From assembly GCA_013314775.1 (NCBI GenBank), contig JABUFB010000008.1, positions 725,036 through 789,035 on the forward strand: a stretch of DNA of 64,000 nt. Direction: 5' to 3'. Numbering within the stretch: the stretch's first letter is position 1; each line of letters starts with the position of its first letter. The notes under the pieces are model-generated. The model ran no database searches. It was not told the origin of the DNA and was given only the letters and a program-made list of their open reading frames with translations. A program made the translations under genes and the position numbers. Below, piece after piece: positions 1 to 64,000 of this stretch. The DNA is from Armatimonadota bacterium (GTDB taxonomy: Bacteria > Armatimonadota > Zipacnadia > Zipacnadales > JABUFB01).

Positions 1-2
1 AG

Positions 3-1520
3 CGGGTGAACAAGCGCGAGGGGGTACCGGACGCCACGGGCCACAGGTATGAGATCAGTGTGCCTGATGCCGGGAAGCTGGTGGTGCGAGACGTTGATGA
101 GGGCAAGGTGATCGCGGAGGCGCCTGTCACCGACAAGATGGGGATTCCGGGAATCGAGCCGGGGAAGCTGACCCTGACCGGCACGCCGCCCGTGGGCGCA
201 AAGTGGATAGTTGAGACCACTGCCCCCGCCCGGTGCGAGTACCAGGTGCATGACGGGATGGTAACCCACCGCATCGCGCAGTTCATCGAGTTAGTGCTGG
301 CCGACCCGGAGCTGAATGCGGCCTACGGGGACAAGGCCCGAGAGTACCTGGCGCTCCTGGACCGGCATTTCCTGCGAAAGTGGGAATCGACGTGGGTGGA
401 CCTGCCCGGCGGAGCGGGTCTGTACAAGTTTACGGACAATCCTACCCAGCGCTTCCCGGGTTACAGCCTGCCTCACAACCAGTACCTCGCGCTGGCCCGA
501 ACCTGGCTGGTGCTCAAGGACATCCCCGGGTACGAGGGCGCGGACCTTTGCCTGAGACGGGCCACGGCAATGGCCACATACTTCAAGCAGAACCTGCGAT
601 TAGTGGGCCATGCGTACGAGTGGAACTACTGGGACCCGCTACCCCACGAAGAGGGCGTGCGCCGCAGTGTTGAGGACTACAGCCACGCGACCATCGACGT
701 CGGGTTCGCCATCGAAGCCGCCGGGCGCAACGTGGTCTTCGATGCAACGGACCTCACCCGTTTCGCGTCGACCTACGTTGACGTGATGTGGAATCAGAAC
801 CGGGAACATCCGCGCTTTGGCGCGCGGGTGAATACCAACGTGGGTGACAAGGTTGCCTGGGCCGACTGGATCGAGCTGGGCGTCAAGGACGAGCGGGCCT
901 GGGAGCTTGCCCAGTTGCTGTTCCTGGACCTGCAGCGACAGATATCCATGTGTCCCACCATCTGTGAGATCATCCGCCAGCGCGACGGGGTCCCGCCTGA
1001 AGACCTGCCCGTGTTCCGCGAGGGCACAAAGATGCTGAGCAACTTGCTGAGCGCCGAACTGCCCAATGCCGGCTTCGAAATTGGCACGAAAGACAGCCCG
1101 TTCATGTGGCAGTGCGGAGTCTGGAGTGAAGGCGGTGAGGGCTCCCTGTTCGAGCGCGTCCAGCCCGGTCACACCGGCGATTGGGCACTGATGATGACCG
1201 GGCGCGGTACCAGAGTGAACCAGGTAGCCCAGAGCCGGCGCTTCCGAGTTGAGGGGAAGACGCGGGTGAGGGTGAGGGCATGGTACAGAACGGAGGAGAC
1301 GCCGGCGCCGGTCTTCTCGCTGATGAGTTATGATGCGAAGGGTGAGCGGCTGCAGTATGATTACTCGCCGAAGTTCGCGCCGACCCAGGACTGGGCTCTC
1401 GCGGAACACGAGTTCGCGCTGAAGGAAGGAGCCACGAGCGCCGAGGTGCTCCTTCGTAACGGCGCGGTGGGAACGGTCTACTATGATGACGTTCAGATTG
1501 AAAGGCTTGACGACGAGTAG
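3..1520 (+). CDS. hypothetical protein, possibly 5'-truncated by the window edge; C-terminal carbohydrate-binding-like beta-sandwich
   Basis: Frame is open from the window start (first in-frame start is GTG at 6); stop at 1518-1520. Balanced amino-acid composition. The last ~130 aa (RVRVRAWYRTEE...AEVLLRNGAVGTVYYDDVQIERL) resemble CBM4/9 or galactose-binding-like modules. No catalytic family recognised. Confidence 0.6.
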   Translation, partial: RVNKREGVPDATGHRYEISVPDAGKLVVRDVDEGKVIAEAPVTDKMGIPGIEPGKLTLTGTPPVGAKWIVETTAPARCEYQVHDGMVTHRIAQFIELVLADPELNAAYGDKAREYLALLDRHFLRKWESTWVDLPGGAGLYKFTDNPTQRFPGYSLPHNQYLALARTWLVLKDIPGYEGADLCLRRATAMATYFKQNLRLVGHAYEWNYWDPLPHEEGVRRSVEDYSHATIDVGFAIEAAGRNVVFDATDLTRFASTYVDVMWNQNREHPRFGARVNTNVGDKVAWADWIELGVKDERAWELAQLLFLDLQRQISMCPTICEIIRQRDGVPPEDLPVFREGTKMLSNLLSAELPNAGFEIGTKDSPFMWQCGVWSEGGEGSLFERVQPGHTGDWALMMTGRGTRVNQVAQSRRFRVEGKTRVRVRAWYRTEETPAPVFSLMSYDAKGERLQYDYSPKFAPTQDWALAEHEFALKEGATSAEVLLRNGAVGTVYYDDVQIERLDDE

Positions 1521-1603
1521 GGCTTGGGAAGGTCGTGCCGGCTGCGCGGGGAATACGTGGTCTTCGCTCGAATGTCGGCAGGCGCATGCAAGGGAGGACT
1601 GCA

Positions 1604-2881
1604 ATGCCAACGAAGCTTGCCATTGACGGCGGCTCACCGGTCGTGCCCGAGGGCATGATCAAGAGCTGGCCGGTGATCACCGACGCGGACCGCGAGGCGC
1701 TGGTTTCGGTGCTGGATAGCGGCCATCTGCACGGAACCAGCGCACCACTGGCCACCGAGCTCCAGAGGCGCTGGGCCGAGTACTGCGGGACGAAATACGC
1801 TATCGTCACCAGCAGCGGCACTGGAGCGCTGCACATGTCGCTGATGGCAGCCGGAGTGATGCCCGGCGACGAGGTAATCGTTCCCGCTTTCACGTACTGG
1901 GCCACAGTGGTCCCGGTGGTGCAGCAGAGCGGCATCCCGATCTTCGCGGACATCGATCCGGAGACGTACACCCTGGACCCGGCGAAAATCGAGGAGCGCA
2001 TCACCGATCATACGAAAGCGATCCTGCCGGCGCATATCCATGGTATGCCGGCAGATATGGACCCCATCAATGAGATCGCCCGCAAGCACGGACTGGTTGT
2101 AATTGAGGACGCCTGCCAGGCCCACGGGGCCATGTACAAGGGGCACAAGACCGGCTCTCTGGGCGATGTGGCGGGGTTCAGCTGCAACCGTTCCAAGTGC
2201 CTGTCCGGCGGCGAGGGCGGGCTCGTGACGACCAGCCACGATGATTTCGCCGCTGTAGCCGACCGCTGCCGAGTCGTCGGCCCCATCCCGCAGACCACGC
2301 GTGACCCGATCTACGCGCTGGGCTGGGGATACCGGCCCCATGAGTTCGTGAACGCCTTCATCCTGAGCCAGCTCGACCGCCTCGACGAGTACAACGGCAT
2401 CCGTAGAAAGTATGCGGCGTATATCACGCAGGAGTTGGCGAAAATACCCGGATTTGAGGGGCCCGTCACTCCGGACTGGGCGGATCCGTGCTACTTCTGC
2501 TATGTGGTAACATTCAGGCCCGATCAACTAGGGCTGGATTGCACGGCGCAGGAGTGGAAAGAAGCGTGCAAGAGGGCCCTTGCCGCCGAGGGCATGGGGC
2601 TGGGGAACTGGCAGTATGAGCCGGTGCCGGGCATGAGCGTATTCCGTGACAAGGTGGGTTTCGGCAAGGGACACCCCTGGAGCAGCCCATTCGCCCGGCA
2701 GGACGTGGTTTACGACCCCGAGGAATACCCGGCCGCGAAGGAGTTCATCAGCAGTCACGCCTATCTGGGCGGCGTCTACCCTCCCAACGGCATGGACCTG
2801 ATGGAGCTGTACGTGCAGGGCTTTCAGAAGATCAGCGAGAACGCGCAGCGGGTTCTCGAATCCGCGCGCGAACAGGGATAG
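1604..2881 (+). CDS. DegT/DnrJ/EryC1/StrS-family PLP-dependent sugar aminotransferase
   Basis: ORF 1535-2881. I prefer ATG 1604 (MPTKLAIDGG) behind AGGGAGGA at 1591-1598. Family motifs: VTSSGTGALHMSL, EDACQAHGA, FSCNRSKCLSGGEGG (PLP-lysine context). Confidence 0.85.
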   Translation: MPTKLAIDGGSPVVPEGMIKSWPVITDADREALVSVLDSGHLHGTSAPLATELQRRWAEYCGTKYAIVTSSGTGALHMSLMAAGVMPGDEVIVPAFTYWATVVPVVQQSGIPIFADIDPETYTLDPAKIEERITDHTKAILPAHIHGMPADMDPINEIARKHGLVVIEDACQAHGAMYKGHKTGSLGDVAGFSCNRSKCLSGGEGGLVTTSHDDFAAVADRCRVVGPIPQTTRDPIYALGWGYRPHEFVNAFILSQLDRLDEYNGIRRKYAAYITQELAKIPGFEGPVTPDWADPCYFCYVVTFRPDQLGLDCTAQEWKEACKRALAAEGMGLGNWQYEPVPGMSVFRDKVGFGKGHPWSSPFARQDVVYDPEEYPAAKEFISSHAYLGGVYPPNGMDLMELYVQGFQKISENAQRVLESAREQG

Positions 2882-2890
2882 GAGCCTAAG

Positions 2891-3724
2891 ATGAAGCTTG
2901 GTTTCATGATCTATTCGCTCAGCCGGTCGCTTGCAGATGGTACGCTGACAGTCCCCAGCGCTCTGGCGCTCATGAAGGACTGTGGCGTGGAGGGCGTAGA
3001 CATCACCGACGGGCACGTCACCGGATACACGGCGGCGGAAGTGCGTAAGATGGCGGAGGATGCGGGAATCGCGGTCTCAGCGTGGATCGGCGGGGGCAAT
3101 CTGACCACCAATGACCCGGAGATCCGCAAAGCATCGCTGGATACCATCCGCGCGCTCATTGACAAGTCTGCGGAAGCGGGCACCCGGAACCTGCTGGTCA
3201 CAACCGGTGGCTGCGCGCCCGATCAGGACAAGGCCGAGGGCCGGCGCAATGTGGCAGCCGGGCTTGCGGAAGTACTGCCGGTGGCGAAAGCGGCCGGGGT
3301 TGTGCTGTCCATCGAGGACTTCGGCAGCCCGGTTGCGCCGTACCAGAACTCGGCCGAATGCATGGAGACCTGCGAGCTTGCCGGCCCGGACCTGATGATG
3401 ACCTATGATTCCGGCAACATGGTTATGGCCGACGAGGACCCCGTGGAGTTCCTCCTGGCAGTCAAGAGCCGACTGGCCCATGCCCATGCAAAGGATTGGG
3501 AATTGCTGCCGCCGGACGCCGAACGCGGGCTCACCTCCCGGGCAGGAAAAAAGTATATCGGCACGGTCGTGGGCGCCGGGGTGCTGGACTACCCGGCGAT
3601 CATCCGTACGCTCAAGACCCTGAACTACACGGGCTACCTGTCCTTCGAATATGAAGGCACAGGCGACCCGGTGCAGGCTGCACGCGAAGGCACGGCATAT
3701 CTGCGCGATCTCATGGCAGACTGA
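2891..3724 (+). CDS. sugar phosphate isomerase/epimerase (xylose isomerase-like TIM barrel)
   Basis: ATG 2891 behind AGGAG at 2880-2884. 277 aa with the typical layout of this family (GVEGVDI..., ...HAHAKDW..., GYLSFEYEG). Confidence 0.8.
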   Translation: MKLGFMIYSLSRSLADGTLTVPSALALMKDCGVEGVDITDGHVTGYTAAEVRKMAEDAGIAVSAWIGGGNLTTNDPEIRKASLDTIRALIDKSAEAGTRNLLVTTGGCAPDQDKAEGRRNVAAGLAEVLPVAKAAGVVLSIEDFGSPVAPYQNSAECMETCELAGPDLMMTYDSGNMVMADEDPVEFLLAVKSRLAHAHAKDWELLPPDAERGLTSRAGKKYIGTVVGAGVLDYPAIIRTLKTLNYTGYLSFEYEGTGDPVQAAREGTAYLRDLMAD

Positions 3725-3747
3725 CTCGCGGCTTGCCAACCGGACAA

Positions 3748-3775
3748 GGCGCCCCGCGAGGAATCGCGGGGCGCC
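3748..3775 (+). terminator. terminator-like hairpin after the TIM-barrel gene
   Basis: Perfect 12-bp stem GGCGCCCCGCGA / TCGCGGGGCGCC with a GGAA loop, 24 nt after the stop. No U-tract follows, so not a canonical intrinsic terminator. Confidence 0.45.
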
Positions 3776-3885
3776 TGCATTGGGGCCAGTGTCAAGAGTC
3801 TGCGTCACGGGGGCGATCGGATTGGCAGGCGATCTGAGGGGGTAAAAGGATGTTTCAGCCCACATTACACTCAGGAAAGGCAACC

Positions 3886-4503
3886 ATGAAACGCAGGCCT
3901 CTCGCCGGCTTCACACTCATCGAACTCCTGGTCGTCATCGCGATCATCGCGATCCTGGCAGCCATTCTCTTCCCGGTTTTCGCGCGAGCGCGGGAGAAAG
4001 CCCGGCAGAGTTCCTGCCTGTCCAACCTGAAGCAGATCACCCTCTCGCTACTCATGTACGCCGACGACTGGGACGAGACCCTTCCCTACTACCAGCGGCC
4101 GTGGGGCTACGCGTGGTACGACGACATCATCCCGTACATGAAGAACCGGCAGATTCTCGTCTGCCCCAGCAAGACCGACTGGAACCCCAGTGCCCCCACC
4201 CACAAGACGGGGTACGGTCTCAACGAAACCGTCTTCCCTTCGGGCAATGGCTCGCCGTGGCCGGTCCCGCCGATACCGCTGAGCGCCATCCAGAGCCCAT
4301 CGGAGACCATCGCAGGAGCCGACAAGAACCAGGGGAATGTGTACATCGTCGGGCTGTCTTTCTCGGGTTCGACTGCCTGGCCGTACAATGTGGACACCCG
4401 ACACAATGACGGCGCGAACTTTGCCTTCATGGACGGGCATGCCAAGTCCATGAGTAAGGGGGGCACGTGGTCGACGAGCAACACCATGTGGGACCTGTAC
4501 TGA
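3886..4503 (+). CDS. prepilin-type N-terminal cleavage/methylation domain protein with H-X9-DG motif (DUF1559-type)
   Basis: ATG 3886 behind AGGAAAGG. N-terminus [42 protein letters not shown]-terminal [13 protein letters not shown] fits H-X9-DG. Confidence 0.9.
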
Positions 4504-4525
4504 TCGTTATGGGCGGCGGATGCCA

Positions 4526-4556
4526 AAGGGCCCCCGAGTGATGACCGGGGGCCCTT
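4526..4556. terminator. hairpin between convergent genes (possible bidirectional terminator)
   Basis: 11-bp stem AAGGGCCCCCG / CGGGGGCCCTT with a 9-nt loop, between stop 4503 (+) and stop 4580 (-). Confidence 0.5.
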
Positions 4557-4579
4557 GCATTGCCACTGTCCAATCGCGC

Positions 4580-5419
4580 TCAGATTTCGGCCAGGAGTTT
4601 CTTCACGTACTCCAGGTCCAGCCGGGTCTGCTCGATGAGTTCCGACGTGGTCATGTCCTTGAAGCTGAAGCTGCCCTGGTATTCGCTGTGGAAGCTGCAG
4701 GGCCCGTCGAAGCCTGTCTGCTTGAGAAATCCGAATGCCTGCCTGAAGGGCGTCAGGCCCTCCCACACGGGGACGAGCTTGCCCTGCCAGCGCACATTCC
4801 CCTCGGCATCCTTCTCTGGGTAGAGCCCGGCGTTCTTGACGCCCACCATGTTGATCCGGTCACCGAGGAGGTCGAGCCCCTGTTTCCAGCCCGACCGGCC
4901 GCCCTCAAGGCCCATGTGGCACAGGTCTGGATATGCGCCGATGACAGTTGCCTCATACGGCTCAATGAGGTTCCAAACCACCGCGGACATGGCACTCAGG
5001 AAATCACCGGAGTGCACGTGAATGTTGGCGCTCACCCCGTATTTCATGGCCAGCTTGCTGATGCCCACCAGAGACATGCGCGCTTCCTCGATCTTCTCGC
5101 GCATCGTGCCGAACTCGCGCACCTGCCAGTAACCGAGCTTCAGGCGCGGAATCCCGTTGGCGGCCGCCGCACGGAAGATCGGCTCCGCAGTAGGGTCGTC
5201 CGCGCTGGTTATGTTTGTGGTGATCATCGGTACGCTCAGGCCCCTGTCGGCGAGGGCGCAGACCGCGGGCTCCAGGTCCTTTTCGACGCTCTCGGGCGAA
5301 ACGTGGCCACCGTCGCGCACGGTGAGGTCGACGCCTTCGAAGCCGAGGTCCTTGATGATGTCGCCGGCCTCGGCCACCGGGAACTCCTGGAGCATCTTGG
5401 AGAACATGATGAGTTGCAT
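4580..5419 (-). CDS. sugar phosphate isomerase/epimerase (xylose isomerase-like TIM barrel)
   Basis: 279-aa ORF; GGAGG lies 5 nt upstream of ATG 5419. Typical family features (GFEGVDLTVR..., IHVHSGDF...). The antisense ORF 4520-5437 is Arg/His/Gly-skewed. Confidence 0.85.
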   Translation of the reverse strand: MQLIMFSKMLQEFPVAEAGDIIKDLGFEGVDLTVRDGGHVSPESVEKDLEPAVCALADRGLSVPMITTNITSADDPTAEPIFRAAAANGIPRLKLGYWQVREFGTMREKIEEARMSLVGISKLAMKYGVSANIHVHSGDFLSAMSAVVWNLIEPYEATVIGAYPDLCHMGLEGGRSGWKQGLDLLGDRINMVGVKNAGLYPEKDAEGNVRWQGKLVPVWEGLTPFRQAFGFLKQTGFDGPCSFHSEYQGSFSFKDMTTSELIEQTRLDLEYVKKLLAEI

Positions 5420-5461
5420 CGGAACCTCCGTGAATGAGGGAATCCGGTTCGGGAGCTCGGC

Positions 5462-5917
5462 TCAGCCGCCCTTCGTGTGCCACTGGTAGCCGATCTCAGG
5501 GTCATCCCAGGGCCGGCGGAGTTCATCAGGGCTGGCGTAGACGTAGTGCTCGGTGGGCACGTTGAGGACCAAGGCCATCTCGCTGCCCAGGCAGACCCAG
5601 CCGTGCCACACCCCCGGGGGAATCTGGATCAGGGTGCGGTTCAGTTCGCCGATGACGAAGGAGTTGGTTTCGCCGCGGGTCGGCGAGTTCTCGCGGCCGT
5701 CCCAGAGAGCGACTTTCACATTGCCCTTCACGCAGCAGAAGGAATCTGTCTGCTTGGCGTGAGCATGCCATGCCTTCACAATGCCCGGATACGTGGCGGA
5801 GATGTAGCACTGCCCGAATCCAAGGAAAAGCTCCTCGTCGTTGCGCAGGACCTCCATGAGGTACCCGCGGTCATCGGCGATGAGCTTCAGCGGCTTGGTG
5901 CGGACGCCATCAATCAT
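5462..5917 (-). CDS. RmlC-like cupin (dTDP-4-dehydrorhamnose 3,5-epimerase family)
   Basis: ATG 5917 (MIDGVRTKPL) behind GGGAGGGA. Motifs DDRGYLMEV and GIVKAWHAH resemble the RmlC D-x-RG-x-F-x-E and G-x-LRGLH-x-Q motifs. Confidence 0.75.
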   Translation of the reverse strand: MIDGVRTKPLKLIADDRGYLMEVLRNDEELFLGFGQCYISATYPGIVKAWHAHAKQTDSFCCVKGNVKVALWDGRENSPTRGETNSFVIGELNRTLIQIPPGVWHGWVCLGSEMALVLNVPTEHYVYASPDELRRPWDDPEIGYQWHTKGG

Positions 5918-5994
5918 CGTCCGGGTTCCCTCCCGGTAACAAGCGCAACGGGCAATGGCCGGCAACGGATCACGACCAGGTCCCGCAGTCCGGC

Positions 5995-7332
5995 TCAGTT
6001 TCCTGGCATGACCAGGCCGATTGCGTGCTGTTTCATCTGCTCGGCAGCGACCGCCTGCACGGTCTCGGCGCTGAGCCCGGCGATCTGTGCGATTATTGGA
6101 TCGTCGAGACTGACCTCGCCGGTCACCAGGTACCGGCGATTGAGCGCGGCGGCGGCGACACGCGGCTCATCCATCCCCAGAACACGGAGATTGATTGCCC
6201 GCGTCTTCGCCCGGGCGAGTTCCTCGGCGGCCAGGGGTTTCTCGCCAAGCGCTGCCAGTTTGCCCAGGAGAAGCTGGCGCGCGTCCTCGACCGACGTGGG
6301 CATAACGCCGACGATGATCGCCAGAGACGGCGTGTGCGATACGAGGACCGGCAGCACACCGGACGGCGCCTTCGGGCCGGAGCCTTCGGACCGTTCCAGG
6401 TTCGCGAGGCCTTCGTCCTGGGCCAGCGAACCGCCGGGGCCGGACAGGGCCGCGTTCAGGACAAGCCCGGCCGCGTAGCCTTCCGTCCCCACCGGTGGCA
6501 GCGGGATGCCCACCACGAGCACAGCCATGCGCAGCGCGGCGCTCTCCCCCACCTGTACCCGCGTGCGTGGCCGTCCCTGGACCACAGGCGTAGCCGGAGC
6601 CACCTTGCGGGACTCGAAACCGCCAAAGGCCGCGGTAGCGAGGTCAATGACGTCGCGCGCCGGAACGGGTCCGACTATGCAGAGACTGGCCAAATTGGGC
6701 ACGTAGTAGCTGCGGTAGAAAGACTTCACGTCAGCGAGGGTAATCCCCTCGAGGGTCTCACGGGTCCCGAAGACGGGCTGAGTGTGCGGCCCGTCACCAA
6801 GGAGCGCGTGCGAGAACAACCGGTAGGCCTCGATGTAGTTTTCCGCGCCCGATTCGGGACCGGTGCCGGAGGGGGAATTGGCCTTCTGCAGCACGATCTC
6901 GCGCGCGCTGACCACGTCGTCCTGGGTCCAGTCGGCGGCAAACACTGCCGGAGCCAGGAACTCCAGGAGGGGCTTGAGTTGCGCCGATGTCACCGACGCT
7001 GTGAACTCCACGCAGTCTTCCTGGGTCTCCACGCTGAACCCCGCGCCCTGGGTACCCTCCTGACGCAAGCTGGCAAGGCTCTCGGTGGTGTTCATCTGCG
7101 CGCGGATCTTCGAAAGGATGATCTGCTGGGTCAGGGCACGCAGACCGGCTTTCTCCGGGGGCACACGTTCCGGGCCGATGTTCAGCGCAAGATGGACGCC
7201 GCAGACATCACTGGCGCCCGATTCGAAGACCAGCACATTCATGCCGTTGGGCAGCAATAGCTGATCGGATGACGCGACGGATGCGATCATCATGAAGAGT
7301 ACTGCCACAGCCGGAGCGAAAGCGGGTTTCAT
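5995..7332 (-). CDS. M16 (pitrilysin/insulinase)-family protein, secreted, no HxxEH motif
   Basis: 445 aa with an N-terminal signal-like segment (AVAVLFMMIASVASS). Two-lobed M16-like layout. No H-x-x-E-H anywhere in the sequence. Its ATG overlaps the upstream stop (ATGA at 7329-7332). Confidence 0.7.
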   Translation of the reverse strand: MKPAFAPAVAVLFMMIASVASSDQLLLPNGMNVLVFESGASDVCGVHLALNIGPERVPPEKAGLRALTQQIILSKIRAQMNTTESLASLRQEGTQGAGFSVETQEDCVEFTASVTSAQLKPLLEFLAPAVFAADWTQDDVVSAREIVLQKANSPSGTGPESGAENYIEAYRLFSHALLGDGPHTQPVFGTRETLEGITLADVKSFYRSYYVPNLASLCIVGPVPARDVIDLATAAFGGFESRKVAPATPVVQGRPRTRVQVGESAALRMAVLVVGIPLPPVGTEGYAAGLVLNAALSGPGGSLAQDEGLANLERSEGSGPKAPSGVLPVLVSHTPSLAIIVGVMPTSVEDARQLLLGKLAALGEKPLAAEELARAKTRAINLRVLGMDEPRVAAAALNRRYLVTGEVSLDDPIIAQIAGLSAETVQAVAAEQMKQHAIGLVMPGN

Positions 7333-8717
7333 GGGGTCAGGCGGGCCTCCCAGACGGGGCCCGAGGCGGACTTGGGCCGGATGATCACCAGAGAATAGTT
7401 ATCGAGCCCCAGGTACTGCCTGGCCACTCTCTGGACGTCTTCGGCGGTGACCGATTCGAGAGTGGTGATGTAATCGATTGCGAACCGGTAGCTATCGATG
7501 GCCTCGTAGAAGCCCATCGAACTCACCTGGTTCTCGTAGCTGGAATTGTCGAAGGAGTAGCCGGCGCGAACCACGGCCTTCACGCCTGCAAGCTCCTCGG
7601 GCGTGAGAAGTGTATTGTGCAGCTTCTCAATCTCCGCAAGGATGATCTCACGGGTCTCAAGCTCCATTTGGGGCTTCGCCACACAGGTGACCAGGAACAG
7701 GCCGGGATCGCGTTTGGTGATGAACTCTACTTCGGGAACTGCCCCGATTTCCTCCTGACTGACGAAGGCCTGCATGAGACGGGCTTGCTGACCCTCGATG
7801 AGCAAGGCGTAAATCAGGTCCAGTGCGCAGACGTCGGGCTTGTTGGCGATACCCGCCGCGTGCCAGCCGAAGGACACCAGCGTGTTGCGGGTATCGGCTT
7901 TCTCCAGACGCGTACGCGTGTCGGTCTGGATCGGCTCCGGATCTGGTTCTCGCAGAGCAATGTTTCCCCGCGGGTACTTGCCGAACAGCTCACGGATCAG
8001 ATCGAGAGCCGCGGCGGCATCTATGTCTCCCACCACGATGAGGGCAGAGTTGTTGGGGACGAAATGGTTGCGGTGGTAAGCCGCGAGGTCCTCGGCATCG
8101 TACGCGGCGATGCCGTCAGGAGTGCCCGAGACCGGCCGCCCATATGGATGCTGGCGAAAGGCAGTCTCCCACATGGTCCGCCACAGCTTTCCCACCGGGC
8201 TGCTTTCCACGTCCATCAGGCGCCTGCGCAGGGTCTGAAGCTGATTGGCCCAGATCTCCTCTCTGAAGGAGGGCTCGAAGGTGGCGCGCGCAGTCCGGGC
8301 CAGGGCTTCGGGGAAGAAACCAGCGCTCGTGGTGATCCGGACGTGAGTCCCATCCGGAGTGGTGTAGCTGCTGATTCTCCCACCGCGATCTTCGATCCAG
8401 TCGGACAGGGAGAGGTCGTCGCCCGGAGCCGGGACGTCGTGGATCATGTGCCGGACCAGATCAGAGAGCCCCTGCTCGCTGTCCGTTTCGTAGAGCGGGC
8501 AGGCCTTGATGACGAGACCGGCGGATACCACTCCCCAGTTGCGCTCCGGTTTGATGATCACGCGCAGGCCGTTATCGAGGGCCGTCTCGCTGACGGTCTG
8601 CGAGTTGATCACCGGCGCCCCGATCGCGGGAAGAGTGAGCAGCAGCGTGACAGGCAGGAGCATGGAGGGGAATAGCCCAACTGCGGCATAGCGGTAAGCC
8701 CCGTGGCGAATGAGCAT
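7329..8717 (-). CDS. M16 (pitrilysin/insulinase)-family protein, secreted, degenerate zinc motif
   Basis: I prefer ATG 8717 behind GAGGAG (the track start is GTG 8732). Hydrophobic N-terminus. At the expected GxxHxxEHMxF position the sequence reads GLSDLVRHMIHD (DxxRH). M16 signatures such as YHRNHFVPNN are present. Confidence 0.75.
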   Translation of the reverse strand: MLIRHGAYRYAAVGLFPSMLLPVTLLLTLPAIGAPVINSQTVSETALDNGLRVIIKPERNWGVVSAGLVIKACPLYETDSEQGLSDLVRHMIHDVPAPGDDLSLSDWIEDRGGRISSYTTPDGTHVRITTSAGFFPEALARTARATFEPSFREEIWANQLQTLRRRLMDVESSPVGKLWRTMWETAFRQHPYGRPVSGTPDGIAAYDAEDLAAYHRNHFVPNNSALIVVGDIDAAAALDLIRELFGKYPRGNIALREPDPEPIQTDTRTRLEKADTRNTLVSFGWHAAGIANKPDVCALDLIYALLIEGQQARLMQAFVSQEEIGAVPEVEFITKRDPGLFLVTCVAKPQMELETREIILAEIEKLHNTLLTPEELAGVKAVVRAGYSFDNSSYENQVSSMGFYEAIDSYRFAIDYITTLESVTAEDVQRVARQYLGLDNYSLVIIRPKSASGPVWEARLTP

Positions 8718-8728
8718 CCAGTTTCTCC

Positions 8729-10285
8729 TCACGACACAGGTTCATCGGCCATCGCTGCCCGCGCCTCGTCGCGCAATTCGCGCTTGAGGATCTTCCCCGT
8801 CGCCGACTTGGGCAGTTCTGGTCGGAACTCCACGAACCTGGGCACCTTGTAATTGGCCAGGTGAGACTTGCAGTGCTCAATGATCTGAGTCGCGTCAAGC
8901 TGCGTGCCCTCTTTGAGGGACACGTAAGCTTTGACGTCCTCTCCGCGAAGTCTGTTCGGGATGCCCACCACCGCGGCCTCGGCCACGGCTTCCAGGCGGT
9001 ATAGGACATCTTCGACCTCGCGGGAATACACGTTCATGCCACCGACGATGATCATATCCTTCTTGCGATCCACGATTCGCAGGTAACCATCAGCATCCAC
9101 CGTGGCCACGTCGCCGGTGAGCAGCCATCCGTCGCGGATTGTTTCCGCAGTGCGCTCCGGGTCGCGCCAGTAGCCCTTCATCACGTTGCGCCCGCGCACG
9201 CACAGTTCGCCGGGCACCCCCACCGGGGCGATGTTGAAGTCGTCGTCCCGGATGGTGACCTCGATTTCCGGCAGTGGTGGCCCGATGGTGCCGATCCTGC
9301 GCGTCCCATCAGTGCGGTTCACGCTGACCACCGGGGAGGCTTCGGTGGGGCCGTAGCCCTCTATCATATATACTCCGAAGCGCCGCTCGAATCCCTTGAG
9401 CACCTCATCGGGCATTGCCGCGCCGCCGGAGACGCCGATGCGCAGACAGGAGAGGTCGAAGTCGCGGTCGGTCTTCATCCCCAGCATCACCGCGTACATG
9501 CTGGGAACTCCCGCGAACACGGTGCAGCGGCGGCTTTCGAGAGTCTCAAGTACTGACAGCGGCGCGAATTTCGGGATCAAGACCGTATGTGCGCCGAGGC
9601 TCAACGGCAGAACCATGCAGACTGTCGCGCCGAAGGAGTGGAACAACGGCAGGACAGTGCCGAACACATCATTCTCGTTCACATCAATGGCCACGGCGCA
9701 TGAGGCTGCGTCGAACACAAGGTTGTCGTGGGTGAGCATGGCGCCTTTGGGCTGGCCCGTGGTTCCGGATGTGTAGATGAGAACCGCCACATCATCCGGA
9801 CGCGCATCATGGACCGGCGGCGCGCTCTGGGGTGGCTTGAGAAGGCCCTCGAAGCTAACCACGTCGTCGAGCCGGCTCGGGCCGCTGATGATGAGCCGTT
9901 TGAGACAGGACACATTCGTGCGGATCGCAGCCATCACCGGCTCCAGCAGGTTCAGACCGATGAGGGTCTCCGCCTCCGCGTTCGCCACGATGTAGGCCAA
10001 CTCTTCAGGCCCCTGGAGACAGTGGAGCGGAACGACAGTCGCCCCAAGCTGCAGGGCGGCGAAGTATGAAATGATGAATTGGGGACAGTTGGGGAACAGA
10101 ATAGCAACGCGCTGATCCGGCCCGACCCCCAGCTCTGCGAGAGATGCCGCGCACGCTCCGACTGCCCGGGAGAGATCAGCATAGGTGAGTGTCTTGTCCT
10201 CGAAACTGACCGCAGGACGTTCAGGGAACCGCGCCGCAGCGGACAGGAAGGTGGCAGTCAAGCTGGCAGGTGGGCATAGGGACAT
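8729..10285 (-). CDS. AMP-dependent acyl-CoA synthetase/ligase (FadD-like)
   Basis: ATG 10285 (MSLCPPASLT...). Motifs LIYTSGTTGQPKGAML, GYGPTE, TGDVATVDADGYLRIVDRKKD and a C-terminal SATGKILKRELR. Confidence 0.85.
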   Translation of the reverse strand: MSLCPPASLTATFLSAAARFPERPAVSFEDKTLTYADLSRAVGACAASLAELGVGPDQRVAILFPNCPQFIISYFAALQLGATVVPLHCLQGPEELAYIVANAEAETLIGLNLLEPVMAAIRTNVSCLKRLIISGPSRLDDVVSFEGLLKPPQSAPPVHDARPDDVAVLIYTSGTTGQPKGAMLTHDNLVFDAASCAVAIDVNENDVFGTVLPLFHSFGATVCMVLPLSLGAHTVLIPKFAPLSVLETLESRRCTVFAGVPSMYAVMLGMKTDRDFDLSCLRIGVSGGAAMPDEVLKGFERRFGVYMIEGYGPTEASPVVSVNRTDGTRRIGTIGPPLPEIEVTIRDDDFNIAPVGVPGELCVRGRNVMKGYWRDPERTAETIRDGWLLTGDVATVDADGYLRIVDRKKDMIIVGGMNVYSREVEDVLYRLEAVAEAAVVGIPNRLRGEDVKAYVSLKEGTQLDATQIIEHCKSHLANYKVPRFVEFRPELPKSATGKILKRELRDEARAAMADEPVS

Positions 10286-10369
10286 AGCGCAACCTCGGAC
10301 GCAGGCCCCGCGGGGAAACGCGCCGGACAGCCTGCTCGGTTGGAGCACGGCGGAAGCGTGTTGGCGGAC

Positions 10370-10398
10370 AGGATACACCCTGACTCCGAGCCCGTCAA
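10370..10398 (-). promoter_or_regulatory. sigma70-like promoter for the fadD-like operon
   Basis: On the minus strand: TTGACG, 17 nt, TATCCT. This gives a leader of about 78 nt to ATG 10285. Confidence 0.45.
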
Positions 10399-10705
10399 GG
10401 AAGCGCGGCCGTTGGGCAGGACCGTCGGTTTTGCGGAATGCGTGCCGGCCTCGTACGTGGCCAGCGTTCGCTGCCTGCGGTGTTGGGGCCGTGCCGTGTG
10501 CTATCAGGCTCCGTCAGGAGCTGTCCGCCTGTAGCCCCCGTCGGAAAGGAATCCGGGGGCTTCCGCTCCCGTCTACAGGCTGCCGCCCGCGCCGCGGGCT
10601 GTGGGGCAAGGGCTCACGGCGAACGGCGCCCTGAACGGGTATCCGGCCCCAGCCGGCACACATCCAGCAGAATCGATGCTCGTGAAGCGCCTTCGGCCTG
10701 GCTCT

Positions 10706-11461
10706 TCAGCCCATGTGCGCCCCACCATTGATGTCCAAGATGTTCCCGGTCATATGGGTGCAAAGGTCAGATGCGAGATAGACGCAGGCGCGCCCGATGT
10801 CCTCCACAGTGCCCAATCCCAGCGGAATCTCCGAAGACAACTGGGCGATGCGCTTGTCCCCCACTGTCTCATGCAACAACTCCGTCTCCACGATCCCCGG
10901 CGCAACCGCGTTGACGATAATCCCGTACTTTGCCACGTCCCGGGCCAGGGTCATGGTGAAAGCATTGATCCCTCCCTTGCTCGCGGCATAGTGGACGTGG
11001 CCGTATAATGCGCCTCGCCGGGACACAATGGAAGTCATGTTGATGATGCGCCCGCCGCCAAGGTCACGCATGATCGGCACCGCGGCCCGGCAGCACAGGA
11101 AAGTGGATTTCAGGTTTGTGTCGATGATGAAGTCCCAGTCTTCTTCAGTCATCTCCAGAATCGTCTTCGGCTGGGATGTACCCGCATTATTGACCAGCAC
11201 GTCGAGGGAGCCATATTCGGAGCAGACGGCGTCGAACAGACGGGACACATCATCGGCACGGGAGACGTCGGCCTGGAGGACGAGACATGACACCCCGAAC
11301 TCCCGGACCTGGCTTGCGACCGATTCTGCCTGTTCCGCCGAACTGCGGTGGCAGATGGCGATCGAAGCTCCCTCGCGGGCCATCTCCACGGCGATTCCGC
11401 GGCCAATTCCCCGTGACGCGCCGGTGATCAGCGCCACTTTGTCTTTGAGAAGCATGATCAT
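10706..11461 (-). CDS. short-chain dehydrogenase/reductase (FabG-like)
   Basis: TGASRGIGRGIA (TGxxxGxG) and YAASKGG (YxxxK). Its ATG overlaps the upstream stop (ATGA 11458-11461). Confidence 0.85.
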   Translation of the reverse strand: MIMLLKDKVALITGASRGIGRGIAVEMAREGASIAICHRSSAEQAESVASQVREFGVSCLVLQADVSRADDVSRLFDAVCSEYGSLDVLVNNAGTSQPKTILEMTEEDWDFIIDTNLKSTFLCCRAAVPIMRDLGGGRIINMTSIVSRRGALYGHVHYAASKGGINAFTMTLARDVAKYGIIVNAVAPGIVETELLHETVGDKRIAQLSSEIPLGLGTVEDIGRACVYLASDLCTHMTGNILDINGGAHMG

Positions 11462-13482
11462 CTCCTGCCCTTCCGATAGACGAGAACTGCGATAGACTGC
11501 GGGGGTAGGGAGTTGCCCGGTTCGAACCCTGAGAAAGGCGTGGCACCCTCCTCAAACACCCAGCCTTCATGGACTCTGGGCGCGAATTGTACCGGCTCCC
11601 CCGTGTCGTTCCAGCCCACGACCGCCAGGCCGTCGGTGCTCTCGAACCCCTTCACACGGAGGAGGTCGGTGCCCGGCTCGCAGCTGTCCTGGTCGGTGAA
11701 GCGCCCGTTCATGAGAAGCTCGGGCCAGCGCTCCCGCAGGGCAATAAGACGCCGCATATACTCGCCGTAGGCGGGGGCATCGCGCAGGTCTCCACGGCAG
11801 CGCCAGATCTCCACATCGAAGATCCAGCCATGGGTAAATGCCCAGTGCATCCGGCGCTCGTGATCGCGCTCGTCGCGGATCTCACGGGTGCTCAGGATGA
11901 TCTCGGGGAAGGTGTAAAGGAACAGCTCCGGCAGCGCCTGCGGCCCTGGAGACATGCCGTAAGTGCAAGTGTGAACGTAGTCCGCGTGGCGCACCAGGCA
12001 GTCGGAGACCAGTTCAGTCCCGAAGGCCAGGCCGGGCCGCGGATCGACCACCCGCCGGCGCATCTCCTTCATGTTCCGGTCCTTGCCCGGCCCTTGGGCA
12101 AATGCCGGGCCCGGATGCGGGTGGGATTTGTCGAAACACAGGTACGGGACATGTCCGCCCATCTGATCGAAGAAGATGGAATCCGCGCCCAGGTCGGCCA
12201 TGCGCAGACCGATCTCGATGAGCTTCTCGCGCCACTCATCCGTTGACTGGCACGCGGCCGCGAACGACTTGGCGCCGAAGTTCCGCAGATAGGTCCCGTC
12301 GCCCGAGAACTTGTAGTGCTCCCGGTACTCGCTTCCCTGGGAAGTCTTCAGCGAAATGCGCTGCCCCACGCTCTTGTAGAAGTCCGTGTCCACGTCGATG
12401 ATGTGTCCGTTGGCGTAGAGCAAGATCCGGCCGCCGCGTCTGCGCACCTCGGCGATGGCGTCGCGCAGGGCTTGTTCGCCCCCTAGCTCCTCGTCGGCGA
12501 GGTACTCCGGGTAACCGTTGTCATGTCCGCCCCGGAACCAGCCGAAGACCAGCAGAGCGTCGATTCCATACTTCCGCCCTGCTTCGAAGCAGTCAACGAG
12601 GTCCGCGTACCGATAGAAAATCTCGCCATACTGGTGCTTCATGATGATCCGTTGCCAGCCGTGCATGCGGTTGACCCAGTCCGGCCGGGCGGGCTGCGAC
12701 CACCAGACCTTGTCCACCCAGGAACGGTAGAAACGGGCGTCCGTGTGCCAGTCGCCGCGATGCAGGCGGACTACGGAGAGCGGAGCATCCCAGCGCCCGG
12801 ATTCGGTAAAGGGGTATCGTGCGATTCCGGCGGACATCTTGCCGGTGGGGGTGTCCAGCACCTGCAGGAGACCCGTCGTCTGGAACGACGCGTCCAGTGA
12901 GAAGATGGACATCGATGCCCGCTGACCGTAAATGCCGAACCAGGGCATGCTCATGGGCCCGCCCGGATAGAAGCCGCAGTCAAGGATGTGAACCTGATCG
13001 GGGGCCATGTATCCGGTATGCAGGGAAGCCAGGTGCGCCTTCGGGTTGGGTATCCGCCTGCCGAAACCTTCCGGGCGAATGAGAAGATCGCGGGACGGGT
13101 CATCAGACAGGCCTGTGAACAGCCCGATGAGCGGGAACCAGAACTCCTCCACCGTGATGCTGCCGGGGTTGTCCAGCGAGGCGCGGCATTCCAGGCAGTC
13201 GCCGATGATGCGGAACGTCAGCTGAACCGCGAGGGGTACGGGTGCGCCGCCCAGCGAAACGCCATCGTAGACGGCGGCGAGCATATCTTCTTGCTTCTCA
13301 ACGCGCGCGGCAAGAATCGGGTAATCTGCGGCCGCTTCGTGCCGGTTGCCCTTGCCCGCGATGATGCGGAACAGGCCGCGGTCGCCGCTAATCAGCGCCT
13401 CCTCGCCGGGGAATCCGAGTTCGAAACGGGCCCCGTCTTCGCTGACCGCGAACCGGATGTGGCTACTTTGTATCTCGAGCAT
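11458..13482 (-). CDS. large hypothetical protein, possibly a glycoside-hydrolase-like TIM-barrel protein
   Basis: ATG 13482 (MLEIQSSHIRF) behind GAGGTG. 674 aa of well-behaved composition. The central region (DALLVFGWFRGGHDNGYPEY...ILLYANGHIID) resembles GH-like TIM-barrel families. The function is a guess. Confidence 0.6.
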   Translation of the reverse strand: MLEIQSSHIRFAVSEDGARFELGFPGEEALISGDRGLFRIIAGKGNRHEAAADYPILAARVEKQEDMLAAVYDGVSLGGAPVPLAVQLTFRIIGDCLECRASLDNPGSITVEEFWFPLIGLFTGLSDDPSRDLLIRPEGFGRRIPNPKAHLASLHTGYMAPDQVHILDCGFYPGGPMSMPWFGIYGQRASMSIFSLDASFQTTGLLQVLDTPTGKMSAGIARYPFTESGRWDAPLSVVRLHRGDWHTDARFYRSWVDKVWWSQPARPDWVNRMHGWQRIIMKHQYGEIFYRYADLVDCFEAGRKYGIDALLVFGWFRGGHDNGYPEYLADEELGGEQALRDAIAEVRRRGGRILLYANGHIIDVDTDFYKSVGQRISLKTSQGSEYREHYKFSGDGTYLRNFGAKSFAAACQSTDEWREKLIEIGLRMADLGADSIFFDQMGGHVPYLCFDKSHPHPGPAFAQGPGKDRNMKEMRRRVVDPRPGLAFGTELVSDCLVRHADYVHTCTYGMSPGPQALPELFLYTFPEIILSTREIRDERDHERRMHWAFTHGWIFDVEIWRCRGDLRDAPAYGEYMRRLIALRERWPELLMNGRFTDQDSCEPGTDLLRVKGFESTDGLAVVGWNDTGEPVQFAPRVHEGWVFEEGATPFSGFEPGNSLPPQSIAVLVYRKGRR

Positions 13483-13562
13483 CGTCCAATCACCTCGCCG
13501 GGTAGGTTCGTCCCCGGGGGAAGGCAATCCTGCGCGCAAGGCGAAATGACGGATGCAAACCG

Positions 13563-14381
13563 ATGCTGCGAACCTGCGCCGCGCACCGAAAGGGGATCAG
13601 GCCCTTGTCTGACCAACCCACTCTCCGAGAGCGCATTCTGAGTGGCCCCACACTCTACGGGCCATCATTGACGTCTGCATCGCCGGCCGCCGTGGAGATA
13701 GCGGCGCTGGCGGGTTGCGATTTCGTCTGGCTTGAGGTGGAACACTCTTCGCTGGACGTCATGCAGCTGGAGCACCTGTGCCGGGCGGCCGAACTCCACG
13801 GAATCCTTTCACTGGCCCGCACGGCGGACCCCAGCCGCCCCTGGATTCTTCGCCCCCTGGAGGCAGGGGCGAAGATCGTCCTCGTGCCCCAGGTCCATAC
13901 GGTTGAGCAGGCAGCGGCGGTGGCTGAGTGGGCCAAGTTCCCACCTCTGGGCAAGCGCGGGTACAATACGGGCAGTCGCGGCCTGGGTTACGGCGCCATG
14001 GCGACCACTCCCAATGAGATCCTGGACAAGGCCAATCGTGAGACGGTGTTGCTGGTCCAGATCGAGTCCCAGGAGGCACTGGACAACGTGGAGGGCATCG
14101 CGGCGATTGAAGGAGTGGATGGGCTGTTCTACGGGCCGGGTGACATGTCGCTGGACAAGGGCATTCCCTCAGACTGGGACAATGAAGAGCTTCTCGCGGC
14201 TGGAGAACACATCATCCGGACCGCCCGAGCCAACAGGAAGATATCCTCGAGCACCTGCCCCACCATGAACATGGCTGCCCGATGGAAGCAGGCAGGCGCG
14301 AACATGCTGGTCGTAGGTGGCGAACTGGGCCTGCTGCGGAAGGCTTTCATGGATCGCGTGGCCGAAGTCCGCGCACTGTAG
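13563..14381 (+). CDS. HpcH/HpaI-family 2-keto-3-deoxy-acid aldolase
   Basis: AAVEIAALAGCDFVWLEVEHSS and VLVPQVHTVEQA are typical of the family. The start is uncertain: ATG 13563, or TTG 13605 behind GAAAGGGGA. Confidence 0.75.
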   Translation: MLRTCAAHRKGIRPLSDQPTLRERILSGPTLYGPSLTSASPAAVEIAALAGCDFVWLEVEHSSLDVMQLEHLCRAAELHGILSLARTADPSRPWILRPLEAGAKIVLVPQVHTVEQAAAVAEWAKFPPLGKRGYNTGSRGLGYGAMATTPNEILDKANRETVLLVQIESQEALDNVEGIAAIEGVDGLFYGPGDMSLDKGIPSDWDNEELLAAGEHIIRTARANRKISSSTCPTMNMAARWKQAGANMLVVGGELGLLRKAFMDRVAEVRAL

Positions 14382-14401
14382 GCTGCTCGACACGGACGAG
14401 A

Positions 14402-14432
14402 GAGCCCGCCTTCCCAGACCGAAGGCGGGCTC
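14402..14432. terminator. hairpin between convergent genes (possible bidirectional terminator)
   Basis: Perfect 12-bp stem GAGCCCGCCTTC / GAAGGCGGGCTC with a 7-nt loop, between stops 14381 (+) and 14461 (-). Confidence 0.55.
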
Positions 14433-14460
14433 CTATGTGTGTCCGATCGGGTTGAATGCG

Positions 14461-17400
14461 TCAGTCGAACAGGCTGACGATTGCGCTGACGACCCAGAAC
14501 GAGTCACGGAGGGTGCGCCAGAGGTCTCCACGTGCCGGTGCGCGCGGCGGGACATAGAAAATGTCGCCGGGCTTCACCTTGACCGGGTCCGGCACCTTCC
14601 CCTGCCGCAGTTTGGCGAGGTTGATCTCGGTGTGTTCCGTGGTCCCGTCGGGACGCTTCCGGATCATGATCACGCGCTGTTGAGCGCCCGGCGCGAGGGC
14701 AGCGCGGCTGACAATGTCCATGATGCCCCATTCCGGGTCCAGCGGATACGGCCCCGGACGCCCCACGGCGCCCAGCACGTAGATCTCGTCCATTGCCGGC
14801 ACAACCACCACATCGCCGGGCTGCAGGTCCATGGTCTGATCCAGCGCACCCTCGTCCTGCAGGAGCCTCAGGTCCCTGTAGATCGGCTCCTGATCCGGGC
14901 GGTACACGGTCACGCGGGTCAGATCGGCAGTGGCGAGGGGCTGCATGAGCGTGACCACTCGCAGCAGGTCGCGGTTGGCCTTCTCGCGGATATTCACGGC
15001 GCCATTGCGCTGCAGGGCACCGAGGACCATGATGTTATTGACATCGTCCGTCGGCACATAAACCAGATCGCCGGGCTGGAGTTCGAGGTTCTGGGTCATG
15101 TCGCCCTCTTCGACAAGGGCGCGGTAATTGCGGACGATGGCTTCCCCGTCACGATAGATGGTTACGCGGTCCAGGCCGCCTTCGGGATTGGGTGAGGCCA
15201 GAGGCAGCAAGCGTACCAGGTCGCGCTCCTTCGCTCCGTGGATGCTGATCGCGCCGGGCCTCGCCACCTCGCCCGCGAACACCACCGTTTCGGTCGCCAT
15301 GGGCACGTGTACGATATCCCCCGGCTCGAGCATCATGTTCTGCGACGTGTCGCCCTCTTCCTCGAGCCGCGTGAGGTCGCGGACGATTCTCTCGCCCTTG
15401 CGGTAGACGCTGACCCGCGACAGATCGGCGGTGGGCCGATTCGGCCCCGCGAAGGTGACCGTAGCGAACAGGTCATTGCTGCGCCCGACTTCCTGGGGCA
15501 CAACGCCGGAGCGCATGACCTGGCCGGTGATGATGATGCTCCCCGTGCCAAGCTGGGGCACGAGCACCCGGTCGCCGTCTTCGAGAAGCAGTGTCTGGCT
15601 GGTGTCGCCCTGGTCGAAGTAAGCGCGCAGGTTTCGCACGATCACCTCATCGCCCCGATGGACGGTGACATTGGTCAGATCGGCCATGGGGTCCCAGCCC
15701 GCAGCGGTCACTACCCGGGCGAGATCGCGCTGCTCTTCGGTCACCAATTCGATGGTCCCGCGACGCTGGACGGCGCCGGTGATGAGGACGCTCACGGTGT
15801 CCAGGCCCGGGACGAGAATGCGGTCGCCGGGCAGGACCTCGGCATCCACCGGCACCGGCACACCTTCCTCCACTAGACCCTTCAGGTTGTACACGAACTG
15901 CTCGTCACCCCGGAACACTGTGACTCGCTTCAGGTCCGCATTGGGCAGCGGGCCGGATGCCAGCAAGGTATCCACCAGCCTGCGGTTCTCGGGGTCGGAG
16001 ACCCGCACCTGCCCCGCTCGTTGGACCGCGCCAGTGATGAGCGCCGTCCCGCGGTCGATGGGGATGACCACGAGGTCGCCGTCTTCCAGCTGGAGGGTCT
16101 GCGAGGTGTCGCCCTCGTACAGGTACGCCTGAACGTCGCGGGTGATCTTCTCACCGCCGCGATGCACCGTCACCCGGCGCAGGTCGGCGAAAGGAGCCGG
16201 TCCGGATGCGGCGATGAGCCGGGCAAGGTCCCGGGTATCCTCGTCGCCAAGGGCAAGGACGCCGGTGCGTCCTGCGGCGCCGGCCAGGAGAATACTGTCC
16301 TCGTATGCCGGGACCTTGATGATATCGCCGTCCTCCAGCAGGAAGCTCTGGGACAGGTCGCCGGTCTCGTATAGTTTTTTCAGGTCACGCTTGATCTGCT
16401 GTTCGCCCCGGAAGATAGTGACCCTGGACAGATCGGCGTTGGGCATCGGCCCGGCGAGAGTGACCACGCGCAGGAGATCGCGCTGTTTGTCATCGAAGAG
16501 CTGGATGCTGCCGGATCGGGCGACCGCGCCCATGACAAGGACGGTATGCTCAACGCGCGGCACCACCACCACGTCGCCATCCTCAAGCTGCAGTGAGTAG
16601 GCTTCCAGCCCGGTTTCGATGAAGGCCTTGATGTCGCGCTCCGTGGTATTGCCGCCGCGATGGACCTTGACGCGGGTGAGGTCGGCGTTGGGCAGCGGCC
16701 CGGCAAGGGTAACCAGGCGGGCCAGGTCACTCCGCGGGTCATCCGCAACGGTGAGCAGCCCCGCCTGGGCCACCGCACCGGTGATCAGAATATTGCGCAG
16801 CTCGCGGGCGGGGACCGTGATGATGTCTCCGGGCTCGACATACATGGACTGGGTGCGGTCGCCGTCTTGGATCATCGCCAGCAGGTTGCGGACGATCTTG
16901 TTCTGCCCGCGGTGGACGGTAACGTGTTCGAGATCGGCCTGGGGCAGAGGTCCGGCGGCCAAGATCAGGCTCGCGAGGTCGCGGTCAAGCGTTGGCACAA
17001 GCCTCAGCACTCCGCCTCGGCTCAGCGCACCAGTGAGCATGATGCTGTCTTCGACCACGGGGACGCGGATCATGTCCCCGTCTTCCAGGGCGAGAGTGGC
17101 CTGGCGATTGCCTTCCTCGATGTACGGTTTCACATTGACCAGAATCTGTTTGCCACCACGGCTAACCATGACCCGGGTCAAGTCGGCATAGGGCAGCGGA
17201 CCAGACATGAGGATCAGGCGGCCAAGATCGCGCCAGTCATCATCCACGAGGCGCACGATCCCGCCGCGCTCTACGGCGCCTGACAGAACCACGTTCTCGT
17301 CGATCTCCGGCACAACAATGACATCCCCGTCTTCCACAGGGATGCTGTTTTCCATGCGGCCTTCGTCCACCGCGGCCTGCAGATCGCGGATGATGGTCTC

Positions 17401-18996
17401 GCCATTGCGGTGGATGGTGACGCGTCTGAGATTGGAGCCCGTGCCCGGTCCGGAGACGGTGACGATGCGCAGAAGGTCGTGGTCTTCGTCCCGCGCGATC
17501 TGGAGCACTCCCTGGCGGGATACTGCGCCGGTCACAAGCACGCTGTCAACCTCCCGTGCGGGCACCATAACCATGTCGCCGGGTTGGAGGTCGAGATTCT
17601 GAGACAGGTCGCCTTCGTCCATGAGCGCCTGCAGATTGCGGACTATGGTCTCCTTGCCGCGATAGACGGTGACCCGGGTGAGGTCACTCATGGGGCCCGG
17701 GCCGGCGGTTGTGATGATGCGCAGCAGGTCGCGCTCGGTCACCCCGCGCAGGTTGAAAGTCCCGGTTCGCCCCAGCGCTCCCATGACCAGCAGCGTCTGG
17801 GAGACCCCTTCGGGAATCACCAGCACGTCACCGGGCAGCAGCGAGGATTCATCGGGGGCCTGACCAGCTTCGATGAACCGCTGCAGGTCTACACTGATGC
17901 TCTTGCCGGCCCGGATGATCTCCGCGCGGCTCAGATCCGCGGTGGCAGTGGGGCCGCCGGCGGCTGCCAGGCCCTGCAGGACGGGGATGGGGCTCCCCAT
18001 GCGGAAGACTTGAGGGGTGTTGACCTGTCCGACCACCGAAATGCTGCCGGCCTCGTGCACCACCAGTACATCCCCGCCGCGGAGCACATGGTTCTGGCTG
18101 GTACTGCCGCCCTTGAGCAGCGCGTTCAGGTCGATCTCAAGCGGGTCGGAATCGGCACGCAGGAGGATGGCGCGGGAGCGGTCGGCAATGGGAGAGAAGC
18201 CCTGGGACATGCGCAGGGCGTCAAGCACCCGCACTTCGCGGTCCACGGGGAGCAGGAGACTGCCGGGGGCCTGAACCTCCCCGAGGATCATGACTTCCTC
18301 GCGCACCCGAGGAACATAGACGGTGTCGCCATATTCCAGGCGATGTTCGTGCCCAAGACCGCCTTCACCTCGAAGGCCGCTGCAATCTACTTCGATGGGC
18401 TTACCGCCCGGGTGTGTGAGGCGCACCCGGCGCAAGTCAGCGTACGGGCCGGGACCGGCGGCGGCCACGGCGTCGGTGAGCGTGGAGCCAAAGGGCAAGG
18501 TGACCGCCCCGTTGCGGGACAGTTCGCCGGACACGTACACCTTGCGGATGGAATTGATCTCGTCCACGGTCACCTTGACCGACGGTTTTCGTACGAGCGT
18601 GCTGAGACGTTTGACCAAGAACGCCTCGGCTTCGCGCAGGGTCATCCCGCGCAAGCCGACCTGGCCGAGGAGGGGCATGGGGATGGATCCACCGGGGCCA
18701 ATGCGCGCGGCGGTGGAGAGCGTGGGCTCGTTGAAGACCACTATCTGCACCACATCGCCGGCGCTGAGCCGATAGTCGGTATCCACGGAAAAGCGGGGCG
18801 TGAGGGAGCGCACCGGCCCGGCCCCCGCTGTCCGGGACTTTGCTGAGGAGGCAGCCTGCGCGAGCGCTGTATCGCGGGAGGCCTGGTCGTCTTTGAGACT
18901 TGCCGCACAGGCGGTTCCAGCGCTGCAAGATACCAGGAGGGCGACGAGAAGGGCAACCCTTCCGAAGCCGGCCCTAGACGTGGCCCTGCGGAACAT
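14461..18996 (-). CDS. giant outer-membrane polysaccharide export (Wza/OPX)-like protein with 16 SLBB-like repeats
   Basis: ATG 18996 (MFRRATSRAGFGRVALLVALLVSCSAGTACAAS, signal peptide) behind GGGGAGGA. Poly_export-like segment YRLSAGDVVQIVVFNEP...PLLGQV. This is followed by 16 units of 82-85 aa. C-terminal helix LWRTLRDSFWVVSAIVSLFD. Confidence 0.85.
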   Translation of the reverse strand: MFRRATSRAGFGRVALLVALLVSCSAGTACAASLKDDQASRDTALAQAASSAKSRTAGAGPVRSLTPRFSVDTDYRLSAGDVVQIVVFNEPTLSTAARIGPGGSIPMPLLGQVGLRGMTLREAEAFLVKRLSTLVRKPSVKVTVDEINSIRKVYVSGELSRNGAVTLPFGSTLTDAVAAAGPGPYADLRRVRLTHPGGKPIEVDCSGLRGEGGLGHEHRLEYGDTVYVPRVREEVMILGEVQAPGSLLLPVDREVRVLDALRMSQGFSPIADRSRAILLRADSDPLEIDLNALLKGGSTSQNHVLRGGDVLVVHEAGSISVVGQVNTPQVFRMGSPIPVLQGLAAAGGPTATADLSRAEIIRAGKSISVDLQRFIEAGQAPDESSLLPGDVLVIPEGVSQTLLVMGALGRTGTFNLRGVTERDLLRIITTAGPGPMSDLTRVTVYRGKETIVRNLQALMDEGDLSQNLDLQPGDMVMVPAREVDSVLVTGAVSRQGVLQIARDEDHDLLRIVTVSGPGTGSNLRRVTIHRNGETIIRDLQAAVDEGRMENSIPVEDGDVIVVPEIDENVVLSGAVERGGIVRLVDDDWRDLGRLILMSGPLPYADLTRVMVSRGGKQILVNVKPYIEEGNRQATLALEDGDMIRVPVVEDSIMLTGALSRGGVLRLVPTLDRDLASLILAAGPLPQADLEHVTVHRGQNKIVRNLLAMIQDGDRTQSMYVEPGDIITVPARELRNILITGAVAQAGLLTVADDPRSDLARLVTLAGPLPNADLTRVKVHRGGNTTERDIKAFIETGLEAYSLQLEDGDVVVVPRVEHTVLVMGAVARSGSIQLFDDKQRDLLRVVTLAGPMPNADLSRVTIFRGEQQIKRDLKKLYETGDLSQSFLLEDGDIIKVPAYEDSILLAGAAGRTGVLALGDEDTRDLARLIAASGPAPFADLRRVTVHRGGEKITRDVQAYLYEGDTSQTLQLEDGDLVVIPIDRGTALITGAVQRAGQVRVSDPENRRLVDTLLASGPLPNADLKRVTVFRGDEQFVYNLKGLVEEGVPVPVDAEVLPGDRILVPGLDTVSVLITGAVQRRGTIELVTEEQRDLARVVTAAGWDPMADLTNVTVHRGDEVIVRNLRAYFDQGDTSQTLLLEDGDRVLVPQLGTGSIIITGQVMRSGVVPQEVGRSNDLFATVTFAGPNRPTADLSRVSVYRKGERIVRDLTRLEEEGDTSQNMMLEPGDIVHVPMATETVVFAGEVARPGAISIHGAKERDLVRLLPLASPNPEGGLDRVTIYRDGEAIVRNYRALVEEGDMTQNLELQPGDLVYVPTDDVNNIMVLGALQRNGAVNIREKANRDLLRVVTLMQPLATADLTRVTVYRPDQEPIYRDLRLLQDEGALDQTMDLQPGDVVVVPAMDEIYVLGAVGRPGPYPLDPEWGIMDIVSRAALAPGAQQRVIMIRKRPDGTTEHTEINLAKLRQGKVPDPVKVKPGDIFYVPPRAPARGDLWRTLRDSFWVVSAIVSLFD
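14542..18549 (-). repeat. coding tandem array: 16 SLBB-like units with a period of about 250 bp
   Basis: Unit starts (h-x-[ILV]-x-G-x-[VAL]) fall at ORF residues 197, 279, 363, 446, 530, 613, 696, 780, 863, 946, 1029, 1114, 1198, 1282, 1366 and 1449. Each unit carries DL-x-RV-x-[VI]-x-R and GD-x-[IV]-x-VP. The units are divergent at protein level, so this is not a recent DNA duplication. Confidence 0.85.
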
Positions 18997-19144
18997 GTAT
19001 TCGTCCTCCCCAGCTCGAGGTGTCTGCATTGTGCGTCGTCTATAGACTGCAATTCTTGCGGCAATTCGCCGCTGGGGTCGGCAGGCGGGCACAAATGGCG
19101 CCCGAAGCACGCCGCTGATATTATAGCACACTCATTCTGCCTAG

Positions 19145-19174
19145 ACTATAGAGGGCCCCTCTTGGACAAGTCAA
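19145..19174 (-). promoter_or_regulatory. sigma70-like promoter for the giant export gene
   Basis: On the minus strand: TTGACT, 18 nt, TATAGT, in an AT-rich patch. This implies a leader of about 140 nt to ATG 18996. Confidence 0.5.
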
Positions 19175-19200
19175 GCCCGCCGGCGGGCTACGAGGTCTGT

Positions 19201-19229
19201 TTGACTCGATCCAGCGTCTACCGTATACT
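19201..19229 (+). promoter_or_regulatory. sigma70-like promoter for recJ and downstream genes
   Basis: TTGACT, 17 nt, TATACT, about 35 nt upstream of ATG 19263. Confidence 0.55.
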
Positions 19230-19262
19230 GCCCCCAAAGGAAGACACTGGAATTCGGTACAT

Positions 19263-20975
19263 ATGCCTGCATGCAGACCCGCATGGGACGCCGCGCCACG
19301 AGACTTTGATTTTGAAGCGCAGATGGCCCGCGAACTGGGGATTCACCCCGTCATAGCGGGCGTCATGCGCCGCCGCGGCATAACCACTCCAGACCACGCA
19401 CGCCGCTTCCTCCACCCCGATCTGGCCGACCTGCATGACCCGTTCCTATTGCCCGATATGGACATCGCGGCCCGGAGAATCGTGAAGGCCATCGAAAACC
19501 ATGAGACCGTCCTGGTCCACGGTGACTACGATGTGGATGGAATTACCGGTTCTGCCCTGATGGTCCGTTTCCTGTCGAAACTGGGGGCGGACGTGCAGTA
19601 TCACTTGCCCCATCGTCAGATTGACCACTATGGGCTGAGCGTGGAGGCGATGCGCGAGGCCGCGCGGGTGGGTGCCCATCTCGCCATAGCGGTGGATTGC
19701 GGTGTCACCGGCTTCGAGGCGGTGGCGGAGGGGCGGCGCCTGGGCATGGACGTGGTGGTCATCGATCACCACGAGCCCGAGGACAGACTACCCAACGCCA
19801 ACGCCATCGTTGATCCAAAGCGCGCCGACTCCACCTATCCCGAGCGCGATCTGGCCTCTGTCGGCCTCTGCTTCAAGACCGCGTCGGCCGTTTGTACCCT
19901 CATGGACGTGCCCCAGGAATCCCTGCAGAGGGCATTCCTGGACCTGGTGGCCATGGGAACCATAGCCGACGTGGTCCCGCTCATCGGCGAGAACCGCATC
20001 CTGGCCAGTCACGGCTTGAGGAGCATGGCAGGCACGCGCAAAGTGGGGCTGCAAGCTCTGATGCGTCTGTGCAATGCAGACGGAGACATCCGAGCTTCCG
20101 ACGTGGCCTTCCGTATTGCCCCGCGGATGAACGCCGCCGGGAGAATGGGCGACGCGACTGATGCCCTGGAATTGCTTCTCACGAATGACCCGGAGACTGC
20201 CACCCGGTTGGCTCTCTCCCTGGATAACGCGAACCGCGAGCGTCAGCGGGTCCAGGAGCGCATCTATCGGGATGCCCTGGAGATGATAGAGGGAGAGGTG
20301 GACTTCGAGAACGAGCACGTCGTGGTGCTGGCGTCTCCTGAATGGCACGTGGGCGTTGTGGGCATTGTGGCCTCGAAAATCATGGAGACCCACTCGCGCC
20401 CGACGATCCTCATGGTGCAGGAAAACGGTGAGGCCCGGGGATCCGCACGGAGCGTTCATGGGTTCGATATCAGCCAGGCCCTGCAGGGGTGCACCGACCT
20501 GCTGCTGTCCCACGGTGGGCATGCCCTGGCGGCCGGGATGAGTCTGCGCATTGAGAACCTGCCGGACTTCCGCCGACGCCTGAACTGCCTCGCCGCCGAA
20601 TCCCTGCGTTTGGAGGACCTTCAGCCCAGATTGGAGACCGACGCTGAGGTGTTGCTGGACGAGGTGGACGCGGAACTGCTTGAGGGTCTGGCGCAGCTTG
20701 AGCCCTTCGGGCAGGCGAACCCGGCGCCCTTGTTCGTGACCCACGGGGTGGATGTGCTGGATGTCCGGACTGTCGGAAGGGACAACCAGCACCTGAAACT
20801 GTTCGTGAGCCAGGGTGACCGCCCGGTGGACTGTATCGGGTTCGGAATGGGTCCTGAAGCCGACTGGATCGACCGGGGATCTACTATCGATATCTGCCAC
20901 ACTCCCGAGATCAATGAGTACAATGGGACCCGAGGGGTCCAACTGCGTCTCCAGGCTGTTCGCGCGGCACGGTAA
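19263..20975 (+). CDS. recJ: single-stranded-DNA-specific exonuclease RecJ
   Basis: DHH-family motifs VLVHGDYDVDGITG, AVDCG, VVVIDHH and GGHALAAG. 570 aa, typical RecJ length. Confidence 0.9.
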   Translation: MPACRPAWDAAPRDFDFEAQMARELGIHPVIAGVMRRRGITTPDHARRFLHPDLADLHDPFLLPDMDIAARRIVKAIENHETVLVHGDYDVDGITGSALMVRFLSKLGADVQYHLPHRQIDHYGLSVEAMREAARVGAHLAIAVDCGVTGFEAVAEGRRLGMDVVVIDHHEPEDRLPNANAIVDPKRADSTYPERDLASVGLCFKTASAVCTLMDVPQESLQRAFLDLVAMGTIADVVPLIGENRILASHGLRSMAGTRKVGLQALMRLCNADGDIRASDVAFRIAPRMNAAGRMGDATDALELLLTNDPETATRLALSLDNANRERQRVQERIYRDALEMIEGEVDFENEHVVVLASPEWHVGVVGIVASKIMETHSRPTILMVQENGEARGSARSVHGFDISQALQGCTDLLLSHGGHALAAGMSLRIENLPDFRRRLNCLAAESLRLEDLQPRLETDAEVLLDEVDAELLEGLAQLEPFGQANPAPLFVTHGVDVLDVRTVGRDNQHLKLFVSQGDRPVDCIGFGMGPEADWIDRGSTIDICHTPEINEYNGTRGVQLRLQAVRAAR

Positions 20976-21032
20976 GCTCATCGCAGGCCTCAGCGCGGAA
21001 CAGCTCTGGTTCGGAGGATCCGAGGTGCCGAT

Positions 21033-22049
21033 TTGAAGGCCCCCGTCAACCAGGCGGTCCTGCTGGTGGGTGGACAGGGCACGCGATTGCGTCCCCTGAC
21101 CTGTGATCGCCCCAAGGCTCTCGTACCCTTGTTGAATGAGCCCCTGCTGGCCTGCGAACTGCGCCTTCTGGCACGCCACGGCATCACTAACGTGATCCTT
21201 TCCGTTGGTTACCGCGCGCGCGTCCTCCAGGATGCGCTGGGGGATGGGTCGCGCTGGGGGGTAAGGCTGCGGTACGTTGAGGAGCCTTCGGCACTGGGAA
21301 CCGCCGGCGGTCTGCGGAATGCCCTGGAGCTGCTGGATGGGCCCTTCGTGGCGATGAATGGGGACCTGGTGTACGACGTAGACCTGTCCGCCTTTGCCGA
21401 AGCCCACCTGCGAGCGGGCGCGATGGTGAGTTTCTGCCTGCGGCGAGTGGAGGATATACGGCGTTTCGGGCTGATCCAGTGCGACGATTCCGGTCGAGTC
21501 GTGGCCTTCCGCGAAAAGCGGGAGGTCGACGAGACCGGACGGAATACTGTGAACAGCGGGGTCTATCTCATGGACCCGGAAGCATTGCTGCGGGTGCCCG
21601 CGGGCGTTGAGTGGTCCAACGAGACCCAGCTGTTTCCCGGTCTGCTCCAGGAAGGCTGCCTCTTGCTGGGGTTCATGCCCGAACAACAGGGCTACTGGGC
21701 TGACGTGGGCACAGTAGAGTCGTACCTGCAGACCAGCCGCGACCTGCTGCGAGGCGCAATTCCGTGGATGCGGGGAGCGGTCGCCACATCTGTCATGGGA
21801 CGCACCGAGGACATCGAACAACCGGTGGGGCTGGCTGAAGGCGTACGCATTGAGGATGGCGCACGAGTAGGGCCGGAGGTGTGCATTGGCGCGCGTGGCA
21901 CAGTCGGCGCCGGGGCGCGCATCCAGGCGTCTATCCTGTGGGAAGATGTGACCATTGGGCCCAATGCCCATATTCACAACTGCATAATCGGCGCCGGGGT
22001 GACCATCGGCGCGGGCTGCAAGTACAGTGGAAAGGTCGTCGTCCGGTGA
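21033..22049 (+). CDS. NDP-sugar pyrophosphorylase (sugar-1-phosphate nucleotidyltransferase with left-handed beta-helix C-terminus)
   Basis: TTG start behind GAGGTG. N-terminal LLVGGQGTRLRPLT motif. C-terminal hexapeptide-like repeats (IGARGTVGAGARIQASIL...IGAGVTIGAG). Confidence 0.85.
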   Translation: MKAPVNQAVLLVGGQGTRLRPLTCDRPKALVPLLNEPLLACELRLLARHGITNVILSVGYRARVLQDALGDGSRWGVRLRYVEEPSALGTAGGLRNALELLDGPFVAMNGDLVYDVDLSAFAEAHLRAGAMVSFCLRRVEDIRRFGLIQCDDSGRVVAFREKREVDETGRNTVNSGVYLMDPEALLRVPAGVEWSNETQLFPGLLQEGCLLLGFMPEQQGYWADVGTVESYLQTSRDLLRGAIPWMRGAVATSVMGRTEDIEQPVGLAEGVRIEDGARVGPEVCIGARGTVGAGARIQASILWEDVTIGPNAHIHNCIIGAGVTIGAGCKYSGKVVVR

Positions 22050-23191
22050 GCCACCAAGATCCATTGCTGATGATTCCAGGGCCGACCAATCTGCCGCCAG
22101 AAGTTCGAGCGGCCATCGGCGCGCCCAGCATGTACCACCGCGGGCCGGGCTTCATGGGGCTCCTCGACGGCTGCAACCGGGGCCTGCAGGTAGTTTTCCA
22201 GACGAAGAACGACGTGATCATCCTGGCATCATCGGGTACCGGGGGCGTTGAGGCGGCCATCGTCAATCTCATCAACCCCGATGACCGGGTGCTTGTGGTG
22301 CGCGGAGGGAAGTTCGGCGAGCGCATGGCCGAGATCGCGGCCCGATTCGGCGCGCTGGTAACGACGCTCGACGTCGAACCCGGGCGAGCCGCCGAGCCCC
22401 AGCAGCTTGCGGATGTACTGGCGCGCAAGCCATTCAAGGCCGTGCTGTTCGTGCAGAACGAGACCTCGACTGGCATCACACAGAACGTCGCTACGCTGGC
22501 AAAGATCGCTCACGATCACCGATGCCTGACCATCGTGGACTGTGTGAGCGGGATGGGCGGGATCCCGGTGCGCACCGACGAATGGGGCTTGGACGCAGTG
22601 ATCTCCGGCTCCCAGAAGGCTTTCATGCTCCCGCCCGGGCTGTCCTTTGTATCTCTCTCGCAGCGAGCCTGGGAGATTGCGGAAAAGAGCAAGACGCCGC
22701 GCTTCTACTTCGACCTGCCCGCCGCGCGGAAGTCACTGGCGAAAGGCCAGACGCCTTTCACCCCCGCCGTCAACCTGATCCAGGGCCTGGGGGCGTCTCT
22801 TGAGCTGATCTTGGGCGAGGGCCTTGAGAAAGTGTACGCGCGCCACGCCCGGGCAGGACGTTCGGTGCGTCTGGCAATGCAGGCGCTGGGCCTGGAGCTG
22901 TTTGCGGACCCCGCCTACGCAAGCAATGTGGTGACCGCGATCAGAGCACCTGAGGGAGTCTCGTCCACAGATGTCGTGAAGCGGTTGGCGGCTAACCACC
23001 AGATCGTAATCTCCGACGGCCAGAGTGAACTGAAAGGTAAGATTTTCCGAATAGGGCATATGGGCTGGTTCGACGAGGAGATGCTGGCGCGCACGGTGCG
23101 TGCAACGGGCGAGACTTTAGCCGGTCTGGGGCATTCGTGCGACCCGCAGGCCGGCGAGGAAACGCTGCGGGAGGTCTGGGCACAGGCATGA
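22046..23191 (+). CDS. class V aminotransferase (AGXT/serine-pyruvate type; probable phosphoserine aminotransferase role)
   Basis: GTG 22046 overlaps the upstream TGA (GTGA). N-terminus LLMIPGPTNLPPEV; PLP-lysine context ISGSQKAFMLPPG. Lies immediately upstream of, and overlapping, serA. Confidence 0.8.
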   Translation: MSHQDPLLMIPGPTNLPPEVRAAIGAPSMYHRGPGFMGLLDGCNRGLQVVFQTKNDVIILASSGTGGVEAAIVNLINPDDRVLVVRGGKFGERMAEIAARFGALVTTLDVEPGRAAEPQQLADVLARKPFKAVLFVQNETSTGITQNVATLAKIAHDHRCLTIVDCVSGMGGIPVRTDEWGLDAVISGSQKAFMLPPGLSFVSLSQRAWEIAEKSKTPRFYFDLPAARKSLAKGQTPFTPAVNLIQGLGASLELILGEGLEKVYARHARAGRSVRLAMQALGLELFADPAYASNVVTAIRAPEGVSSTDVVKRLAANHQIVISDGQSELKGKIFRIGHMGWFDEEMLARTVRATGETLAGLGHSCDPQAGEETLREVWAQA

Positions 23192-24777
23192 GGCCGCGGG
23201 TACTGGTCTGTGACAATGTGGCGGCGTCCGGCTTGGAGTTTCTGCGCACCCGAGCAGAAGTGGTGGAAGCCGGCAGCCTGGACGAACAGGCGCTGATTGC
23301 GGCCCTGGATGGCTGCCAGGCTCTCATCGTCCGCAGCGCAACGAAAGTAACCGCGCCCGTGTTTGAAGCCTGCCGGGGCCTGAAAGTGGTGGCTCGCGCC
23401 GGCGTGGGTGTTGATAACATTGATATCGAGGCTGCCACGCGCTGGGGGGTGCTGGTGGTCAACAGCCCCGCGGGGAACGTGCTGGCCGCGGCCGAGCACA
23501 CCCTGGCAATGCTGCTTGCTGCCGCGCGAAACATCCCGCAGGCCGATGCATCAATGAAACAGGGGCGGTTCGACCGCAAGAGCTTCATAGGCCGTCAAGT
23601 CCTGGGCAAGACGCTGGGGATCGTGGGCCTGGGAAACATCGGGACCGAGGTCGCTCGAAGGGCGAGAGCTCTCGGGATGAACGTCGTCGCCTTCGACCCC
23701 TACGCCTCCGAGGAACATGTGCGCAAACTCGGAGCCACCTCTGCCCCACTCCATGAGCTGCTGGCCCAGAGCGACTTTCTGACCGTACACGTGCCGCTGA
23801 CAGACGAGACCCGGGGCCTGATCGGGGCGCGTGAACTGGATCTGCTGCCCGACCATGCCGTGGTCGTCAACTGTGCGCGGGGAGGGATCATCGACGAAAA
23901 CGCGCTTCTTGAGGCGCTTCAGGCGGGCACGGTCGCCGGAGCCGCGCTAGATGTTTTCGTCGGCGAGCCCGACGTGAACGCGAGCCTCGTGGGGCACCCT
24001 CGTGTCATCGCGACACCGCACCTGGGCGCCTCCACGAGTGAGGCCCAGGAGACGGTTGTTCTGGACGCGGCGTCGCAGGTGATGGATGTACTGGCCGGCT
24101 TGCCTCCCAGTTCGCCGGTGAATGTGCCCGCCCTGCCCGCAGAGCTGATGGACCAGCTCAGCCCGTATCTGCTTGTTGCCAGGCATCTGGGGACCCTCGC
24201 GAATGTGCTGGTGACCGGCGCCGCTCGGTCGGTGAAGGTGGATGCAGGGGCAGGCGCGCCAGTTCAGGGCATTCCGCTCCTGGCACACACCATCGTGGCG
24301 CGGATGCTGTCGGGGAAGATCGACCAGCGGGTGAACGAGGTGAACGCTCCAGTAGTTGCGCGTGAGCGCGGCATCGAGGTGCTTCACGGCGCACTGGCCG
24401 AGGACCCGGGGTATTCGCGCTATCTTGAGGCCGGCATTGTGGGTGAAGACTTTGCCTATGAGCTCGCGGGAGCTGTGCTGGAAGGGGACCAGCCCAGAAT
24501 CCTGCGCATCGCGGGCTATGCAGTGGATCTACGCCCTGAAGGCAGGATTATTCTCGTCTGGAAGGACCGGCCGGGGACGCCCGGATTTATCGGTGCGGTG
24601 GGCACGACCCTCGGTGATGCGGGGGTGGGAATTGCCAGCATCCAGGTTGGCCATGAGATCATTGATGACCGCGGCCTATTGGTGATCCGAGTTCTGCAGG
24701 AACCATCGTCCGAGGTGCTTCAGGCAATCCGTGAGCACCCGGACGTCGCGAGGCTGGAGACGGTGGTTTTCGACTGA
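23188..24777 (+). CDS. serA: D-3-phosphoglycerate dehydrogenase, long form with C-terminal ACT domain
   Basis: ATG 23188 overlaps the upstream stop (ATGA). MRPRVLVCD..., NAD motif GIVGLGNIGTEVA, catalytic region TPHLGAST. 529 aa with an ACT-like tail. Confidence 0.9.
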   Translation: MRPRVLVCDNVAASGLEFLRTRAEVVEAGSLDEQALIAALDGCQALIVRSATKVTAPVFEACRGLKVVARAGVGVDNIDIEAATRWGVLVVNSPAGNVLAAAEHTLAMLLAAARNIPQADASMKQGRFDRKSFIGRQVLGKTLGIVGLGNIGTEVARRARALGMNVVAFDPYASEEHVRKLGATSAPLHELLAQSDFLTVHVPLTDETRGLIGARELDLLPDHAVVVNCARGGIIDENALLEALQAGTVAGAALDVFVGEPDVNASLVGHPRVIATPHLGASTSEAQETVVLDAASQVMDVLAGLPPSSPVNVPALPAELMDQLSPYLLVARHLGTLANVLVTGAARSVKVDAGAGAPVQGIPLLAHTIVARMLSGKIDQRVNEVNAPVVARERGIEVLHGALAEDPGYSRYLEAGIVGEDFAYELAGAVLEGDQPRILRIAGYAVDLRPEGRIILVWKDRPGTPGFIGAVGTTLGDAGVGIASIQVGHEIIDDRGLLVIRVLQEPSSEVLQAIREHPDVARLETVVFD

Positions 24778-24778
24778 T

Positions 24779-25552
24779 ATGCGCATACTGATCACAAATG
24801 ACGACGGAGTTCACGCACCGGGCCTGCGGGCACTGGTTTCGGAGCTGACCTCGCTAGGTGAAGTGGTGGTGTTCGCCCCCGAACGCGAGCAGAGTTGCAG
24901 CGGGCACGCAATCACCCTGCACAAGCCCCTGCGCATCCGGGACGCCCGCATTGACGGAGCGGATGTGCGCGCATATTCGGTGAGCGGCACTCCCGCGGAT
25001 TGTGTGGTTCTCGGTTGCCTGCAGGAGAAGGAGCCCTTCGACCTGGTGCTGTCCGGGATCAACGCCGGAGCCAATCTGGGTGAGGAGGTTTTCTACTCGG
25101 GCACCGTAGCGGCGGCGATGGAGGCTTCGCTGCACGGCATCCGCAGTGTCGCGATGTCGGTGACGGCCTACCGCGACTGTGATTTCCGTGCGGCGGCGCA
25201 GTTCGCGACCCGATTTGGGCCGGCCTGCACAACCATGGACCTGCCGCCAGACACCGTGCTGAATGTGAACGTGCCCAGCCTGCCACCCGATCAGATTCGG
25301 GGCGTCCGGGTCACGCGTCTGGGCCGACGGTCGTACGAGAACTTCCTGGAGCGTCGCGAGGACCCGCGAGGCGTGCCCTATTACTGGTTTAGCGGGGAAG
25401 CCCGGGAGGCCGACGCCACCGAAGACACCGACATCGGCGCCACACAGGCCGGATTCATCTCGGTCACGCCCATGCGGTTCGACATCACCGCGTATGAGGC
25501 CATGGGCGGGATTATGTCGCAACTGTCAGCTATGGGGCTCGTGAAGCCATGA
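24779..25552 (+). CDS. surE: 5'/3'-nucleotidase SurE
   Basis: MRILITNDDGVHAPGL, SGINAGANLG and YSGTVAAAMEA motifs. Starts 1 nt after the serA stop. Confidence 0.9.
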   Translation: MRILITNDDGVHAPGLRALVSELTSLGEVVVFAPEREQSCSGHAITLHKPLRIRDARIDGADVRAYSVSGTPADCVVLGCLQEKEPFDLVLSGINAGANLGEEVFYSGTVAAAMEASLHGIRSVAMSVTAYRDCDFRAAAQFATRFGPACTTMDLPPDTVLNVNVPSLPPDQIRGVRVTRLGRRSYENFLERREDPRGVPYYWFSGEAREADATEDTDIGATQAGFISVTPMRFDITAYEAMGGIMSQLSAMGLVKP

Positions 25553-26466
25553 GGCCGTCCTACCTCGAAGCCATCGAGCAAGGGACCTTCGGGGGGAAGC
25601 TGGCAGATCTGAGAGCGCTGCTGTCGCCCTGTCGTCTCTGCCCGCGAGAGTGCGGCGTGGATCGACTGTCTGGGGAAGCCGGGTTCTGCGGCGGATTGGA
25701 CCGGGCCGTTGTGTCGGGGGCAGGCCCGCATTTCGGGGAAGAGCGACCGCTTGTTGGGTCCGGAGGGTCCGGCACGATCTTCCTGGCCGGCTGCAATCTT
25801 GGCTGCGTGTTCTGCCAGAATTACGATATCAGCCACCTGCGCCAGGGCAGGCCGTTGACCTGCGCCGCGCTGGCACAGGTGATGATCGACCTGCAGGCCC
25901 AGGGCTGCCACAATATTAACTTCGTGACACCCACTCACTTCGCGCCCCAACTGGTGGAAGCAGTGGGAGTAGCGGCCAGGCAGGGGCTTCGCCTGCCGCT
26001 GGTGTGGAACTGCGGCGGGTATGAGAGCGTCAAGGCCCTGCGGCTCCTGGACGGCATCGTGGATATCTACATGCCCGATGCGAAGTACTGGGACGCCGCG
26101 GTGGGGCAAGAGCTCTCGGGCGTTCCTGACTATCCGCAGCGCATGCAGGAAGCTATCACCGAAATGCACCGGCAGGTGGGCGACCTGGCCCTTGATCGCA
26201 GGGGTATCGCAACGCGCGGTCTGCTCGTGCGCCATCTCGTGTTGCCTGAGAACCTGGCTGGAACCGCCGGGATAGCGGGGTTCCTTGCGTCACTGAGCAG
26301 GGACACATACGTCAACATCATGGCCCAGTACCGCCCGTGTCACCGGGCTTCGGACTTCCCGCGGATCGCCCGCCGCATCACTGCCAAAGAGTTCCAACAG
26401 GCCCTGACGGACGCCTCGGTCGCGGGCCTGCGCCGGTTCGACGATCGGCCGACGAATCTGGCCTAG
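25549..26466 (+). CDS. radical SAM protein, PflX-like (homologue of pyruvate formate-lyase activating enzymes)
   Basis: CNLGCVFCQN (CX3CX2C) preceded by the N-terminal cysteine cluster CRLCPRECGV...FCG. Its ATG overlaps the surE stop (ATGA). Confidence 0.8.
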   Translation: MRPSYLEAIEQGTFGGKLADLRALLSPCRLCPRECGVDRLSGEAGFCGGLDRAVVSGAGPHFGEERPLVGSGGSGTIFLAGCNLGCVFCQNYDISHLRQGRPLTCAALAQVMIDLQAQGCHNINFVTPTHFAPQLVEAVGVAARQGLRLPLVWNCGGYESVKALRLLDGIVDIYMPDAKYWDAAVGQELSGVPDYPQRMQEAITEMHRQVGDLALDRRGIATRGLLVRHLVLPENLAGTAGIAGFLASLSRDTYVNIMAQYRPCHRASDFPRIARRITAKEFQQALTDASVAGLRRFDDRPTNLA

Positions 26467-26521
26467 CCACACGCGCAGCGCATACCACATGAAATCTGTC
26501 CGCTTTCGGGAGGCGAGTTGG

Positions 26522-27052
26522 ATGTCGGATTTCCTGGACGAGGCCAAGAACATAGCCGCCAGCCTTTGGCGCAAGAGCCGTGAGAGCGTGGACAGTCTCG
26601 CAGCAACTATCGACCAGCGGTCTGAAGCGAGCAAGATCAGCGGAAAGATGCGGAACCTCAACCGCGAACGCGAGGACCTGGTGACGGAGATGGGCAAGAA
26701 GGTGTACGCGCTCTATCGCCGGGGCAAGGTGGAGAACCTGGACCTGCTCGCGGCCTGTAAGCGCATCGACGAGATAGGTAAGGAACTCGAAGCAGCCCGA
26801 GAGGCCCTGGAGAAGTTGCGCAACGAAGCCAAGCCTGATCTGGATGTGCCTGAGGTCACCGATGACACCCCGGCCACCGTGGAACCCGCAGCCGAACCGG
26901 TCAAGGAACCGGAGCCGCCGGTGTGTGCGGAGCCTGTGGTCGCGGCGCAGGAGCCGGCGCCCGAACCCATTGTAGAGACTGCCCCGGAACCAGTCGCGCC
27001 TGCCGAGGCGCCTGCTGATGCCGCACCCGAGGAACCGCAGGACACGATCTGA
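26522..27052 (+). CDS. hypothetical coiled-coil protein with Pro/Glu/Ala-rich tail
   Basis: ATG 26522 lies 8 nt after GGGAGG (the track start is 26489). N-terminal ~110 aa are heptad-like and charged. The C-terminal ~65 aa are low complexity (PEPVAPAEAPADAAPEEP). Confidence 0.6.
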   Translation: MSDFLDEAKNIAASLWRKSRESVDSLAATIDQRSEASKISGKMRNLNREREDLVTEMGKKVYALYRRGKVENLDLLAACKRIDEIGKELEAAREALEKLRNEAKPDLDVPEVTDDTPATVEPAAEPVKEPEPPVCAEPVVAAQEPAPEPIVETAPEPVAPAEAPADAAPEEPQDTI

Positions 27053-27078
27053 AGCACACGCATAGAAGGGGACAGACC

Positions 27079-28716
<1,638 letters not shown>

Positions 28717-28835
28717 GGGATTCGCCATAAGAACGTAACGCGCAGACTGCGAGGGACAGGGCGTGCCGCCCGTCCTCTTGCCTGACGACCCCGATACTGA
28801 GCCGGACCCATCACGCGTATCATCGGTGATTCACT

Positions 28836-31211
28836 TTGTCGTTACTGGACGAACTCAATCCTCAGCAGCGTCAGGCTGCCGAGGCAGTCGAAGGACCTGT
28901 TCTCATCATCGCCGGCGCCGGCAGCGGAAAGACCCGGGCGCTGACATACCGCATCGCCCACATGGTCCATGACCTCAAGATCCCGCCGGAAGCGATTCTC
29001 GCAGTCACTTTCACCAACAAGGCCGCGGGCGAGATGAAGGAGCGCATCCACAAGCTCACCGGCGATGCCGGCAAGGGTTTGTGGGTGGGTACATTCCATT
29101 CCATCTGCGCCCGTATCCTGCGCGCCCACGGGTCGGCCATCGGCATCCCCGACAATTACGTGATCTACGATGAGTCCGACCAGCGCTCCCTGATCCGCCA
29201 GGCGCTGTCAGTGCTGGACATCGACAGCAAGCAGTACAAGCCGGCGGAAATCCACTGGGCGATCAGTGCGGCGAAGAACGAACTCATCGGGCCCCAGGAA
29301 TACCGGCGTTCCAGCCGCGGACCTTTCGATCAGGTGGTGCGCCAGGTCTATCCACGCTACCAGCAGTCGCTGCGGGCCAACAATGCGCTGGATTTCGACG
29401 ACCTGCTCATGCGCACCGTGCAGCTTCTGCGTGAAAGTCCTGAGACTCTCAAGGTGTACCACGACCGCATCCGGTACATCCTGGTGGACGAGTTCCAGGA
29501 CATCAACCATGCTCAGAACGAGTTCATCAGGCTCATGGGGCAAGCCAGTCGGAACGTCTGCGTGGTGGGCGACGATGACCAGAGCATATACGGTTGGCGC
29601 GGGGCGAACATCGGGCTGATCCTGGACTTCGAGAGCCAGTACCCGGAGGCGCAGATTATTAAACTGGAGCAGAATTACCGGTCTACCCAGAAAATCCTGG
29701 AGTGCGCCTACGAAGTCATCCGACACAATGTTGATCGGCGCGAGAAGAAACTCTGGACCCAGAACCGTCCCGGGGAGAATGTGGTGCAGTATGAGGCCGT
29801 GGATGCCGAACAAGAGGCGGACTGGGTAGCGCAGACCATCCAGGCTCAGGTCAACTGCAGAATGACCAGCTTTGGCGACTACGCTATCCTGTACCGCGCC
29901 AATGCCATGTCCCGGGTGTTCGAAGAGGCCATGATGCGCCGGCGAATACCCTACGAGGTCGTGGGAGGCATCCGCTTCTATGAGCGCGCGGTAATCAAGG
30001 ATTTCATTGCATACCTGCGGGTAATCTTCAACCCTGCGGACGGCGTGTCCTTGAGCCGGATCATCAACGTCCCCGCCCGGGGCATCGGGGACAAGACCCT
30101 CTCCCACATCGACCGCATCGCCGCGGCCAACGGTATGAGCCTGTATGACGCGGTGCGGGTGGTCGCCTCCGACGAGAACCTGCGGCAGCGCGCAAGGGAC
30201 GCAGTCGCGGATTTCTACGATCTCATGGAGAGGCTGCGGCAGGTAGCCGCGGAGCAGTCTCTCACCGTGCTCTGCCGCAGTGTGGCCGAGATGTCCGGCT
30301 ACCTGCATGCTTTGGAAAGCAGCGAGACGGCGGAGGATCAGACCAAGGCCGAAGACCTGCGCGAATTCGTCTCCCTTGCTGAGCGGTTTGAGCGTGACCG
30401 CCCCGATGCCGACCTTGGCAGCTTTCTGGAGCACATCTCGCTCCTGTCAGACCTGGACGAGGCGCAGGAGATCGGTAGCAAAGTATCGCTCATGACCCTC
30501 CACGCTTCAAAAGGGCTGGAGTTTCCGGTGGTGTTCATGGTGGGCATGGAGGAGGGCATTTTTCCTCACCAGCGCAGTCTCGGAGAGGAGCACGAACTCG
30601 CGGAAGAACGCCGGCTCTGTTACGTTGGGATGACCCGGGCCCAGAGCCTGCTGTACCTCACCCATGCGTACAATCGTGTCATCTACGGGCAGCCCCAGCT
30701 CATGCGGCCCTCGCGGTTCCTGGCCGACCTGCCCGACCAACTGGTAGACCGGCAGGTCACCCTCGCCAACCTGGTGTCCAGTTCGGTCCTCGGGGATGAT
30801 GACGACGGCGAAGAACAGGAGGTCGGTGGGCGGAAGATCGATATGACCGAGCTCCTGTCCCGCGCCCGGGCGAACATGGAGAAAGCGCGAGATCGGCAGC
30901 GACAGGAGGCCGCGGCGCAGGCCGAAGGGACGCCTCGACGGCCGAAAAGCAGTCGAGAGGAGCGGCGCCGGGAACGCGAAGCGAAGGCGGCGCCAGAGAG
31001 CAAACGAGAACGCGGCGCGGGGACCGCGCCGGCTGCGGACGCATCCGGCATCGAGTACAAGTCCGGTGACCGCGTGCGTCACAGGACATTCGGCGAGGGG
31101 TTGGTGGTGCAGGTCAGGGGAAGCGGTGTGGACATGGAGCTTGTGGTGGCATTCGCCGGCAAGGGTGTGAAGACGCTACTGGCGGAGGTTGCGCCCATCG
31201 AGAAGGTGTAG
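28836..31211 (+). CDS. pcrA: ATP-dependent DNA helicase PcrA/UvrD
   Basis: TTG start. Walker A AGAGSGKT, DEFQD, and a C-terminal Tudor-like GDRVRHRTFGEGLVV. Confidence 0.9.
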   Translation: MSLLDELNPQQRQAAEAVEGPVLIIAGAGSGKTRALTYRIAHMVHDLKIPPEAILAVTFTNKAAGEMKERIHKLTGDAGKGLWVGTFHSICARILRAHGSAIGIPDNYVIYDESDQRSLIRQALSVLDIDSKQYKPAEIHWAISAAKNELIGPQEYRRSSRGPFDQVVRQVYPRYQQSLRANNALDFDDLLMRTVQLLRESPETLKVYHDRIRYILVDEFQDINHAQNEFIRLMGQASRNVCVVGDDDQSIYGWRGANIGLILDFESQYPEAQIIKLEQNYRSTQKILECAYEVIRHNVDRREKKLWTQNRPGENVVQYEAVDAEQEADWVAQTIQAQVNCRMTSFGDYAILYRANAMSRVFEEAMMRRRIPYEVVGGIRFYERAVIKDFIAYLRVIFNPADGVSLSRIINVPARGIGDKTLSHIDRIAAANGMSLYDAVRVVASDENLRQRARDAVADFYDLMERLRQVAAEQSLTVLCRSVAEMSGYLHALESSETAEDQTKAEDLREFVSLAERFERDRPDADLGSFLEHISLLSDLDEAQEIGSKVSLMTLHASKGLEFPVVFMVGMEEGIFPHQRSLGEEHELAEERRLCYVGMTRAQSLLYLTHAYNRVIYGQPQLMRPSRFLADLPDQLVDRQVTLANLVSSSVLGDDDDGEEQEVGGRKIDMTELLSRARANMEKARDRQRQEAAAQAEGTPRRPKSSREERRREREAKAAPESKRERGAGTAPAADASGIEYKSGDRVRHRTFGEGLVVQVRGSGVDMELVVAFAGKGVKTLLAEVAPIEKV

Positions 31212-31265
31212 CCGCGGGTCACGTGGAATTGTGCGGCAGCTCGTGCCTGCTGCCTCAAGACCCTC

Positions 31266-33275
31266 ATGCTTGCCGCACTGATTCTGGAGATTCGGAGCCC
31301 CACCGCGTTGAAAATACTCGCCGCGACCTCGCCTCCTGTTTCCAACGATCCCGGGGCAAGGGGCGTCACTCCCCGGGCTGTGATCCTTGCCTGCATACTG
31401 CTGCCGGCGAACGCCTACTGGATCACCCAGATGGCCGTGGTGCGGTACGAGGGCCACCCAACCACGGTTTCGCTGTTCTTCAACGCCGTCTTCATACTCT
31501 TCTCGCTGGTGCTGATCAACTCCGGCATCCGTCGACTCTTCCCGCGCCGTGCGCTGCACCGCAATGAACTGCTAGTGATCTACTGCATGGTCTGCGTGGC
31601 CTCGGCGCTTTGTGGGCACGACCTGATCCAAGTGGTCACTCCGCAGATTGTGATGCCCTTCTGGCTGGCAAGCCCGGAGAATAAGTGGGAAGACCTCTTC
31701 TTCCAGTACCTGCCGCAGCACCTGACCATCAGCGACCCGGATATTTACGAGCCTGCATTCGAGGGCGGCACGACGCTGTATACCATGGAGCGCATAAAGG
31801 CCTGGGCCGTGCCGGTCGCGAACTGGGGTCTGTTTCTCATCGTCCTGAGCACCATGATGCTGGCGATGAACTCTCTGCTTCGCAAGCGTTGGATGGACCG
31901 GGAAAAGCTGACCTACCCCATCACCCACATGCCCCTGGAGCTGACCCAGCCGGGCGTCCCCCTCTTGCGCAACAAGTTCATGTGGATGGGATTCGCAGTC
32001 GCCGCGGCGATCACGCTCATCAACGGCTTTCACGAACTGTGGCCCGCGATCCCGCTCATCAAAGTGCGCGTGGTCCACTATGATGCGTACATGTCCACGC
32101 TGTTCCGGACGTATCCGTGGAACGCCCTCGGCGGGACGCGTATCTCCTTCTACCCCTTCGCGGTAGGCCTGGGCCTCCTGCTTCCCCTGGACCTGGCGTT
32201 TTCATGCTGGTTCTTCTATCTCTTCTGGAAGGGGCAGCGGCTTGTCTCCGCGATGCTCGGGTTGAGCCAGATCCCACGTTTCCCGTACGCCGATCAGCAG
32301 GCTTCGGCGGCATATATCGGACTGGCAGTTTTTGCGCTGTGGATGGCCAGGGGACACATCAAGGATATCTGGCTGGGTCTGGTGGGCCGATCGCCAATCA
32401 ACGACAAGGGTGAGCCGATGGGCTACCCCCTGGCGATGTGGGTGTTGGGGGGCGGCGCGGCGTTTCTTGCGCTTTTCGCGGCGCGCATGGGCATGTGGAT
32501 GTGGGTCGCAACACTGCTCTTTGGCATCTACTTCCTGATCTCTCTGACGGTGGCACGCGTTCGGGCTGAACTTGGCCCGCCTGCCCATGATTTGCACAAT
32601 GGCGGCCCGGACCTCATCCTCACGAACCTGTTCGGCACAAGCACGGCTGTCTTCGACGCCCGCCAGTTGACTGTGCTCGAAATGTGCTACTGGTTCAACC
32701 GAGCCTACCGCGCACACCCCATGCCGATCCAGCTTGAGTCCTTCAAGATCGCGCAGACGTCGGGAATCCCCCAGTCCGCGATGGCGCTGGCCCTTACCAT
32801 CGCCACGGTTATCGGCGTGTTTGCCGCTTTCTGGGCACAGGTCCACAACTACTACAGCTATGGGATGGCGGCGAAAATGAGTTTTGTCGCCCAGACTTTC
32901 GGGCGCGAGCCATTCCAGCGTCTTGCAGGCTGGCTACAGGCGCCATACGGCACTCGCTGGCCCGAAATCGGCGCCTACGCAGTGGGATTCGTCTTCTCAC
33001 TGCTTCTCATGTTTCTGCGCGTGAACTTCATCTGGTGGCCCTTCCACCCTGTCGGCTATGCAATCTCGGGCAGTTGGTCGATGAACTGCCTGTGGCTCCC
33101 CATTTTCATCGCCTGGCTCATCAAGTTAGTCATGCTGCGCTACGGCGGGTTCAAGATGTTCCAGTCGGCGATTCCCGCCGCCCTGGGACTGGTCCTGGGC
33201 GAGTTCATTCTCGGAAGCCTGTGGACCCTGATTGGGATCATTTTCCAGATACGCACGTACGCATTCTGGGTGTGA
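31266..33275 (+). CDS. large polytopic integral membrane protein of unknown function
   Basis: 669-aa ORF with more than 12 hydrophobic segments (e.g. AVILACILLPANAYWI, VSLFFNAVFILFSLVLI, WGLFLIVLSTMMLAM). No transporter signature recognised. It may belong to an uncharacterised DUF family. The start is uncertain (ATG 31266 has no SD; in-frame TTG at 31308). Confidence 0.75.
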   Translation: MLAALILEIRSPTALKILAATSPPVSNDPGARGVTPRAVILACILLPANAYWITQMAVVRYEGHPTTVSLFFNAVFILFSLVLINSGIRRLFPRRALHRNELLVIYCMVCVASALCGHDLIQVVTPQIVMPFWLASPENKWEDLFFQYLPQHLTISDPDIYEPAFEGGTTLYTMERIKAWAVPVANWGLFLIVLSTMMLAMNSLLRKRWMDREKLTYPITHMPLELTQPGVPLLRNKFMWMGFAVAAAITLINGFHELWPAIPLIKVRVVHYDAYMSTLFRTYPWNALGGTRISFYPFAVGLGLLLPLDLAFSCWFFYLFWKGQRLVSAMLGLSQIPRFPYADQQASAAYIGLAVFALWMARGHIKDIWLGLVGRSPINDKGEPMGYPLAMWVLGGGAAFLALFAARMGMWMWVATLLFGIYFLISLTVARVRAELGPPAHDLHNGGPDLILTNLFGTSTAVFDARQLTVLEMCYWFNRAYRAHPMPIQLESFKIAQTSGIPQSAMALALTIATVIGVFAAFWAQVHNYYSYGMAAKMSFVAQTFGREPFQRLAGWLQAPYGTRWPEIGAYAVGFVFSLLLMFLRVNFIWWPFHPVGYAISGSWSMNCLWLPIFIAWLIKLVMLRYGGFKMFQSAIPAALGLVLGEFILGSLWTLIGIIFQIRTYAFWV

Positions 33276-33312
33276 TTGCGAGCTATCGCCTTTGCACACG
33301 AAGTTGAGAGCC

Positions 33313-34692
33313 ATGCATCGACTCGCCACAACACGGCCGCTGCCGGTGCTAATCGCCATTTTCGCGTGCGCGCTAAGCAGCCGCCTCGCCGCGCAGATCA
33401 CCGGCGTCACCGCGCAGGGGGCGGATCTCGTGACGCCTCCCCACTCCACGAACGACGTAGTGCTCGTCTATGGTCTTGGCTTCCCCTTCCAGGTTGCGCC
33501 CGACAGGGCGGCGGTTTTCTGCAATGTCCGTGTCGAGGGCATAAACGTCACGGACTACGAGAACGGGACAGATGTCATCGTCTTCAACGACCTCGAGGCG
33601 ATTAGCGCCGACGACGCGGTCGCGATCTCTCGCAACGAGCGCGAGACCGGCGCTGATGGCGAAAAGCGTCTTGTGGTGAAGTTCCCGATCATCGGCGGGT
33701 TCGTCCCGCAAGGGGCGCTCCGTGAGGACGGCACCCCTCACCCTCACGCAGGCAGCGGCTTCGGGCTCTGCCAGGCCATCTCTTTCCCCGTGGACGAGAA
33801 CGGTCACTTCAGCTGGAGTACGAAGTACATCCACCGTAGTGAGGTTCACCAGTTCACATACGGCGGCGAGGGCTTCCGGTCAGTGCGTTCATCATCAGGG
33901 CTGGAGCAGACGCACCCGACGGTGGGTGTCTGGCGGATCGTGGCGCCCGGGATCACAAACGCCATCCCGGACGGCGATGATCTGCTCCTGGCAGTCAGCG
34001 CCACCGACGGGTCCGGACAAGTGACCGGTGTATCGCGCTGGGCTCGCAGTCAATCCCGGTGGCGACCCGTCGCTTTCTCGCCCGTAACTCCGCCCGGTGA
34101 GGGTTGGGCCGAACCGAGCCTTGTCCGCGACAAGGACGGTGCCCTGCTCTTCACCACCAGGGGCTCGGGTGGCGAGCGGTACGGCCAAGTTCAGGTGTGG
34201 CGTAAGAACGGCGAGGGTCCACAATGGCGCCTGGTGGTGAGCACCCCTGACGTCCGCGTCTGGCACAAGCAGGACGATGGCCTGGAATGGGGCACGGTGA
34301 TCAAGCTGGCGGGCGCACACAACTCCGGTCCGATCTCCATCGGATCCGCAGCGGACGGCACTCCGTATATCGCTGCTAACCTGTCCGGCAGTGGACGTGA
34401 GACACTGTGCATCTGGCCCCTGAACGCCGAACGCATGGACCTCGAGAAACCACTTACGGTGCGGGCCGCCCGAGATGAGTTCGGTCCGGCTCCCGGTGGA
34501 GGGGCCTGGATGGTCGATCATCCCTCCGGTGCGGTGCTGCGACTGGCGGACGGCCGGTGGCACGGCGTCCTTGCCTACCGCGTGCTGGGGGACGCCGAGC
34601 ACAAAGGCGCCCTCCCCACGGCTAAGACCGGCTGCTATCTCGAGGAAATAGCTTCCTCCGGGCCCCCTCTGCCGCCCTGGCGGTTCGAATGA
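33313..34692 (+). CDS. secreted hypothetical protein, sialidase/BNR-like beta-propeller suspected
   Basis: ATG 33313 gives the signal peptide MHRLATTRPLPVLIAIFACALSSRLAAQ. Segments such as EPSLVRDKDGALLFTTRG and KQDDGLEWG resemble sialidase-fold blades. Assignment is tentative. Confidence 0.65.
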   Translation: MHRLATTRPLPVLIAIFACALSSRLAAQITGVTAQGADLVTPPHSTNDVVLVYGLGFPFQVAPDRAAVFCNVRVEGINVTDYENGTDVIVFNDLEAISADDAVAISRNERETGADGEKRLVVKFPIIGGFVPQGALREDGTPHPHAGSGFGLCQAISFPVDENGHFSWSTKYIHRSEVHQFTYGGEGFRSVRSSSGLEQTHPTVGVWRIVAPGITNAIPDGDDLLLAVSATDGSGQVTGVSRWARSQSRWRPVAFSPVTPPGEGWAEPSLVRDKDGALLFTTRGSGGERYGQVQVWRKNGEGPQWRLVVSTPDVRVWHKQDDGLEWGTVIKLAGAHNSGPISIGSAADGTPYIAANLSGSGRETLCIWPLNAERMDLEKPLTVRAARDEFGPAPGGGAWMVDHPSGAVLRLADGRWHGVLAYRVLGDAEHKGALPTAKTGCYLEEIASSGPPLPPWRFE

Positions 34693-34739
34693 TACCCCTC
34701 CGATGCATGTTATGGCCATCGACTCCGGTGAACTACCTA

Positions 34740-34777
34740 TTGACACCGAACGTCATCTACTATATCTTATAGTAGAT
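34740..34777 (+). promoter_or_regulatory. sigma70-like promoter overlapped by a perfect 10-3-10 palindrome (operator-like)
   Basis: TTGACA at 34740-34745, then 17 nt, then TATCTT at 34763-34768. The palindrome ATCTACTATA-tct-TATAGTAGAT spans 34755-34777, covering the -10 element and the likely transcription start of the lipoprotein gene. Confidence 0.55.
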
Positions 34778-34811
34778 ACTACACAGCTCAGTCGGCAAGG
34801 AGGGTCCCCCG

Positions 34812-35423
34812 ATGACATACAGGCCCCGGAACGGCGGAAATATCAGTTCGCCCGGTATCGCGCTCCTGGTCCTTGGCGCCTGCGTGTTCGTCCCCGTGTT
34901 GTTCAGCGGATGCTCGAGCGATGACGAGACCACCTTCGTAGACTGCGAACCGCGATACCACAACCTGACTATCATCCTCCAGGTGCATGATCTGGCTGGC
35001 GACGCCCTGGGGGAGGTTACGGTCTGGGTCGATGGCGTCGCGCAGAACGCCCGGACAAGCTGGCAATTCGTCTCTCTCGGCAACCAGTATCCGCCGGAAT
35101 GGCGTGGGTTCCTGGCGAACTGGATCTTCTCGGGCTTCACCGTGGCCACCTACCGCGCCGATGACCTGGAGACAGTGACGGTGGTTGTGACCAAGCCAGG
35201 CTACCAGCCGCAGGGTACGGTGTTTTACGTGGCTGACGATCTGCCAAGCCAGGTCTACGCCCGGGAGACTTTCACGATGCTGCCCACGGCTTTCCCGGCG
35301 GGTGCCGAAGGTACGGATGAGATAAAGCCCATCATGAAAGACGAGCCCGGCGAGGTCATTGGCTGGGAAAAGCCTGCAACCACGGGAGCGACCAATTCGA
35401 TGTTCAAGATCGCGGGGCTATAG
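34812..35423 (+). CDS. hypothetical lipoprotein
   Basis: ATG behind GGAGG. Signal plus lipobox: IALLVLGACVFVPVLFSGC followed by SSDDE. 203 aa, no family recognised. Confidence 0.75.
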   Translation: MTYRPRNGGNISSPGIALLVLGACVFVPVLFSGCSSDDETTFVDCEPRYHNLTIILQVHDLAGDALGEVTVWVDGVAQNARTSWQFVSLGNQYPPEWRGFLANWIFSGFTVATYRADDLETVTVVVTKPGYQPQGTVFYVADDLPSQVYARETFTMLPTAFPAGAEGTDEIKPIMKDEPGEVIGWEKPATTGATNSMFKIAGL

Positions 35424-35466
35424 CCGCTCACGCTCGGTTGACGGGCGCGATCAGGTGACGAAAAGC

Positions 35467-35501
35467 AGACGCCGCGGATTGCAGACCAGTCCGCGGCGTC
35501 T
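35467..35501 (+). terminator. intrinsic terminator after the lipoprotein gene
   Basis: 12-bp stem AGACGCCGCGGA / TCCGCGGCGTCT with an 11-nt loop, followed by TTGGTGTTT. Confidence 0.65.
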
Positions 35502-35527
35502 TTGGTGTTTCATTGGGCAATGTATCG

Positions 35528-36124
35528 TCAGCGTTGGGCAAGAATGGCCTTGAAATCCCGCCGGAAGGCCTGCAACGCCTTCCCTCGATGACTTACCTGG
35601 CTTTTCTCCGCGCGGCTCAGCCGGGCGAAAGTGCACCCCGCCGGCGGGTAGATGAACACGGGGTCGAAGCCGAACCCGTTGTCGCCCTCGGGCGCATCGG
35701 AGATGAACCCTTCCACAGTCTCCTGCCACGTGCCCAGAATCCCCTCGGGAGACGCGAGCGCAATGCAGCAGACGAACCGCGCCTGGCGATCCTCGGGCGC
35801 GACCCCCTCAAGGCGCTGGAGCAACCACGCGATGCGTTCGGGATCAGTCTCCGCAACGCGCGCCGACTTCACGCCGGGTTCGCCATTGAGCGCATCCACC
35901 TCCAGGCCACTGTCATCGGCGACGGCCCAGTGCCCGGTGGCTGCGGCGATGACCAGAGCCTTTTCACAGGCATTCGCGCAGAAGGTATCGTGAGGCTCTT
36001 CTACTTCCGGCGCGTCCGGAAAGTCCGCGAGCGAGACCACCTCCACGGCCAGCCCATCCAACAGTTCCGCGATTTCCCGAAACTTGCCCTGATTCCGGGT
36101 GGCGACCACGAGCCGCTCCAGCAT
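35528..36124 (-). CDS. rdgB: non-canonical purine NTP pyrophosphatase (RdgB/HAM1 family)
   Basis: ATG 36124 (MLERLVVATRNQGKFREI). FGFDPVF and KSQVSHRGKAL motifs. 198 aa. Confidence 0.9.
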   Translation of the reverse strand: MLERLVVATRNQGKFREIAELLDGLAVEVVSLADFPDAPEVEEPHDTFCANACEKALVIAAATGHWAVADDSGLEVDALNGEPGVKSARVAETDPERIAWLLQRLEGVAPEDRQARFVCCIALASPEGILGTWQETVEGFISDAPEGDNGFGFDPVFIYPPAGCTFARLSRAEKSQVSHRGKALQAFRRDFKAILAQR

Positions 36125-36125
36125 G

Positions 36126-37094
36126 CTATCCGGCCCCGTGCCTTTCGATGATTTCGTCGATCTGAGCCAGCTGCTCGGGAGTGAGGGTCCAACCGGATGC
36201 CGCCGCTGTCTCTTGAATCTGGGCGGGTCGCTTGGCACCAGCGAGGGCACAGGTCAGGCCGGGCTGGGCGAGAACCCAGGCCAGCGCGAGCTGAGCCGCG
36301 GTGCGTCCCTGAGCCTCCGCCATCGCAGCCAGTTCCCGCACAGCTGCCACGTTTCTCGCGAGGCGCTCGCCCTTGAACATAGGGGAACTTGAGCGGGCAT
36401 CAGACTCCGGGAAGGTCGCATTCTCGTCATACTTTCCGGTGAGCAATCCGCGCGCCATGGGACTGTACGCCAGCACGCCGATGTTGTGCTCGCGGCAGAA
36501 TGGGAGTATTTCCGCCTCGATGTCCCGGGTGAGCATGCTGTAGGGCGGCTGGAGGGAGTGCAGTGGGCAGACTTCCATGAACTCGGACATCTGCTCCACG
36601 CTGTAGTTGGAGACACCGACAGCCCTGATCTTCCCGCTGTCCAGGCAGGCCTTCATCGCGGCGGCGGTGTCCTTGATCGGCACGTCAGGGTCGGGCCAGT
36701 GAACCTGGAACAGGTCGATGTAATCTGTCTCCAGGCGGTCGAGACTGTCCTCAAGACTGCTCGCAATGTACTCGGGCGAACTGTTGCGGGTGATGTTCTG
36801 GTCTGCGTCCCACTGCAGTCCGGTCTTCGTGGCGATGATGACCTGGTCTCGAGGCAAGCCGGCGATGCCCTGCGCGAGGACCCGTTCCGAATGCCCGCAG
36901 CCGTAGGCCTGAGCGGTGTCGTAGAAATTGATCCCCAGCGAGAAGGCCAGCTTGACGGCGGCAACGGATTCCTCGTCGACGACGTCGTCACCCCAGAAAG
37001 CATGGCCCATCGCCCAACAGCCGTACCCCACTGTTGAGATGTTCAGATCACTTGCGCCCAGCTTGCGATACTCCAACCTGGAGCCCTCCTTCAT
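36126..37094 (-). CDS. aldo/keto reductase
   Basis: 322 aa. GYGCWAMG, FYDTAQAYG, DLFQVHWPD and LQPPYS are typical AKR signatures. Its ATG overlaps the rph stop (ATGA). Confidence 0.9.
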   Translation of the reverse strand: MKEGSRLEYRKLGASDLNISTVGYGCWAMGHAFWGDDVVDEESVAAVKLAFSLGINFYDTAQAYGCGHSERVLAQGIAGLPRDQVIIATKTGLQWDADQNITRNSSPEYIASSLEDSLDRLETDYIDLFQVHWPDPDVPIKDTAAAMKACLDSGKIRAVGVSNYSVEQMSEFMEVCPLHSLQPPYSMLTRDIEAEILPFCREHNIGVLAYSPMARGLLTGKYDENATFPESDARSSSPMFKGERLARNVAAVRELAAMAEAQGRTAAQLALAWVLAQPGLTCALAGAKRPAQIQETAAASGWTLTPEQLAQIDEIIERHGAG

Positions 37095-37819
37095 TCGCCC
37101 AGTCGGGCGATAGCTTCCGCCTGTTTCGCCATGAGCGCTCTGATTCCGTCCTGCCCGAGACTCATCATCTGGTTCAGCTGCTCGAAGCTGAAGGCGCCAT
37201 CCTCGGCGGTGGCCTGGATCTCCACGATCTTCCCCTCACCGGTCATGATCAGATTCAGGTCCACACCGGCCTTGCTGTCTTCTTCGAAACAAAGGTCCAG
37301 CATGGGTTCGCCGGCAACGATCCCCACCGAGACCGCGGCCACCTGAGTGACCAGCGGACTGCGCTTGATAACGCGGCGCTTCTCCAAGTTCTTTGTGGCT
37401 TGCGCAAGAGCCACATAGGCACCGGTGATGGAGGCTGTCCGGGTGCCGCCGTCAGCCTGGAGCACGTCGCAGTCGAGAGTGATGGTGCGCTGCCCGAGAA
37501 GCTTCAAGTCGCACGCGGCCCGCAGTGCGCGACCGATGAGACGCTGGATCTCGAGAGTGCGCCCCCCCTGTTTGCCAGTCGCCGCCTCGCGGCTGGAGCG
37601 TTCGGAGGTCGCTCGCGGAAGCATTCCGTACTCTGCGGTGATCCAGCCCTGGTCGGAGTCCATGAGCCACCGGGGCACGCGGTCCTCAATGGAGGCAGTC
37701 ACGTGCACTTTGGTGTCGCCCTGCACGATGAGACACGAGCCTTCCGCGTATTTATTTACACCCACCAGCAGCTTGATGTCTCGAAGGTCAGCGTTGCCAC
37801 GTCCGTCAGATCGAATCAA
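37091..37819 (-). CDS. rph: ribonuclease PH
   Basis: TTG start. IRSDGRGNADLRDI, GWITAEYGMLPRAT and LDCDVLQADGGTRTASITGA. Confidence 0.9.
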   Translation of the reverse strand: MIRSDGRGNADLRDIKLLVGVNKYAEGSCLIVQGDTKVHVTASIEDRVPRWLMDSDQGWITAEYGMLPRATSERSSREAATGKQGGRTLEIQRLIGRALRAACDLKLLGQRTITLDCDVLQADGGTRTASITGAYVALAQATKNLEKRRVIKRSPLVTQVAAVSVGIVAGEPMLDLCFEEDSKAGVDLNLIMTGEGKIVEIQATAEDGAFSFEQLNQMMSLGQDGIRALMAKQAEAIARLGE

Positions 37820-37858
37820 AGCGTCTCGTTCCTTCCCGGTAATTGTTTCGTGCTGGGA

Positions 37859-39502
37859 TTACATTCGCCCCGGCGCCCCGGTGCCCTCCACGAACTGCCG
37901 CAAACCCTCGCAGATGGCCACGGCAGCCCTCTCGCGGGTCGTGTCCTGCTGCAAGAGGGCTTCCTCCGTGTCGCTGTTCAGAAACATCAGCTCCACGAGC
38001 ACTGCGGGCATTCGGGTCTCGCGGATGACCACGAACCGGGCCTGCTTCAAGCCGCGGTCAGGTCGCTTGAGCGCCGCAACCAGAGATTGCTGCATAATCA
38101 TACCCAGGCACTTGCTGGCCTGGCGATAGTAGAAGGTCTCGGTGCCAATACCCTCGTTCCGCCGGGGCATGGCATTGCAATGAATGCTGACAAACATGTC
38201 CGCCCCGAGGCGGTTGGCAAAACCAGCGCGGTCATAGAGATCCACAAAACGGTCATCATCCCGGGTCATGCGAGCAAGCACACCACGGCTGCGCAGAATC
38301 CGCGCTGCTCGTTGGGCCACGTCGAGAGTGACTTCCTTCTCCTTGAGCACCTTGCCCGAAGCGCCGTTGTCCTTGCCACCGTGCCCGGCGTCGAGAACTA
38401 CCCGCTTCCCTTCCAGCTGCTCGCGCCGGAAGACAATCTCCAAACCCGCGGGAGCGATGGGGTTCACGTCGAACTGGATCAGTTCGCGCAGGTTGAGGGT
38501 GAGGGTGGTCTGCGGCGGGTCTCCGTCCTGGTCCACGGTCACCGACTCGACGAACTCGCCGAACATGGGCAGATCGCGTTCGCTAGTGCCGGATCGCGTG
38601 TCGGCAAAACTCACGGTGATGCGCACCGGCCGCATGTGCAGGTCCCAGTTTGGGGTCACAGGCCAGTCCGTGAGAATGCGCAGCCGCTCGGAGTCGTCCG
38701 TGCCTTGCACAAGCGTCACGTCGGTAATCGCCGGGAAACGGCGCTTGACGACGGGCGCATTGTCCGACGGGCTGCCGATGATCATTATCCCGCCATACCC
38801 GCCTGCCGCCGGCTCCCAGCGGCCCGGTTGGTCGCTCCCGAGATCGGCAACCACTCTAGCGGTCGGCGGCTGAGGAACCGGTACTCCCAGGCGCACCCTG
38901 GCAAGCGGGCCGGTGTGGATATACTGGATCATCGGCACGTCAGGGGCAATCTCGGCGCCGCGCAGGTCAACATAGAAGCGGGTGGGGGCAGCCATGCGTT
39001 CGGTATTTCCCGTCACCGGCGCGGAGCAGTCCAAACGGATTCGCGCACCGCGCGCATCCGCACGCACTTCCACTTGAGTCAGGACCGCATTGGCCAGCAC
39101 GAATGCGTCGCCCTTCTTCCAGCGGAAGGAGAGGCCGAGAGCCGTGAGCACTGGTTCAAGAGGTCCGTAGCAGGTGCCCTGGCGCAGTTCGATCTTGCGC
39201 GGAAGCACGCGGGGATTGCCGGCAATCTGAGCGGTGGCGCTGCCGACTGCGAGCTTCACGCTCTGCCCGCGCGCCGTGGTCAGGGTAAGTGTCTGCTCAG
39301 CCTTGTTCCAGTCCGCGCGCGCGGAAGCCAGTCGGGCAGCATCAGCGAGTGGGCCGCAGACAACGCCGTCCAGAACCAGCGCTGCCGGGCCGCTATCCAG
39401 GGCCCGGCCGCATATAACAACGCCCACCGGCTCCTGCGCCACGCAGACGCCGGCGAAAATGATCGTTCCGAGGACCCACACGCCACCAAGACGGCTACCC
39501 AT
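37859..39502 (-). CDS. N-acetylmuramoyl-L-alanine amidase (Amidase_3) with N-terminal stalk/AMIN-like domains
   Basis: Signal-like N-terminus. C-terminal VVLDAGHGGKDNGA...VSIHCNA...ETRMPAVLVELMFLNS. Confidence 0.85.
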   Translation of the reverse strand: MGSRLGGVWVLGTIIFAGVCVAQEPVGVVICGRALDSGPAALVLDGVVCGPLADAARLASARADWNKAEQTLTLTTARGQSVKLAVGSATAQIAGNPRVLPRKIELRQGTCYGPLEPVLTALGLSFRWKKGDAFVLANAVLTQVEVRADARGARIRLDCSAPVTGNTERMAAPTRFYVDLRGAEIAPDVPMIQYIHTGPLARVRLGVPVPQPPTARVVADLGSDQPGRWEPAAGGYGGIMIIGSPSDNAPVVKRRFPAITDVTLVQGTDDSERLRILTDWPVTPNWDLHMRPVRITVSFADTRSGTSERDLPMFGEFVESVTVDQDGDPPQTTLTLNLRELIQFDVNPIAPAGLEIVFRREQLEGKRVVLDAGHGGKDNGASGKVLKEKEVTLDVAQRAARILRSRGVLARMTRDDDRFVDLYDRAGFANRLGADMFVSIHCNAMPRRNEGIGTETFYYRQASKCLGMIMQQSLVAALKRPDRGLKQARFVVIRETRMPAVLVELMFLNSDTEEALLQQDTTRERAAVAICEGLRQFVEGTGAPGRM

Positions 39503-39605
39503 CGGCTACCCAGTCCCGTGTTGCGGTCTGTGATGCAGGCTTCGATGCGATATCACGGGGCCGAGACTGCCGCCACAGCGCGCGGCGATCCCGGACAAGC
39601 ACACT

Positions 39606-39627
39606 AAAAGGCCCGGCATAACCGGGC
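39606..39627 (-). terminator. intrinsic terminator of ssrA
   Basis: On the minus strand: GCCCGG-TTATG-CCGGGC followed by CTTTT, about 18 nt after the tmRNA CCA end. Confidence 0.6.
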
Positions 39628-39644
39628 AGATCCACCGTGTTGGT

Positions 39645-39990
39645 TGGTGGAGGCGGCGGGAATCGAACCCGCGTCCGAAGAGAGGAACGACACTGCGTCT
39701 ACGAGCGTAGCGGCCGATTCGATCTCGCCGTGGCTTCCCTGGTCGCCCGGTATCCCCGGCCAGCCCGAATTTGGTTCCCGCGTCCCTTAGCGGGCGTTTG
39801 GGACGTCGGTATCCAACCCAGTTGATGTCTCATCCGAAGCGGGTTGGCTCGCCCCGGGAGACATGGCTACGTTAAGCAGCCAGTGCCAGTTCGTTGTTGG
39901 CAGTTATTCTTTTCCCGCGTTTTACGAGACTCGGGGATCTCGGCTCGCAGCCTTGCCTTTCCTGTCTCCCCGTCGAAACCAATCGCCCCC
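39645..39990 (-). ncRNA. ssrA: tmRNA (SsrA)
   Basis: The minus strand starts GGGGGCGATTGGTTTCGACGGGGA and ends GGACGCGGGTTCGATTCCCGCCGCCTCCACCA. The acceptor stem GGGGGCG/CGCCTCC includes the G3:U wobble. An internal tag ORF is present. 346 nt. Confidence 0.93.
39872..39901 (-). other. tmRNA tag-peptide reading frame (ANNELALAA*)
   Basis: GCC AAC AAC GAA CTG GCA CTG GCT GCT TAA on the minus strand. It has the canonical ...ALAA C-terminus and a GCC resume codon. Confidence 0.8.
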
Positions 39991-40009
39991 AAACCGCACT
40001 CACAAAGCT

Positions 40010-40038
40010 ATTATACCCCCAAGATGGGGGTGGGTCAA
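40010..40038 (-). promoter_or_regulatory. near-consensus sigma70 promoter of ssrA
   Basis: On the minus strand: TTGACC, 17 nt, TATAAT, ending 19 nt upstream of the mature tmRNA 5' end. This is consistent with a processed precursor. Confidence 0.7.
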
Positions 40039-40120
40039 ACATACGGCGAATGCATAGTTTATGGTGAACAGTTGATAGTGAACGGCGAGCGCAAAGGACC
40101 ACCGGAGCGCAACGGCCCGG

Positions 40121-41236
40121 TCACTTCACCCCGAACACATGCATCGTGGTCTGCCGGTACACCTGTCCCGGTCGCAGGACGACGGATGGGAACTCGGGTT
40201 TGTTGATGGAGTCCGGGTAGTGCTGGGTCTCCAGGCAGAACCCCCCGTGCTTCTGGTAGACCACGCCGCCCTTGCCCTTGAGGGTGCCGTCCAGGAAGTT
40301 CCCGGTGTACAGCTGGATGCCGGGTTCCGTCGTGTAGATCTCCATCACGCGCCCCGTGGTAATCTCCTCAACCCGCGCAGCGAAGGCCAACTTACCGCCG
40401 CCTGAATCCAGGCAGAAATTGTGGTCATATCCGCCCGGGTCGCCCGTCATCATGTCGATGTCCCGGCCAATGCGCTTGGGGCGGGTGAAGTCCAGCGGCG
40501 TGCCGGCCACGGGTGCGATCTCGCCCGTGGGAATGAGAGTGTCATCCACCGGCGTATAGTGCGAGGCCGCCAGGGTCAGGCGATGGCCGAGAATATCCCC
40601 CTTCTCCGGACCGGCCAGATTGAAGTAGCTGTGGTGCGTGAGGTTGACCGGGGTGGCCTTGTCGGTAGTGGCCCGGTAGTCGATGCGCAGGGCGTTGTCA
40701 TTGGTGAGGGTGTATGTGACGCGCACTCGCAGGTTTCCCGGGAACCCCTCTTCCCCATCTGGGCTCAGGTATTCGAAACGCACCGCCGGACCGGCGGCAG
40801 TCCGGAGCGGCGTGGCCTTCCATACCACCTTGTCAAAGCCCACAATGCCGCCATGGAGGGTGTTCGGGCCATTGTTGGCCGCAAGGAGGTACTCCTTGCC
40901 ATCCAGCGTGAACCTAGCTCCCCCAATGCGGTTCGCCACCCGGCCCACGGTTGCGCCGAAGTACGGGTGCCCGGCGAGGTACGCGTCCAGATTGTCGAAG
41001 CCCAGGACCACATCGCCCAATTTGCCTTCGCGGTCCGGTACGTGCAGTTCAGTAAGCAGCGCGCCGTAGGTCATGATCTTCGCGACCAGGCCGTTGACGT
41101 TAGTCAGGACGTACAGGTCCACGGGCTTGCCTTGCTCGGGAGTTTTCCCGAAGTCCAGGCGCTGGATGCTCGGCCTCGCGGCGAAGCTCGTGGAGATGAG
41201 AATGAGAAGGCAACTACACAACACGGTGGCGCGCAT
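40121..41236 (-). CDS. galM: aldose 1-epimerase (galactose mutarotase), secreted
   Basis: AAGGAGG RBS and signal peptide MRATVLCSCLLILISTSFA. GATVGRVANRI, LHGG, THHSYFNL and CLETQHYPDS motifs. Confidence 0.9.
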   Translation of the reverse strand: MRATVLCSCLLILISTSFAARPSIQRLDFGKTPEQGKPVDLYVLTNVNGLVAKIMTYGALLTELHVPDREGKLGDVVLGFDNLDAYLAGHPYFGATVGRVANRIGGARFTLDGKEYLLAANNGPNTLHGGIVGFDKVVWKATPLRTAAGPAVRFEYLSPDGEEGFPGNLRVRVTYTLTNDNALRIDYRATTDKATPVNLTHHSYFNLAGPEKGDILGHRLTLAASHYTPVDDTLIPTGEIAPVAGTPLDFTRPKRIGRDIDMMTGDPGGYDHNFCLDSGGGKLAFAARVEEITTGRVMEIYTTEPGIQLYTGNFLDGTLKGKGGVVYQKHGGFCLETQHYPDSINKPEFPSVVLRPGQVYRQTTMHVFGVK

Positions 41237-41290
41237 GGTGAGGCCTCCTTCGTATCTGTGGCTGAGACTGGTCAGCGGTTCCGCTGCCCC

Positions 41291-42235
41291 TCAGTCGTCG
41301 AAACTATTGTCTTTGATGAACTGAATCAGCTCTGTCAGCGTGGTCGTCGCCAGGCAGACGCAGGTGTCCGCCGCGCCGTAGTACACCCGGAGTTCGTCGG
41401 TCTCCGGGTCGTGGGTCGCAGCCACCGGAAAGACCACGTTCGGCGTGTCGCCCACACATTCATAGAGGGCTGTGGGCGCAAGGATGTAGCGGCTGGTGCG
41501 ATAGAGCACCCTCCACGGCTCGTCAAGATCAAGAAGCGCCGCACCCGCGCTGTAGACGAAGCCATTGCAGGACGTGAGCACCCCGTGATAGATCATTACC
41601 CACCCTTCAGGGGTCTCGATGGGCACGGGTCCCGCGCCGATCTTCGTGCTCTGCCACCCGCCGCGCCGGCCCATGACGAACCGATGCTTGCCCCAGTAGA
41701 TCAGGTCTTTCGAGAAGCACAGGAAGATGTCGCCGAAGGGCGTGTGGCCCATGTCGCTGGGCCGGTGGAGCATACAGTACTCCCCATTGATCTTGCGCGG
41801 GAAAAGCACCGCATTGCGATTGCACGGCGGCAGGGCTATCTCCAGAAGCTCAAAGTCCTCGAAGTCGTCAGTCACTCCCATGCCGATGCACGGGCCGTGG
41901 TAGCCATGGCACCAAGTCACGTAGTAGCGGCCGTCAAGCTGGGTGATGCGCGGGTCATAGCCGTACTCGAAGCGCGAGAGATCACAATTGCCACAGCGCC
42001 ACCGGATCGGTTCCGGCGAAATGTGCCAGTCGATGCCGTCCTTGCTCTGGCCGGAGTGAAGCGTCATGTTCCGGGCCTGGTCGTCCACCCGGAAGACCCC
42101 CCGGTACTCGTCGCCCACCCGGATGACGCTGCTGTTCATGATGCTGTTGGAGGTGGGCGTCGCATTGCGGTGGATGATGGGGTTACCGGGATAGCGCTTC
42201 AGGAGTGGCTCGTTTGCTGGACTGAGTTCGTGCAT
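41291..42235 (-). CDS. glycoside hydrolase family 130 protein (beta-mannoside phosphorylase/glycosidase-related)
   Basis: 314 aa. NPIIHRN...VIRVGDEYRGVFRVDD...YDPRITQLDGRYYVTW...WVMIYHGV...LRVYYGAADT is the GH130 five-bladed pattern. Confidence 0.8.
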   Translation of the reverse strand: MHELSPANEPLLKRYPGNPIIHRNATPTSNSIMNSSVIRVGDEYRGVFRVDDQARNMTLHSGQSKDGIDWHISPEPIRWRCGNCDLSRFEYGYDPRITQLDGRYYVTWCHGYHGPCIGMGVTDDFEDFELLEIALPPCNRNAVLFPRKINGEYCMLHRPSDMGHTPFGDIFLCFSKDLIYWGKHRFVMGRRGGWQSTKIGAGPVPIETPEGWVMIYHGVLTSCNGFVYSAGAALLDLDEPWRVLYRTSRYILAPTALYECVGDTPNVVFPVAATHDPETDELRVYYGAADTCVCLATTTLTELIQFIKDNSFDD

Positions 42236-42256
42236 GGTGCCTCACCGGTGTCCGAT

Positions 42257-43522
42257 TCAATGAACGGCGTTGAACTCGCGGATCGCGTCGAACATCGCCA
42301 GCAAATTCGGGACCGGCGTGTTCGGCTGGATATTGTGGATGGTGTTGAAAACGAACCCGCCTCCAGGAGCGAAGACTTCCAGGCGCTCCAGGACCTCGGC
42401 GCGCACTTCCTCGGGCGTGCCGAAGGGCAGCGTGCGCTGGGTGTCGACTCCGCCACCCCAGAAGGTGATGCGGTCGCCGAAATCCGCCTTCAGCCCCCGC
42501 GCCTCCATGCCATCCGCAGAGCATTGGACCGGGTTCAGGATGTCAAAGCCGGCGTCGATGAAGTCTTCCAGAAGCGGGCGAATGCCGCCGCAGGAGTGGA
42601 TGAAGGTCTTCCACCGGGTGTTCGCGTGGATCCAGTCATTCACCGCGCGATGGAAGGGCTTGAACAGGTCGCGGTAGCTCTCCACCGACGCAAAGGGCCC
42701 GCGCTGGGTCCCGAAGTCGGTCCCGGTAACCATTGCGACCTGCACGGCGTCACCAACCACCGCGGCGATGCGCTCGAGGTTGCGAAGGGCGATTTCGCAC
42801 TGTCTGGCGAAAACGATCTTCACATAGTCGCGGCGGGCGACCGTGGATATGTACCATTCCTCCACGTCGCGGATTCCCTTCGGATGCTTCAGGAAAGGCG
42901 CAGGGACAAGGGCAATGTCACCGAATCCAGTGCCGCCGAAATTGGCGACCACTGCCCGGTCTGACGCATCCAGGTCTGCAGCCAGAGTGCTGTAGCGCGC
43001 CAGTTCACCCTCAGTGACCGGCTGAAACTCCTCCAGATTGTCTTCAGGGTCCAGGCTCGCGTCGTCAATCGGCTCCTGTCGAATAATGCTGTCGAAGTAG
43101 AAGCCGCCCGCGGGCATCCGGCCACTGGGCGGCACAGTCTGGTCGCCGCCAGGGTACTGGAGCAGATCGCCGTTGGGTTCGGGCTGGGTGTTGAAGCCTC
43201 CCGGAACGAGGACCGGCGTCCCGTCCGGCATGTCCCAGGGCTTCCAGTCCTCGGCGGGGTACCCGAAGAGGGTGTCCTTCCCGCCGATGCCCACGGTGTC
43301 GATGCCCAGAGCTTCGCGCAGATCATCGGTGACTTCGCCCAGCATCTGGTACGGCTCGATCACCCGTACGCGATCACCGGGCTTGTCAAGACCCAGCGCC
43401 AGGCGCAGCTTCGACAGCGTAGACGCAGAGATGCCCGAGACCGGCGTGGCGCCGATGTCCAGGGGCACGCGGTCAGGCTCGCGATGGTCGATTGCCGCAA
43501 GGACTCTCTCGCGGGAGGTCAT
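42257..43522 (-). CDS. uroporphyrinogen decarboxylase (URO-D)-family protein of unknown substrate
   Basis: I prefer ATG 43522 behind GAGGTG (the track start is GTG 43531). N-terminus MTSRERVLAAIDHREPDRVPLDIG, and a C-terminal half typical of URO-D/MtaA-like TIM barrels. Confidence 0.7.
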   Translation of the reverse strand: MTSRERVLAAIDHREPDRVPLDIGATPVSGISASTLSKLRLALGLDKPGDRVRVIEPYQMLGEVTDDLREALGIDTVGIGGKDTLFGYPAEDWKPWDMPDGTPVLVPGGFNTQPEPNGDLLQYPGGDQTVPPSGRMPAGGFYFDSIIRQEPIDDASLDPEDNLEEFQPVTEGELARYSTLAADLDASDRAVVANFGGTGFGDIALVPAPFLKHPKGIRDVEEWYISTVARRDYVKIVFARQCEIALRNLERIAAVVGDAVQVAMVTGTDFGTQRGPFASVESYRDLFKPFHRAVNDWIHANTRWKTFIHSCGGIRPLLEDFIDAGFDILNPVQCSADGMEARGLKADFGDRITFWGGGVDTQRTLPFGTPEEVRAEVLERLEVFAPGGGFVFNTIHNIQPNTPVPNLLAMFDAIREFNAVH

Positions 43523-43542
43523 GTCGCCCACCTCGGGTCAAG

Positions 43543-44469
43543 TCACGGGAAGAGCACGTCGGCTTCTTCCTTGACGATGCGCTTGATGTCCTGCTCGCAC
43601 TCGGGCGTCAGCGGGTAGCGCAGGAAATGCCGCCAGGTGCTGAAGATGCCCATCTCCACGAGAAGCCGCTTCTGCCCGGCCAGCCAGCACGCGATGCTCT
43701 CGCCCCCGAAAACCGCGTACATCATGGTGTTCATGCGCTCCTGCAAGGCATTCGCAGTGGTCAGATCGCCGGACTTCACCGCCTGCATGATGAGCCCCGC
43801 CAGGTAGCCGTTGAAGATTCCGCCGCCCAGCAGGAGTCCGTCGTAGCCGGCCGCCAGGTAATCCACGCACTTGAACTCGTTCCCGTTGAGCAGAAGCAGG
43901 TCTGGGCGCTTGCGGCGGGCTTCGAGAGCGATCTTCCGGCGGCCGTCATCCGAAGAGCTGTCCTTGACGAGGACCACATTGTCTTCGGCGTAGATGTTGG
44001 CCAGGACTTCATCCGGGACCACCACAGCTCCGAGCTTGCCACGGTCGTAGACGCCTACTGGCAAGGAGCTGTCACGGATCGCTTCCTGATACAGAGCGAG
44101 AATGTTGTCCGGCGTTGCGTTCAGGAGGAAGTAGGGCGGCGCGATAACCGCCACGTCCGCGCCGTCCTCGGCAGCCATCGCGATGTTGTCGAGGATCCGC
44201 GCAGAGGAGTTGTCGGTGACCTGCACCGCGATTACCAGCCGTCCCGCAGAAGCCTTCACGGTGGCTCTGACCAACGCACGGCGGGTCGAATCGGGCATCC
44301 AGGCGCCTTCACCGCAAGTCCCTGCGAGGAACAGGCCTTTCACCCCCAGGCGCAAATGGTGCTCCACCATGCGCTCCACCGAGGCTTCGTCCAGCGTCAT
44401 GTCGTCATTGAAAGGCGTGGGCGTCGCCGACCACACTCCGGCAAGTTTGTCACGGCTCAGCGCGGCCAT
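43543..44469 (-). CDS. dihydrodipicolinate synthase/N-acetylneuraminate lyase-family aldolase
   Basis: GVWSATPTPFNDD...GLFLAGTCGEG N-terminal signature. 308 aa. GGGAGA RBS. Confidence 0.8.
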   Translation of the reverse strand: MAALSRDKLAGVWSATPTPFNDDMTLDEASVERMVEHHLRLGVKGLFLAGTCGEGAWMPDSTRRALVRATVKASAGRLVIAVQVTDNSSARILDNIAMAAEDGADVAVIAPPYFLLNATPDNILALYQEAIRDSSLPVGVYDRGKLGAVVVPDEVLANIYAEDNVVLVKDSSSDDGRRKIALEARRKRPDLLLLNGNEFKCVDYLAAGYDGLLLGGGIFNGYLAGLIMQAVKSGDLTTANALQERMNTMMYAVFGGESIACWLAGQKRLLVEMGIFSTWRHFLRYPLTPECEQDIKRIVKEEADVLFP

Positions 44470-44552
44470 AGTGTGTCTCCCTGTCTGTTGTTGACTACCC
44501 GTGAGGGAGATTCTCCCTTTGCTTCCGGGTTCCTTTGTCCCTGCCTTCGGCC

Positions 44553-46475
44553 TCAGAGCTGGTTCTGCTCCCAGGGATTGTCCGGCGGCGGCGCTGGTCG
44601 ATTCAGTCTTCGGAGCAGGTCCTCTATGTCCCGTTCATCCCCCGGCCGGTCCAGGTCCATCGCGAGTTCGGGGCGGTCCAGGATCATCAGTTCGCAGCGC
44701 GCGGCACCGGTCATCCGTTCCAGAAGGCGCGCAAGCGCGGATATGCTCGTGCCGGCCCGCGGGCTGACAAACCCGACCAGGAAGCGGAGCAGAAACCCCG
44801 GCCCGGCGAGTGAGGCGGCAAGCCACGGGCGCCTGCGCAGGACCAGAAACTGCTCCAGAGCGCCACGGAACTCGGCCGCCGCGTCCGGCCGCACCAGCGC
44901 GACGCCGGTGTGGGTCACCCAGCCTTCTTTCACAGGCAGCCAGGCCCAGTGGCGCTCCGGGGCCACCATCTCCGCGGAATCCCGCGACACCAGGGGGAGA
45001 CACAGCTCGGCGTCGCCCGAGCAATGCGCCAGGAACTCGCAGAGCGCCGCGGGAGTGACCGCAGGCAGGTCGCAGGTGACCACCAGGACCCGACGGTGTG
45101 TGCCTATGTCCTCGATGGCGCCCAGCAGGTTCGCGGTGAGCCCCGGCCGTTCTACGATGAGCCGGTCCGCCTTGCCCTCGCCGACCATCTCCCCCAGCAG
45201 GTCATCCGGACCGGCGATGGTGATGCTCTGGACATTGGGCACTTTTCGCAGGGCGTCTATGATGTGGGCGATGCTCGGCTTGCCCAGGATCGGTATCAGC
45301 GCCTTGTGCCCCCAACCGGTCCATTCGGCGAGATCGCGGCCCGAGCTTCCACCGGCGAGGATCAGAGCATCCACATGCTCGCGCGACTCCTGCGGGGTCT
45401 GGCACGCCGCAGAGACGGCAGCGCCCGGGACACGTCTGGTGGAAGGCTCCAGCCAGACCCGCTCGGCCCGACGCTGCGCAACGCCCGTGAGCTTGTCGTC
45501 CTCCAGTAGTCCACGGCGCCGCAGCATGACGTGCTCGAACCCTACGGCGATATGCGCGCCAAACAGGAGCGTCTGGGAGCCGATGAAGGACCACAGTGAG
45601 AAAACGACGACGCCGGTGAGGCCACCGTAGATCGTGCCGAACTGCTGTGACTGAGCGATAATGCTGGTGAATATGTGAGAGACAAGGAGCCACAAAACCG
45701 TCGCGCCCAGTGAGCCCGCCAACACTGCCTGATTAGGGACGCGCTGGACAGGCATGAGCTTGTACACAAGGGCGAACGCCACCCAGACCAGCAAGATCTG
45801 GACGGCCTCCACGAACCATGGCTGAGCGGCGTCCAGAATTGCTGGATTGATCTCCGGGAACTGCAGCAGCCACGTTCGCACCGAGGCCCACAGGGCGTTG
45901 AGAAGCATGAAGCTCCCCAGGAGCAGTCCTGCCACCACCATGCTGTTGAACGCCACCAGCTTCCGGGTGAGGTATCCGCGCGTGATCTTCCCCGGCCAGA
46001 CCTCTGTCAGGCTGCGCTCCAGGGTTTCGAAGAGGCGAATTGCGGCCCAGATCACGGTAACGAGACTTGCGGCGAAGGCAAGATACGCATTGCCCTGCCC
46101 CACGAGTCCGTATGCATCCCCCGAACCCATGGTGCCGATGGGATTTGCAAGCAGCCCCTCGACCATGGGGATGATCCGGTCAGCGGCATTTGGGCCAAGC
46201 TCCCGCGCCGCCTCGCGGATGCGTTCGTACACATCAGTCCCGGGGCCCAGGAGCATCTGCAGCCCGGCGGCGAGGAGCACGGCCAGCGGACCCAGGCAGA
46301 TCAGGGAGTAAAAGGCCACCGCAGCGGCCATGAAATGGGTGCCCGTGAAGTAGAAGCGCAGGTATGCGATCCTGGCAATGCGCAGCCAGAGCACCGCGAT
46401 GCGCAGCGGCGCCCGGGCAACCCGGACAGCCAGTTTCTCCGGTTCAGGGTCTGTCATGTCGCCTTCTCTCAGCAT
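44553..46475 (-). CDS. fusion protein: YihY/BrkB-family membrane domain plus MobA-like nucleotidyltransferase domain
   Basis: Single uninterrupted 640-codon ORF. N-terminal ~330 aa have YihY features (AAAVAFYSLICLGPLAVLL and multiple TM segments). The C-terminal part begins VDALILAGGSSGRDL...LIPILGKPSIAHIIDAL. Alternative start at ATG 46457. Confidence 0.75.
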   Translation of the reverse strand: MLREGDMTDPEPEKLAVRVARAPLRIAVLWLRIARIAYLRFYFTGTHFMAAAVAFYSLICLGPLAVLLAAGLQMLLGPGTDVYERIREAARELGPNAADRIIPMVEGLLANPIGTMGSGDAYGLVGQGNAYLAFAASLVTVIWAAIRLFETLERSLTEVWPGKITRGYLTRKLVAFNSMVVAGLLLGSFMLLNALWASVRTWLLQFPEINPAILDAAQPWFVEAVQILLVWVAFALVYKLMPVQRVPNQAVLAGSLGATVLWLLVSHIFTSIIAQSQQFGTIYGGLTGVVVFSLWSFIGSQTLLFGAHIAVGFEHVMLRRRGLLEDDKLTGVAQRRAERVWLEPSTRRVPGAAVSAACQTPQESREHVDALILAGGSSGRDLAEWTGWGHKALIPILGKPSIAHIIDALRKVPNVQSITIAGPDDLLGEMVGEGKADRLIVERPGLTANLLGAIEDIGTHRRVLVVTCDLPAVTPAALCEFLAHCSGDAELCLPLVSRDSAEMVAPERHWAWLPVKEGWVTHTGVALVRPDAAAEFRGALEQFLVLRRRPWLAASLAGPGFLLRFLVGFVSPRAGTSISALARLLERMTGAARCELMILDRPELAMDLDRPGDERDIEDLLRRLNRPAPPPDNPWEQNQL

Positions 46476-46527
46476 GGCGGCCGGCAGAGGATATGCGAAA
46501 AACGGAGCGCTGTTCCCGCTTCTCTTA

Positions 46528-47061
46528 CTACCGCAGCTTCGCGAGCGAGCGGATCAGGTCCAGGTCCAGCTCGCCTTTCTGCCCCCAGCCCTTCTTGCCT
46601 GACGCGATCTGTGGCCGGAAACGCTCATACAGCTCATAGCCTGCCTCCGCGAGGGCTTCTGGTTCCAGGGAGTCCGCGAGCGCACGCATGGCGTCGCGCA
46701 CCCGGTCGAGGTCCGCGCCGAATTTGTTCTGAAGATATGTGCGGACCTTCTCTGGATCAATGGCCTCGTCCTTGACCACAGCTCGCAAGCCTGCGTCTGT
46801 GTTTTTGGCAGGGACCGGCCTGCCAAGGACCTCCACCCAGAACTCCTCGCCGAGACCCTTCTTCTTTGGTTTGCCCTCTTCATCCAGGTGCCTCGGGGGG
46901 CCGAAAACGCCCAGGCTCCGGCCCTTGGACTGGGCGTTGAGGCCCGCCAGGGCTTTCCCGAGGGTGAGCGCCGCATCCTCGTCGTGCCCAAGGCGTTCGC
47001 ACACCACTGCGGCCCAGAGCGCAAGAACGGGGGCCCTGTTGATCTGCACCGTGTCAGCCAT
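46528..47061 (-). CDS. hypothetical protein
   Basis: 177 aa. GGAGGTG lies 7 nt upstream of ATG 47061. Balanced composition. The overlapping same-strand ORF 46554-47081 is Arg/Ser/Trp-skewed. No family recognised. Confidence 0.7.
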   Translation of the reverse strand: MADTVQINRAPVLALWAAVVCERLGHDEDAALTLGKALAGLNAQSKGRSLGVFGPPRHLDEEGKPKKKGLGEEFWVEVLGRPVPAKNTDAGLRAVVKDEAIDPEKVRTYLQNKFGADLDRVRDAMRALADSLEPEALAEAGYELYERFRPQIASGKKGWGQKGELDLDLIRSLAKLR

Positions 47062-47234
47062 TCACCACACCTCCATGACAACAGTTCGCCCGGGAAGAGA
47101 CCATCGCCTGCATGCCCCGCTGAAGGGATTACTGCTCGGGAGCGGAACCTGTCTCCGGCAGACAGCTGTACCGCTGCCGCCGCGCCGGATACCGAACTGG
47201 TGCGGCCCGGGCAATATCGGACTTGGGAGGACTG

Positions 47235-48182
47235 ATGCGAATGTCGCGAGTGTTTGTATTGATAACGTGCGCGCTGTGCCTGGTTGTGCCTTCTTCGGCC
47301 CAGCAGAACGCTGCCGCGCGCCGGGCGCTTCTATTGACACTCAAGCCAGGGCAACTCGCGGCTGTCGAGCGGCTTTCGGCATCACTCCATGACCCCGATC
47401 CGGTGGTAGCGCGCACGGCGGCCCGTCTTCTCGGACAGTTTGGAGATGCCGCCTTGCCATCCTTGCGCAAAGCGCTGCAAAGCAACGATCTGCTGGTTCG
47501 GCGCAATGCGGTGGCGTCCCTGGGAGCTATCGGGAAGCCCGCCGTAGCCGACCTCATGCAGGCGATGAAAGATCCGCATGTGCTGATCCGGCAGGCAGCG
47601 GTGTTTGCGCTGAGCCGGGTGCGGCCCATGTCTGATGAGGTCTCGCAGGCCATCGCCCTCGCCACATCGGACGAACAGCAACTCGTGCGCGACGCGGCGC
47701 TGGATGTCCTGCGAACGCGGTTCGTCACAGTGCGCACGATTCCCCTGCCGGAGGAGGACTGGAAATTCAGGACCGACCCGGACAACCAGGGCGAGCAGGC
47801 CGGCTGGTTCGCAGCTGACCTGGACGATGCCGGCTGGCTGGACATTGGCATCGGCAAGTCGTGGGAGGAGTTCGGGCACACCTACGATGGCGTGGCGTGG
47901 TACCGCAGGACCGTGGAACTGCCCGCCATCGATCCGCCACCGGCCCGGGCGGTGCTGGCTTTCGGTGGGGTGGATGAAGACTGCTGGGTGTGGATCAACG
48001 GGAAGTCCGCCGGAGCCCATGCCATCGGCCCGATGGGTTGGGACAAGCCCTTCCGGCTGGATGTGAGCCATGCGATCAAGTGGGGCCAGGCCAACCAGAT
48101 CGCGGTGAAGGTGAATGACTCGGCCTTCGCAGGCGGCATCTGGCGGCCGGTGGAATTGCTGGCGCTGGAGGAGGCGGATTAG
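47235..48182 (+). CDS. secreted HEAT-repeat protein with C-terminal GH2-N/galactose-binding-like domain
   Basis: Signal MRMSRVFVLITCALCLVVPSSAQQ (ATG 47235 or 47241 behind GGGAGGA). HEAT-like repeats (DPDPVVARTAARLLG, NDLLVRRNAVASLG, DPHVLIRQAAVFAL). C-terminus WYRRTVELP...FGGVDEDCWVWINGKSAG. Confidence 0.7.
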   Translation: MRMSRVFVLITCALCLVVPSSAQQNAAARRALLLTLKPGQLAAVERLSASLHDPDPVVARTAARLLGQFGDAALPSLRKALQSNDLLVRRNAVASLGAIGKPAVADLMQAMKDPHVLIRQAAVFALSRVRPMSDEVSQAIALATSDEQQLVRDAALDVLRTRFVTVRTIPLPEEDWKFRTDPDNQGEQAGWFAADLDDAGWLDIGIGKSWEEFGHTYDGVAWYRRTVELPAIDPPPARAVLAFGGVDEDCWVWINGKSAGAHAIGPMGWDKPFRLDVSHAIKWGQANQIAVKVNDSAFAGGIWRPVELLALEEAD

Positions 48183-48185
48183 CCG

Positions 48186-49790
48186 TCACGGCGCGTTCTC
48201 AGGCCGCTTGCCAATGGCTTCTGCCTCGGTTGCTGTCTTCACTTCAACCGGCCGAGCCCGCGCGCCTACCTTCACGGACAACGGGTCAAGCACCACCAGA
48301 TCATCCACAGTGAGACCCTCGAGTATCGCCGTGCCCTCATCCGTGCGCGGGCCGGGAAGCACCGGGCGCCGCCGGATGTGTCCGCCTTCAACAAGAAGCA
48401 CGTATGCCTCCTGCCCCACGCGCACGAGGCACGCTTCAGCTACCGCCGGGAGCTGCCGGTCCGCATCCACGATGATGTCGGCAAGAGCGGGCTTTCTGCC
48501 TTCCACTGCGTCGGCGCTCGCGTTCAGTTGCAGTGTAACGGTGACCACTTCCCGCTCGTCACCGGGCTCAGGCACTTCACTCACCGTGGCTTCGAAGCTC
48601 TCGTCTGGCGAACCGCGCAGCGCGACGCGTGCGGTCTGGCCGAGACGGATGCGCGCTGCATCCCTCGCCGGGACCTGCACGCGGGCGACGGGTGGTCTGG
48701 CTTCCGCGATCGTGAGCACCACTGATTCGGCGCTCACGAAGTCGCCCTCTTGCCGCAGGACCTCGGTGATAATGCCGTCGAAGGGCGACTTGACGTCAGT
48801 TGTCCGGAGGGACGCGTCGATCTGGTCGCGCAGGTTCTCGGCACGTTCCAGGCGCTCCAGGGCAGCCTTCAGGCGCTCGTCCAGGGCCTGCCGACGCTTC
48901 TCCAATATGTTCGGGGCAGGCTCAGGCCCATCTGTAGACTGCTGCTCGCGCAGGGCGGCGACATAGCGCGCTTCGGCATCCTCCAGCGCGCGCCGGGCCT
49001 TCTCGAGCTCCTCGCCCAGCTCCCTCCTCGCGCGGGACCGCAGGGCATCTGAGCGCTCCTGCGCCGCGGCCAGGCCCCGCTTCGCGGCTTCGAGCTTCCG
49101 CGTGGCACGGTCCAGATCAAGCTGAGCCTGGGCCAGGACTTCAGGTTCCTTCTTCCCCTCGGTCATCAACTGCCGGGCGTGGTCGCGCAGCTTCGTCATT
49201 CGGTCCACGTGGGCCTGCTCGATCTCCAGGCGACTGCGGGCGCTCTCAAGCTCCTTCGTCGCGTCCTTCATCTCGCGCATGGCATCCCGGGAATCCGACG
49301 CTTCCTTGGCGAGACGGGCGAACTCCTCGCGGAGGCGCCGCACCTCATTCCGGGCCTGTGCAAGTGTGTCGGTGGCTGCCAATTCCGGCGTGCTGTCGGG
49401 TTCACGCTCGATGGCTCGTCGCACCGCGTCCAGTTCAGCGCGGGCATCCTTGACCACGGCTTCAGCACGCTCCAGGTCTCGAGCGCCGCTCTGGGAACCA
49501 AGCCGCGCGATGACCTGGTTCGCGGACACTTCGCTGCCCGGTGTGACCAGCATCTGCACAATGATGCCTGGGTCGTGCAAGGTCAGCTCAACCTGCTTCG
49601 GGCCCAAGACGACGCCGTCCACAGAGAGGATTTCCGGCGCCAGGGTCATGCGCGGGCGAATGACCTCCACCGGTGCGGGACGCGCCACTGACCAGAGCGC
49701 GGCGCCTGCGGCGAGGATGCCGATAATCGCCCCGACGAGCAGCCAACGCCGGGTACGCGTGTCGTATGACGGCGGGGTCTCGGGCGTCAT
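48186..49790 (-). CDS. HlyD-family membrane-fusion (periplasmic adaptor) protein with very long coiled coil
   Basis: ATG 49790 gives MTPETPP...RRWLLVGAIIGILAAGAALW (TM anchor). Lipoyl-like halves (VTPGSEVSANQVIARL...VKSPFDGIITEV) flank a heptad-rich Arg/Glu/Ala hairpin of roughly 230 aa. Alternative start TTG 49931 behind GGAGG. Confidence 0.75.
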   Translation of the reverse strand: MTPETPPSYDTRTRRWLLVGAIIGILAAGAALWSVARPAPVEVIRPRMTLAPEILSVDGVVLGPKQVELTLHDPGIIVQMLVTPGSEVSANQVIARLGSQSGARDLERAEAVVKDARAELDAVRRAIEREPDSTPELAATDTLAQARNEVRRLREEFARLAKEASDSRDAMREMKDATKELESARSRLEIEQAHVDRMTKLRDHARQLMTEGKKEPEVLAQAQLDLDRATRKLEAAKRGLAAAQERSDALRSRARRELGEELEKARRALEDAEARYVAALREQQSTDGPEPAPNILEKRRQALDERLKAALERLERAENLRDQIDASLRTTDVKSPFDGIITEVLRQEGDFVSAESVVLTIAEARPPVARVQVPARDAARIRLGQTARVALRGSPDESFEATVSEVPEPGDEREVVTVTLQLNASADAVEGRKPALADIIVDADRQLPAVAEACLVRVGQEAYVLLVEGGHIRRRPVLPGPRTDEGTAILEGLTVDDLVVLDPLSVKVGARARPVEVKTATEAEAIGKRPENAP

Positions 49791-50008
49791 GGGGACTCTC
49801 GCGCGGGATGAGTGAGCGCCTGCGGACCTGTGCAGATAGTACTCCACGCGGGGAGAGACGGCAACGGAGAAGCGAAGCAGGCTGGAAACGCGCAGTACAG
49901 GGTTTGTGGGAGTGTTCTGACCCGCTGCCAAGTCTCCCCTCCGCTCAGGCGTAGTTTTGCGGCACGTTGGCTGCTTATCTTGCGGACGTTACAAGCACCA
50001 CCCGTCCG

Positions 50009-51190
50009 TCAGAACCTCGGGTTCGGCCCGACCACTTCCGGGCGTTCCTCGGCCAATTCCTTCGCCATCGCCTTCAGGCGCGCATCCGCGTGCTCGAAGA
50101 GCATCCTGTATGATTCGCAGAAGTAGCTCGGGCCGTTGATAGTGCCGAGGCCGGTGAGCCGGTGTCGCTGACAGCCACCGTGGCACTGGCCGAACCAGGG
50201 GCAGTCCTCGCACCCGCACCCTGTCCGGGCCTTGTCGAACCGAAACTGCATGAACTTCTCGGAGAGCGCGATCTCTCGCAGCGGTGTCTCCATTACATTA
50301 CCCAGACGGTATTCCGGCTCCACGAAAAAGTCGCAGGGATAGACGTCGCCGTTGTGCTCGATGAGCAGATAGTCCGCGCACGTCCGGCGCATGTCGCACG
50401 ATGGGCACTCGTGGCCGAGATAGACCATAAGCAGGTCGTCCATCATGCGCACGTAAGTTCGCGGTGCTGATTCCGCTTGCCAGCGGTCGAAAATGGTGCA
50501 CAGGAACTCGCCAAACTGTCGTGGGGTGCAGTTGTACGGACAAAGCTTCCCCGTCTCCGGATCGCGCTCGATGCACGGGATGAACTGCAGATAGCGGAAG
50601 TTGTGCTGCATATAGAAGTCGTAGATCTCGTCGGCCTTGTCGCCCGAGTATGCGGTGACCATGCACAGGATGTTGAACTCTGCGCCATTTCGGTCGAGTA
50701 TTTCGGTGCTGCGCATGACCCGGTCCCATGTAGATTCGCCGGTGGGCGTGCGGCGGTAATGGTCGTGGATGTGCTTCGGGCCGTCGAGACTCACACCGAT
50801 GAGGAAGCTATACCTTCGGAAGAACCGGGCCCACTCATCATTGATGAGCATGCCGTTGGTCTGCAGGCCGTTGGCGATGTTTTGGCCAGGCCGCGCTTTC
50901 TGAAGCTGGACAGCCACCACGCTGCGAAAGAAATCCACACCGAGAAGTGTGGGTTCACCACCTTGCCAACCGAAAGAGGGATTGTCGCCAGACATCTCCA
51001 TGTACTCACCTATGAGCCGGTGCATGACCTCGCGCGACAGCCTGTGGCCGCCGCCGGGATAAATCGCGTGTTTCGGCAAGTAGAAACAGTACTCGCAGCG
51101 CAGATTGCAGTCAGGTCCGGCGGGCTTGATGAGCAAGCTGAGACTGCGCAGGTAGGCTTCGGGGTCGGTGATGCGGATGTCTGTGTCCAT
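50009..51190 (-). CDS. radical SAM/SPASM enzyme of the anaerobic sulfatase-maturating enzyme type
   Basis: ATG 51190 (MDTDIRITDPEAYLRSLSLLIKPAGPDCNLRCEYCFY). FGWQGGEPTL. C-terminal Cys clusters CPSCDMRRTC...CDF...CGCEDCPWFGQCHGGC. Confidence 0.8.
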   Translation of the reverse strand: MDTDIRITDPEAYLRSLSLLIKPAGPDCNLRCEYCFYLPKHAIYPGGGHRLSREVMHRLIGEYMEMSGDNPSFGWQGGEPTLLGVDFFRSVVAVQLQKARPGQNIANGLQTNGMLINDEWARFFRRYSFLIGVSLDGPKHIHDHYRRTPTGESTWDRVMRSTEILDRNGAEFNILCMVTAYSGDKADEIYDFYMQHNFRYLQFIPCIERDPETGKLCPYNCTPRQFGEFLCTIFDRWQAESAPRTYVRMMDDLLMVYLGHECPSCDMRRTCADYLLIEHNGDVYPCDFFVEPEYRLGNVMETPLREIALSEKFMQFRFDKARTGCGCEDCPWFGQCHGGCQRHRLTGLGTINGPSYFCESYRMLFEHADARLKAMAKELAEERPEVVGPNPRF

Positions 51191-51262
51191 GAGCGCGGGT
51201 ATGCCTCGTGGGGTCCCGAAATGGGGGTGACCGCTTCCGGGCCGGTGGTTATAATATGGGCC

Positions 51263-51292
51263 ATAATACCCACACCGGCCCCCGCGAAGCAA
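51263..51292 (-). promoter_or_regulatory. candidate promoter of the radical SAM gene
   Basis: On the minus strand: TTGCTT, 18 nt, TATTAT, in the only AT-rich patch of the intergenic region. The same patch reads GTGACC, 17 nt, TATAAT (51227-51255) on the plus strand. Confidence 0.4.
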
Positions 51293-51875
51293 CCGGGGGA
51301 GGGTGGTCATGTGGCAGGGGCCCCATCCGCCCATCATGGGTCACGCCGGGAGAAGCGAAACACACGGAGGGCGCTGCACTGTCGGCGTCTATGCCCTGTC
51401 GCCGCCGTGAAACCCCGGTGGGGCCGTCCGTATGCAGCCAGGGGCGGGCGCCCCTGGAATCAGGTGTACGCGACCGCAGAGACGCGAAGCCCCAGCGGGC
51501 AGACAGGAACCGCTGCTCATCTGCCGCCCCCGTTGGGGGCTGACGTCGGACTGCAACCGAGGACGGAGCGCGCGTCATCAATACGGTTGTGTTCGCGGGA
51601 GCGCTTTGCCCCGCATGAGTTGGACACACGTGTGCTCATCGTTCACCTGGAGTTCGAGGGACTCGGTGACTGACTCGGCTGACACTTGAGCCGCCCACCC
51701 CGCCCCGGAGATAACATGGCGCGAATTGGCAAGAACAGGTATGTCTATCCACAGGCACTGATCCCATCCCGGGGTCAGTGCCTGCTTCCGTATGCCTGAT
51801 CGGGGCCGTGCACGGGCCCACTTCGCGACCACACCGGCGGCTTTCCCCGCCTCAAACTCACAGGAGCAATACGTG

Positions 51876-53078
51876 ATGACCCCCGAAGCCCAACTCGAGA
51901 TCCTGGCCCGCAATTGCGTGGATTTCCACACACGCGAGGAACTGCTGGACAAGCTGAAGGAAGGCCGCCCGCTGCGCATCAAGTACGGCGCCGATCCCAG
52001 CGCGCCCGACCTGCACCTGGGTCACAGCGTGCCCTTGTGGAAACTGCGCGAATTCCAGGAGCTCGGCCACCAGATCGTGTTCATCATCGGCGACTTTACC
52101 GGGATGATCGGCGACCCCAGCGGCAAGTCCAAGACTCGCCCCATGCTCACGCGCGAACAGGTCGAGGCCAATGCGAAGACTTACGCCGAGCAGGTGGGGA
52201 AGATCCTGGATGTGAGCAAGTGCGAGATTCGCTACAACAGCGAGTGGTTCAGCAAGATGACGACGGCGGAGTTCCTGGCGGTGGCTTCGAACTACACCAT
52301 CGCGCGCATGCTGGAACGCGACGACTTCTCCCTGCGGATGCGGGACGAAGTGCCCATATCCATGCTGGAACTCATGTACCCGCTGGTGCAGGCATACGAT
52401 TCGGTGGCAGTGCAAGCGGACCTGGAAATGGGGGGAACGGACCAGCTTTTCAACTTCCTTGTGGGTCGGGACATTATGCGCGCTTACGGCCTGCCGCCTC
52501 AAGTGGTCATGACCTGGCCGCTTCTCGTGGGCACCGACGGCAAGGACAAGATGAGCAAGTCACTGGGAAACTATATCGGGATCGCCGAAAGCCCGGACGA
52601 AATGTTCGGCAAGGTCATGTCGATCCCGGACAGCGCCCTTGCCCAGTACTTCCGGCTGATCCTCAACCGCAGCAATGCGGAAATCGCGGAGATGGAAAGA
52701 GCCATCGAGGCCGGCGCGAACCCCCGGGATTTCAAGGCCGAGCTGGGTCGGCAGATCGTAGCGATCTACTACGACGCCGCTACCGGTCAGGCCGCTAGTG
52801 ACGAATTCGACCGCGTCCATGCCGAGCGCCAGCTGCCCACCGATATGCCCGAGCTGGACGTGTCGGGCGAGCTTGAGAATGGGGCGCTGTGGATCGTGAA
52901 ACTCCTGGTCATTGCCGGCTTTGCCCAGACCAACGGAGAAGCGCGGCGGCTCGTGCAGCAGGGCGGAGTCAAGATCAACGGCGAGGTCATCAACGACGAG
53001 ATGGCCCAGGTGTCACCGAAAACAGGCGACGTCCTGCAGGTAGGCAAGCGCCGGTTCGCCCGGATCCTGGTCGGTTAG
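51876..53078 (+). CDS. tyrS: tyrosine--tRNA ligase
   Basis: ATG 51876 lies 9 nt after AGGAG. HIGH motif (PDLHLGHSV), KMSKS motif (KDKMSKSLG) and a C-terminal S4-like domain (GEARRLVQQGGVKINGE). Confidence 0.92.
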   Translation: MTPEAQLEILARNCVDFHTREELLDKLKEGRPLRIKYGADPSAPDLHLGHSVPLWKLREFQELGHQIVFIIGDFTGMIGDPSGKSKTRPMLTREQVEANAKTYAEQVGKILDVSKCEIRYNSEWFSKMTTAEFLAVASNYTIARMLERDDFSLRMRDEVPISMLELMYPLVQAYDSVAVQADLEMGGTDQLFNFLVGRDIMRAYGLPPQVVMTWPLLVGTDGKDKMSKSLGNYIGIAESPDEMFGKVMSIPDSALAQYFRLILNRSNAEIAEMERAIEAGANPRDFKAELGRQIVAIYYDAATGQAASDEFDRVHAERQLPTDMPELDVSGELENGALWIVKLLVIAGFAQTNGEARRLVQQGGVKINGEVINDEMAQVSPKTGDVLQVGKRRFARILVG

Positions 53079-53149
53079 GAGGGGATTGCGGTGCGAGCGT
53101 CGAAGGTACATTCCAGGCGCAAACAGCAGATGGTGGGAGGCGATCGGGT

Positions 53150-53446
53150 ATGTCCTCTGAGCGGGGCGGAAGCGATCTTGCGACAATTATCATAGCGGGT
53201 GCGATCGGGGCGACGGTTGGTGCGGTAGTAGCCCTGTTGCTGGCGCCGAAGTCCGGGTCCGAACTGCGGGCGGACATCGGCGACAAGGCAAGAGAATACG
53301 CCGAAAAAGCAAAGGAAACGGCTCACGAGGTCGCCGAGAAGGCCCGTGAGGCAGCGCATGAGGTCGCTGAGAGGGCCAGAGAGAAGGTCGCGGAGGTCCG
53401 GGATCAGGCTTGCCCGGAATGCGACCATGAGGAAGCGCGCGGCTAA
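53150..53446 (+). CDS. YtxH-domain protein
   Basis: ATG 53150 lies 9 nt after GGGAGG. IIIAGAIGATVGAVVALLLAPKSGSELRADIGDKA followed by repeated AxEVAEKAREAAHEV helices. 98 aa. Confidence 0.75.
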   Translation: MSSERGGSDLATIIIAGAIGATVGAVVALLLAPKSGSELRADIGDKAREYAEKAKETAHEVAEKAREAAHEVAERAREKVAEVRDQACPECDHEEARG

Positions 53447-53506
53447 CAGTCGGCTGCAAACAAGGCTCCCGGTGGAGAGGCGCTGACCTGGCGGAACAAA
53501 GCGAAC

Positions 53507-53543
53507 AGGTGGGGCTAAGGTGAGCGCCTGTGCCCCACCTTTT
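53507..53543 (+). terminator. intrinsic terminator after the ytxH-like gene
   Basis: 9-bp stem AGGTGGGGC / GCCCCACCT with a 16-nt loop, followed by TTTT. Confidence 0.55.
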
Positions 53544-53554
53544 CCGACCTGACC

Positions 53555-54811
53555 TCACTCCTTCAACGCATACAATTCCATCGCGTTCTGTCGCATCATC
53601 TTGTCGCATAAGTCCAGCGCGCAGTCTTCGCTGAGGAAGTCGCGCTCCACCTTGGTCGCCAGCACGTCCGCAATGCAGGCCCGCGCCATGGCAAGATGCG
53701 AGTACAGCATCTCCGGCCAGGGAACGTCCGAGCCGAACCCCAGGATGCGGTATCCCGGAACGAGGTCCAGCCACTCGTTGAGGCTCTGGCGCGTTCCCTC
53801 CATGGTCACCACGTATATCCACGCCATATTCAACCAGACATTGGGGAAGTGCTTAGCGAGCATGCCAATCTCGCGGCTGTAGGGGTATCCGGCGTGGTAC
53901 AAGCTGAACCGGGTGCCCGGGTTTGCGCGCAAGAGCGGTATCAAGTGCAACGGATCAGACTCGGGAACAAGCCCCCACGTGCTTTGCACACCGGTGTGGA
54001 TGTCGAAGACGAGGTTCATCTCCCCCGCTGTCCTCGCCAGGTAGAAGATGATGTAATCCTGAAGCTGCTTGATCTCGGACGCTGTCAAGGTCTGCCCCAC
54101 CAGGCTTCGCGAGAACAGCGCGGTGGCGGTGCGCTCGTCAACCGGTTCGGACAGGAGCGTACGCGAGTACGCGTGGGCCAGCTTGATCCCCCGGGCGCCG
54201 CGAGCCTGATACTCGGCCATGAGTTGCGCCAGGCCTTCCCTGATGTCAGCAAGCGAACCGAAGTCTCGGTCGAGATGGCTTGCCAGCCGCGCCCGTGTAT
54301 CTGCATGGTGGAGGTTCAGCGCCGACTCCATGCGCAGGATGGCAGTGAAGTATGTCGGATCCCAGTTGCCGAACCAGTCGACGTTGAGCATCTGGGTTTG
54401 CAGATTGCACAGGCCGGTGACCTGCGCGTACCAGCCCGGATCGGAGGTGGTTGCGATGATGCGCTCGTTCACCGCCTCCCAGTTGTCGTCGGTCAGCTCA
54501 GCATCCTGCAAACCGAACAGAGCCTGGTAGGTGACGAGATTGTGCCGCCAGTAGGAGATGTTCCGGCAGCGATCTACCACTCCGCGCAGTACCTGCCAGC
54601 GCTCGGCATGGGTGTCGCAGCCCTCATAAGCCTGCCCCGTGGACTTGCCCAGTGTCGCCTCGAAATCACGCACGAAGTAGCTCATGAGGCTGAACAGGTT
54701 CAGGGGAGCCACATTGGCGTAATCCTCGGGCTGCTGGGTGTGTGAATGGCAGTCTACGGTGCGGATCGACTCTAGACGGGCGAGTATCCGATCGCGGAGC
54801 TTGTCGCTCAT
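53555..54811 (-). CDS. amidohydrolase-superfamily (TIM-barrel metal-dependent hydrolase) protein
   Basis: 418 aa. N-terminal VDCHSH (HxH metal motif) and a later FDIHTG...LYHAGYPY...GFGSD pattern typical of COG2159-like amidohydrolases. Substrate unknown. Confidence 0.7.
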   Translation of the reverse strand: MSDKLRDRILARLESIRTVDCHSHTQQPEDYANVAPLNLFSLMSYFVRDFEATLGKSTGQAYEGCDTHAERWQVLRGVVDRCRNISYWRHNLVTYQALFGLQDAELTDDNWEAVNERIIATTSDPGWYAQVTGLCNLQTQMLNVDWFGNWDPTYFTAILRMESALNLHHADTRARLASHLDRDFGSLADIREGLAQLMAEYQARGARGIKLAHAYSRTLLSEPVDERTATALFSRSLVGQTLTASEIKQLQDYIIFYLARTAGEMNLVFDIHTGVQSTWGLVPESDPLHLIPLLRANPGTRFSLYHAGYPYSREIGMLAKHFPNVWLNMAWIYVVTMEGTRQSLNEWLDLVPGYRILGFGSDVPWPEMLYSHLAMARACIADVLATKVERDFLSEDCALDLCDKMMRQNAMELYALKE

Positions 54812-54996
54812 GGCAGGTCCTCCTGCGTGAGATCATTCGCCGTGGCTGGTAAAGTATTCGACGCGCCGCGGGCGAGGCACCTTCACTTGCACTGCCAAAA
54901 CACCGGCTTGACGGACGCAGGGGAAATAGCCCCGAGCGCGGAATCCCAGACATGGTTAGTGCAGGCCCAGTCTCGAAGCGTGCGGGAGTGCAAACC

Positions 54997-56082
54997 ATGT
55001 CCGGCAAGGACACGTTCCATAGCAGAATTGGCCGCCGGCCTCGGCAGAAGTTGGGCAATCCTCCGGGCACCCTGGTGCATGTGGGTGAGAAGAAAGCGGA
55101 CCGCGTTCGCGTCAGCCTGATCGCATACGGGCCGGACGGGCTGGCGGTGGAACGCGAGGCAACGCTGTCCGACTGCCTTGAGGCGCGGGCGACCAGCGCC
55201 GTAGTGTGGGTGAACGTCCACGGCCTGCATGATGTGGAAGCCGTGCAGGCTGTGGGTGAAGCATTCGGCGTTCACCCCCTGGGTCTGGAGGACGTAGTCA
55301 ACACCCACCACCGCCCGAAAGTCGAGGATTTCGGCGACCAGATACTCCTCGTGGCGAAGCTCTTGTCCTGGGACGCCGCGGCCCAGCGTCCGATGACAGA
55401 GCAGATCAGCATCGTCCTGGGGCCCGGGTTCCTTCTGACCTTCCAGGAGAGACCAACGGGGCTCCTTGAACCGGTACGCCGGCGTATTCGAGAAGGTAGG
55501 AGCAGGATTATCTCCAGTGGTGCGGACTACCTGGCATACGCCGTGCTGGACATGGTGGTGGACCAGTATTTCCTGGTGCTCGAGGCCATCGGCGACCGCA
55601 TCGAGGAGATCGAGCAGGCGCTGTCGGGCGACGGTGGGTCCGGTGGCATACGCGATCTGCACGGACTTCGCCGGGAGCTGCTGGCGATGCGCCGCGCCAT
55701 CTGGCCGCTGCGGGACGTGGTAAGCATCCTGCGCCGCGGCGACTGCCCGCTCTTCCAAGCCGAGACCGAGGTCTTCCTGCGCGACGTCTACGACCATGTT
55801 GTCGAGGCCATCGAGACCCTGGAGGCCTTCCGCGACGTGCTCAGCAGCCTGCTCGATACCCACCTGTCGGTGGTGAGCAACCGGATGAATGAGGTGATGA
55901 AGGTGCTCACCCTCATCGCCACCTTGTTCATGCCGATTACTTTCATCGCGGGCGTTTATGGTATGAACTTCGAGTACATGCCGGGCACAAGGTGGGTCGG
56001 GGGATTTGCGGCCTGCGTCGCGGCAATGGCGGTGACGGCTCTGCTCATGCTCTGGTACTTCAAGCGACGGCGCTGGCTTTGA
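54997..56082 (+). CDS. corA: magnesium/cobalt transporter CorA
   Basis: ATG 54997 behind GGGAG. C-terminal two TM helices with the YGMNFEYMP (GMN) motif. Confidence 0.9.
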   Translation: MSGKDTFHSRIGRRPRQKLGNPPGTLVHVGEKKADRVRVSLIAYGPDGLAVEREATLSDCLEARATSAVVWVNVHGLHDVEAVQAVGEAFGVHPLGLEDVVNTHHRPKVEDFGDQILLVAKLLSWDAAAQRPMTEQISIVLGPGFLLTFQERPTGLLEPVRRRIREGRSRIISSGADYLAYAVLDMVVDQYFLVLEAIGDRIEEIEQALSGDGGSGGIRDLHGLRRELLAMRRAIWPLRDVVSILRRGDCPLFQAETEVFLRDVYDHVVEAIETLEAFRDVLSSLLDTHLSVVSNRMNEVMKVLTLIATLFMPITFIAGVYGMNFEYMPGTRWVGGFAACVAAMAVTALLMLWYFKRRRWL

Positions 56083-56135
56083 GTCGGGCTGCGGGGCGAA
56101 CCGCAGATTCCTGACCGTGCGGGAGGGTGCGGCCG

Positions 56136-56399
56136 ATGGATGACGACGAACTGCTGGACCGCCTGGAGCGTCTGGCGACCTCGCTGGGGTACGAAATCCG
56201 ATACGAGGCCGCGGGTGGACGCAGCGGCAAGTGCGTGCTCCAGGGGCGCAAGGTGATGATCGTGGACAGCAGCCAGAACCTGCGGGGGAAGGTGGACGCG
56301 CTGGCGGTCATGCTGGCAGCCGAGGACCTGGAATCCATCTACCTGCCCCCGGCGCTGCGGTTACTGCTGGACACCTACGCTCCCCCGCCGGAGAAGTGA
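56136..56399 (+). CDS. hypothetical small protein (87 aa)
   Basis: ATG 56136 lies 8-9 nt after GGGAGGG. Balanced composition (MDDDELLDRLERLATSLGYEIRYE...). No family recognised. Confidence 0.6.
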   Translation: MDDDELLDRLERLATSLGYEIRYEAAGGRSGKCVLQGRKVMIVDSSQNLRGKVDALAVMLAAEDLESIYLPPALRLLLDTYAPPPEK

Positions 56400-56498
56400 C
56401 GCGAGGGCGCAGGTCCCGGAGGAAGTCCCGGTGAAAAGTGGACGGCGCAATGCGATGCCGGCCGTGACGACCGGCCTGTACGGAAGAGGTGACGCGAC

Positions 56499-57206
56499 GT
56501 GCGAGTCATGGCCGTCGGGGCGCATCCCGATGATGTGGAGATGTACTGCTCAGGGACTCTTCTTGCCTGCCGCGCAAGAGGCGATGATCTGTTCGTCTGC
56601 TGCATGACCAACGGCGACAAAGGCGCCTATGAGATGACCTGCGAGGAGCTTGCAGCCGTCCGCCGCAGGGAAGCCGGGGAAGCAGCCGCGATCTTCGGAG
56701 CGGAGCTGATGTTCCTGAGTCTGCCCGACGGTGAGCTTTTCGTGGATGAAGCGTGCCGTGCACCGCTCATCGACGCAATCAGACAGGCCCGTCCCGACAT
56801 TATCATCACACACAACCCCGAGGACTATCACCCGGACCACTGCAACACCAGCGCCCTTGTGTTCAGCGCGAGTTTCCTGGCAGGCGCACCCAATGTGAAA
56901 GGACTGCGAGACCTGCCGGGACATGACCGTGTGCCCGCAGTCTTCTACATGGACACGCCCACCGGCACGGGCTTCCAGCCTACCGAGTACGTGGACATCA
57001 CCCCGTACTGGGAGACCAAGGTCCGCATCATCGAGTGTCACGCCAGCCAGGTGCAATGGATCCGCGAGCACGACGGGCTGGACATCGTGGATGTTGCGCG
57101 GGTGATGGCCGAGTTCCGCGGCATGCAGTGCGGAGTCCGTTATGCGGAAGGCTTCCGGCAGCTCACGCAATGGCCGCGGATGACCACGAAACGACTGCTG
57201 CCCTGA
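56499..57206 (+). CDS. PIG-L/LmbE-family N-acetylglucosaminyl deacetylase
   Basis: GTG 56499 behind GAGGTG (or ATG 56508). AVGAHPDDVEMYCSGT and later HPDH motifs. Confidence 0.85.
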   Translation: MRVMAVGAHPDDVEMYCSGTLLACRARGDDLFVCCMTNGDKGAYEMTCEELAAVRRREAGEAAAIFGAELMFLSLPDGELFVDEACRAPLIDAIRQARPDIIITHNPEDYHPDHCNTSALVFSASFLAGAPNVKGLRDLPGHDRVPAVFYMDTPTGTGFQPTEYVDITPYWETKVRIIECHASQVQWIREHDGLDIVDVARVMAEFRGMQCGVRYAEGFRQLTQWPRMTTKRLLP

Positions 57207-57235
57207 ACCGGAATATGGAACGGAGGACGCGACGG

Positions 57236-58009
57236 ATGGCAAACTGGAATCTTGCCGAGACCACCCTGGGACTAGCGCGGGATGAGCAGTACGAAGTCGC
57301 GGTTCTGCCTGTGGGAGCAACCGAGGCCCACGGACTGCATCTTCCGTACGCAACCGACACGATCATGGTGGAACGCCTCGGGAGGCTGGCGTGCGAGCGG
57401 GCGTCGGGGGACGGCGCCAGGGTCCTGCTGCTGCCCGCATTGCCCTTCGGGATCAATGAGAACACCCTGGGGTTCAAGTGGACGATGAGTCTTCGCCCAA
57501 GTACGCTGTTCCAGGTGGTCACGGACATCGTGTCCAGTGTTGAGGAGCACGGAATCCCGAAGATGGTAGTGCTCAACGGCCACGGAGGAAACGAGTTCCA
57601 GCCCCTCCTGCGAGAGCTTTTTCGGCAGACCAGCGTGAGGTTGTTCCTCGTGAACTGGTACATGGCCAACCAGGCAGCGGCACGAGAAGTTTTCGAGCGG
57701 CCTGGAGAGCATGCGGATGAGATGGAGACTTCCATGCTCCTGCACATGCGGCCGGACCTGGTGCGGATGGAGCTTGCAGGAGACGGGGCGACGCGCGAAC
57801 CGGTTTTCCGAGCGATGCGCGAGGGCTGGGCGTGGGTGGCCCGTCCGTGGGACCGGTTCACCGTGGACAGCAGCTTCGGAGACCCGGCACGTGCGACAGC
57901 GCAAAAAGGTGCGGCTTACGAGGAAGCGATCGTCGGCAAGCTGGCGCAGTTCATTACCGAGCTCGCCGCGGCTCCGGTGGATGAAATGTTCCCATACCGT
58001 GAAGCATAG
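57236..58009 (+). CDS. creatininase-family amidohydrolase
   Basis: ATG 57236 lies 8 nt after GGAGGA. VAVLPVGATEAHGLHLPYATD, VLNGHGGN and HADEMETS motifs. Confidence 0.85.
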   Translation: MANWNLAETTLGLARDEQYEVAVLPVGATEAHGLHLPYATDTIMVERLGRLACERASGDGARVLLLPALPFGINENTLGFKWTMSLRPSTLFQVVTDIVSSVEEHGIPKMVVLNGHGGNEFQPLLRELFRQTSVRLFLVNWYMANQAAAREVFERPGEHADEMETSMLLHMRPDLVRMELAGDGATREPVFRAMREGWAWVARPWDRFTVDSSFGDPARATAQKGAAYEEAIVGKLAQFITELAAAPVDEMFPYREA

Positions 58010-58034
58010 TGGGCGGGCTGTTGCCTGAAAATGA

Positions 58035-58067
58035 AAGACCCCGCCGGGGTTGCCCTGGCGGGGTCTT
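58035..58067 (-). terminator. intrinsic terminator of csp (also closes the convergent creatininase-family gene)
   Basis: Perfect 11-bp stem AAGACCCCGCC / GGCGGGGTCTT. On the minus strand it is followed by TTCATTTTCA. Confidence 0.7.
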
Positions 58068-58087
58068 GGGCTCGCGCAGTGAGTGTC

Positions 58088-58291
58088 TTAGTTGATGACC
58101 ATGACGTTCTCGGCCCGAGGGCCCTTCGCGTCCTGGACCACGTCGAACTCAACCTTCGCGCCTTCGGCCAGAGACCGGTAGCCCTCCCCAACAATGGCGG
58201 AGAAATGAACGAAAACGTCCTCGCTACCATCGGTCTCAATGAAACCGAAGCCCTTCTCGTCGTTGAACCACTTGACGGTGCCAGTAGGCAA
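58088..58291 (-). CDS. cspA: cold-shock protein (CspA family)
   Basis: 67 aa: [33 protein letters not shown], with RNP1 KGFGFI and RNP2 VFVHF. Confidence 0.95.
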
Positions 58292-58440
58292 AACAGATAC
58301 ACCTCCATTCGCCAGTTTCGACCAGGAACCCCCGCCGCGACCAGAAATGGCAGAGATGTATCTGCCGAGCTGGACAATCGCACACCAGGTACCTTAGTCG
58401 TGCATGCGTCAGTCTTGTGAACTACCACAAGACCGAGATT

Positions 58441-58469
58441 ACTATACCACACCACCGTGGACATGTCAA
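58441..58469 (-). promoter_or_regulatory. consensus-like sigma70 promoter of csp
   Basis: On the minus strand: TTGACA, 17 nt, TATAGT. This implies a 5' UTR of about 140 nt, as is typical of cold-shock genes. Confidence 0.65.
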
Positions 58470-58599
58470 AACGCGTCGAAAGGTGGGGTGCGTTCGGCGA
58501 GAGTAGGTGGGTTCTTGGGTGGATATGGCAGGAGCCGTCCTCTTGGAGCGAGAATGGAGTTGCGCTCACGAACACCAGTCTCACGGGAGGACGGCCCAC

Positions 58600-58731
58600 A
58601 TGTCTATTAGCCAACAGAGCCGCGCAGACCTTCAGTCGCGTATCCGAGAATGGATGGACCAGCAGCCGTCGGCAGGGGCCTCATCGCTTTCCGCGCCTCC
58701 ACCCGAGAACGAAAAGAGACGCCGCCGTTGA
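58600..58731 (+). CDS. candidate small ORF (43 aa), unverified
   Basis: ATG 58600 lies exactly 8 nt after GGGAGGA (58585-58591). It encodes MSISQQSRADLQSRIREWMDQQPSAGASSLSAPPPENEKRRRR. No homology recognised and no clear promoter. Confidence 0.3.
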   Translation: MSISQQSRADLQSRIREWMDQQPSAGASSLSAPPPENEKRRRR

Positions 58732-59134
58732 GGCAAAGCGCGCGATACGGGCCCCACAGGCCCCTGACATACGCGCCCGAGAAGCACCCAGAAGCCCCTG
58801 CAAGGGCGACACAACCGGGCAGCGCTTCAAACATTTCGTCCCATTCGGGGGCTCAGGCGGTCTGAGGCGCACCGATGCCACGGGTTCCGTTCCGCTTCGC
58901 TCCACTCCCCCCGTGGCCAAAGGCTGCCGCACGCTTGGCGGGCTGTGAGGCGGAAGGCCCGACGGCGAGACTCCAGCAGGCTCCAGGCTTGCGCAACTCA
59001 TACCCAGCAGGGAGAGCCGCCTGACTTCGGTTGGTCGAGACGCGGGCGGGCCGGCTATCATGTCATGCGCAGACGCCCAGGAGATTGTGCCGCATCCTGC
59101 GCCGCATTGCGGGTCCCAGGACCTCGGGCGCTGC

Positions 59135-60586
59135 CTAATCTGCCGCGAACATGGTCTCCAGGATCCCCACGGCCTCATCAACGAGTTGCTGGCCACCGGC
59201 GGGCGACACATTGCAGCTTGCCGGCACCGCACCATAACTCAGTCCCTCCGCCGCGCGCTCGGTTGCCAGATAGGGACCACCGACGACGAGTTGCACCACG
59301 AAAGTCTGCACCGCCGGCGAGCGCCCTTTGATGCGGTCACCAAAGTCCAGGTAGTACTCGAATGGCGCTGTGACAAGAGCAATGTCGCCCACACGCAGGA
59401 CATTGACCTCGGTGGGCACACTATCCGGCGGGTTCTCGTAGCGGTCCACCGCGCGCCGGCACCAGGCGATCCTCGAGCGCAGAGATGTGTACTGGCTCCC
59501 CAGACGATCGGCATCACCCAGTTCTGCCAGCTGCCTCTCGGCCTCTGCAATGTCCTGCATCAAATCCGCATGCTCCGCCGCCGTGACCCTCCAGTGTTCG
59601 AGTTGGAGCGTGCGGTTCTCGTGTTTCAGTACCGCCCGGTCCCGCAGATCGCCGCGGATGACGGTCTCGGCCCCAACGGTCGCGTCCGCGATGCGGCAAG
59701 CAATCTCGGTGCGCAGAGCGGCGTTCAGGGGACGGCCAACTCCGCCGCCGTATTTGAGCTGCAGCATACGATCTTCAGCCTTCTTCGCGATCAGCCGGTG
59801 CGGGCTCTGGTCACCTGCGGCCGAACACTGGGGCAGCACGAAAAGGCCCGCGCCCAACCGCCGGCGCAACTCTTCGCGGACGTCATGCCAGTAGTCGGCC
59901 GAGACAAAGTCCTGCCCGCTTTCGCTGGCTTGCGACGGGCAGGCGAGATTGATCAGCACGCCCGTCAGGTTCCTCGCGGAGTCGTATGTGAACAGCAGGT
60001 TCACGCCGTGGTCTACGTGGCCCTCGATGTGAGAGAACTCGGGCACACTGGTGCTGCCGTACATCTTCGCGCTGCCGTCGAAGTACCGGACACGGCGGTT
60101 CTCGCCCACCACTGCGTGCGAGTAGCCCCAGCCGATGTGCCCCTCCGAGCGCCGTTTCCACGCCTCGCACACCGCATCCACCAGCGCCTCGATGAGCATC
60201 TCGGTGTACTCGGCTACGGTCACGTAATCAGGATAGCGGGCCCTGATGGCATCAAGGTACTCGGCATCCTGCTGCCAGCCGCCGGTTCCGTTAAATGGTC
60301 CGGTGTGCGTGTGCGTCGCGCCGATGATGATCTTGTGCGGATCCAGCTCCGGAACGCGTTCGGCAAGCGCCGCTCGCACCTCCCGGAGCACTTCGCCAGC
60401 GACTGAACACGCATCCACGGAAACGATCGCCGCATGGTCATCGTCTCTCTGCAGCACTAAGGCGGTCAATGTGAGCGGATCCTGCACTCGTGTGGCGATG
60501 CGCAGGTTGAACTGTCCGTGAAGGGATACCGGCCCCTGAGGGGTGATGTCTCGCTGTGCCCAGCCGATCCGGATCTTGTTTTTCAT
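59135..60586 (-). CDS. neutral/alkaline ceramidase-like (N-terminal domain family) hydrolase
   Basis: ATG 60586 (MKNKIRIGWAQRDITPQGPVSLHGQ...VQDPLTLTALVLQ). 483 aa. Paralogous in layout to 60890-62173. Confidence 0.65.
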   Translation of the reverse strand: MKNKIRIGWAQRDITPQGPVSLHGQFNLRIATRVQDPLTLTALVLQRDDDHAAIVSVDACSVAGEVLREVRAALAERVPELDPHKIIIGATHTHTGPFNGTGGWQQDAEYLDAIRARYPDYVTVAEYTEMLIEALVDAVCEAWKRRSEGHIGWGYSHAVVGENRRVRYFDGSAKMYGSTSVPEFSHIEGHVDHGVNLLFTYDSARNLTGVLINLACPSQASESGQDFVSADYWHDVREELRRRLGAGLFVLPQCSAAGDQSPHRLIAKKAEDRMLQLKYGGGVGRPLNAALRTEIACRIADATVGAETVIRGDLRDRAVLKHENRTLQLEHWRVTAAEHADLMQDIAEAERQLAELGDADRLGSQYTSLRSRIAWCRRAVDRYENPPDSVPTEVNVLRVGDIALVTAPFEYYLDFGDRIKGRSPAVQTFVVQLVVGGPYLATERAAEGLSYGAVPASCNVSPAGGQQLVDEAVGILETMFAAD

Positions 60587-60889
60587 TTCGCGTGTGCCTC
60601 GGTTCTGTGACGGAATGCCCTCGGAGAGCACTCAGGGCGGTCCGAAGGTTGTTCAGGCCATTTCTATCTGCGCGGCAGTCGGACCCACACGATGCGTAGT
60701 GCCTTTGTGTGTTGCCTGTGCAGCAGACATAGAGAGCGATGGCCCCTGGACTCTTCCACGTGGGAAGTACACTCCACCTTCCCGCGGGATTGGACAAAGG
60801 CCGGTGCGGTTCCTGCAAGGTCTCCACGCCTGCCGAGGGGAACAGTCCTGCAGTGACGCGGCACGACTCCCTCGCAACGAGGTGCGCTC

Positions 60890-62173
60890 ATGCTCACGGC
60901 CGGAGTGTCCTGTCTGGATATTACTCCTCCTCTGGGGACCCGGATGCGCGGCTATTTCGAGGAACGCACGGCCAGCAGCGTGCACGATCCCCTGCACGTG
61001 CGCAGCTTCGCCCTGGAGGATTCCGGCGCCGCGCTTGCCATCGCCGTCTGTGATGTGATCGGCATCAGCCGCCAATACCTGGACCGGGCCAAACCCCGAA
61101 TTGCTGAGACCACCGGCCTGCAGCCGAAGCAGGTGATGATCGCCTGCACCCACACCCATACCGGACCGGAAACCGGCGATGACCCTTACACAGAGTGGCT
61201 TTGGGGACGCATCGCCGACGGTGTGCGCATCGCCTGGCAGGCCCGGGAACCCGCGCAAGTGGGATGGGCGCGGACCACAGAGGCGAGGCTGGTTTTCAAT
61301 CGCCGGTACCACATGGCGGATGGCTCTGTCCAGACCAATCCGGGCGTGGGCAATCCCGATGTGGTCGAGCCGGCTGGACCGGTTGACCCCGAAGTAGGCG
61401 TTCTTGCACTTCATCGCGCGGATGGCCGGACGCTGGGCCTGCTGGGCAACTACTCGCTGCATTACGTGGGTATCCCCGACGACTTCACGTCTTTCTCGGC
61501 CGACTATTTTGGATTCTTCTCAACCATGGTGCAGCGGCTGCGGGGGGAGAGCTTCGTTGCCGCCCTGTCTAACGGTGCATCGGGGGACATCAATAACGTG
61601 GACGTGCTGGGCCGGTCCGTGAGGCGCAATGACCGGTACCAGCATTGCGAACGCGCGGGGGCAATCGTCGCCGCGAGCGCCTTCTATGCGTGGAACGAAG
61701 CGGAGTTCACCGGGCAGACGCGCCTTAGCAGCGCGCTTGCCGAGATCACCCTGGAACCTCGCCCGCCGGCCACTGAAGAGGACCTGGCGAAGGCACGGGA
61801 GATCGAGGACCGTCTCGCCGCTGGCCAACACGTGCTCATGGGCGAGCGATCCTTCCAGCGGCGCGTCCGGCGCTTCGAGGCGGAGCCACCTGCTGCTCGG
61901 GCCACGGTGGTTCAGGCCCTGCGCGTCGGTGACCTTGCACTGGTGGGCGCGCCGGGAGAGTTCTTCGTCGAACTGGGCCTGGAGATCAAGCGCCGCTCGC
62001 CTTTTGCGCAGACCATGGTGATCGAGCTGGCTAATGACAGTGTGGGCTACATCCCGACCCGGCGTGCTTTCGAGGAAGGAGGGTACGAACCCAACTCCAG
62101 CCCCTACAAGCCGGGGTTTGGCGAACTGATCGTCGAGACGGCCGTGGGGTTGTTGGAAGGCCTCAAGGACTGA
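60890..62173 (+). CDS. neutral/alkaline ceramidase-like (N-terminal domain family) hydrolase
   Basis: ATG lies 5 nt after [50 protein letters not shown]...ACTHTHTGP resembles bacterial ceramidase-like proteins. Confidence 0.7.
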
Positions 62174-62409
62174 ACCCGGGCTGTTCCGGCAGCGATGATC
62201 AGCAGACTTCGGTCATCGCGCAGGCGCCGTTCCTCGCCGTGCGTTTCCCGATTCCCCGTGCCCATGAAGTTCGCGAAAAAAAGCCGGCGCGAAGGAGTGA
62301 ACTTCGCGGGAATGGTACACGTCACTCGTCCTTAGGGACTGGTGGATGGCGCTTGCGCGTCATCTGTCCTGCATGCCGCCTGCAGGCGGCTGACTGGGGG
62401 TCGAAATGC

Positions 62410-63111
62410 ATGAGACGCGGGTTCACGTTGATCGAGCTGTTGGTGGTGATCGCGATTATCGCGATTCTGGCCGCGATACTCTTCCCGGTCTTTGCGCGCG
62501 CCAGAGAGAAAGCCCGGCAGGCAAGTTGCTCATCGAACCAGAAACAGATCGCATTGGGCATCCTGATGTACGGGCAGGACTACGACGAAGCATTCCCGGG
62601 TTTCTACTACAAGGCAACCACGGCTGATTGGCCGCTGTTCATCTGGATTGACGCGGTCAAGCCCTACGTGAAGAATGAGCAGATCTTCCGCTGTCCCAGC
62701 GGCAATGACAGCACCCTCACCGGCCCATCCACCAACTACGCGGGCACCACGATCACCACTTCCTACGCCGTGAACCGATACGTCTGCAATGGGGGGCGCG
62801 GAGCATTCGACAACCGCATCGGCCAGATAACCTACCCGGCACAGACCTTGCTCACCTTCGACGCCATTCGAGCTTCGCGCTGGTGTGCCACGCCGATGGG
62901 AACCGGAGGCAGCCGCGGTGATGACTGCTACGGCCGCCCCGCCGGGATCATCGAAGTCGCTGGTGGCTCATTCACCGTCGGGCAGGACTTCGGTCTTCAC
63001 AATGAAGGTGCCAACATGTCCTTCTGCGACGGCCACGTGAAATGGCAGAAGAGCGGATCGTGGGAATCGTACGCGAAGCATTACACCACTTACTGGCAGA
63101 AGACGCGCTGA
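62410..63111 (+). CDS. prepilin-type N-terminal cleavage/methylation domain protein with H-X9-DG motif (DUF1559-type)
   Basis: ATG 62410: [38 protein letters not shown]-terminal [13 protein letters not shown]. Paralogue of 3886-4503. Confidence 0.9.
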
Positions 63112-63126
63112 AATCGCGCTTGCCGC

Positions 63127-63170
63127 CCCGGGACGCCGGCGCTGTATCGGTGGCCGCCAGGCGTCCCGGG
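63127..63170 (+). terminator. terminator-like hairpin after the DUF1559-type gene
   Basis: 11-bp stem CCCGGGACGCC / GGCGTCCCGGG enclosing an inner GGCG/CGCC pairing, 16 nt after the stop. No clear U-tract. Confidence 0.45.
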
Positions 63171-63625
63171 ACGTCGCTTTGGCCGGGTAGACAGCGTAGG
63201 AGCGGCGGCTGATTGACCGGACCGAGGTGACGGAGACGATGGCCGGGCACACTCGCGGGATATTGCGTATCTGGGGTGGAACACCGTTGGGGGCCGATTG
63301 TTTGTTTCTGCATTACCCAGTTATGAAAGACTGAGCCGAACTGCCTGCTGTGACGAGTAGGCCCGCATGCCGGGGCGGGAGACGGACGTTGCCGGCGGCC
63401 ACCTTCCGGCCGTTGATGAGCACGCCAAAGCAGGGCTACACGCGCCGCACTGCGCGCGGCGCCCGGAGAGAGCACGCTGAGTGGCCGCGCCATCCACATC
63501 GCGGCAGGTCACAATCGCGCCCTCTCGGGGTTTCGCCTCGCCGGCGCGAGCCACACGACACTCATCGCACCTTGCGCTCATCAGGCATTCCGCTGCGCTC
63601 GCGTTGAAAGGCGGTTGTTCCTCGA

Positions 63626-64000
63626 ATGGGAGCACCAACCCGTCTGCTGGTCATCGGTATCGACGGCGCCGACTTCATCCTGATGTCGGAATGGTTGGCG
63701 GGGGGGCACCTGCCGAACCTCGCGAAGCTTTGTGAATCCGGACGCCTCCTTCCTTGCAGTTCCACACACCCCCCTGTCACCGCGCCCGCCTGGACCACAG
63801 CATTCACCGGCTGCAATCCGGGCAAGCATGGGCTGTATGATTTCTGGGATTTCAGCTTTCCCAACCGGCGGCCATGGTGGACTGAGCCCAGACGGTGCCC
63901 CAGCCTGTGGCGCATCCTGTCGGAAGCAGGGCTTTCCTGCGGCCTGGTGAACCTGCCGATGAACTTCCCGGCCGAGGCGATCAATGGTGTGATCATCTCG
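63626..64000 (+). CDS. alkaline-phosphatase-superfamily phosphodiesterase/nucleotide pyrophosphatase-like protein (3'-partial, runs off the window)
   Basis: Not in the ORF track because no stop is reached. My own translation from ATG 63626 gives MGAPTRLLVIGIDGADFILMSEWLAGGHLPNLAKL...PPVTAPAWTTAFTGCNPGKHGLYDF, typical of COG3379-type AlkP-superfamily enzymes. The frame is open to position 64000. Confidence 0.75.
   Translation, partial: MGAPTRLLVIGIDGADFILMSEWLAGGHLPNLAKLCESGRLLPCSSTHPPVTAPAWTTAFTGCNPGKHGLYDFWDFSFPNRRPWWTEPRRCPSLWRILSEAGLSCGLVNLPMNFPAEAINGVIIS

Follow-up and report, generated by a model that had tools for sequence, protein, structure and literature searches.

The closest described relatives of the protein studied here are OPX proteins of polysaccharide export. 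In the Class-1 protein Wza of Escherichia coli (PDB 2J58; Wza-Wzc structures 9R60-9R69) a signal peptide is followed by one Poly_export domain (D1), two SLBB domains (D2 and D3) and a C-terminal outer-membrane helix of about 32 aa (D4). Wza has a length of 140 Å and the Wza-Wzc complex of 360 Å (PMC12881504), and D1 and D2 by themselves drive octamer formation (PMC12819527). SLBB domains are described as soluble ligand-binding domains, for which contact with the sugar polymer is predicted (PMC9603273). WzaB of Myxococcus xanthus (PDB 9N9A), a Class-3 protein, is a lipoprotein with a Poly_export domain and a single SLBB domain that works with an adjacent beta-barrel porin. WzaB binds the porin WzpB, with Phe203-Phe204 at its C-terminus turned towards the outer membrane, and soluble OPX proteins of Class-3 occur as monomers (PMC12819527). 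By definition, Class-3 proteins lack a domain that spans the outer membrane and have a cognate porin, a beta-barrel of 18 strands, encoded nearby.

Much longer OPX proteins have been tabulated as well. Saidi et al. (2022) listed the architecture Poly_export-SLBB(1-14)-Wza_C, and their tables contain OPX proteins of 1150-1730 aa from Fimbriimonas, Chthonomonas, Kosmotoga and Mesotoga, including peg_3156 of Fimbriimonas ginsengisoli (1356 aa), peg_1166 of Chthonomonas calidirosea (1154 aa), a protein of Kosmotoga pacifica (1728 aa) and proteins of Mesotoga spp. (about 1575 aa) (PMC9603273). OPX proteins of 940-1730 aa are present in Thermotogae, according to the survey tables. In the same work the length of OPX proteins did not correlate with the thickness of the periplasm (Pearson 0.145, 92 pairs; 34 further species, 21-44 nm; PMC9603273). 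A functional analogy only is provided by PilQ of Thermus thermophilus, an outer-membrane channel with multiplied periplasmic rings, in which six stacked rings and a length of 350 Å enable the complex to bridge most of a wide periplasm (PMC5745081); PilQ is unrelated to the OPX proteins in fold and substrate and consists of 13 protomers with a beta-barrel secretin pore.

The gene and its expression signals

The window, i.e., the whole 64-kb stretch of Armatimonadota DNA that was analyzed, contains a gene for a giant OPX protein of 1511 aa (14461..18996, minus strand; stop codon 14461-14463; GC3 of 0.80). The open reading frame extends further upstream (14461..19131, minus strand), and the start codon was assigned to the ATG at 18996: all orthologues align from this Met, and a GGAGG Shine-Dalgarno sequence is located at 19005-19009 with a spacer of 8 nt.

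An earlier note on this DNA had proposed that the gene possesses its own promoter and a leader of about 140 nt. Both proposals agree with our reading. A promoter-like TTGACT-18 nt-TATAGT element with 10/12 consensus matches was found at 19145..19174 (minus strand), as a consensus match only, in a scan that gave two sites in the region vs 0.7 expected from shuffles. The 5' leader, as read from the sequence, has a length of about 115-140 nt and includes the GGAGG (18997..19138, minus strand); an alternative extended -10 element, TGCTATAAT, was read directly at 19120..19128 (minus strand). A regulatory RNA in the leader was rejected: no Rfam family reached the gathering score in or near it, and its folding energy was ordinary in comparison with shuffles (z = -1.14).

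The neighboring genes are those described previously, the HpcH/HpaI aldolase gene (13563-14381, plus strand), convergent to the OPX gene, and recJ (19263-20975, plus strand), divergent from it. In the spacer between the OPX gene and the aldolase gene, which converge, we read a perfect 12-bp GC-rich hairpin, GAGCCCGCCTTC-GGTCTGG-GAAGGCGGGCTC (14402..14432, minus strand), which was missed by the terminator scan because it has no U-tract. The OPX gene looks monocistronic.

Protein architecture

The overall plan suggested earlier, a signal peptide, one Poly_export domain, 16 units and a C-terminal helix within 1511 aa, was borne out. All parts described below are encoded on the minus strand. The signal peptide (aa 1-31; 18904..18996) has a basic n-region, a hydrophobic core and, as seen in the sequence and the orthologue alignment, a conserved A-x-A↓A-[GS]-L site, here TACA↓AS. 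The signal peptide noted earlier is present, with a type-I A-x-A cleavage site and not a conserved lipobox. In the alignment only two proteins, the window protein and P0001, have an LVSC lipobox (Cys24). Since Cys24 is not conserved and the A-x-A site is, lipidation is unlikely as a family feature, and a lipoprotein anchor, which would tether the protein to both membranes, was rejected in this sense. The signal peptide is followed by an Ala/Ser/Pro-rich linker (aa 32-70; 18787..18903) that is weakly conserved among orthologues; the N-terminal linker is predicted to be disordered (pLDDT <50 at model residues 1-38).

The Poly_export domain, equivalent to Wza D1, occupies aa 71-145 (18562..18786) and was detected by Pfam PF02563 with 66.2 bits vs a cutoff of 28 (aa 71-144). 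It is followed by 16 SLBB units of 81-85 aa (aa 146-1483) revealed by motif-anchored cutting, and the unit HMM likewise gave 16. Pfam found 15 SLBB_2 stretches (307 bits) and four SLBB stretches, which identifies the repeats as SLBB. The unit motifs noticed earlier (G-x-V, DL-x-RV-x-V-x-R and GD-x-[IV]-x-VP) were recovered in the cutting; the unit length had been given earlier as 82-85 aa, but unit 3 has 81 aa. The linkers between units comprise a few residues only.

The count of 16 consecutive units stands, but they do not form a uniform series. Units 1-3 (aa 146-395; 17812..18561) are divergent, with 20-37% identity to other units, and unit 1 is the equivalent of Wza D2. Units 4-15 (aa 396-1400; 14797..17811) form an internally related expanded block with 33-53% mutual identity and a common motif, GD-x-SQN-x-x-L-x-PGD-h-h-x-VP, that resembles Wza D2. 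Unit 16 (aa 1401-1483; 14548..14796), the equivalent of Wza D3, is the most divergent (20-27% identity to others). Polysaccharide export models of NCBIfam were above cutoff; the score of TIGR03027 (XrtA/PEP-CTERM exopolysaccharide export; 296.8 bits vs a cutoff of 180) is a sum of 10 repeat stretches, and a ComEA-like match was weak (E = 1.2e-05, far below cutoff).

The protein ends with a basic linker and an amphipathic helix (14464..14547; helix aa 1492-1510, nt 14467-14523) that closes with a conserved [IL]-F-[DGN]. The orthologue alignment shows the C-terminal LWRTLRDSFWVVSAIVSLFD to be conserved: W1493 and R1497 are invariant and F1510 is nearly invariant. AlphaFold2 predicted a helix of 19 aa with low confidence (model residues 260-278, pLDDT 52-61), and its hydrophobic moment of 0.47 was reached by 2.4% of shuffles.

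Relation to Wza

Comparison with Wza revealed likeness at both ends of the protein. At the N-terminus, aa 72-270 align to Wza residues 63-271 (D1-D2) with E from 3e-22 to 1e-18, and the model of D1 with units 1-2 superposes on the Wza chain 2j58_A (264 columns, rmsd 5.6 Å). At the other end, unit 16 could be aligned to Wza D3 by means of a profile made from the C-terminal region (E = 1.4e-13), as far as the SRWNR of Wza, with W1493 placed on the Trp that opens the D4 outer-membrane helix. The last helix, which reminded the earlier note of that of Wza, may correspond to it, given a predicted helix of 19 aa and the aligned Trp; Pfam Wza_C (PF18412) gave no match in the protein at E <= 1. Single-sequence comparison of the tail with Wza D4 gave no match either, and a direct sequence match of the two was rejected, the first Trp being reached by the profile only.

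In fold searches with the C-terminal model the best matches were Wza, GfcC and WzaB, Wza being matched domain by domain only (rmsd 13-19 Å). The searches with the N-terminal and C-terminal models also gave poly-ubiquitin and pilin-like repeats, a likeness of tandem beta-grasp domains. GfcC itself consists of two SLBB-like domains and a helix, and for this reason its match (3P42) fails to discriminate Class-2 (KpsD-like), in which a Caps_synth_GfcC module comes after the SLBB domains; Pfam Caps_synth_GfcC (PF06251) gave no match in the giant protein. Unit 16 also matches the SLBB domain of WzaB (E = 0.0016), with which the giant shares, besides Poly_export and SLBB, a conserved C-terminal aromatic residue. 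All models are of monomers with low inter-domain confidence (pTM 0.43-0.51), and measuring the stacking from them was dropped on this account.

We thus show that the protein has the anatomy of Wza with an insertion: a D1-like Poly_export domain, 15 D2-like SLBB units, one D3-like SLBB unit and a short D4-like helix. Since its N-terminus corresponds to D1-D2 and unit 16 to D3, it can be read as Wza with about 14 extra D2-like rings. It differs from Wza in having 16 SLBB domains instead of two, a terminal helix of about 19 instead of about 32 aa that lacks a Pfam Wza_C match, no conserved lipobox, and no wzc, wzx or wzy near its gene. With a linker of only about 40 aa, it also has no N-terminal strands able to run back along the stack.

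Conservation of the repeat array

The 16 units share 20-53% pairwise identity at the protein level, and a search for tandem repeats in the DNA of the gene found none. The absence of repeats at the DNA level indicates that the array is old and is neither a recent amplification nor an assembly artefact. Comparison with the 94%-identical orthologue in locus L001 gave a dN/dS of 0.069 over the whole coding sequence. For single units the values were 0.02-0.12 (0.47 for the signal peptide and linker), and each SLBB unit is under strong purifying selection. In Armatimonadota orthologues down to 47% identity 15-16 units are kept in positional orthology. Three Armatimonadota families whose units show no mutual positional orthology have 14-16 units each.

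Genomic context

The earlier note had found no partner genes beside the OPX gene, and this holds for the entire window: among its approximately 50 genes there are none for PCP, Wzx, Wzy, ABC or glycosyltransferase proteins. Exosortase genes are likewise absent from the 64 kb. Several of the neighboring genes have no Pfam match. We found no PCP or Wzx/Wzy/ABC partner within 10 kb on either side in five orthologue loci, and no adjacent porin-like or beta-barrel family in the window or these loci.

In the Armatimonadia locus L086 the orthologue adjoins Glycos_transf_4, Polysacc_synt_2 (CapD), EpsI and Exosortase_EpsH, the last two being adjacent in this locus only. A divergent DegT sugar aminotransferase gene is common to three orthologue loci. 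The DegT gene of the window (1535-2881) was rejected as its displaced orthologue, with 33% identity vs 88% among the DegT proteins of those loci. The giants of Limnochordales and of a Bacillota MAG directly adjoin genes for a Wzz/GNVR co-polymerase, the ATPase of a BY-kinase (tyrosine kinase) and the phosphatase CpsB. It should be noted that the genome of the Armatimonadota isolate C. calidirosea has been published as non-operonic. Because of this, and because relatives of the gene adjoin polysaccharide genes, its orphan status is weak evidence of oddity.

Other giant OPX proteins

The number of domains, regarded in the earlier note as unusual, proved not to be unique to this protein. Among the best 150 relatives at least 28 clusters (50% identity) have 12 or more units, with a maximum of 28, and giants of 12-28 units are present in Armatimonadota, in Limnochordia and other Bacillota, and in one alphaproteobacterium. 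What stands is that the long forms are uncharacterized. The giants P0015, P0021, P0143 and P0144 of Limnochordia and other Bacillota (1580-2313 aa, 16-28 units), i.e., of diderm Terrabacteria lineages, have the same overall plan and a similar VP...W...~20-aa tail; they differ from the window protein in being set in Wzz/BY-kinase/CpsB clusters and in units without positional orthology to its own. The lack of positional orthology argues that the expansions were independent, and a common ancestry for the 16-unit arrays of Limnochordales and those of Armatimonadota was rejected. Some of the Limnochordia and Bacillota arrays contain very recent duplications.

The long proteins of Saidi et al., two of them from Armatimonadetes, resemble the window protein in architecture, with Poly_export followed by many SLBB domains. 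They were classed as 2A/2B by GfcC fold recognition and most have a Pfam Wza_C match, whereas the window protein has neither Pfam match. Thus, long OPX forms are already tabulated in surveys and uncharacterized, and the window protein is an extreme architecture and otherwise an ordinary member of the family.

Discussion

We consider it somewhat better than evenly probable that the giant protein is a Wza-type OPX polysaccharide exporter whose stack of rings forms a continuous trans-periplasmic tube. By analogy with Wza, several copies, probably eight, would assemble with each domain forming one ring, and the 17 rings would stack into one continuous tube; at the ring spacing of Wza (2.5-3.3 nm) its length would be about 43-56 nm, if the rings are stacked as in Wza. 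The C-terminal helices would lie in or at the outer membrane, and the Poly_export ring would face an inner-membrane co-polymerase and receive the growing polysaccharide. The extra rings may be explained by a periplasm that is far wider in this lineage (55 nm in Fervidibacter) than the approximately 33 nm spanned by Wza and Wzc in E. coli. The genes for its partners (PCP, Wzx/Wzy or ABC) presumably lie elsewhere in the genome, as is usual in the dispersed genomes of the phylum.

The earlier note held that such an assembly would be far longer than a normal periplasm, which is correct in comparison with E. coli but not with Fervidibacter sacchari, the sole imaged member of Armatimonadota and of another class than the source organism, whose periplasm measures 55.5 +/- 3.5 nm (PMC11535203). 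The computed tube fits this width, and by this comparison, which is our own, the puzzle of a protein too long for its periplasm probably dissolves. With a periplasm of this width, an extended periplasmic conduit is the economical reading among those offered earlier. About 50 nm separate the toga and the peptidoglycan in Thermotoga maritima (PMC10160955). A general rule by which OPX length follows periplasm width is contradicted by the published data for ordinary periplasms, and we keep the length match as a necessary-fit argument for the giants only. The 13-28 units of the Bacillota/Limnochordia giants do not sit easily with an envelope of a single, fixed width.

In favor of the export model we counted the Poly_export and SLBB_2 scores, the homology to Wza D1-D2 and D3, the fold matches, the predicted terminal helix, selection, the unit number of orthologues, the genomic context, the length match and the precedent of multiplied rings in PilQ. 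Counted against it were the low inter-domain confidence, the domain-wise C-terminal match to Wza, the lack of a general length-width correlation, the spread of unit number in the Bacillota/Limnochordia giants, the origin of the periplasm width from another class, the low-confidence helix of about 19 vs about 32 aa, and the lack of a partner within 64 kb.

The nature of the tail bears on another reading, rather unlikely in our judgement, in which the protein is a Class-3-like long OPX: the SLBB stack would span the periplasm but not the outer membrane, and the C-terminal helix with its terminal Phe would dock on a separate Wzp/GfcD-like porin encoded elsewhere. The missing Wza_C match, the lack of likeness to D4 past the first Trp and the short helix with low pLDDT agree with this, as does the [IL]-F end conserved in this giant family if compared with the Phe203-Phe204 of WzaB, which binds WzpB (PMC12819527). 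However, W1493 falls on the opening Trp of D4, the survey tables give a Wza_C match for the long OPX proteins of Fimbriimonas, Kosmotoga and Mesotoga, no beta-barrel gene adjoins the gene in the window or the five orthologue loci, and a helix of 19 residues (about 28 Å) could still cross the hydrophobic core.

The uncertain inter-domain geometry would also suit flexible beads on a string, a polysaccharide-binding scaffold or chaperone whose unit number reflects polymer-binding capacity and not envelope width. The predicted contact of SLBB domains with sugar polymer (PMC9603273), the monomeric state of soluble Class-3 proteins (PMC12819527), and the variable unit number and recent duplications of the Bacillota giants together with the missing length-width correlation point in the same direction. 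We hold it to be improbable, since the linkers are very short, the number and order of units are conserved over deep divergence with every unit constrained, and D1 with units 1-2 superposes on the protomer of Wza, whose D1-D2 drive octamer formation (PMC12819527).

The surface fibre or different use of the fold proposed earlier gained nothing in its favor from our search. Hardly credible is a beta-grasp fibre or adhesin, or a handler of another substrate such as DNA: the poly-ubiquitin and pilin-like matches, the weak ComEA-like match (SLBB domains also occur in ComEA) and the lack of a partner gene in the window can be cited for it, but Poly_export is conserved, the domains follow the order of Wza from D1 as far as the D3/D4 junction, giants of other phyla adjoin PCP and BY-kinase genes, the Wza topology places every SLBB domain periplasmic to the terminal helix, and no sortase, autotransporter or pilin signal is present.

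Extending the preferred reading, a trans-periplasmic tube for polysaccharide, to the family gives a wider hypothesis that we regard as possible though doubtful. Long OPX proteins may be single-protein periplasmic conduits with a ring number set by envelope width, which would have arisen independently in diderms with a wide periplasm (Armatimonadota, Thermotogae and Limnochordia). Through their tubes, with a width of about 10 nm and a length of 45-80 nm, polysaccharide would pass from the machinery in the inner membrane to the cell surface, and these tubes may equal some of those of about 80 x 10 nm that span the periplasm in Thermotoga tomograms, now assigned to pilus/T2SS.

The value of the finding lies in a testable hypothesis and not in a new system, the architecture being extreme yet already tabulated. 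If the ring stack is real, multiplied domains would have lengthened a secretion channel to an extreme degree to suit an odd envelope, and the number of units would become a proxy, readable from sequence, for how wide the periplasm is in uncultured diderm Terrabacteria and Thermotogae. Densities in existing tomograms would then be singled out as candidates, and a route would be shown by which polysaccharide crosses a 50-nm periplasm with a wall of about 12 nm.

Domain organization and relation to Wza

The window gene is confirmed to encode a giant, well-conserved and anatomically clear member of the outer-membrane polysaccharide export (OPX) family, to which Wza belongs. The minus-strand ORF spans 14461..19131, and its start codon is the ATG at 18996, giving 1511 aa; this ATG follows GGAGG at a spacer of 8 nt and is the common alignment start of all orthologues. 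Promoter-like sites of the OPX gene (19174..19145, minus strand) and of the divergent recJ (19201..19229, plus strand) lie back-to-back, each with 10/12 consensus positions. A perfect 12-bp GC hairpin is located 3' of the OPX stop codon, on the side of a convergent HpcH/HpaI aldolase gene.

Pfam revealed a single Poly_export domain at aa 71-144 (66 bits) and SLBB_2 in 15 stretches (307 bits), and NCBIfam polysaccharide-export models exceeded their own cutoffs. Placing the unit borders by the GD-x-h-x-VP anchors divides aa 146-1483 into 16 units, each 81-85 aa long and following the last with almost no linker, and a unit HMM also recovered 16/16. The earlier note's 16 tandem SLBB-like units with Poly_export are thus confirmed, and its unit length of 82-85 aa holds in general, unit 3 having 81 aa. 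Units 4-15 share 33-53% identity, while units 1-3 and 16 show only 20-37% identity to the remaining units. No DNA-level repeat was found in the array.

The signal peptide noted earlier is present, but its nature had to be corrected: in the orthologue alignment a signal-peptidase-I site, A-x-A|A-[GS]-L, is conserved, and the lipobox with Cys24 seen in the window protein is not. The following linker (aa 32-70) is poorly conserved and predicted to be disordered; dN/dS of signal peptide plus linker is 0.47. At the other end, unit 16 leads into a brief basic region and then into the conserved segment W-x-x-[IL]-R-[DE]...[IL]-F-[DGN], predicted with modest confidence as a 19-residue helix in the AlphaFold2 model. 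In the window protein this helix has an amphipathic character, with a moment of 0.47 that 2.4% of shuffles attain; this is less evident in some orthologues.

In Wza, the Poly_export domain is D1, the SLBB domains are D2 and D3 and the outer-membrane helix is D4. The structure predicted for aa 33-480 can be superposed on the Wza protomer with an rmsd of 5.6 A across 264 columns. Residues 72-270 match D1-D2 of Wza (PDB sequences; E 3e-22 to 1e-18), and the consensus of units 4-15 is essentially the Wza D2 motif GDLNQNRLLYPGDILYVP. With a profile built from the last 279 residues, the final part of unit 15 and the whole of unit 16 align to the final part of D2 and the whole of D3; the alignment runs as far as the Wza motif SRWNR, in which the Trp is matched to W1493, an invariant residue. 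Thus, the protein reads as D1, fifteen D2-like units, one D3-like unit and a shortened D4.

Conservation of the array

Positions 9108-28954 of the window are collinear with MAG contig L001 at ~87% nucleotide identity. Compared with the 94%-identical L001 orthologue, dN/dS was 0.069 overall and 0.02-0.12 in every unit. Orthologues down to 47% identity hold 16 units, or 15 after loss of one, and unit i best resembles unit i in the orthologues of other species. Together, positional orthology, the kept unit number and low dN/dS show a constrained gene whose array is old and stable and maintained in length.

Distribution of giant OPX proteins

HMMER, run exhaustively against 1.84 billion cluster representatives, yielded 20,862 relatives at E <= 0.001. 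Among the best 150 of these, 31 reach a length of 1200 aa or more, and at least 12, 14 and 16 units are present in 28, 15 and eight, respectively, with a maximum of 28 units in 2313 aa. Named giants come from Armatimonadota, where two more families have 14 and 16 units, from Limnochordia and other Bacillota, and in one case from an alphaproteobacterium. Units are ~37% identical inside a protein versus ~29% between families, and no diagonal was seen in the unit matrices; therefore, the expansions were independent. In some arrays from Bacillota MAGs (P0144, P0021) some units within a single protein reach 88-96% identity, a mark of recent duplication; arrays of these lineages are thus still growing, unlike the old, stable array of Armatimonadota.

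Long forms have been tabulated before. Saidi et al. (2022; PMC9603273) gave Class 1 as Poly_export-SLBB(1-14)-Wza_C and listed proteins from Fimbriimonas (1356 aa), Chthonomonas (1154 aa), Kosmotoga (1189 and 1728 aa), Mesotoga (~1575 aa) and Thermotoga (937-992 aa), none of them taken up in the main text. We found no paper characterising any of these proteins. The window protein hence belongs to a recurrent long-form group, tabulated yet unstudied, and is no new kind of system.

Genomic context

The genomes closest to that of the window are Armatimonadota MAGs, Armatimonadia and "Ca. Zipacnadia" among them. Pfam detected no PCP, Wzx, Wzy, ABC-2 transporter, glycosyltransferase or exosortase among the ~50 window genes, and only scattered sugar-nucleotide enzymes, so the claim that the gene is an orphan stands locally. 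It is tempered by three observations. A non-operonic genome has been documented for C. calidirosea, an Armatimonadota isolate (PMC4959169). OPX orthologues retain partial links to polysaccharide genes: the Armatimonadia orthologue (locus L086) neighbours Glycos_transf_4, Polysacc_synt_2, EpsI and Exosortase_EpsH, and in three loci the OPX gene is flanked by a divergent gene for a 423-aa DegT/DnrJ/EryC1 aminotransferase (L081 8409-9680; L082 8297-9568; L088 764-2035). The L081 and L082 copies of this DegT share 88% identity, and the OPX proteins of these two loci are each just 57-59% identical to the window protein. Finally, giants of a Limnochordales MAG and another Bacillota MAG directly adjoin genes for Wzz/GNVR, CpsB and an ATPase of the BY-kinase type, which together make up the core of an export module of Wzx/Wzy type.

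The window DegT (1535-2881) is a paralogue, with only 33% identity to the OPX-flanking one. DUF6785/DUF6784 (31266-33275, plus strand) and Ham1-family (35528-36250, minus strand) genes lie ~12-17 kb from the OPX gene, and a DUF6785 and a Ham1-domain gene are also found in L081 (positions 1-2847), near the orthologue there, which suggests loose long-range synteny. Downstream of the L082 and L088 orthologues, on the same strand, are genes for 779- and 792-aa proteins (14805-17144 and 10341-12719) without Pfam matches.

The window further encodes two pilin-like proteins (3850-4503 and 62239-63111, both plus strand) that combine DUF1559 with a methylation motif at the N-terminus; near the L086 orthologue there is a similar gene. 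On the minus strand are a 167-aa cupin protein (5462-5965) matching dTDP_sugar_isom and, oddly, also Polysacc_synt_C (flippase C-terminal domain) above cutoff; an N-acetylmuramoyl-L-alanine amidase (37859-39502) with AMIN and copper-amine-oxidase-N1-like domains; and a full-length tmRNA gene (39645-39990; RF00023, 184 bits, E = 2.6e-73).

Protein length and envelope width

Wza is 140 A long, comprising three periplasmic rings and a helical barrel, and the Wza-Wzc complex measures 360 A (PMC12881504). From these lengths we infer a ring height of 2.5-3.3 nm, at which 17 linearly stacked rings would span a calculated 43-56 nm. The earlier note expected such an assembly to be far longer than a normal periplasm; in Fervidibacter sacchari, the sole Armatimonadota cell imaged, however, cryo-tomography gave a periplasm of 55.5 +/- 3.5 nm and a wall of ~12.5 nm (PMC11535203), and the objection probably falls. 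In Thermotoga maritima, toga and peptidoglycan lie ~50 nm apart, and the periplasm is crossed by tubes of ~80 x 10 nm (PMC10160955). Limnochordia are diderm (PMC11456536); no published measurement of their periplasm width was found. The Thermus PilQ secretin provides a precedent: with six stacked rings, the complex bridges the greater part of a wide periplasm (PMC5745081).

The window also encodes a HlyD-family membrane-fusion protein (48186-49931, minus strand) with a ~225-aa, Ala/Glu/Arg-rich coiled-coil-like stretch between its lipoyl half-domains. This stretch is probably longer than usual hairpins and may be another hint that the organism has a wide periplasm.

Our best reading is that the protein would oligomerise into an extended conduit of the Wza type, with a length suited to a wide envelope. 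Family, fold, domain order, selection and the gene neighbourhoods of relatives are direct results, and oligomerisation, linear stacking and the fit in length are inferred from them and from the published dimensions. We consider this reading somewhat more probable than not, because tomograms showed no correlation between OPX length and periplasm thickness (92 pairs, 21-44 nm; Saidi et al., 2022, PMC9603273), unit number is spread widely among Bacillota giants and inter-domain confidence of the predicted structures is low. Pfam Wza_C gave no match in the tail, which may be a pore-forming helix, as in Class 1, or may act in a Class-3-like (WzaB-like) mode, docking on a separate porin; we regard the docking mode as a possible but distinctly less probable arrangement. 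That the units form a flexible polymer-binding scaffold seems unlikely, and a surface fibre or another substrate very improbable. The interest of the protein lies in a testable tie of ring number to envelope width.
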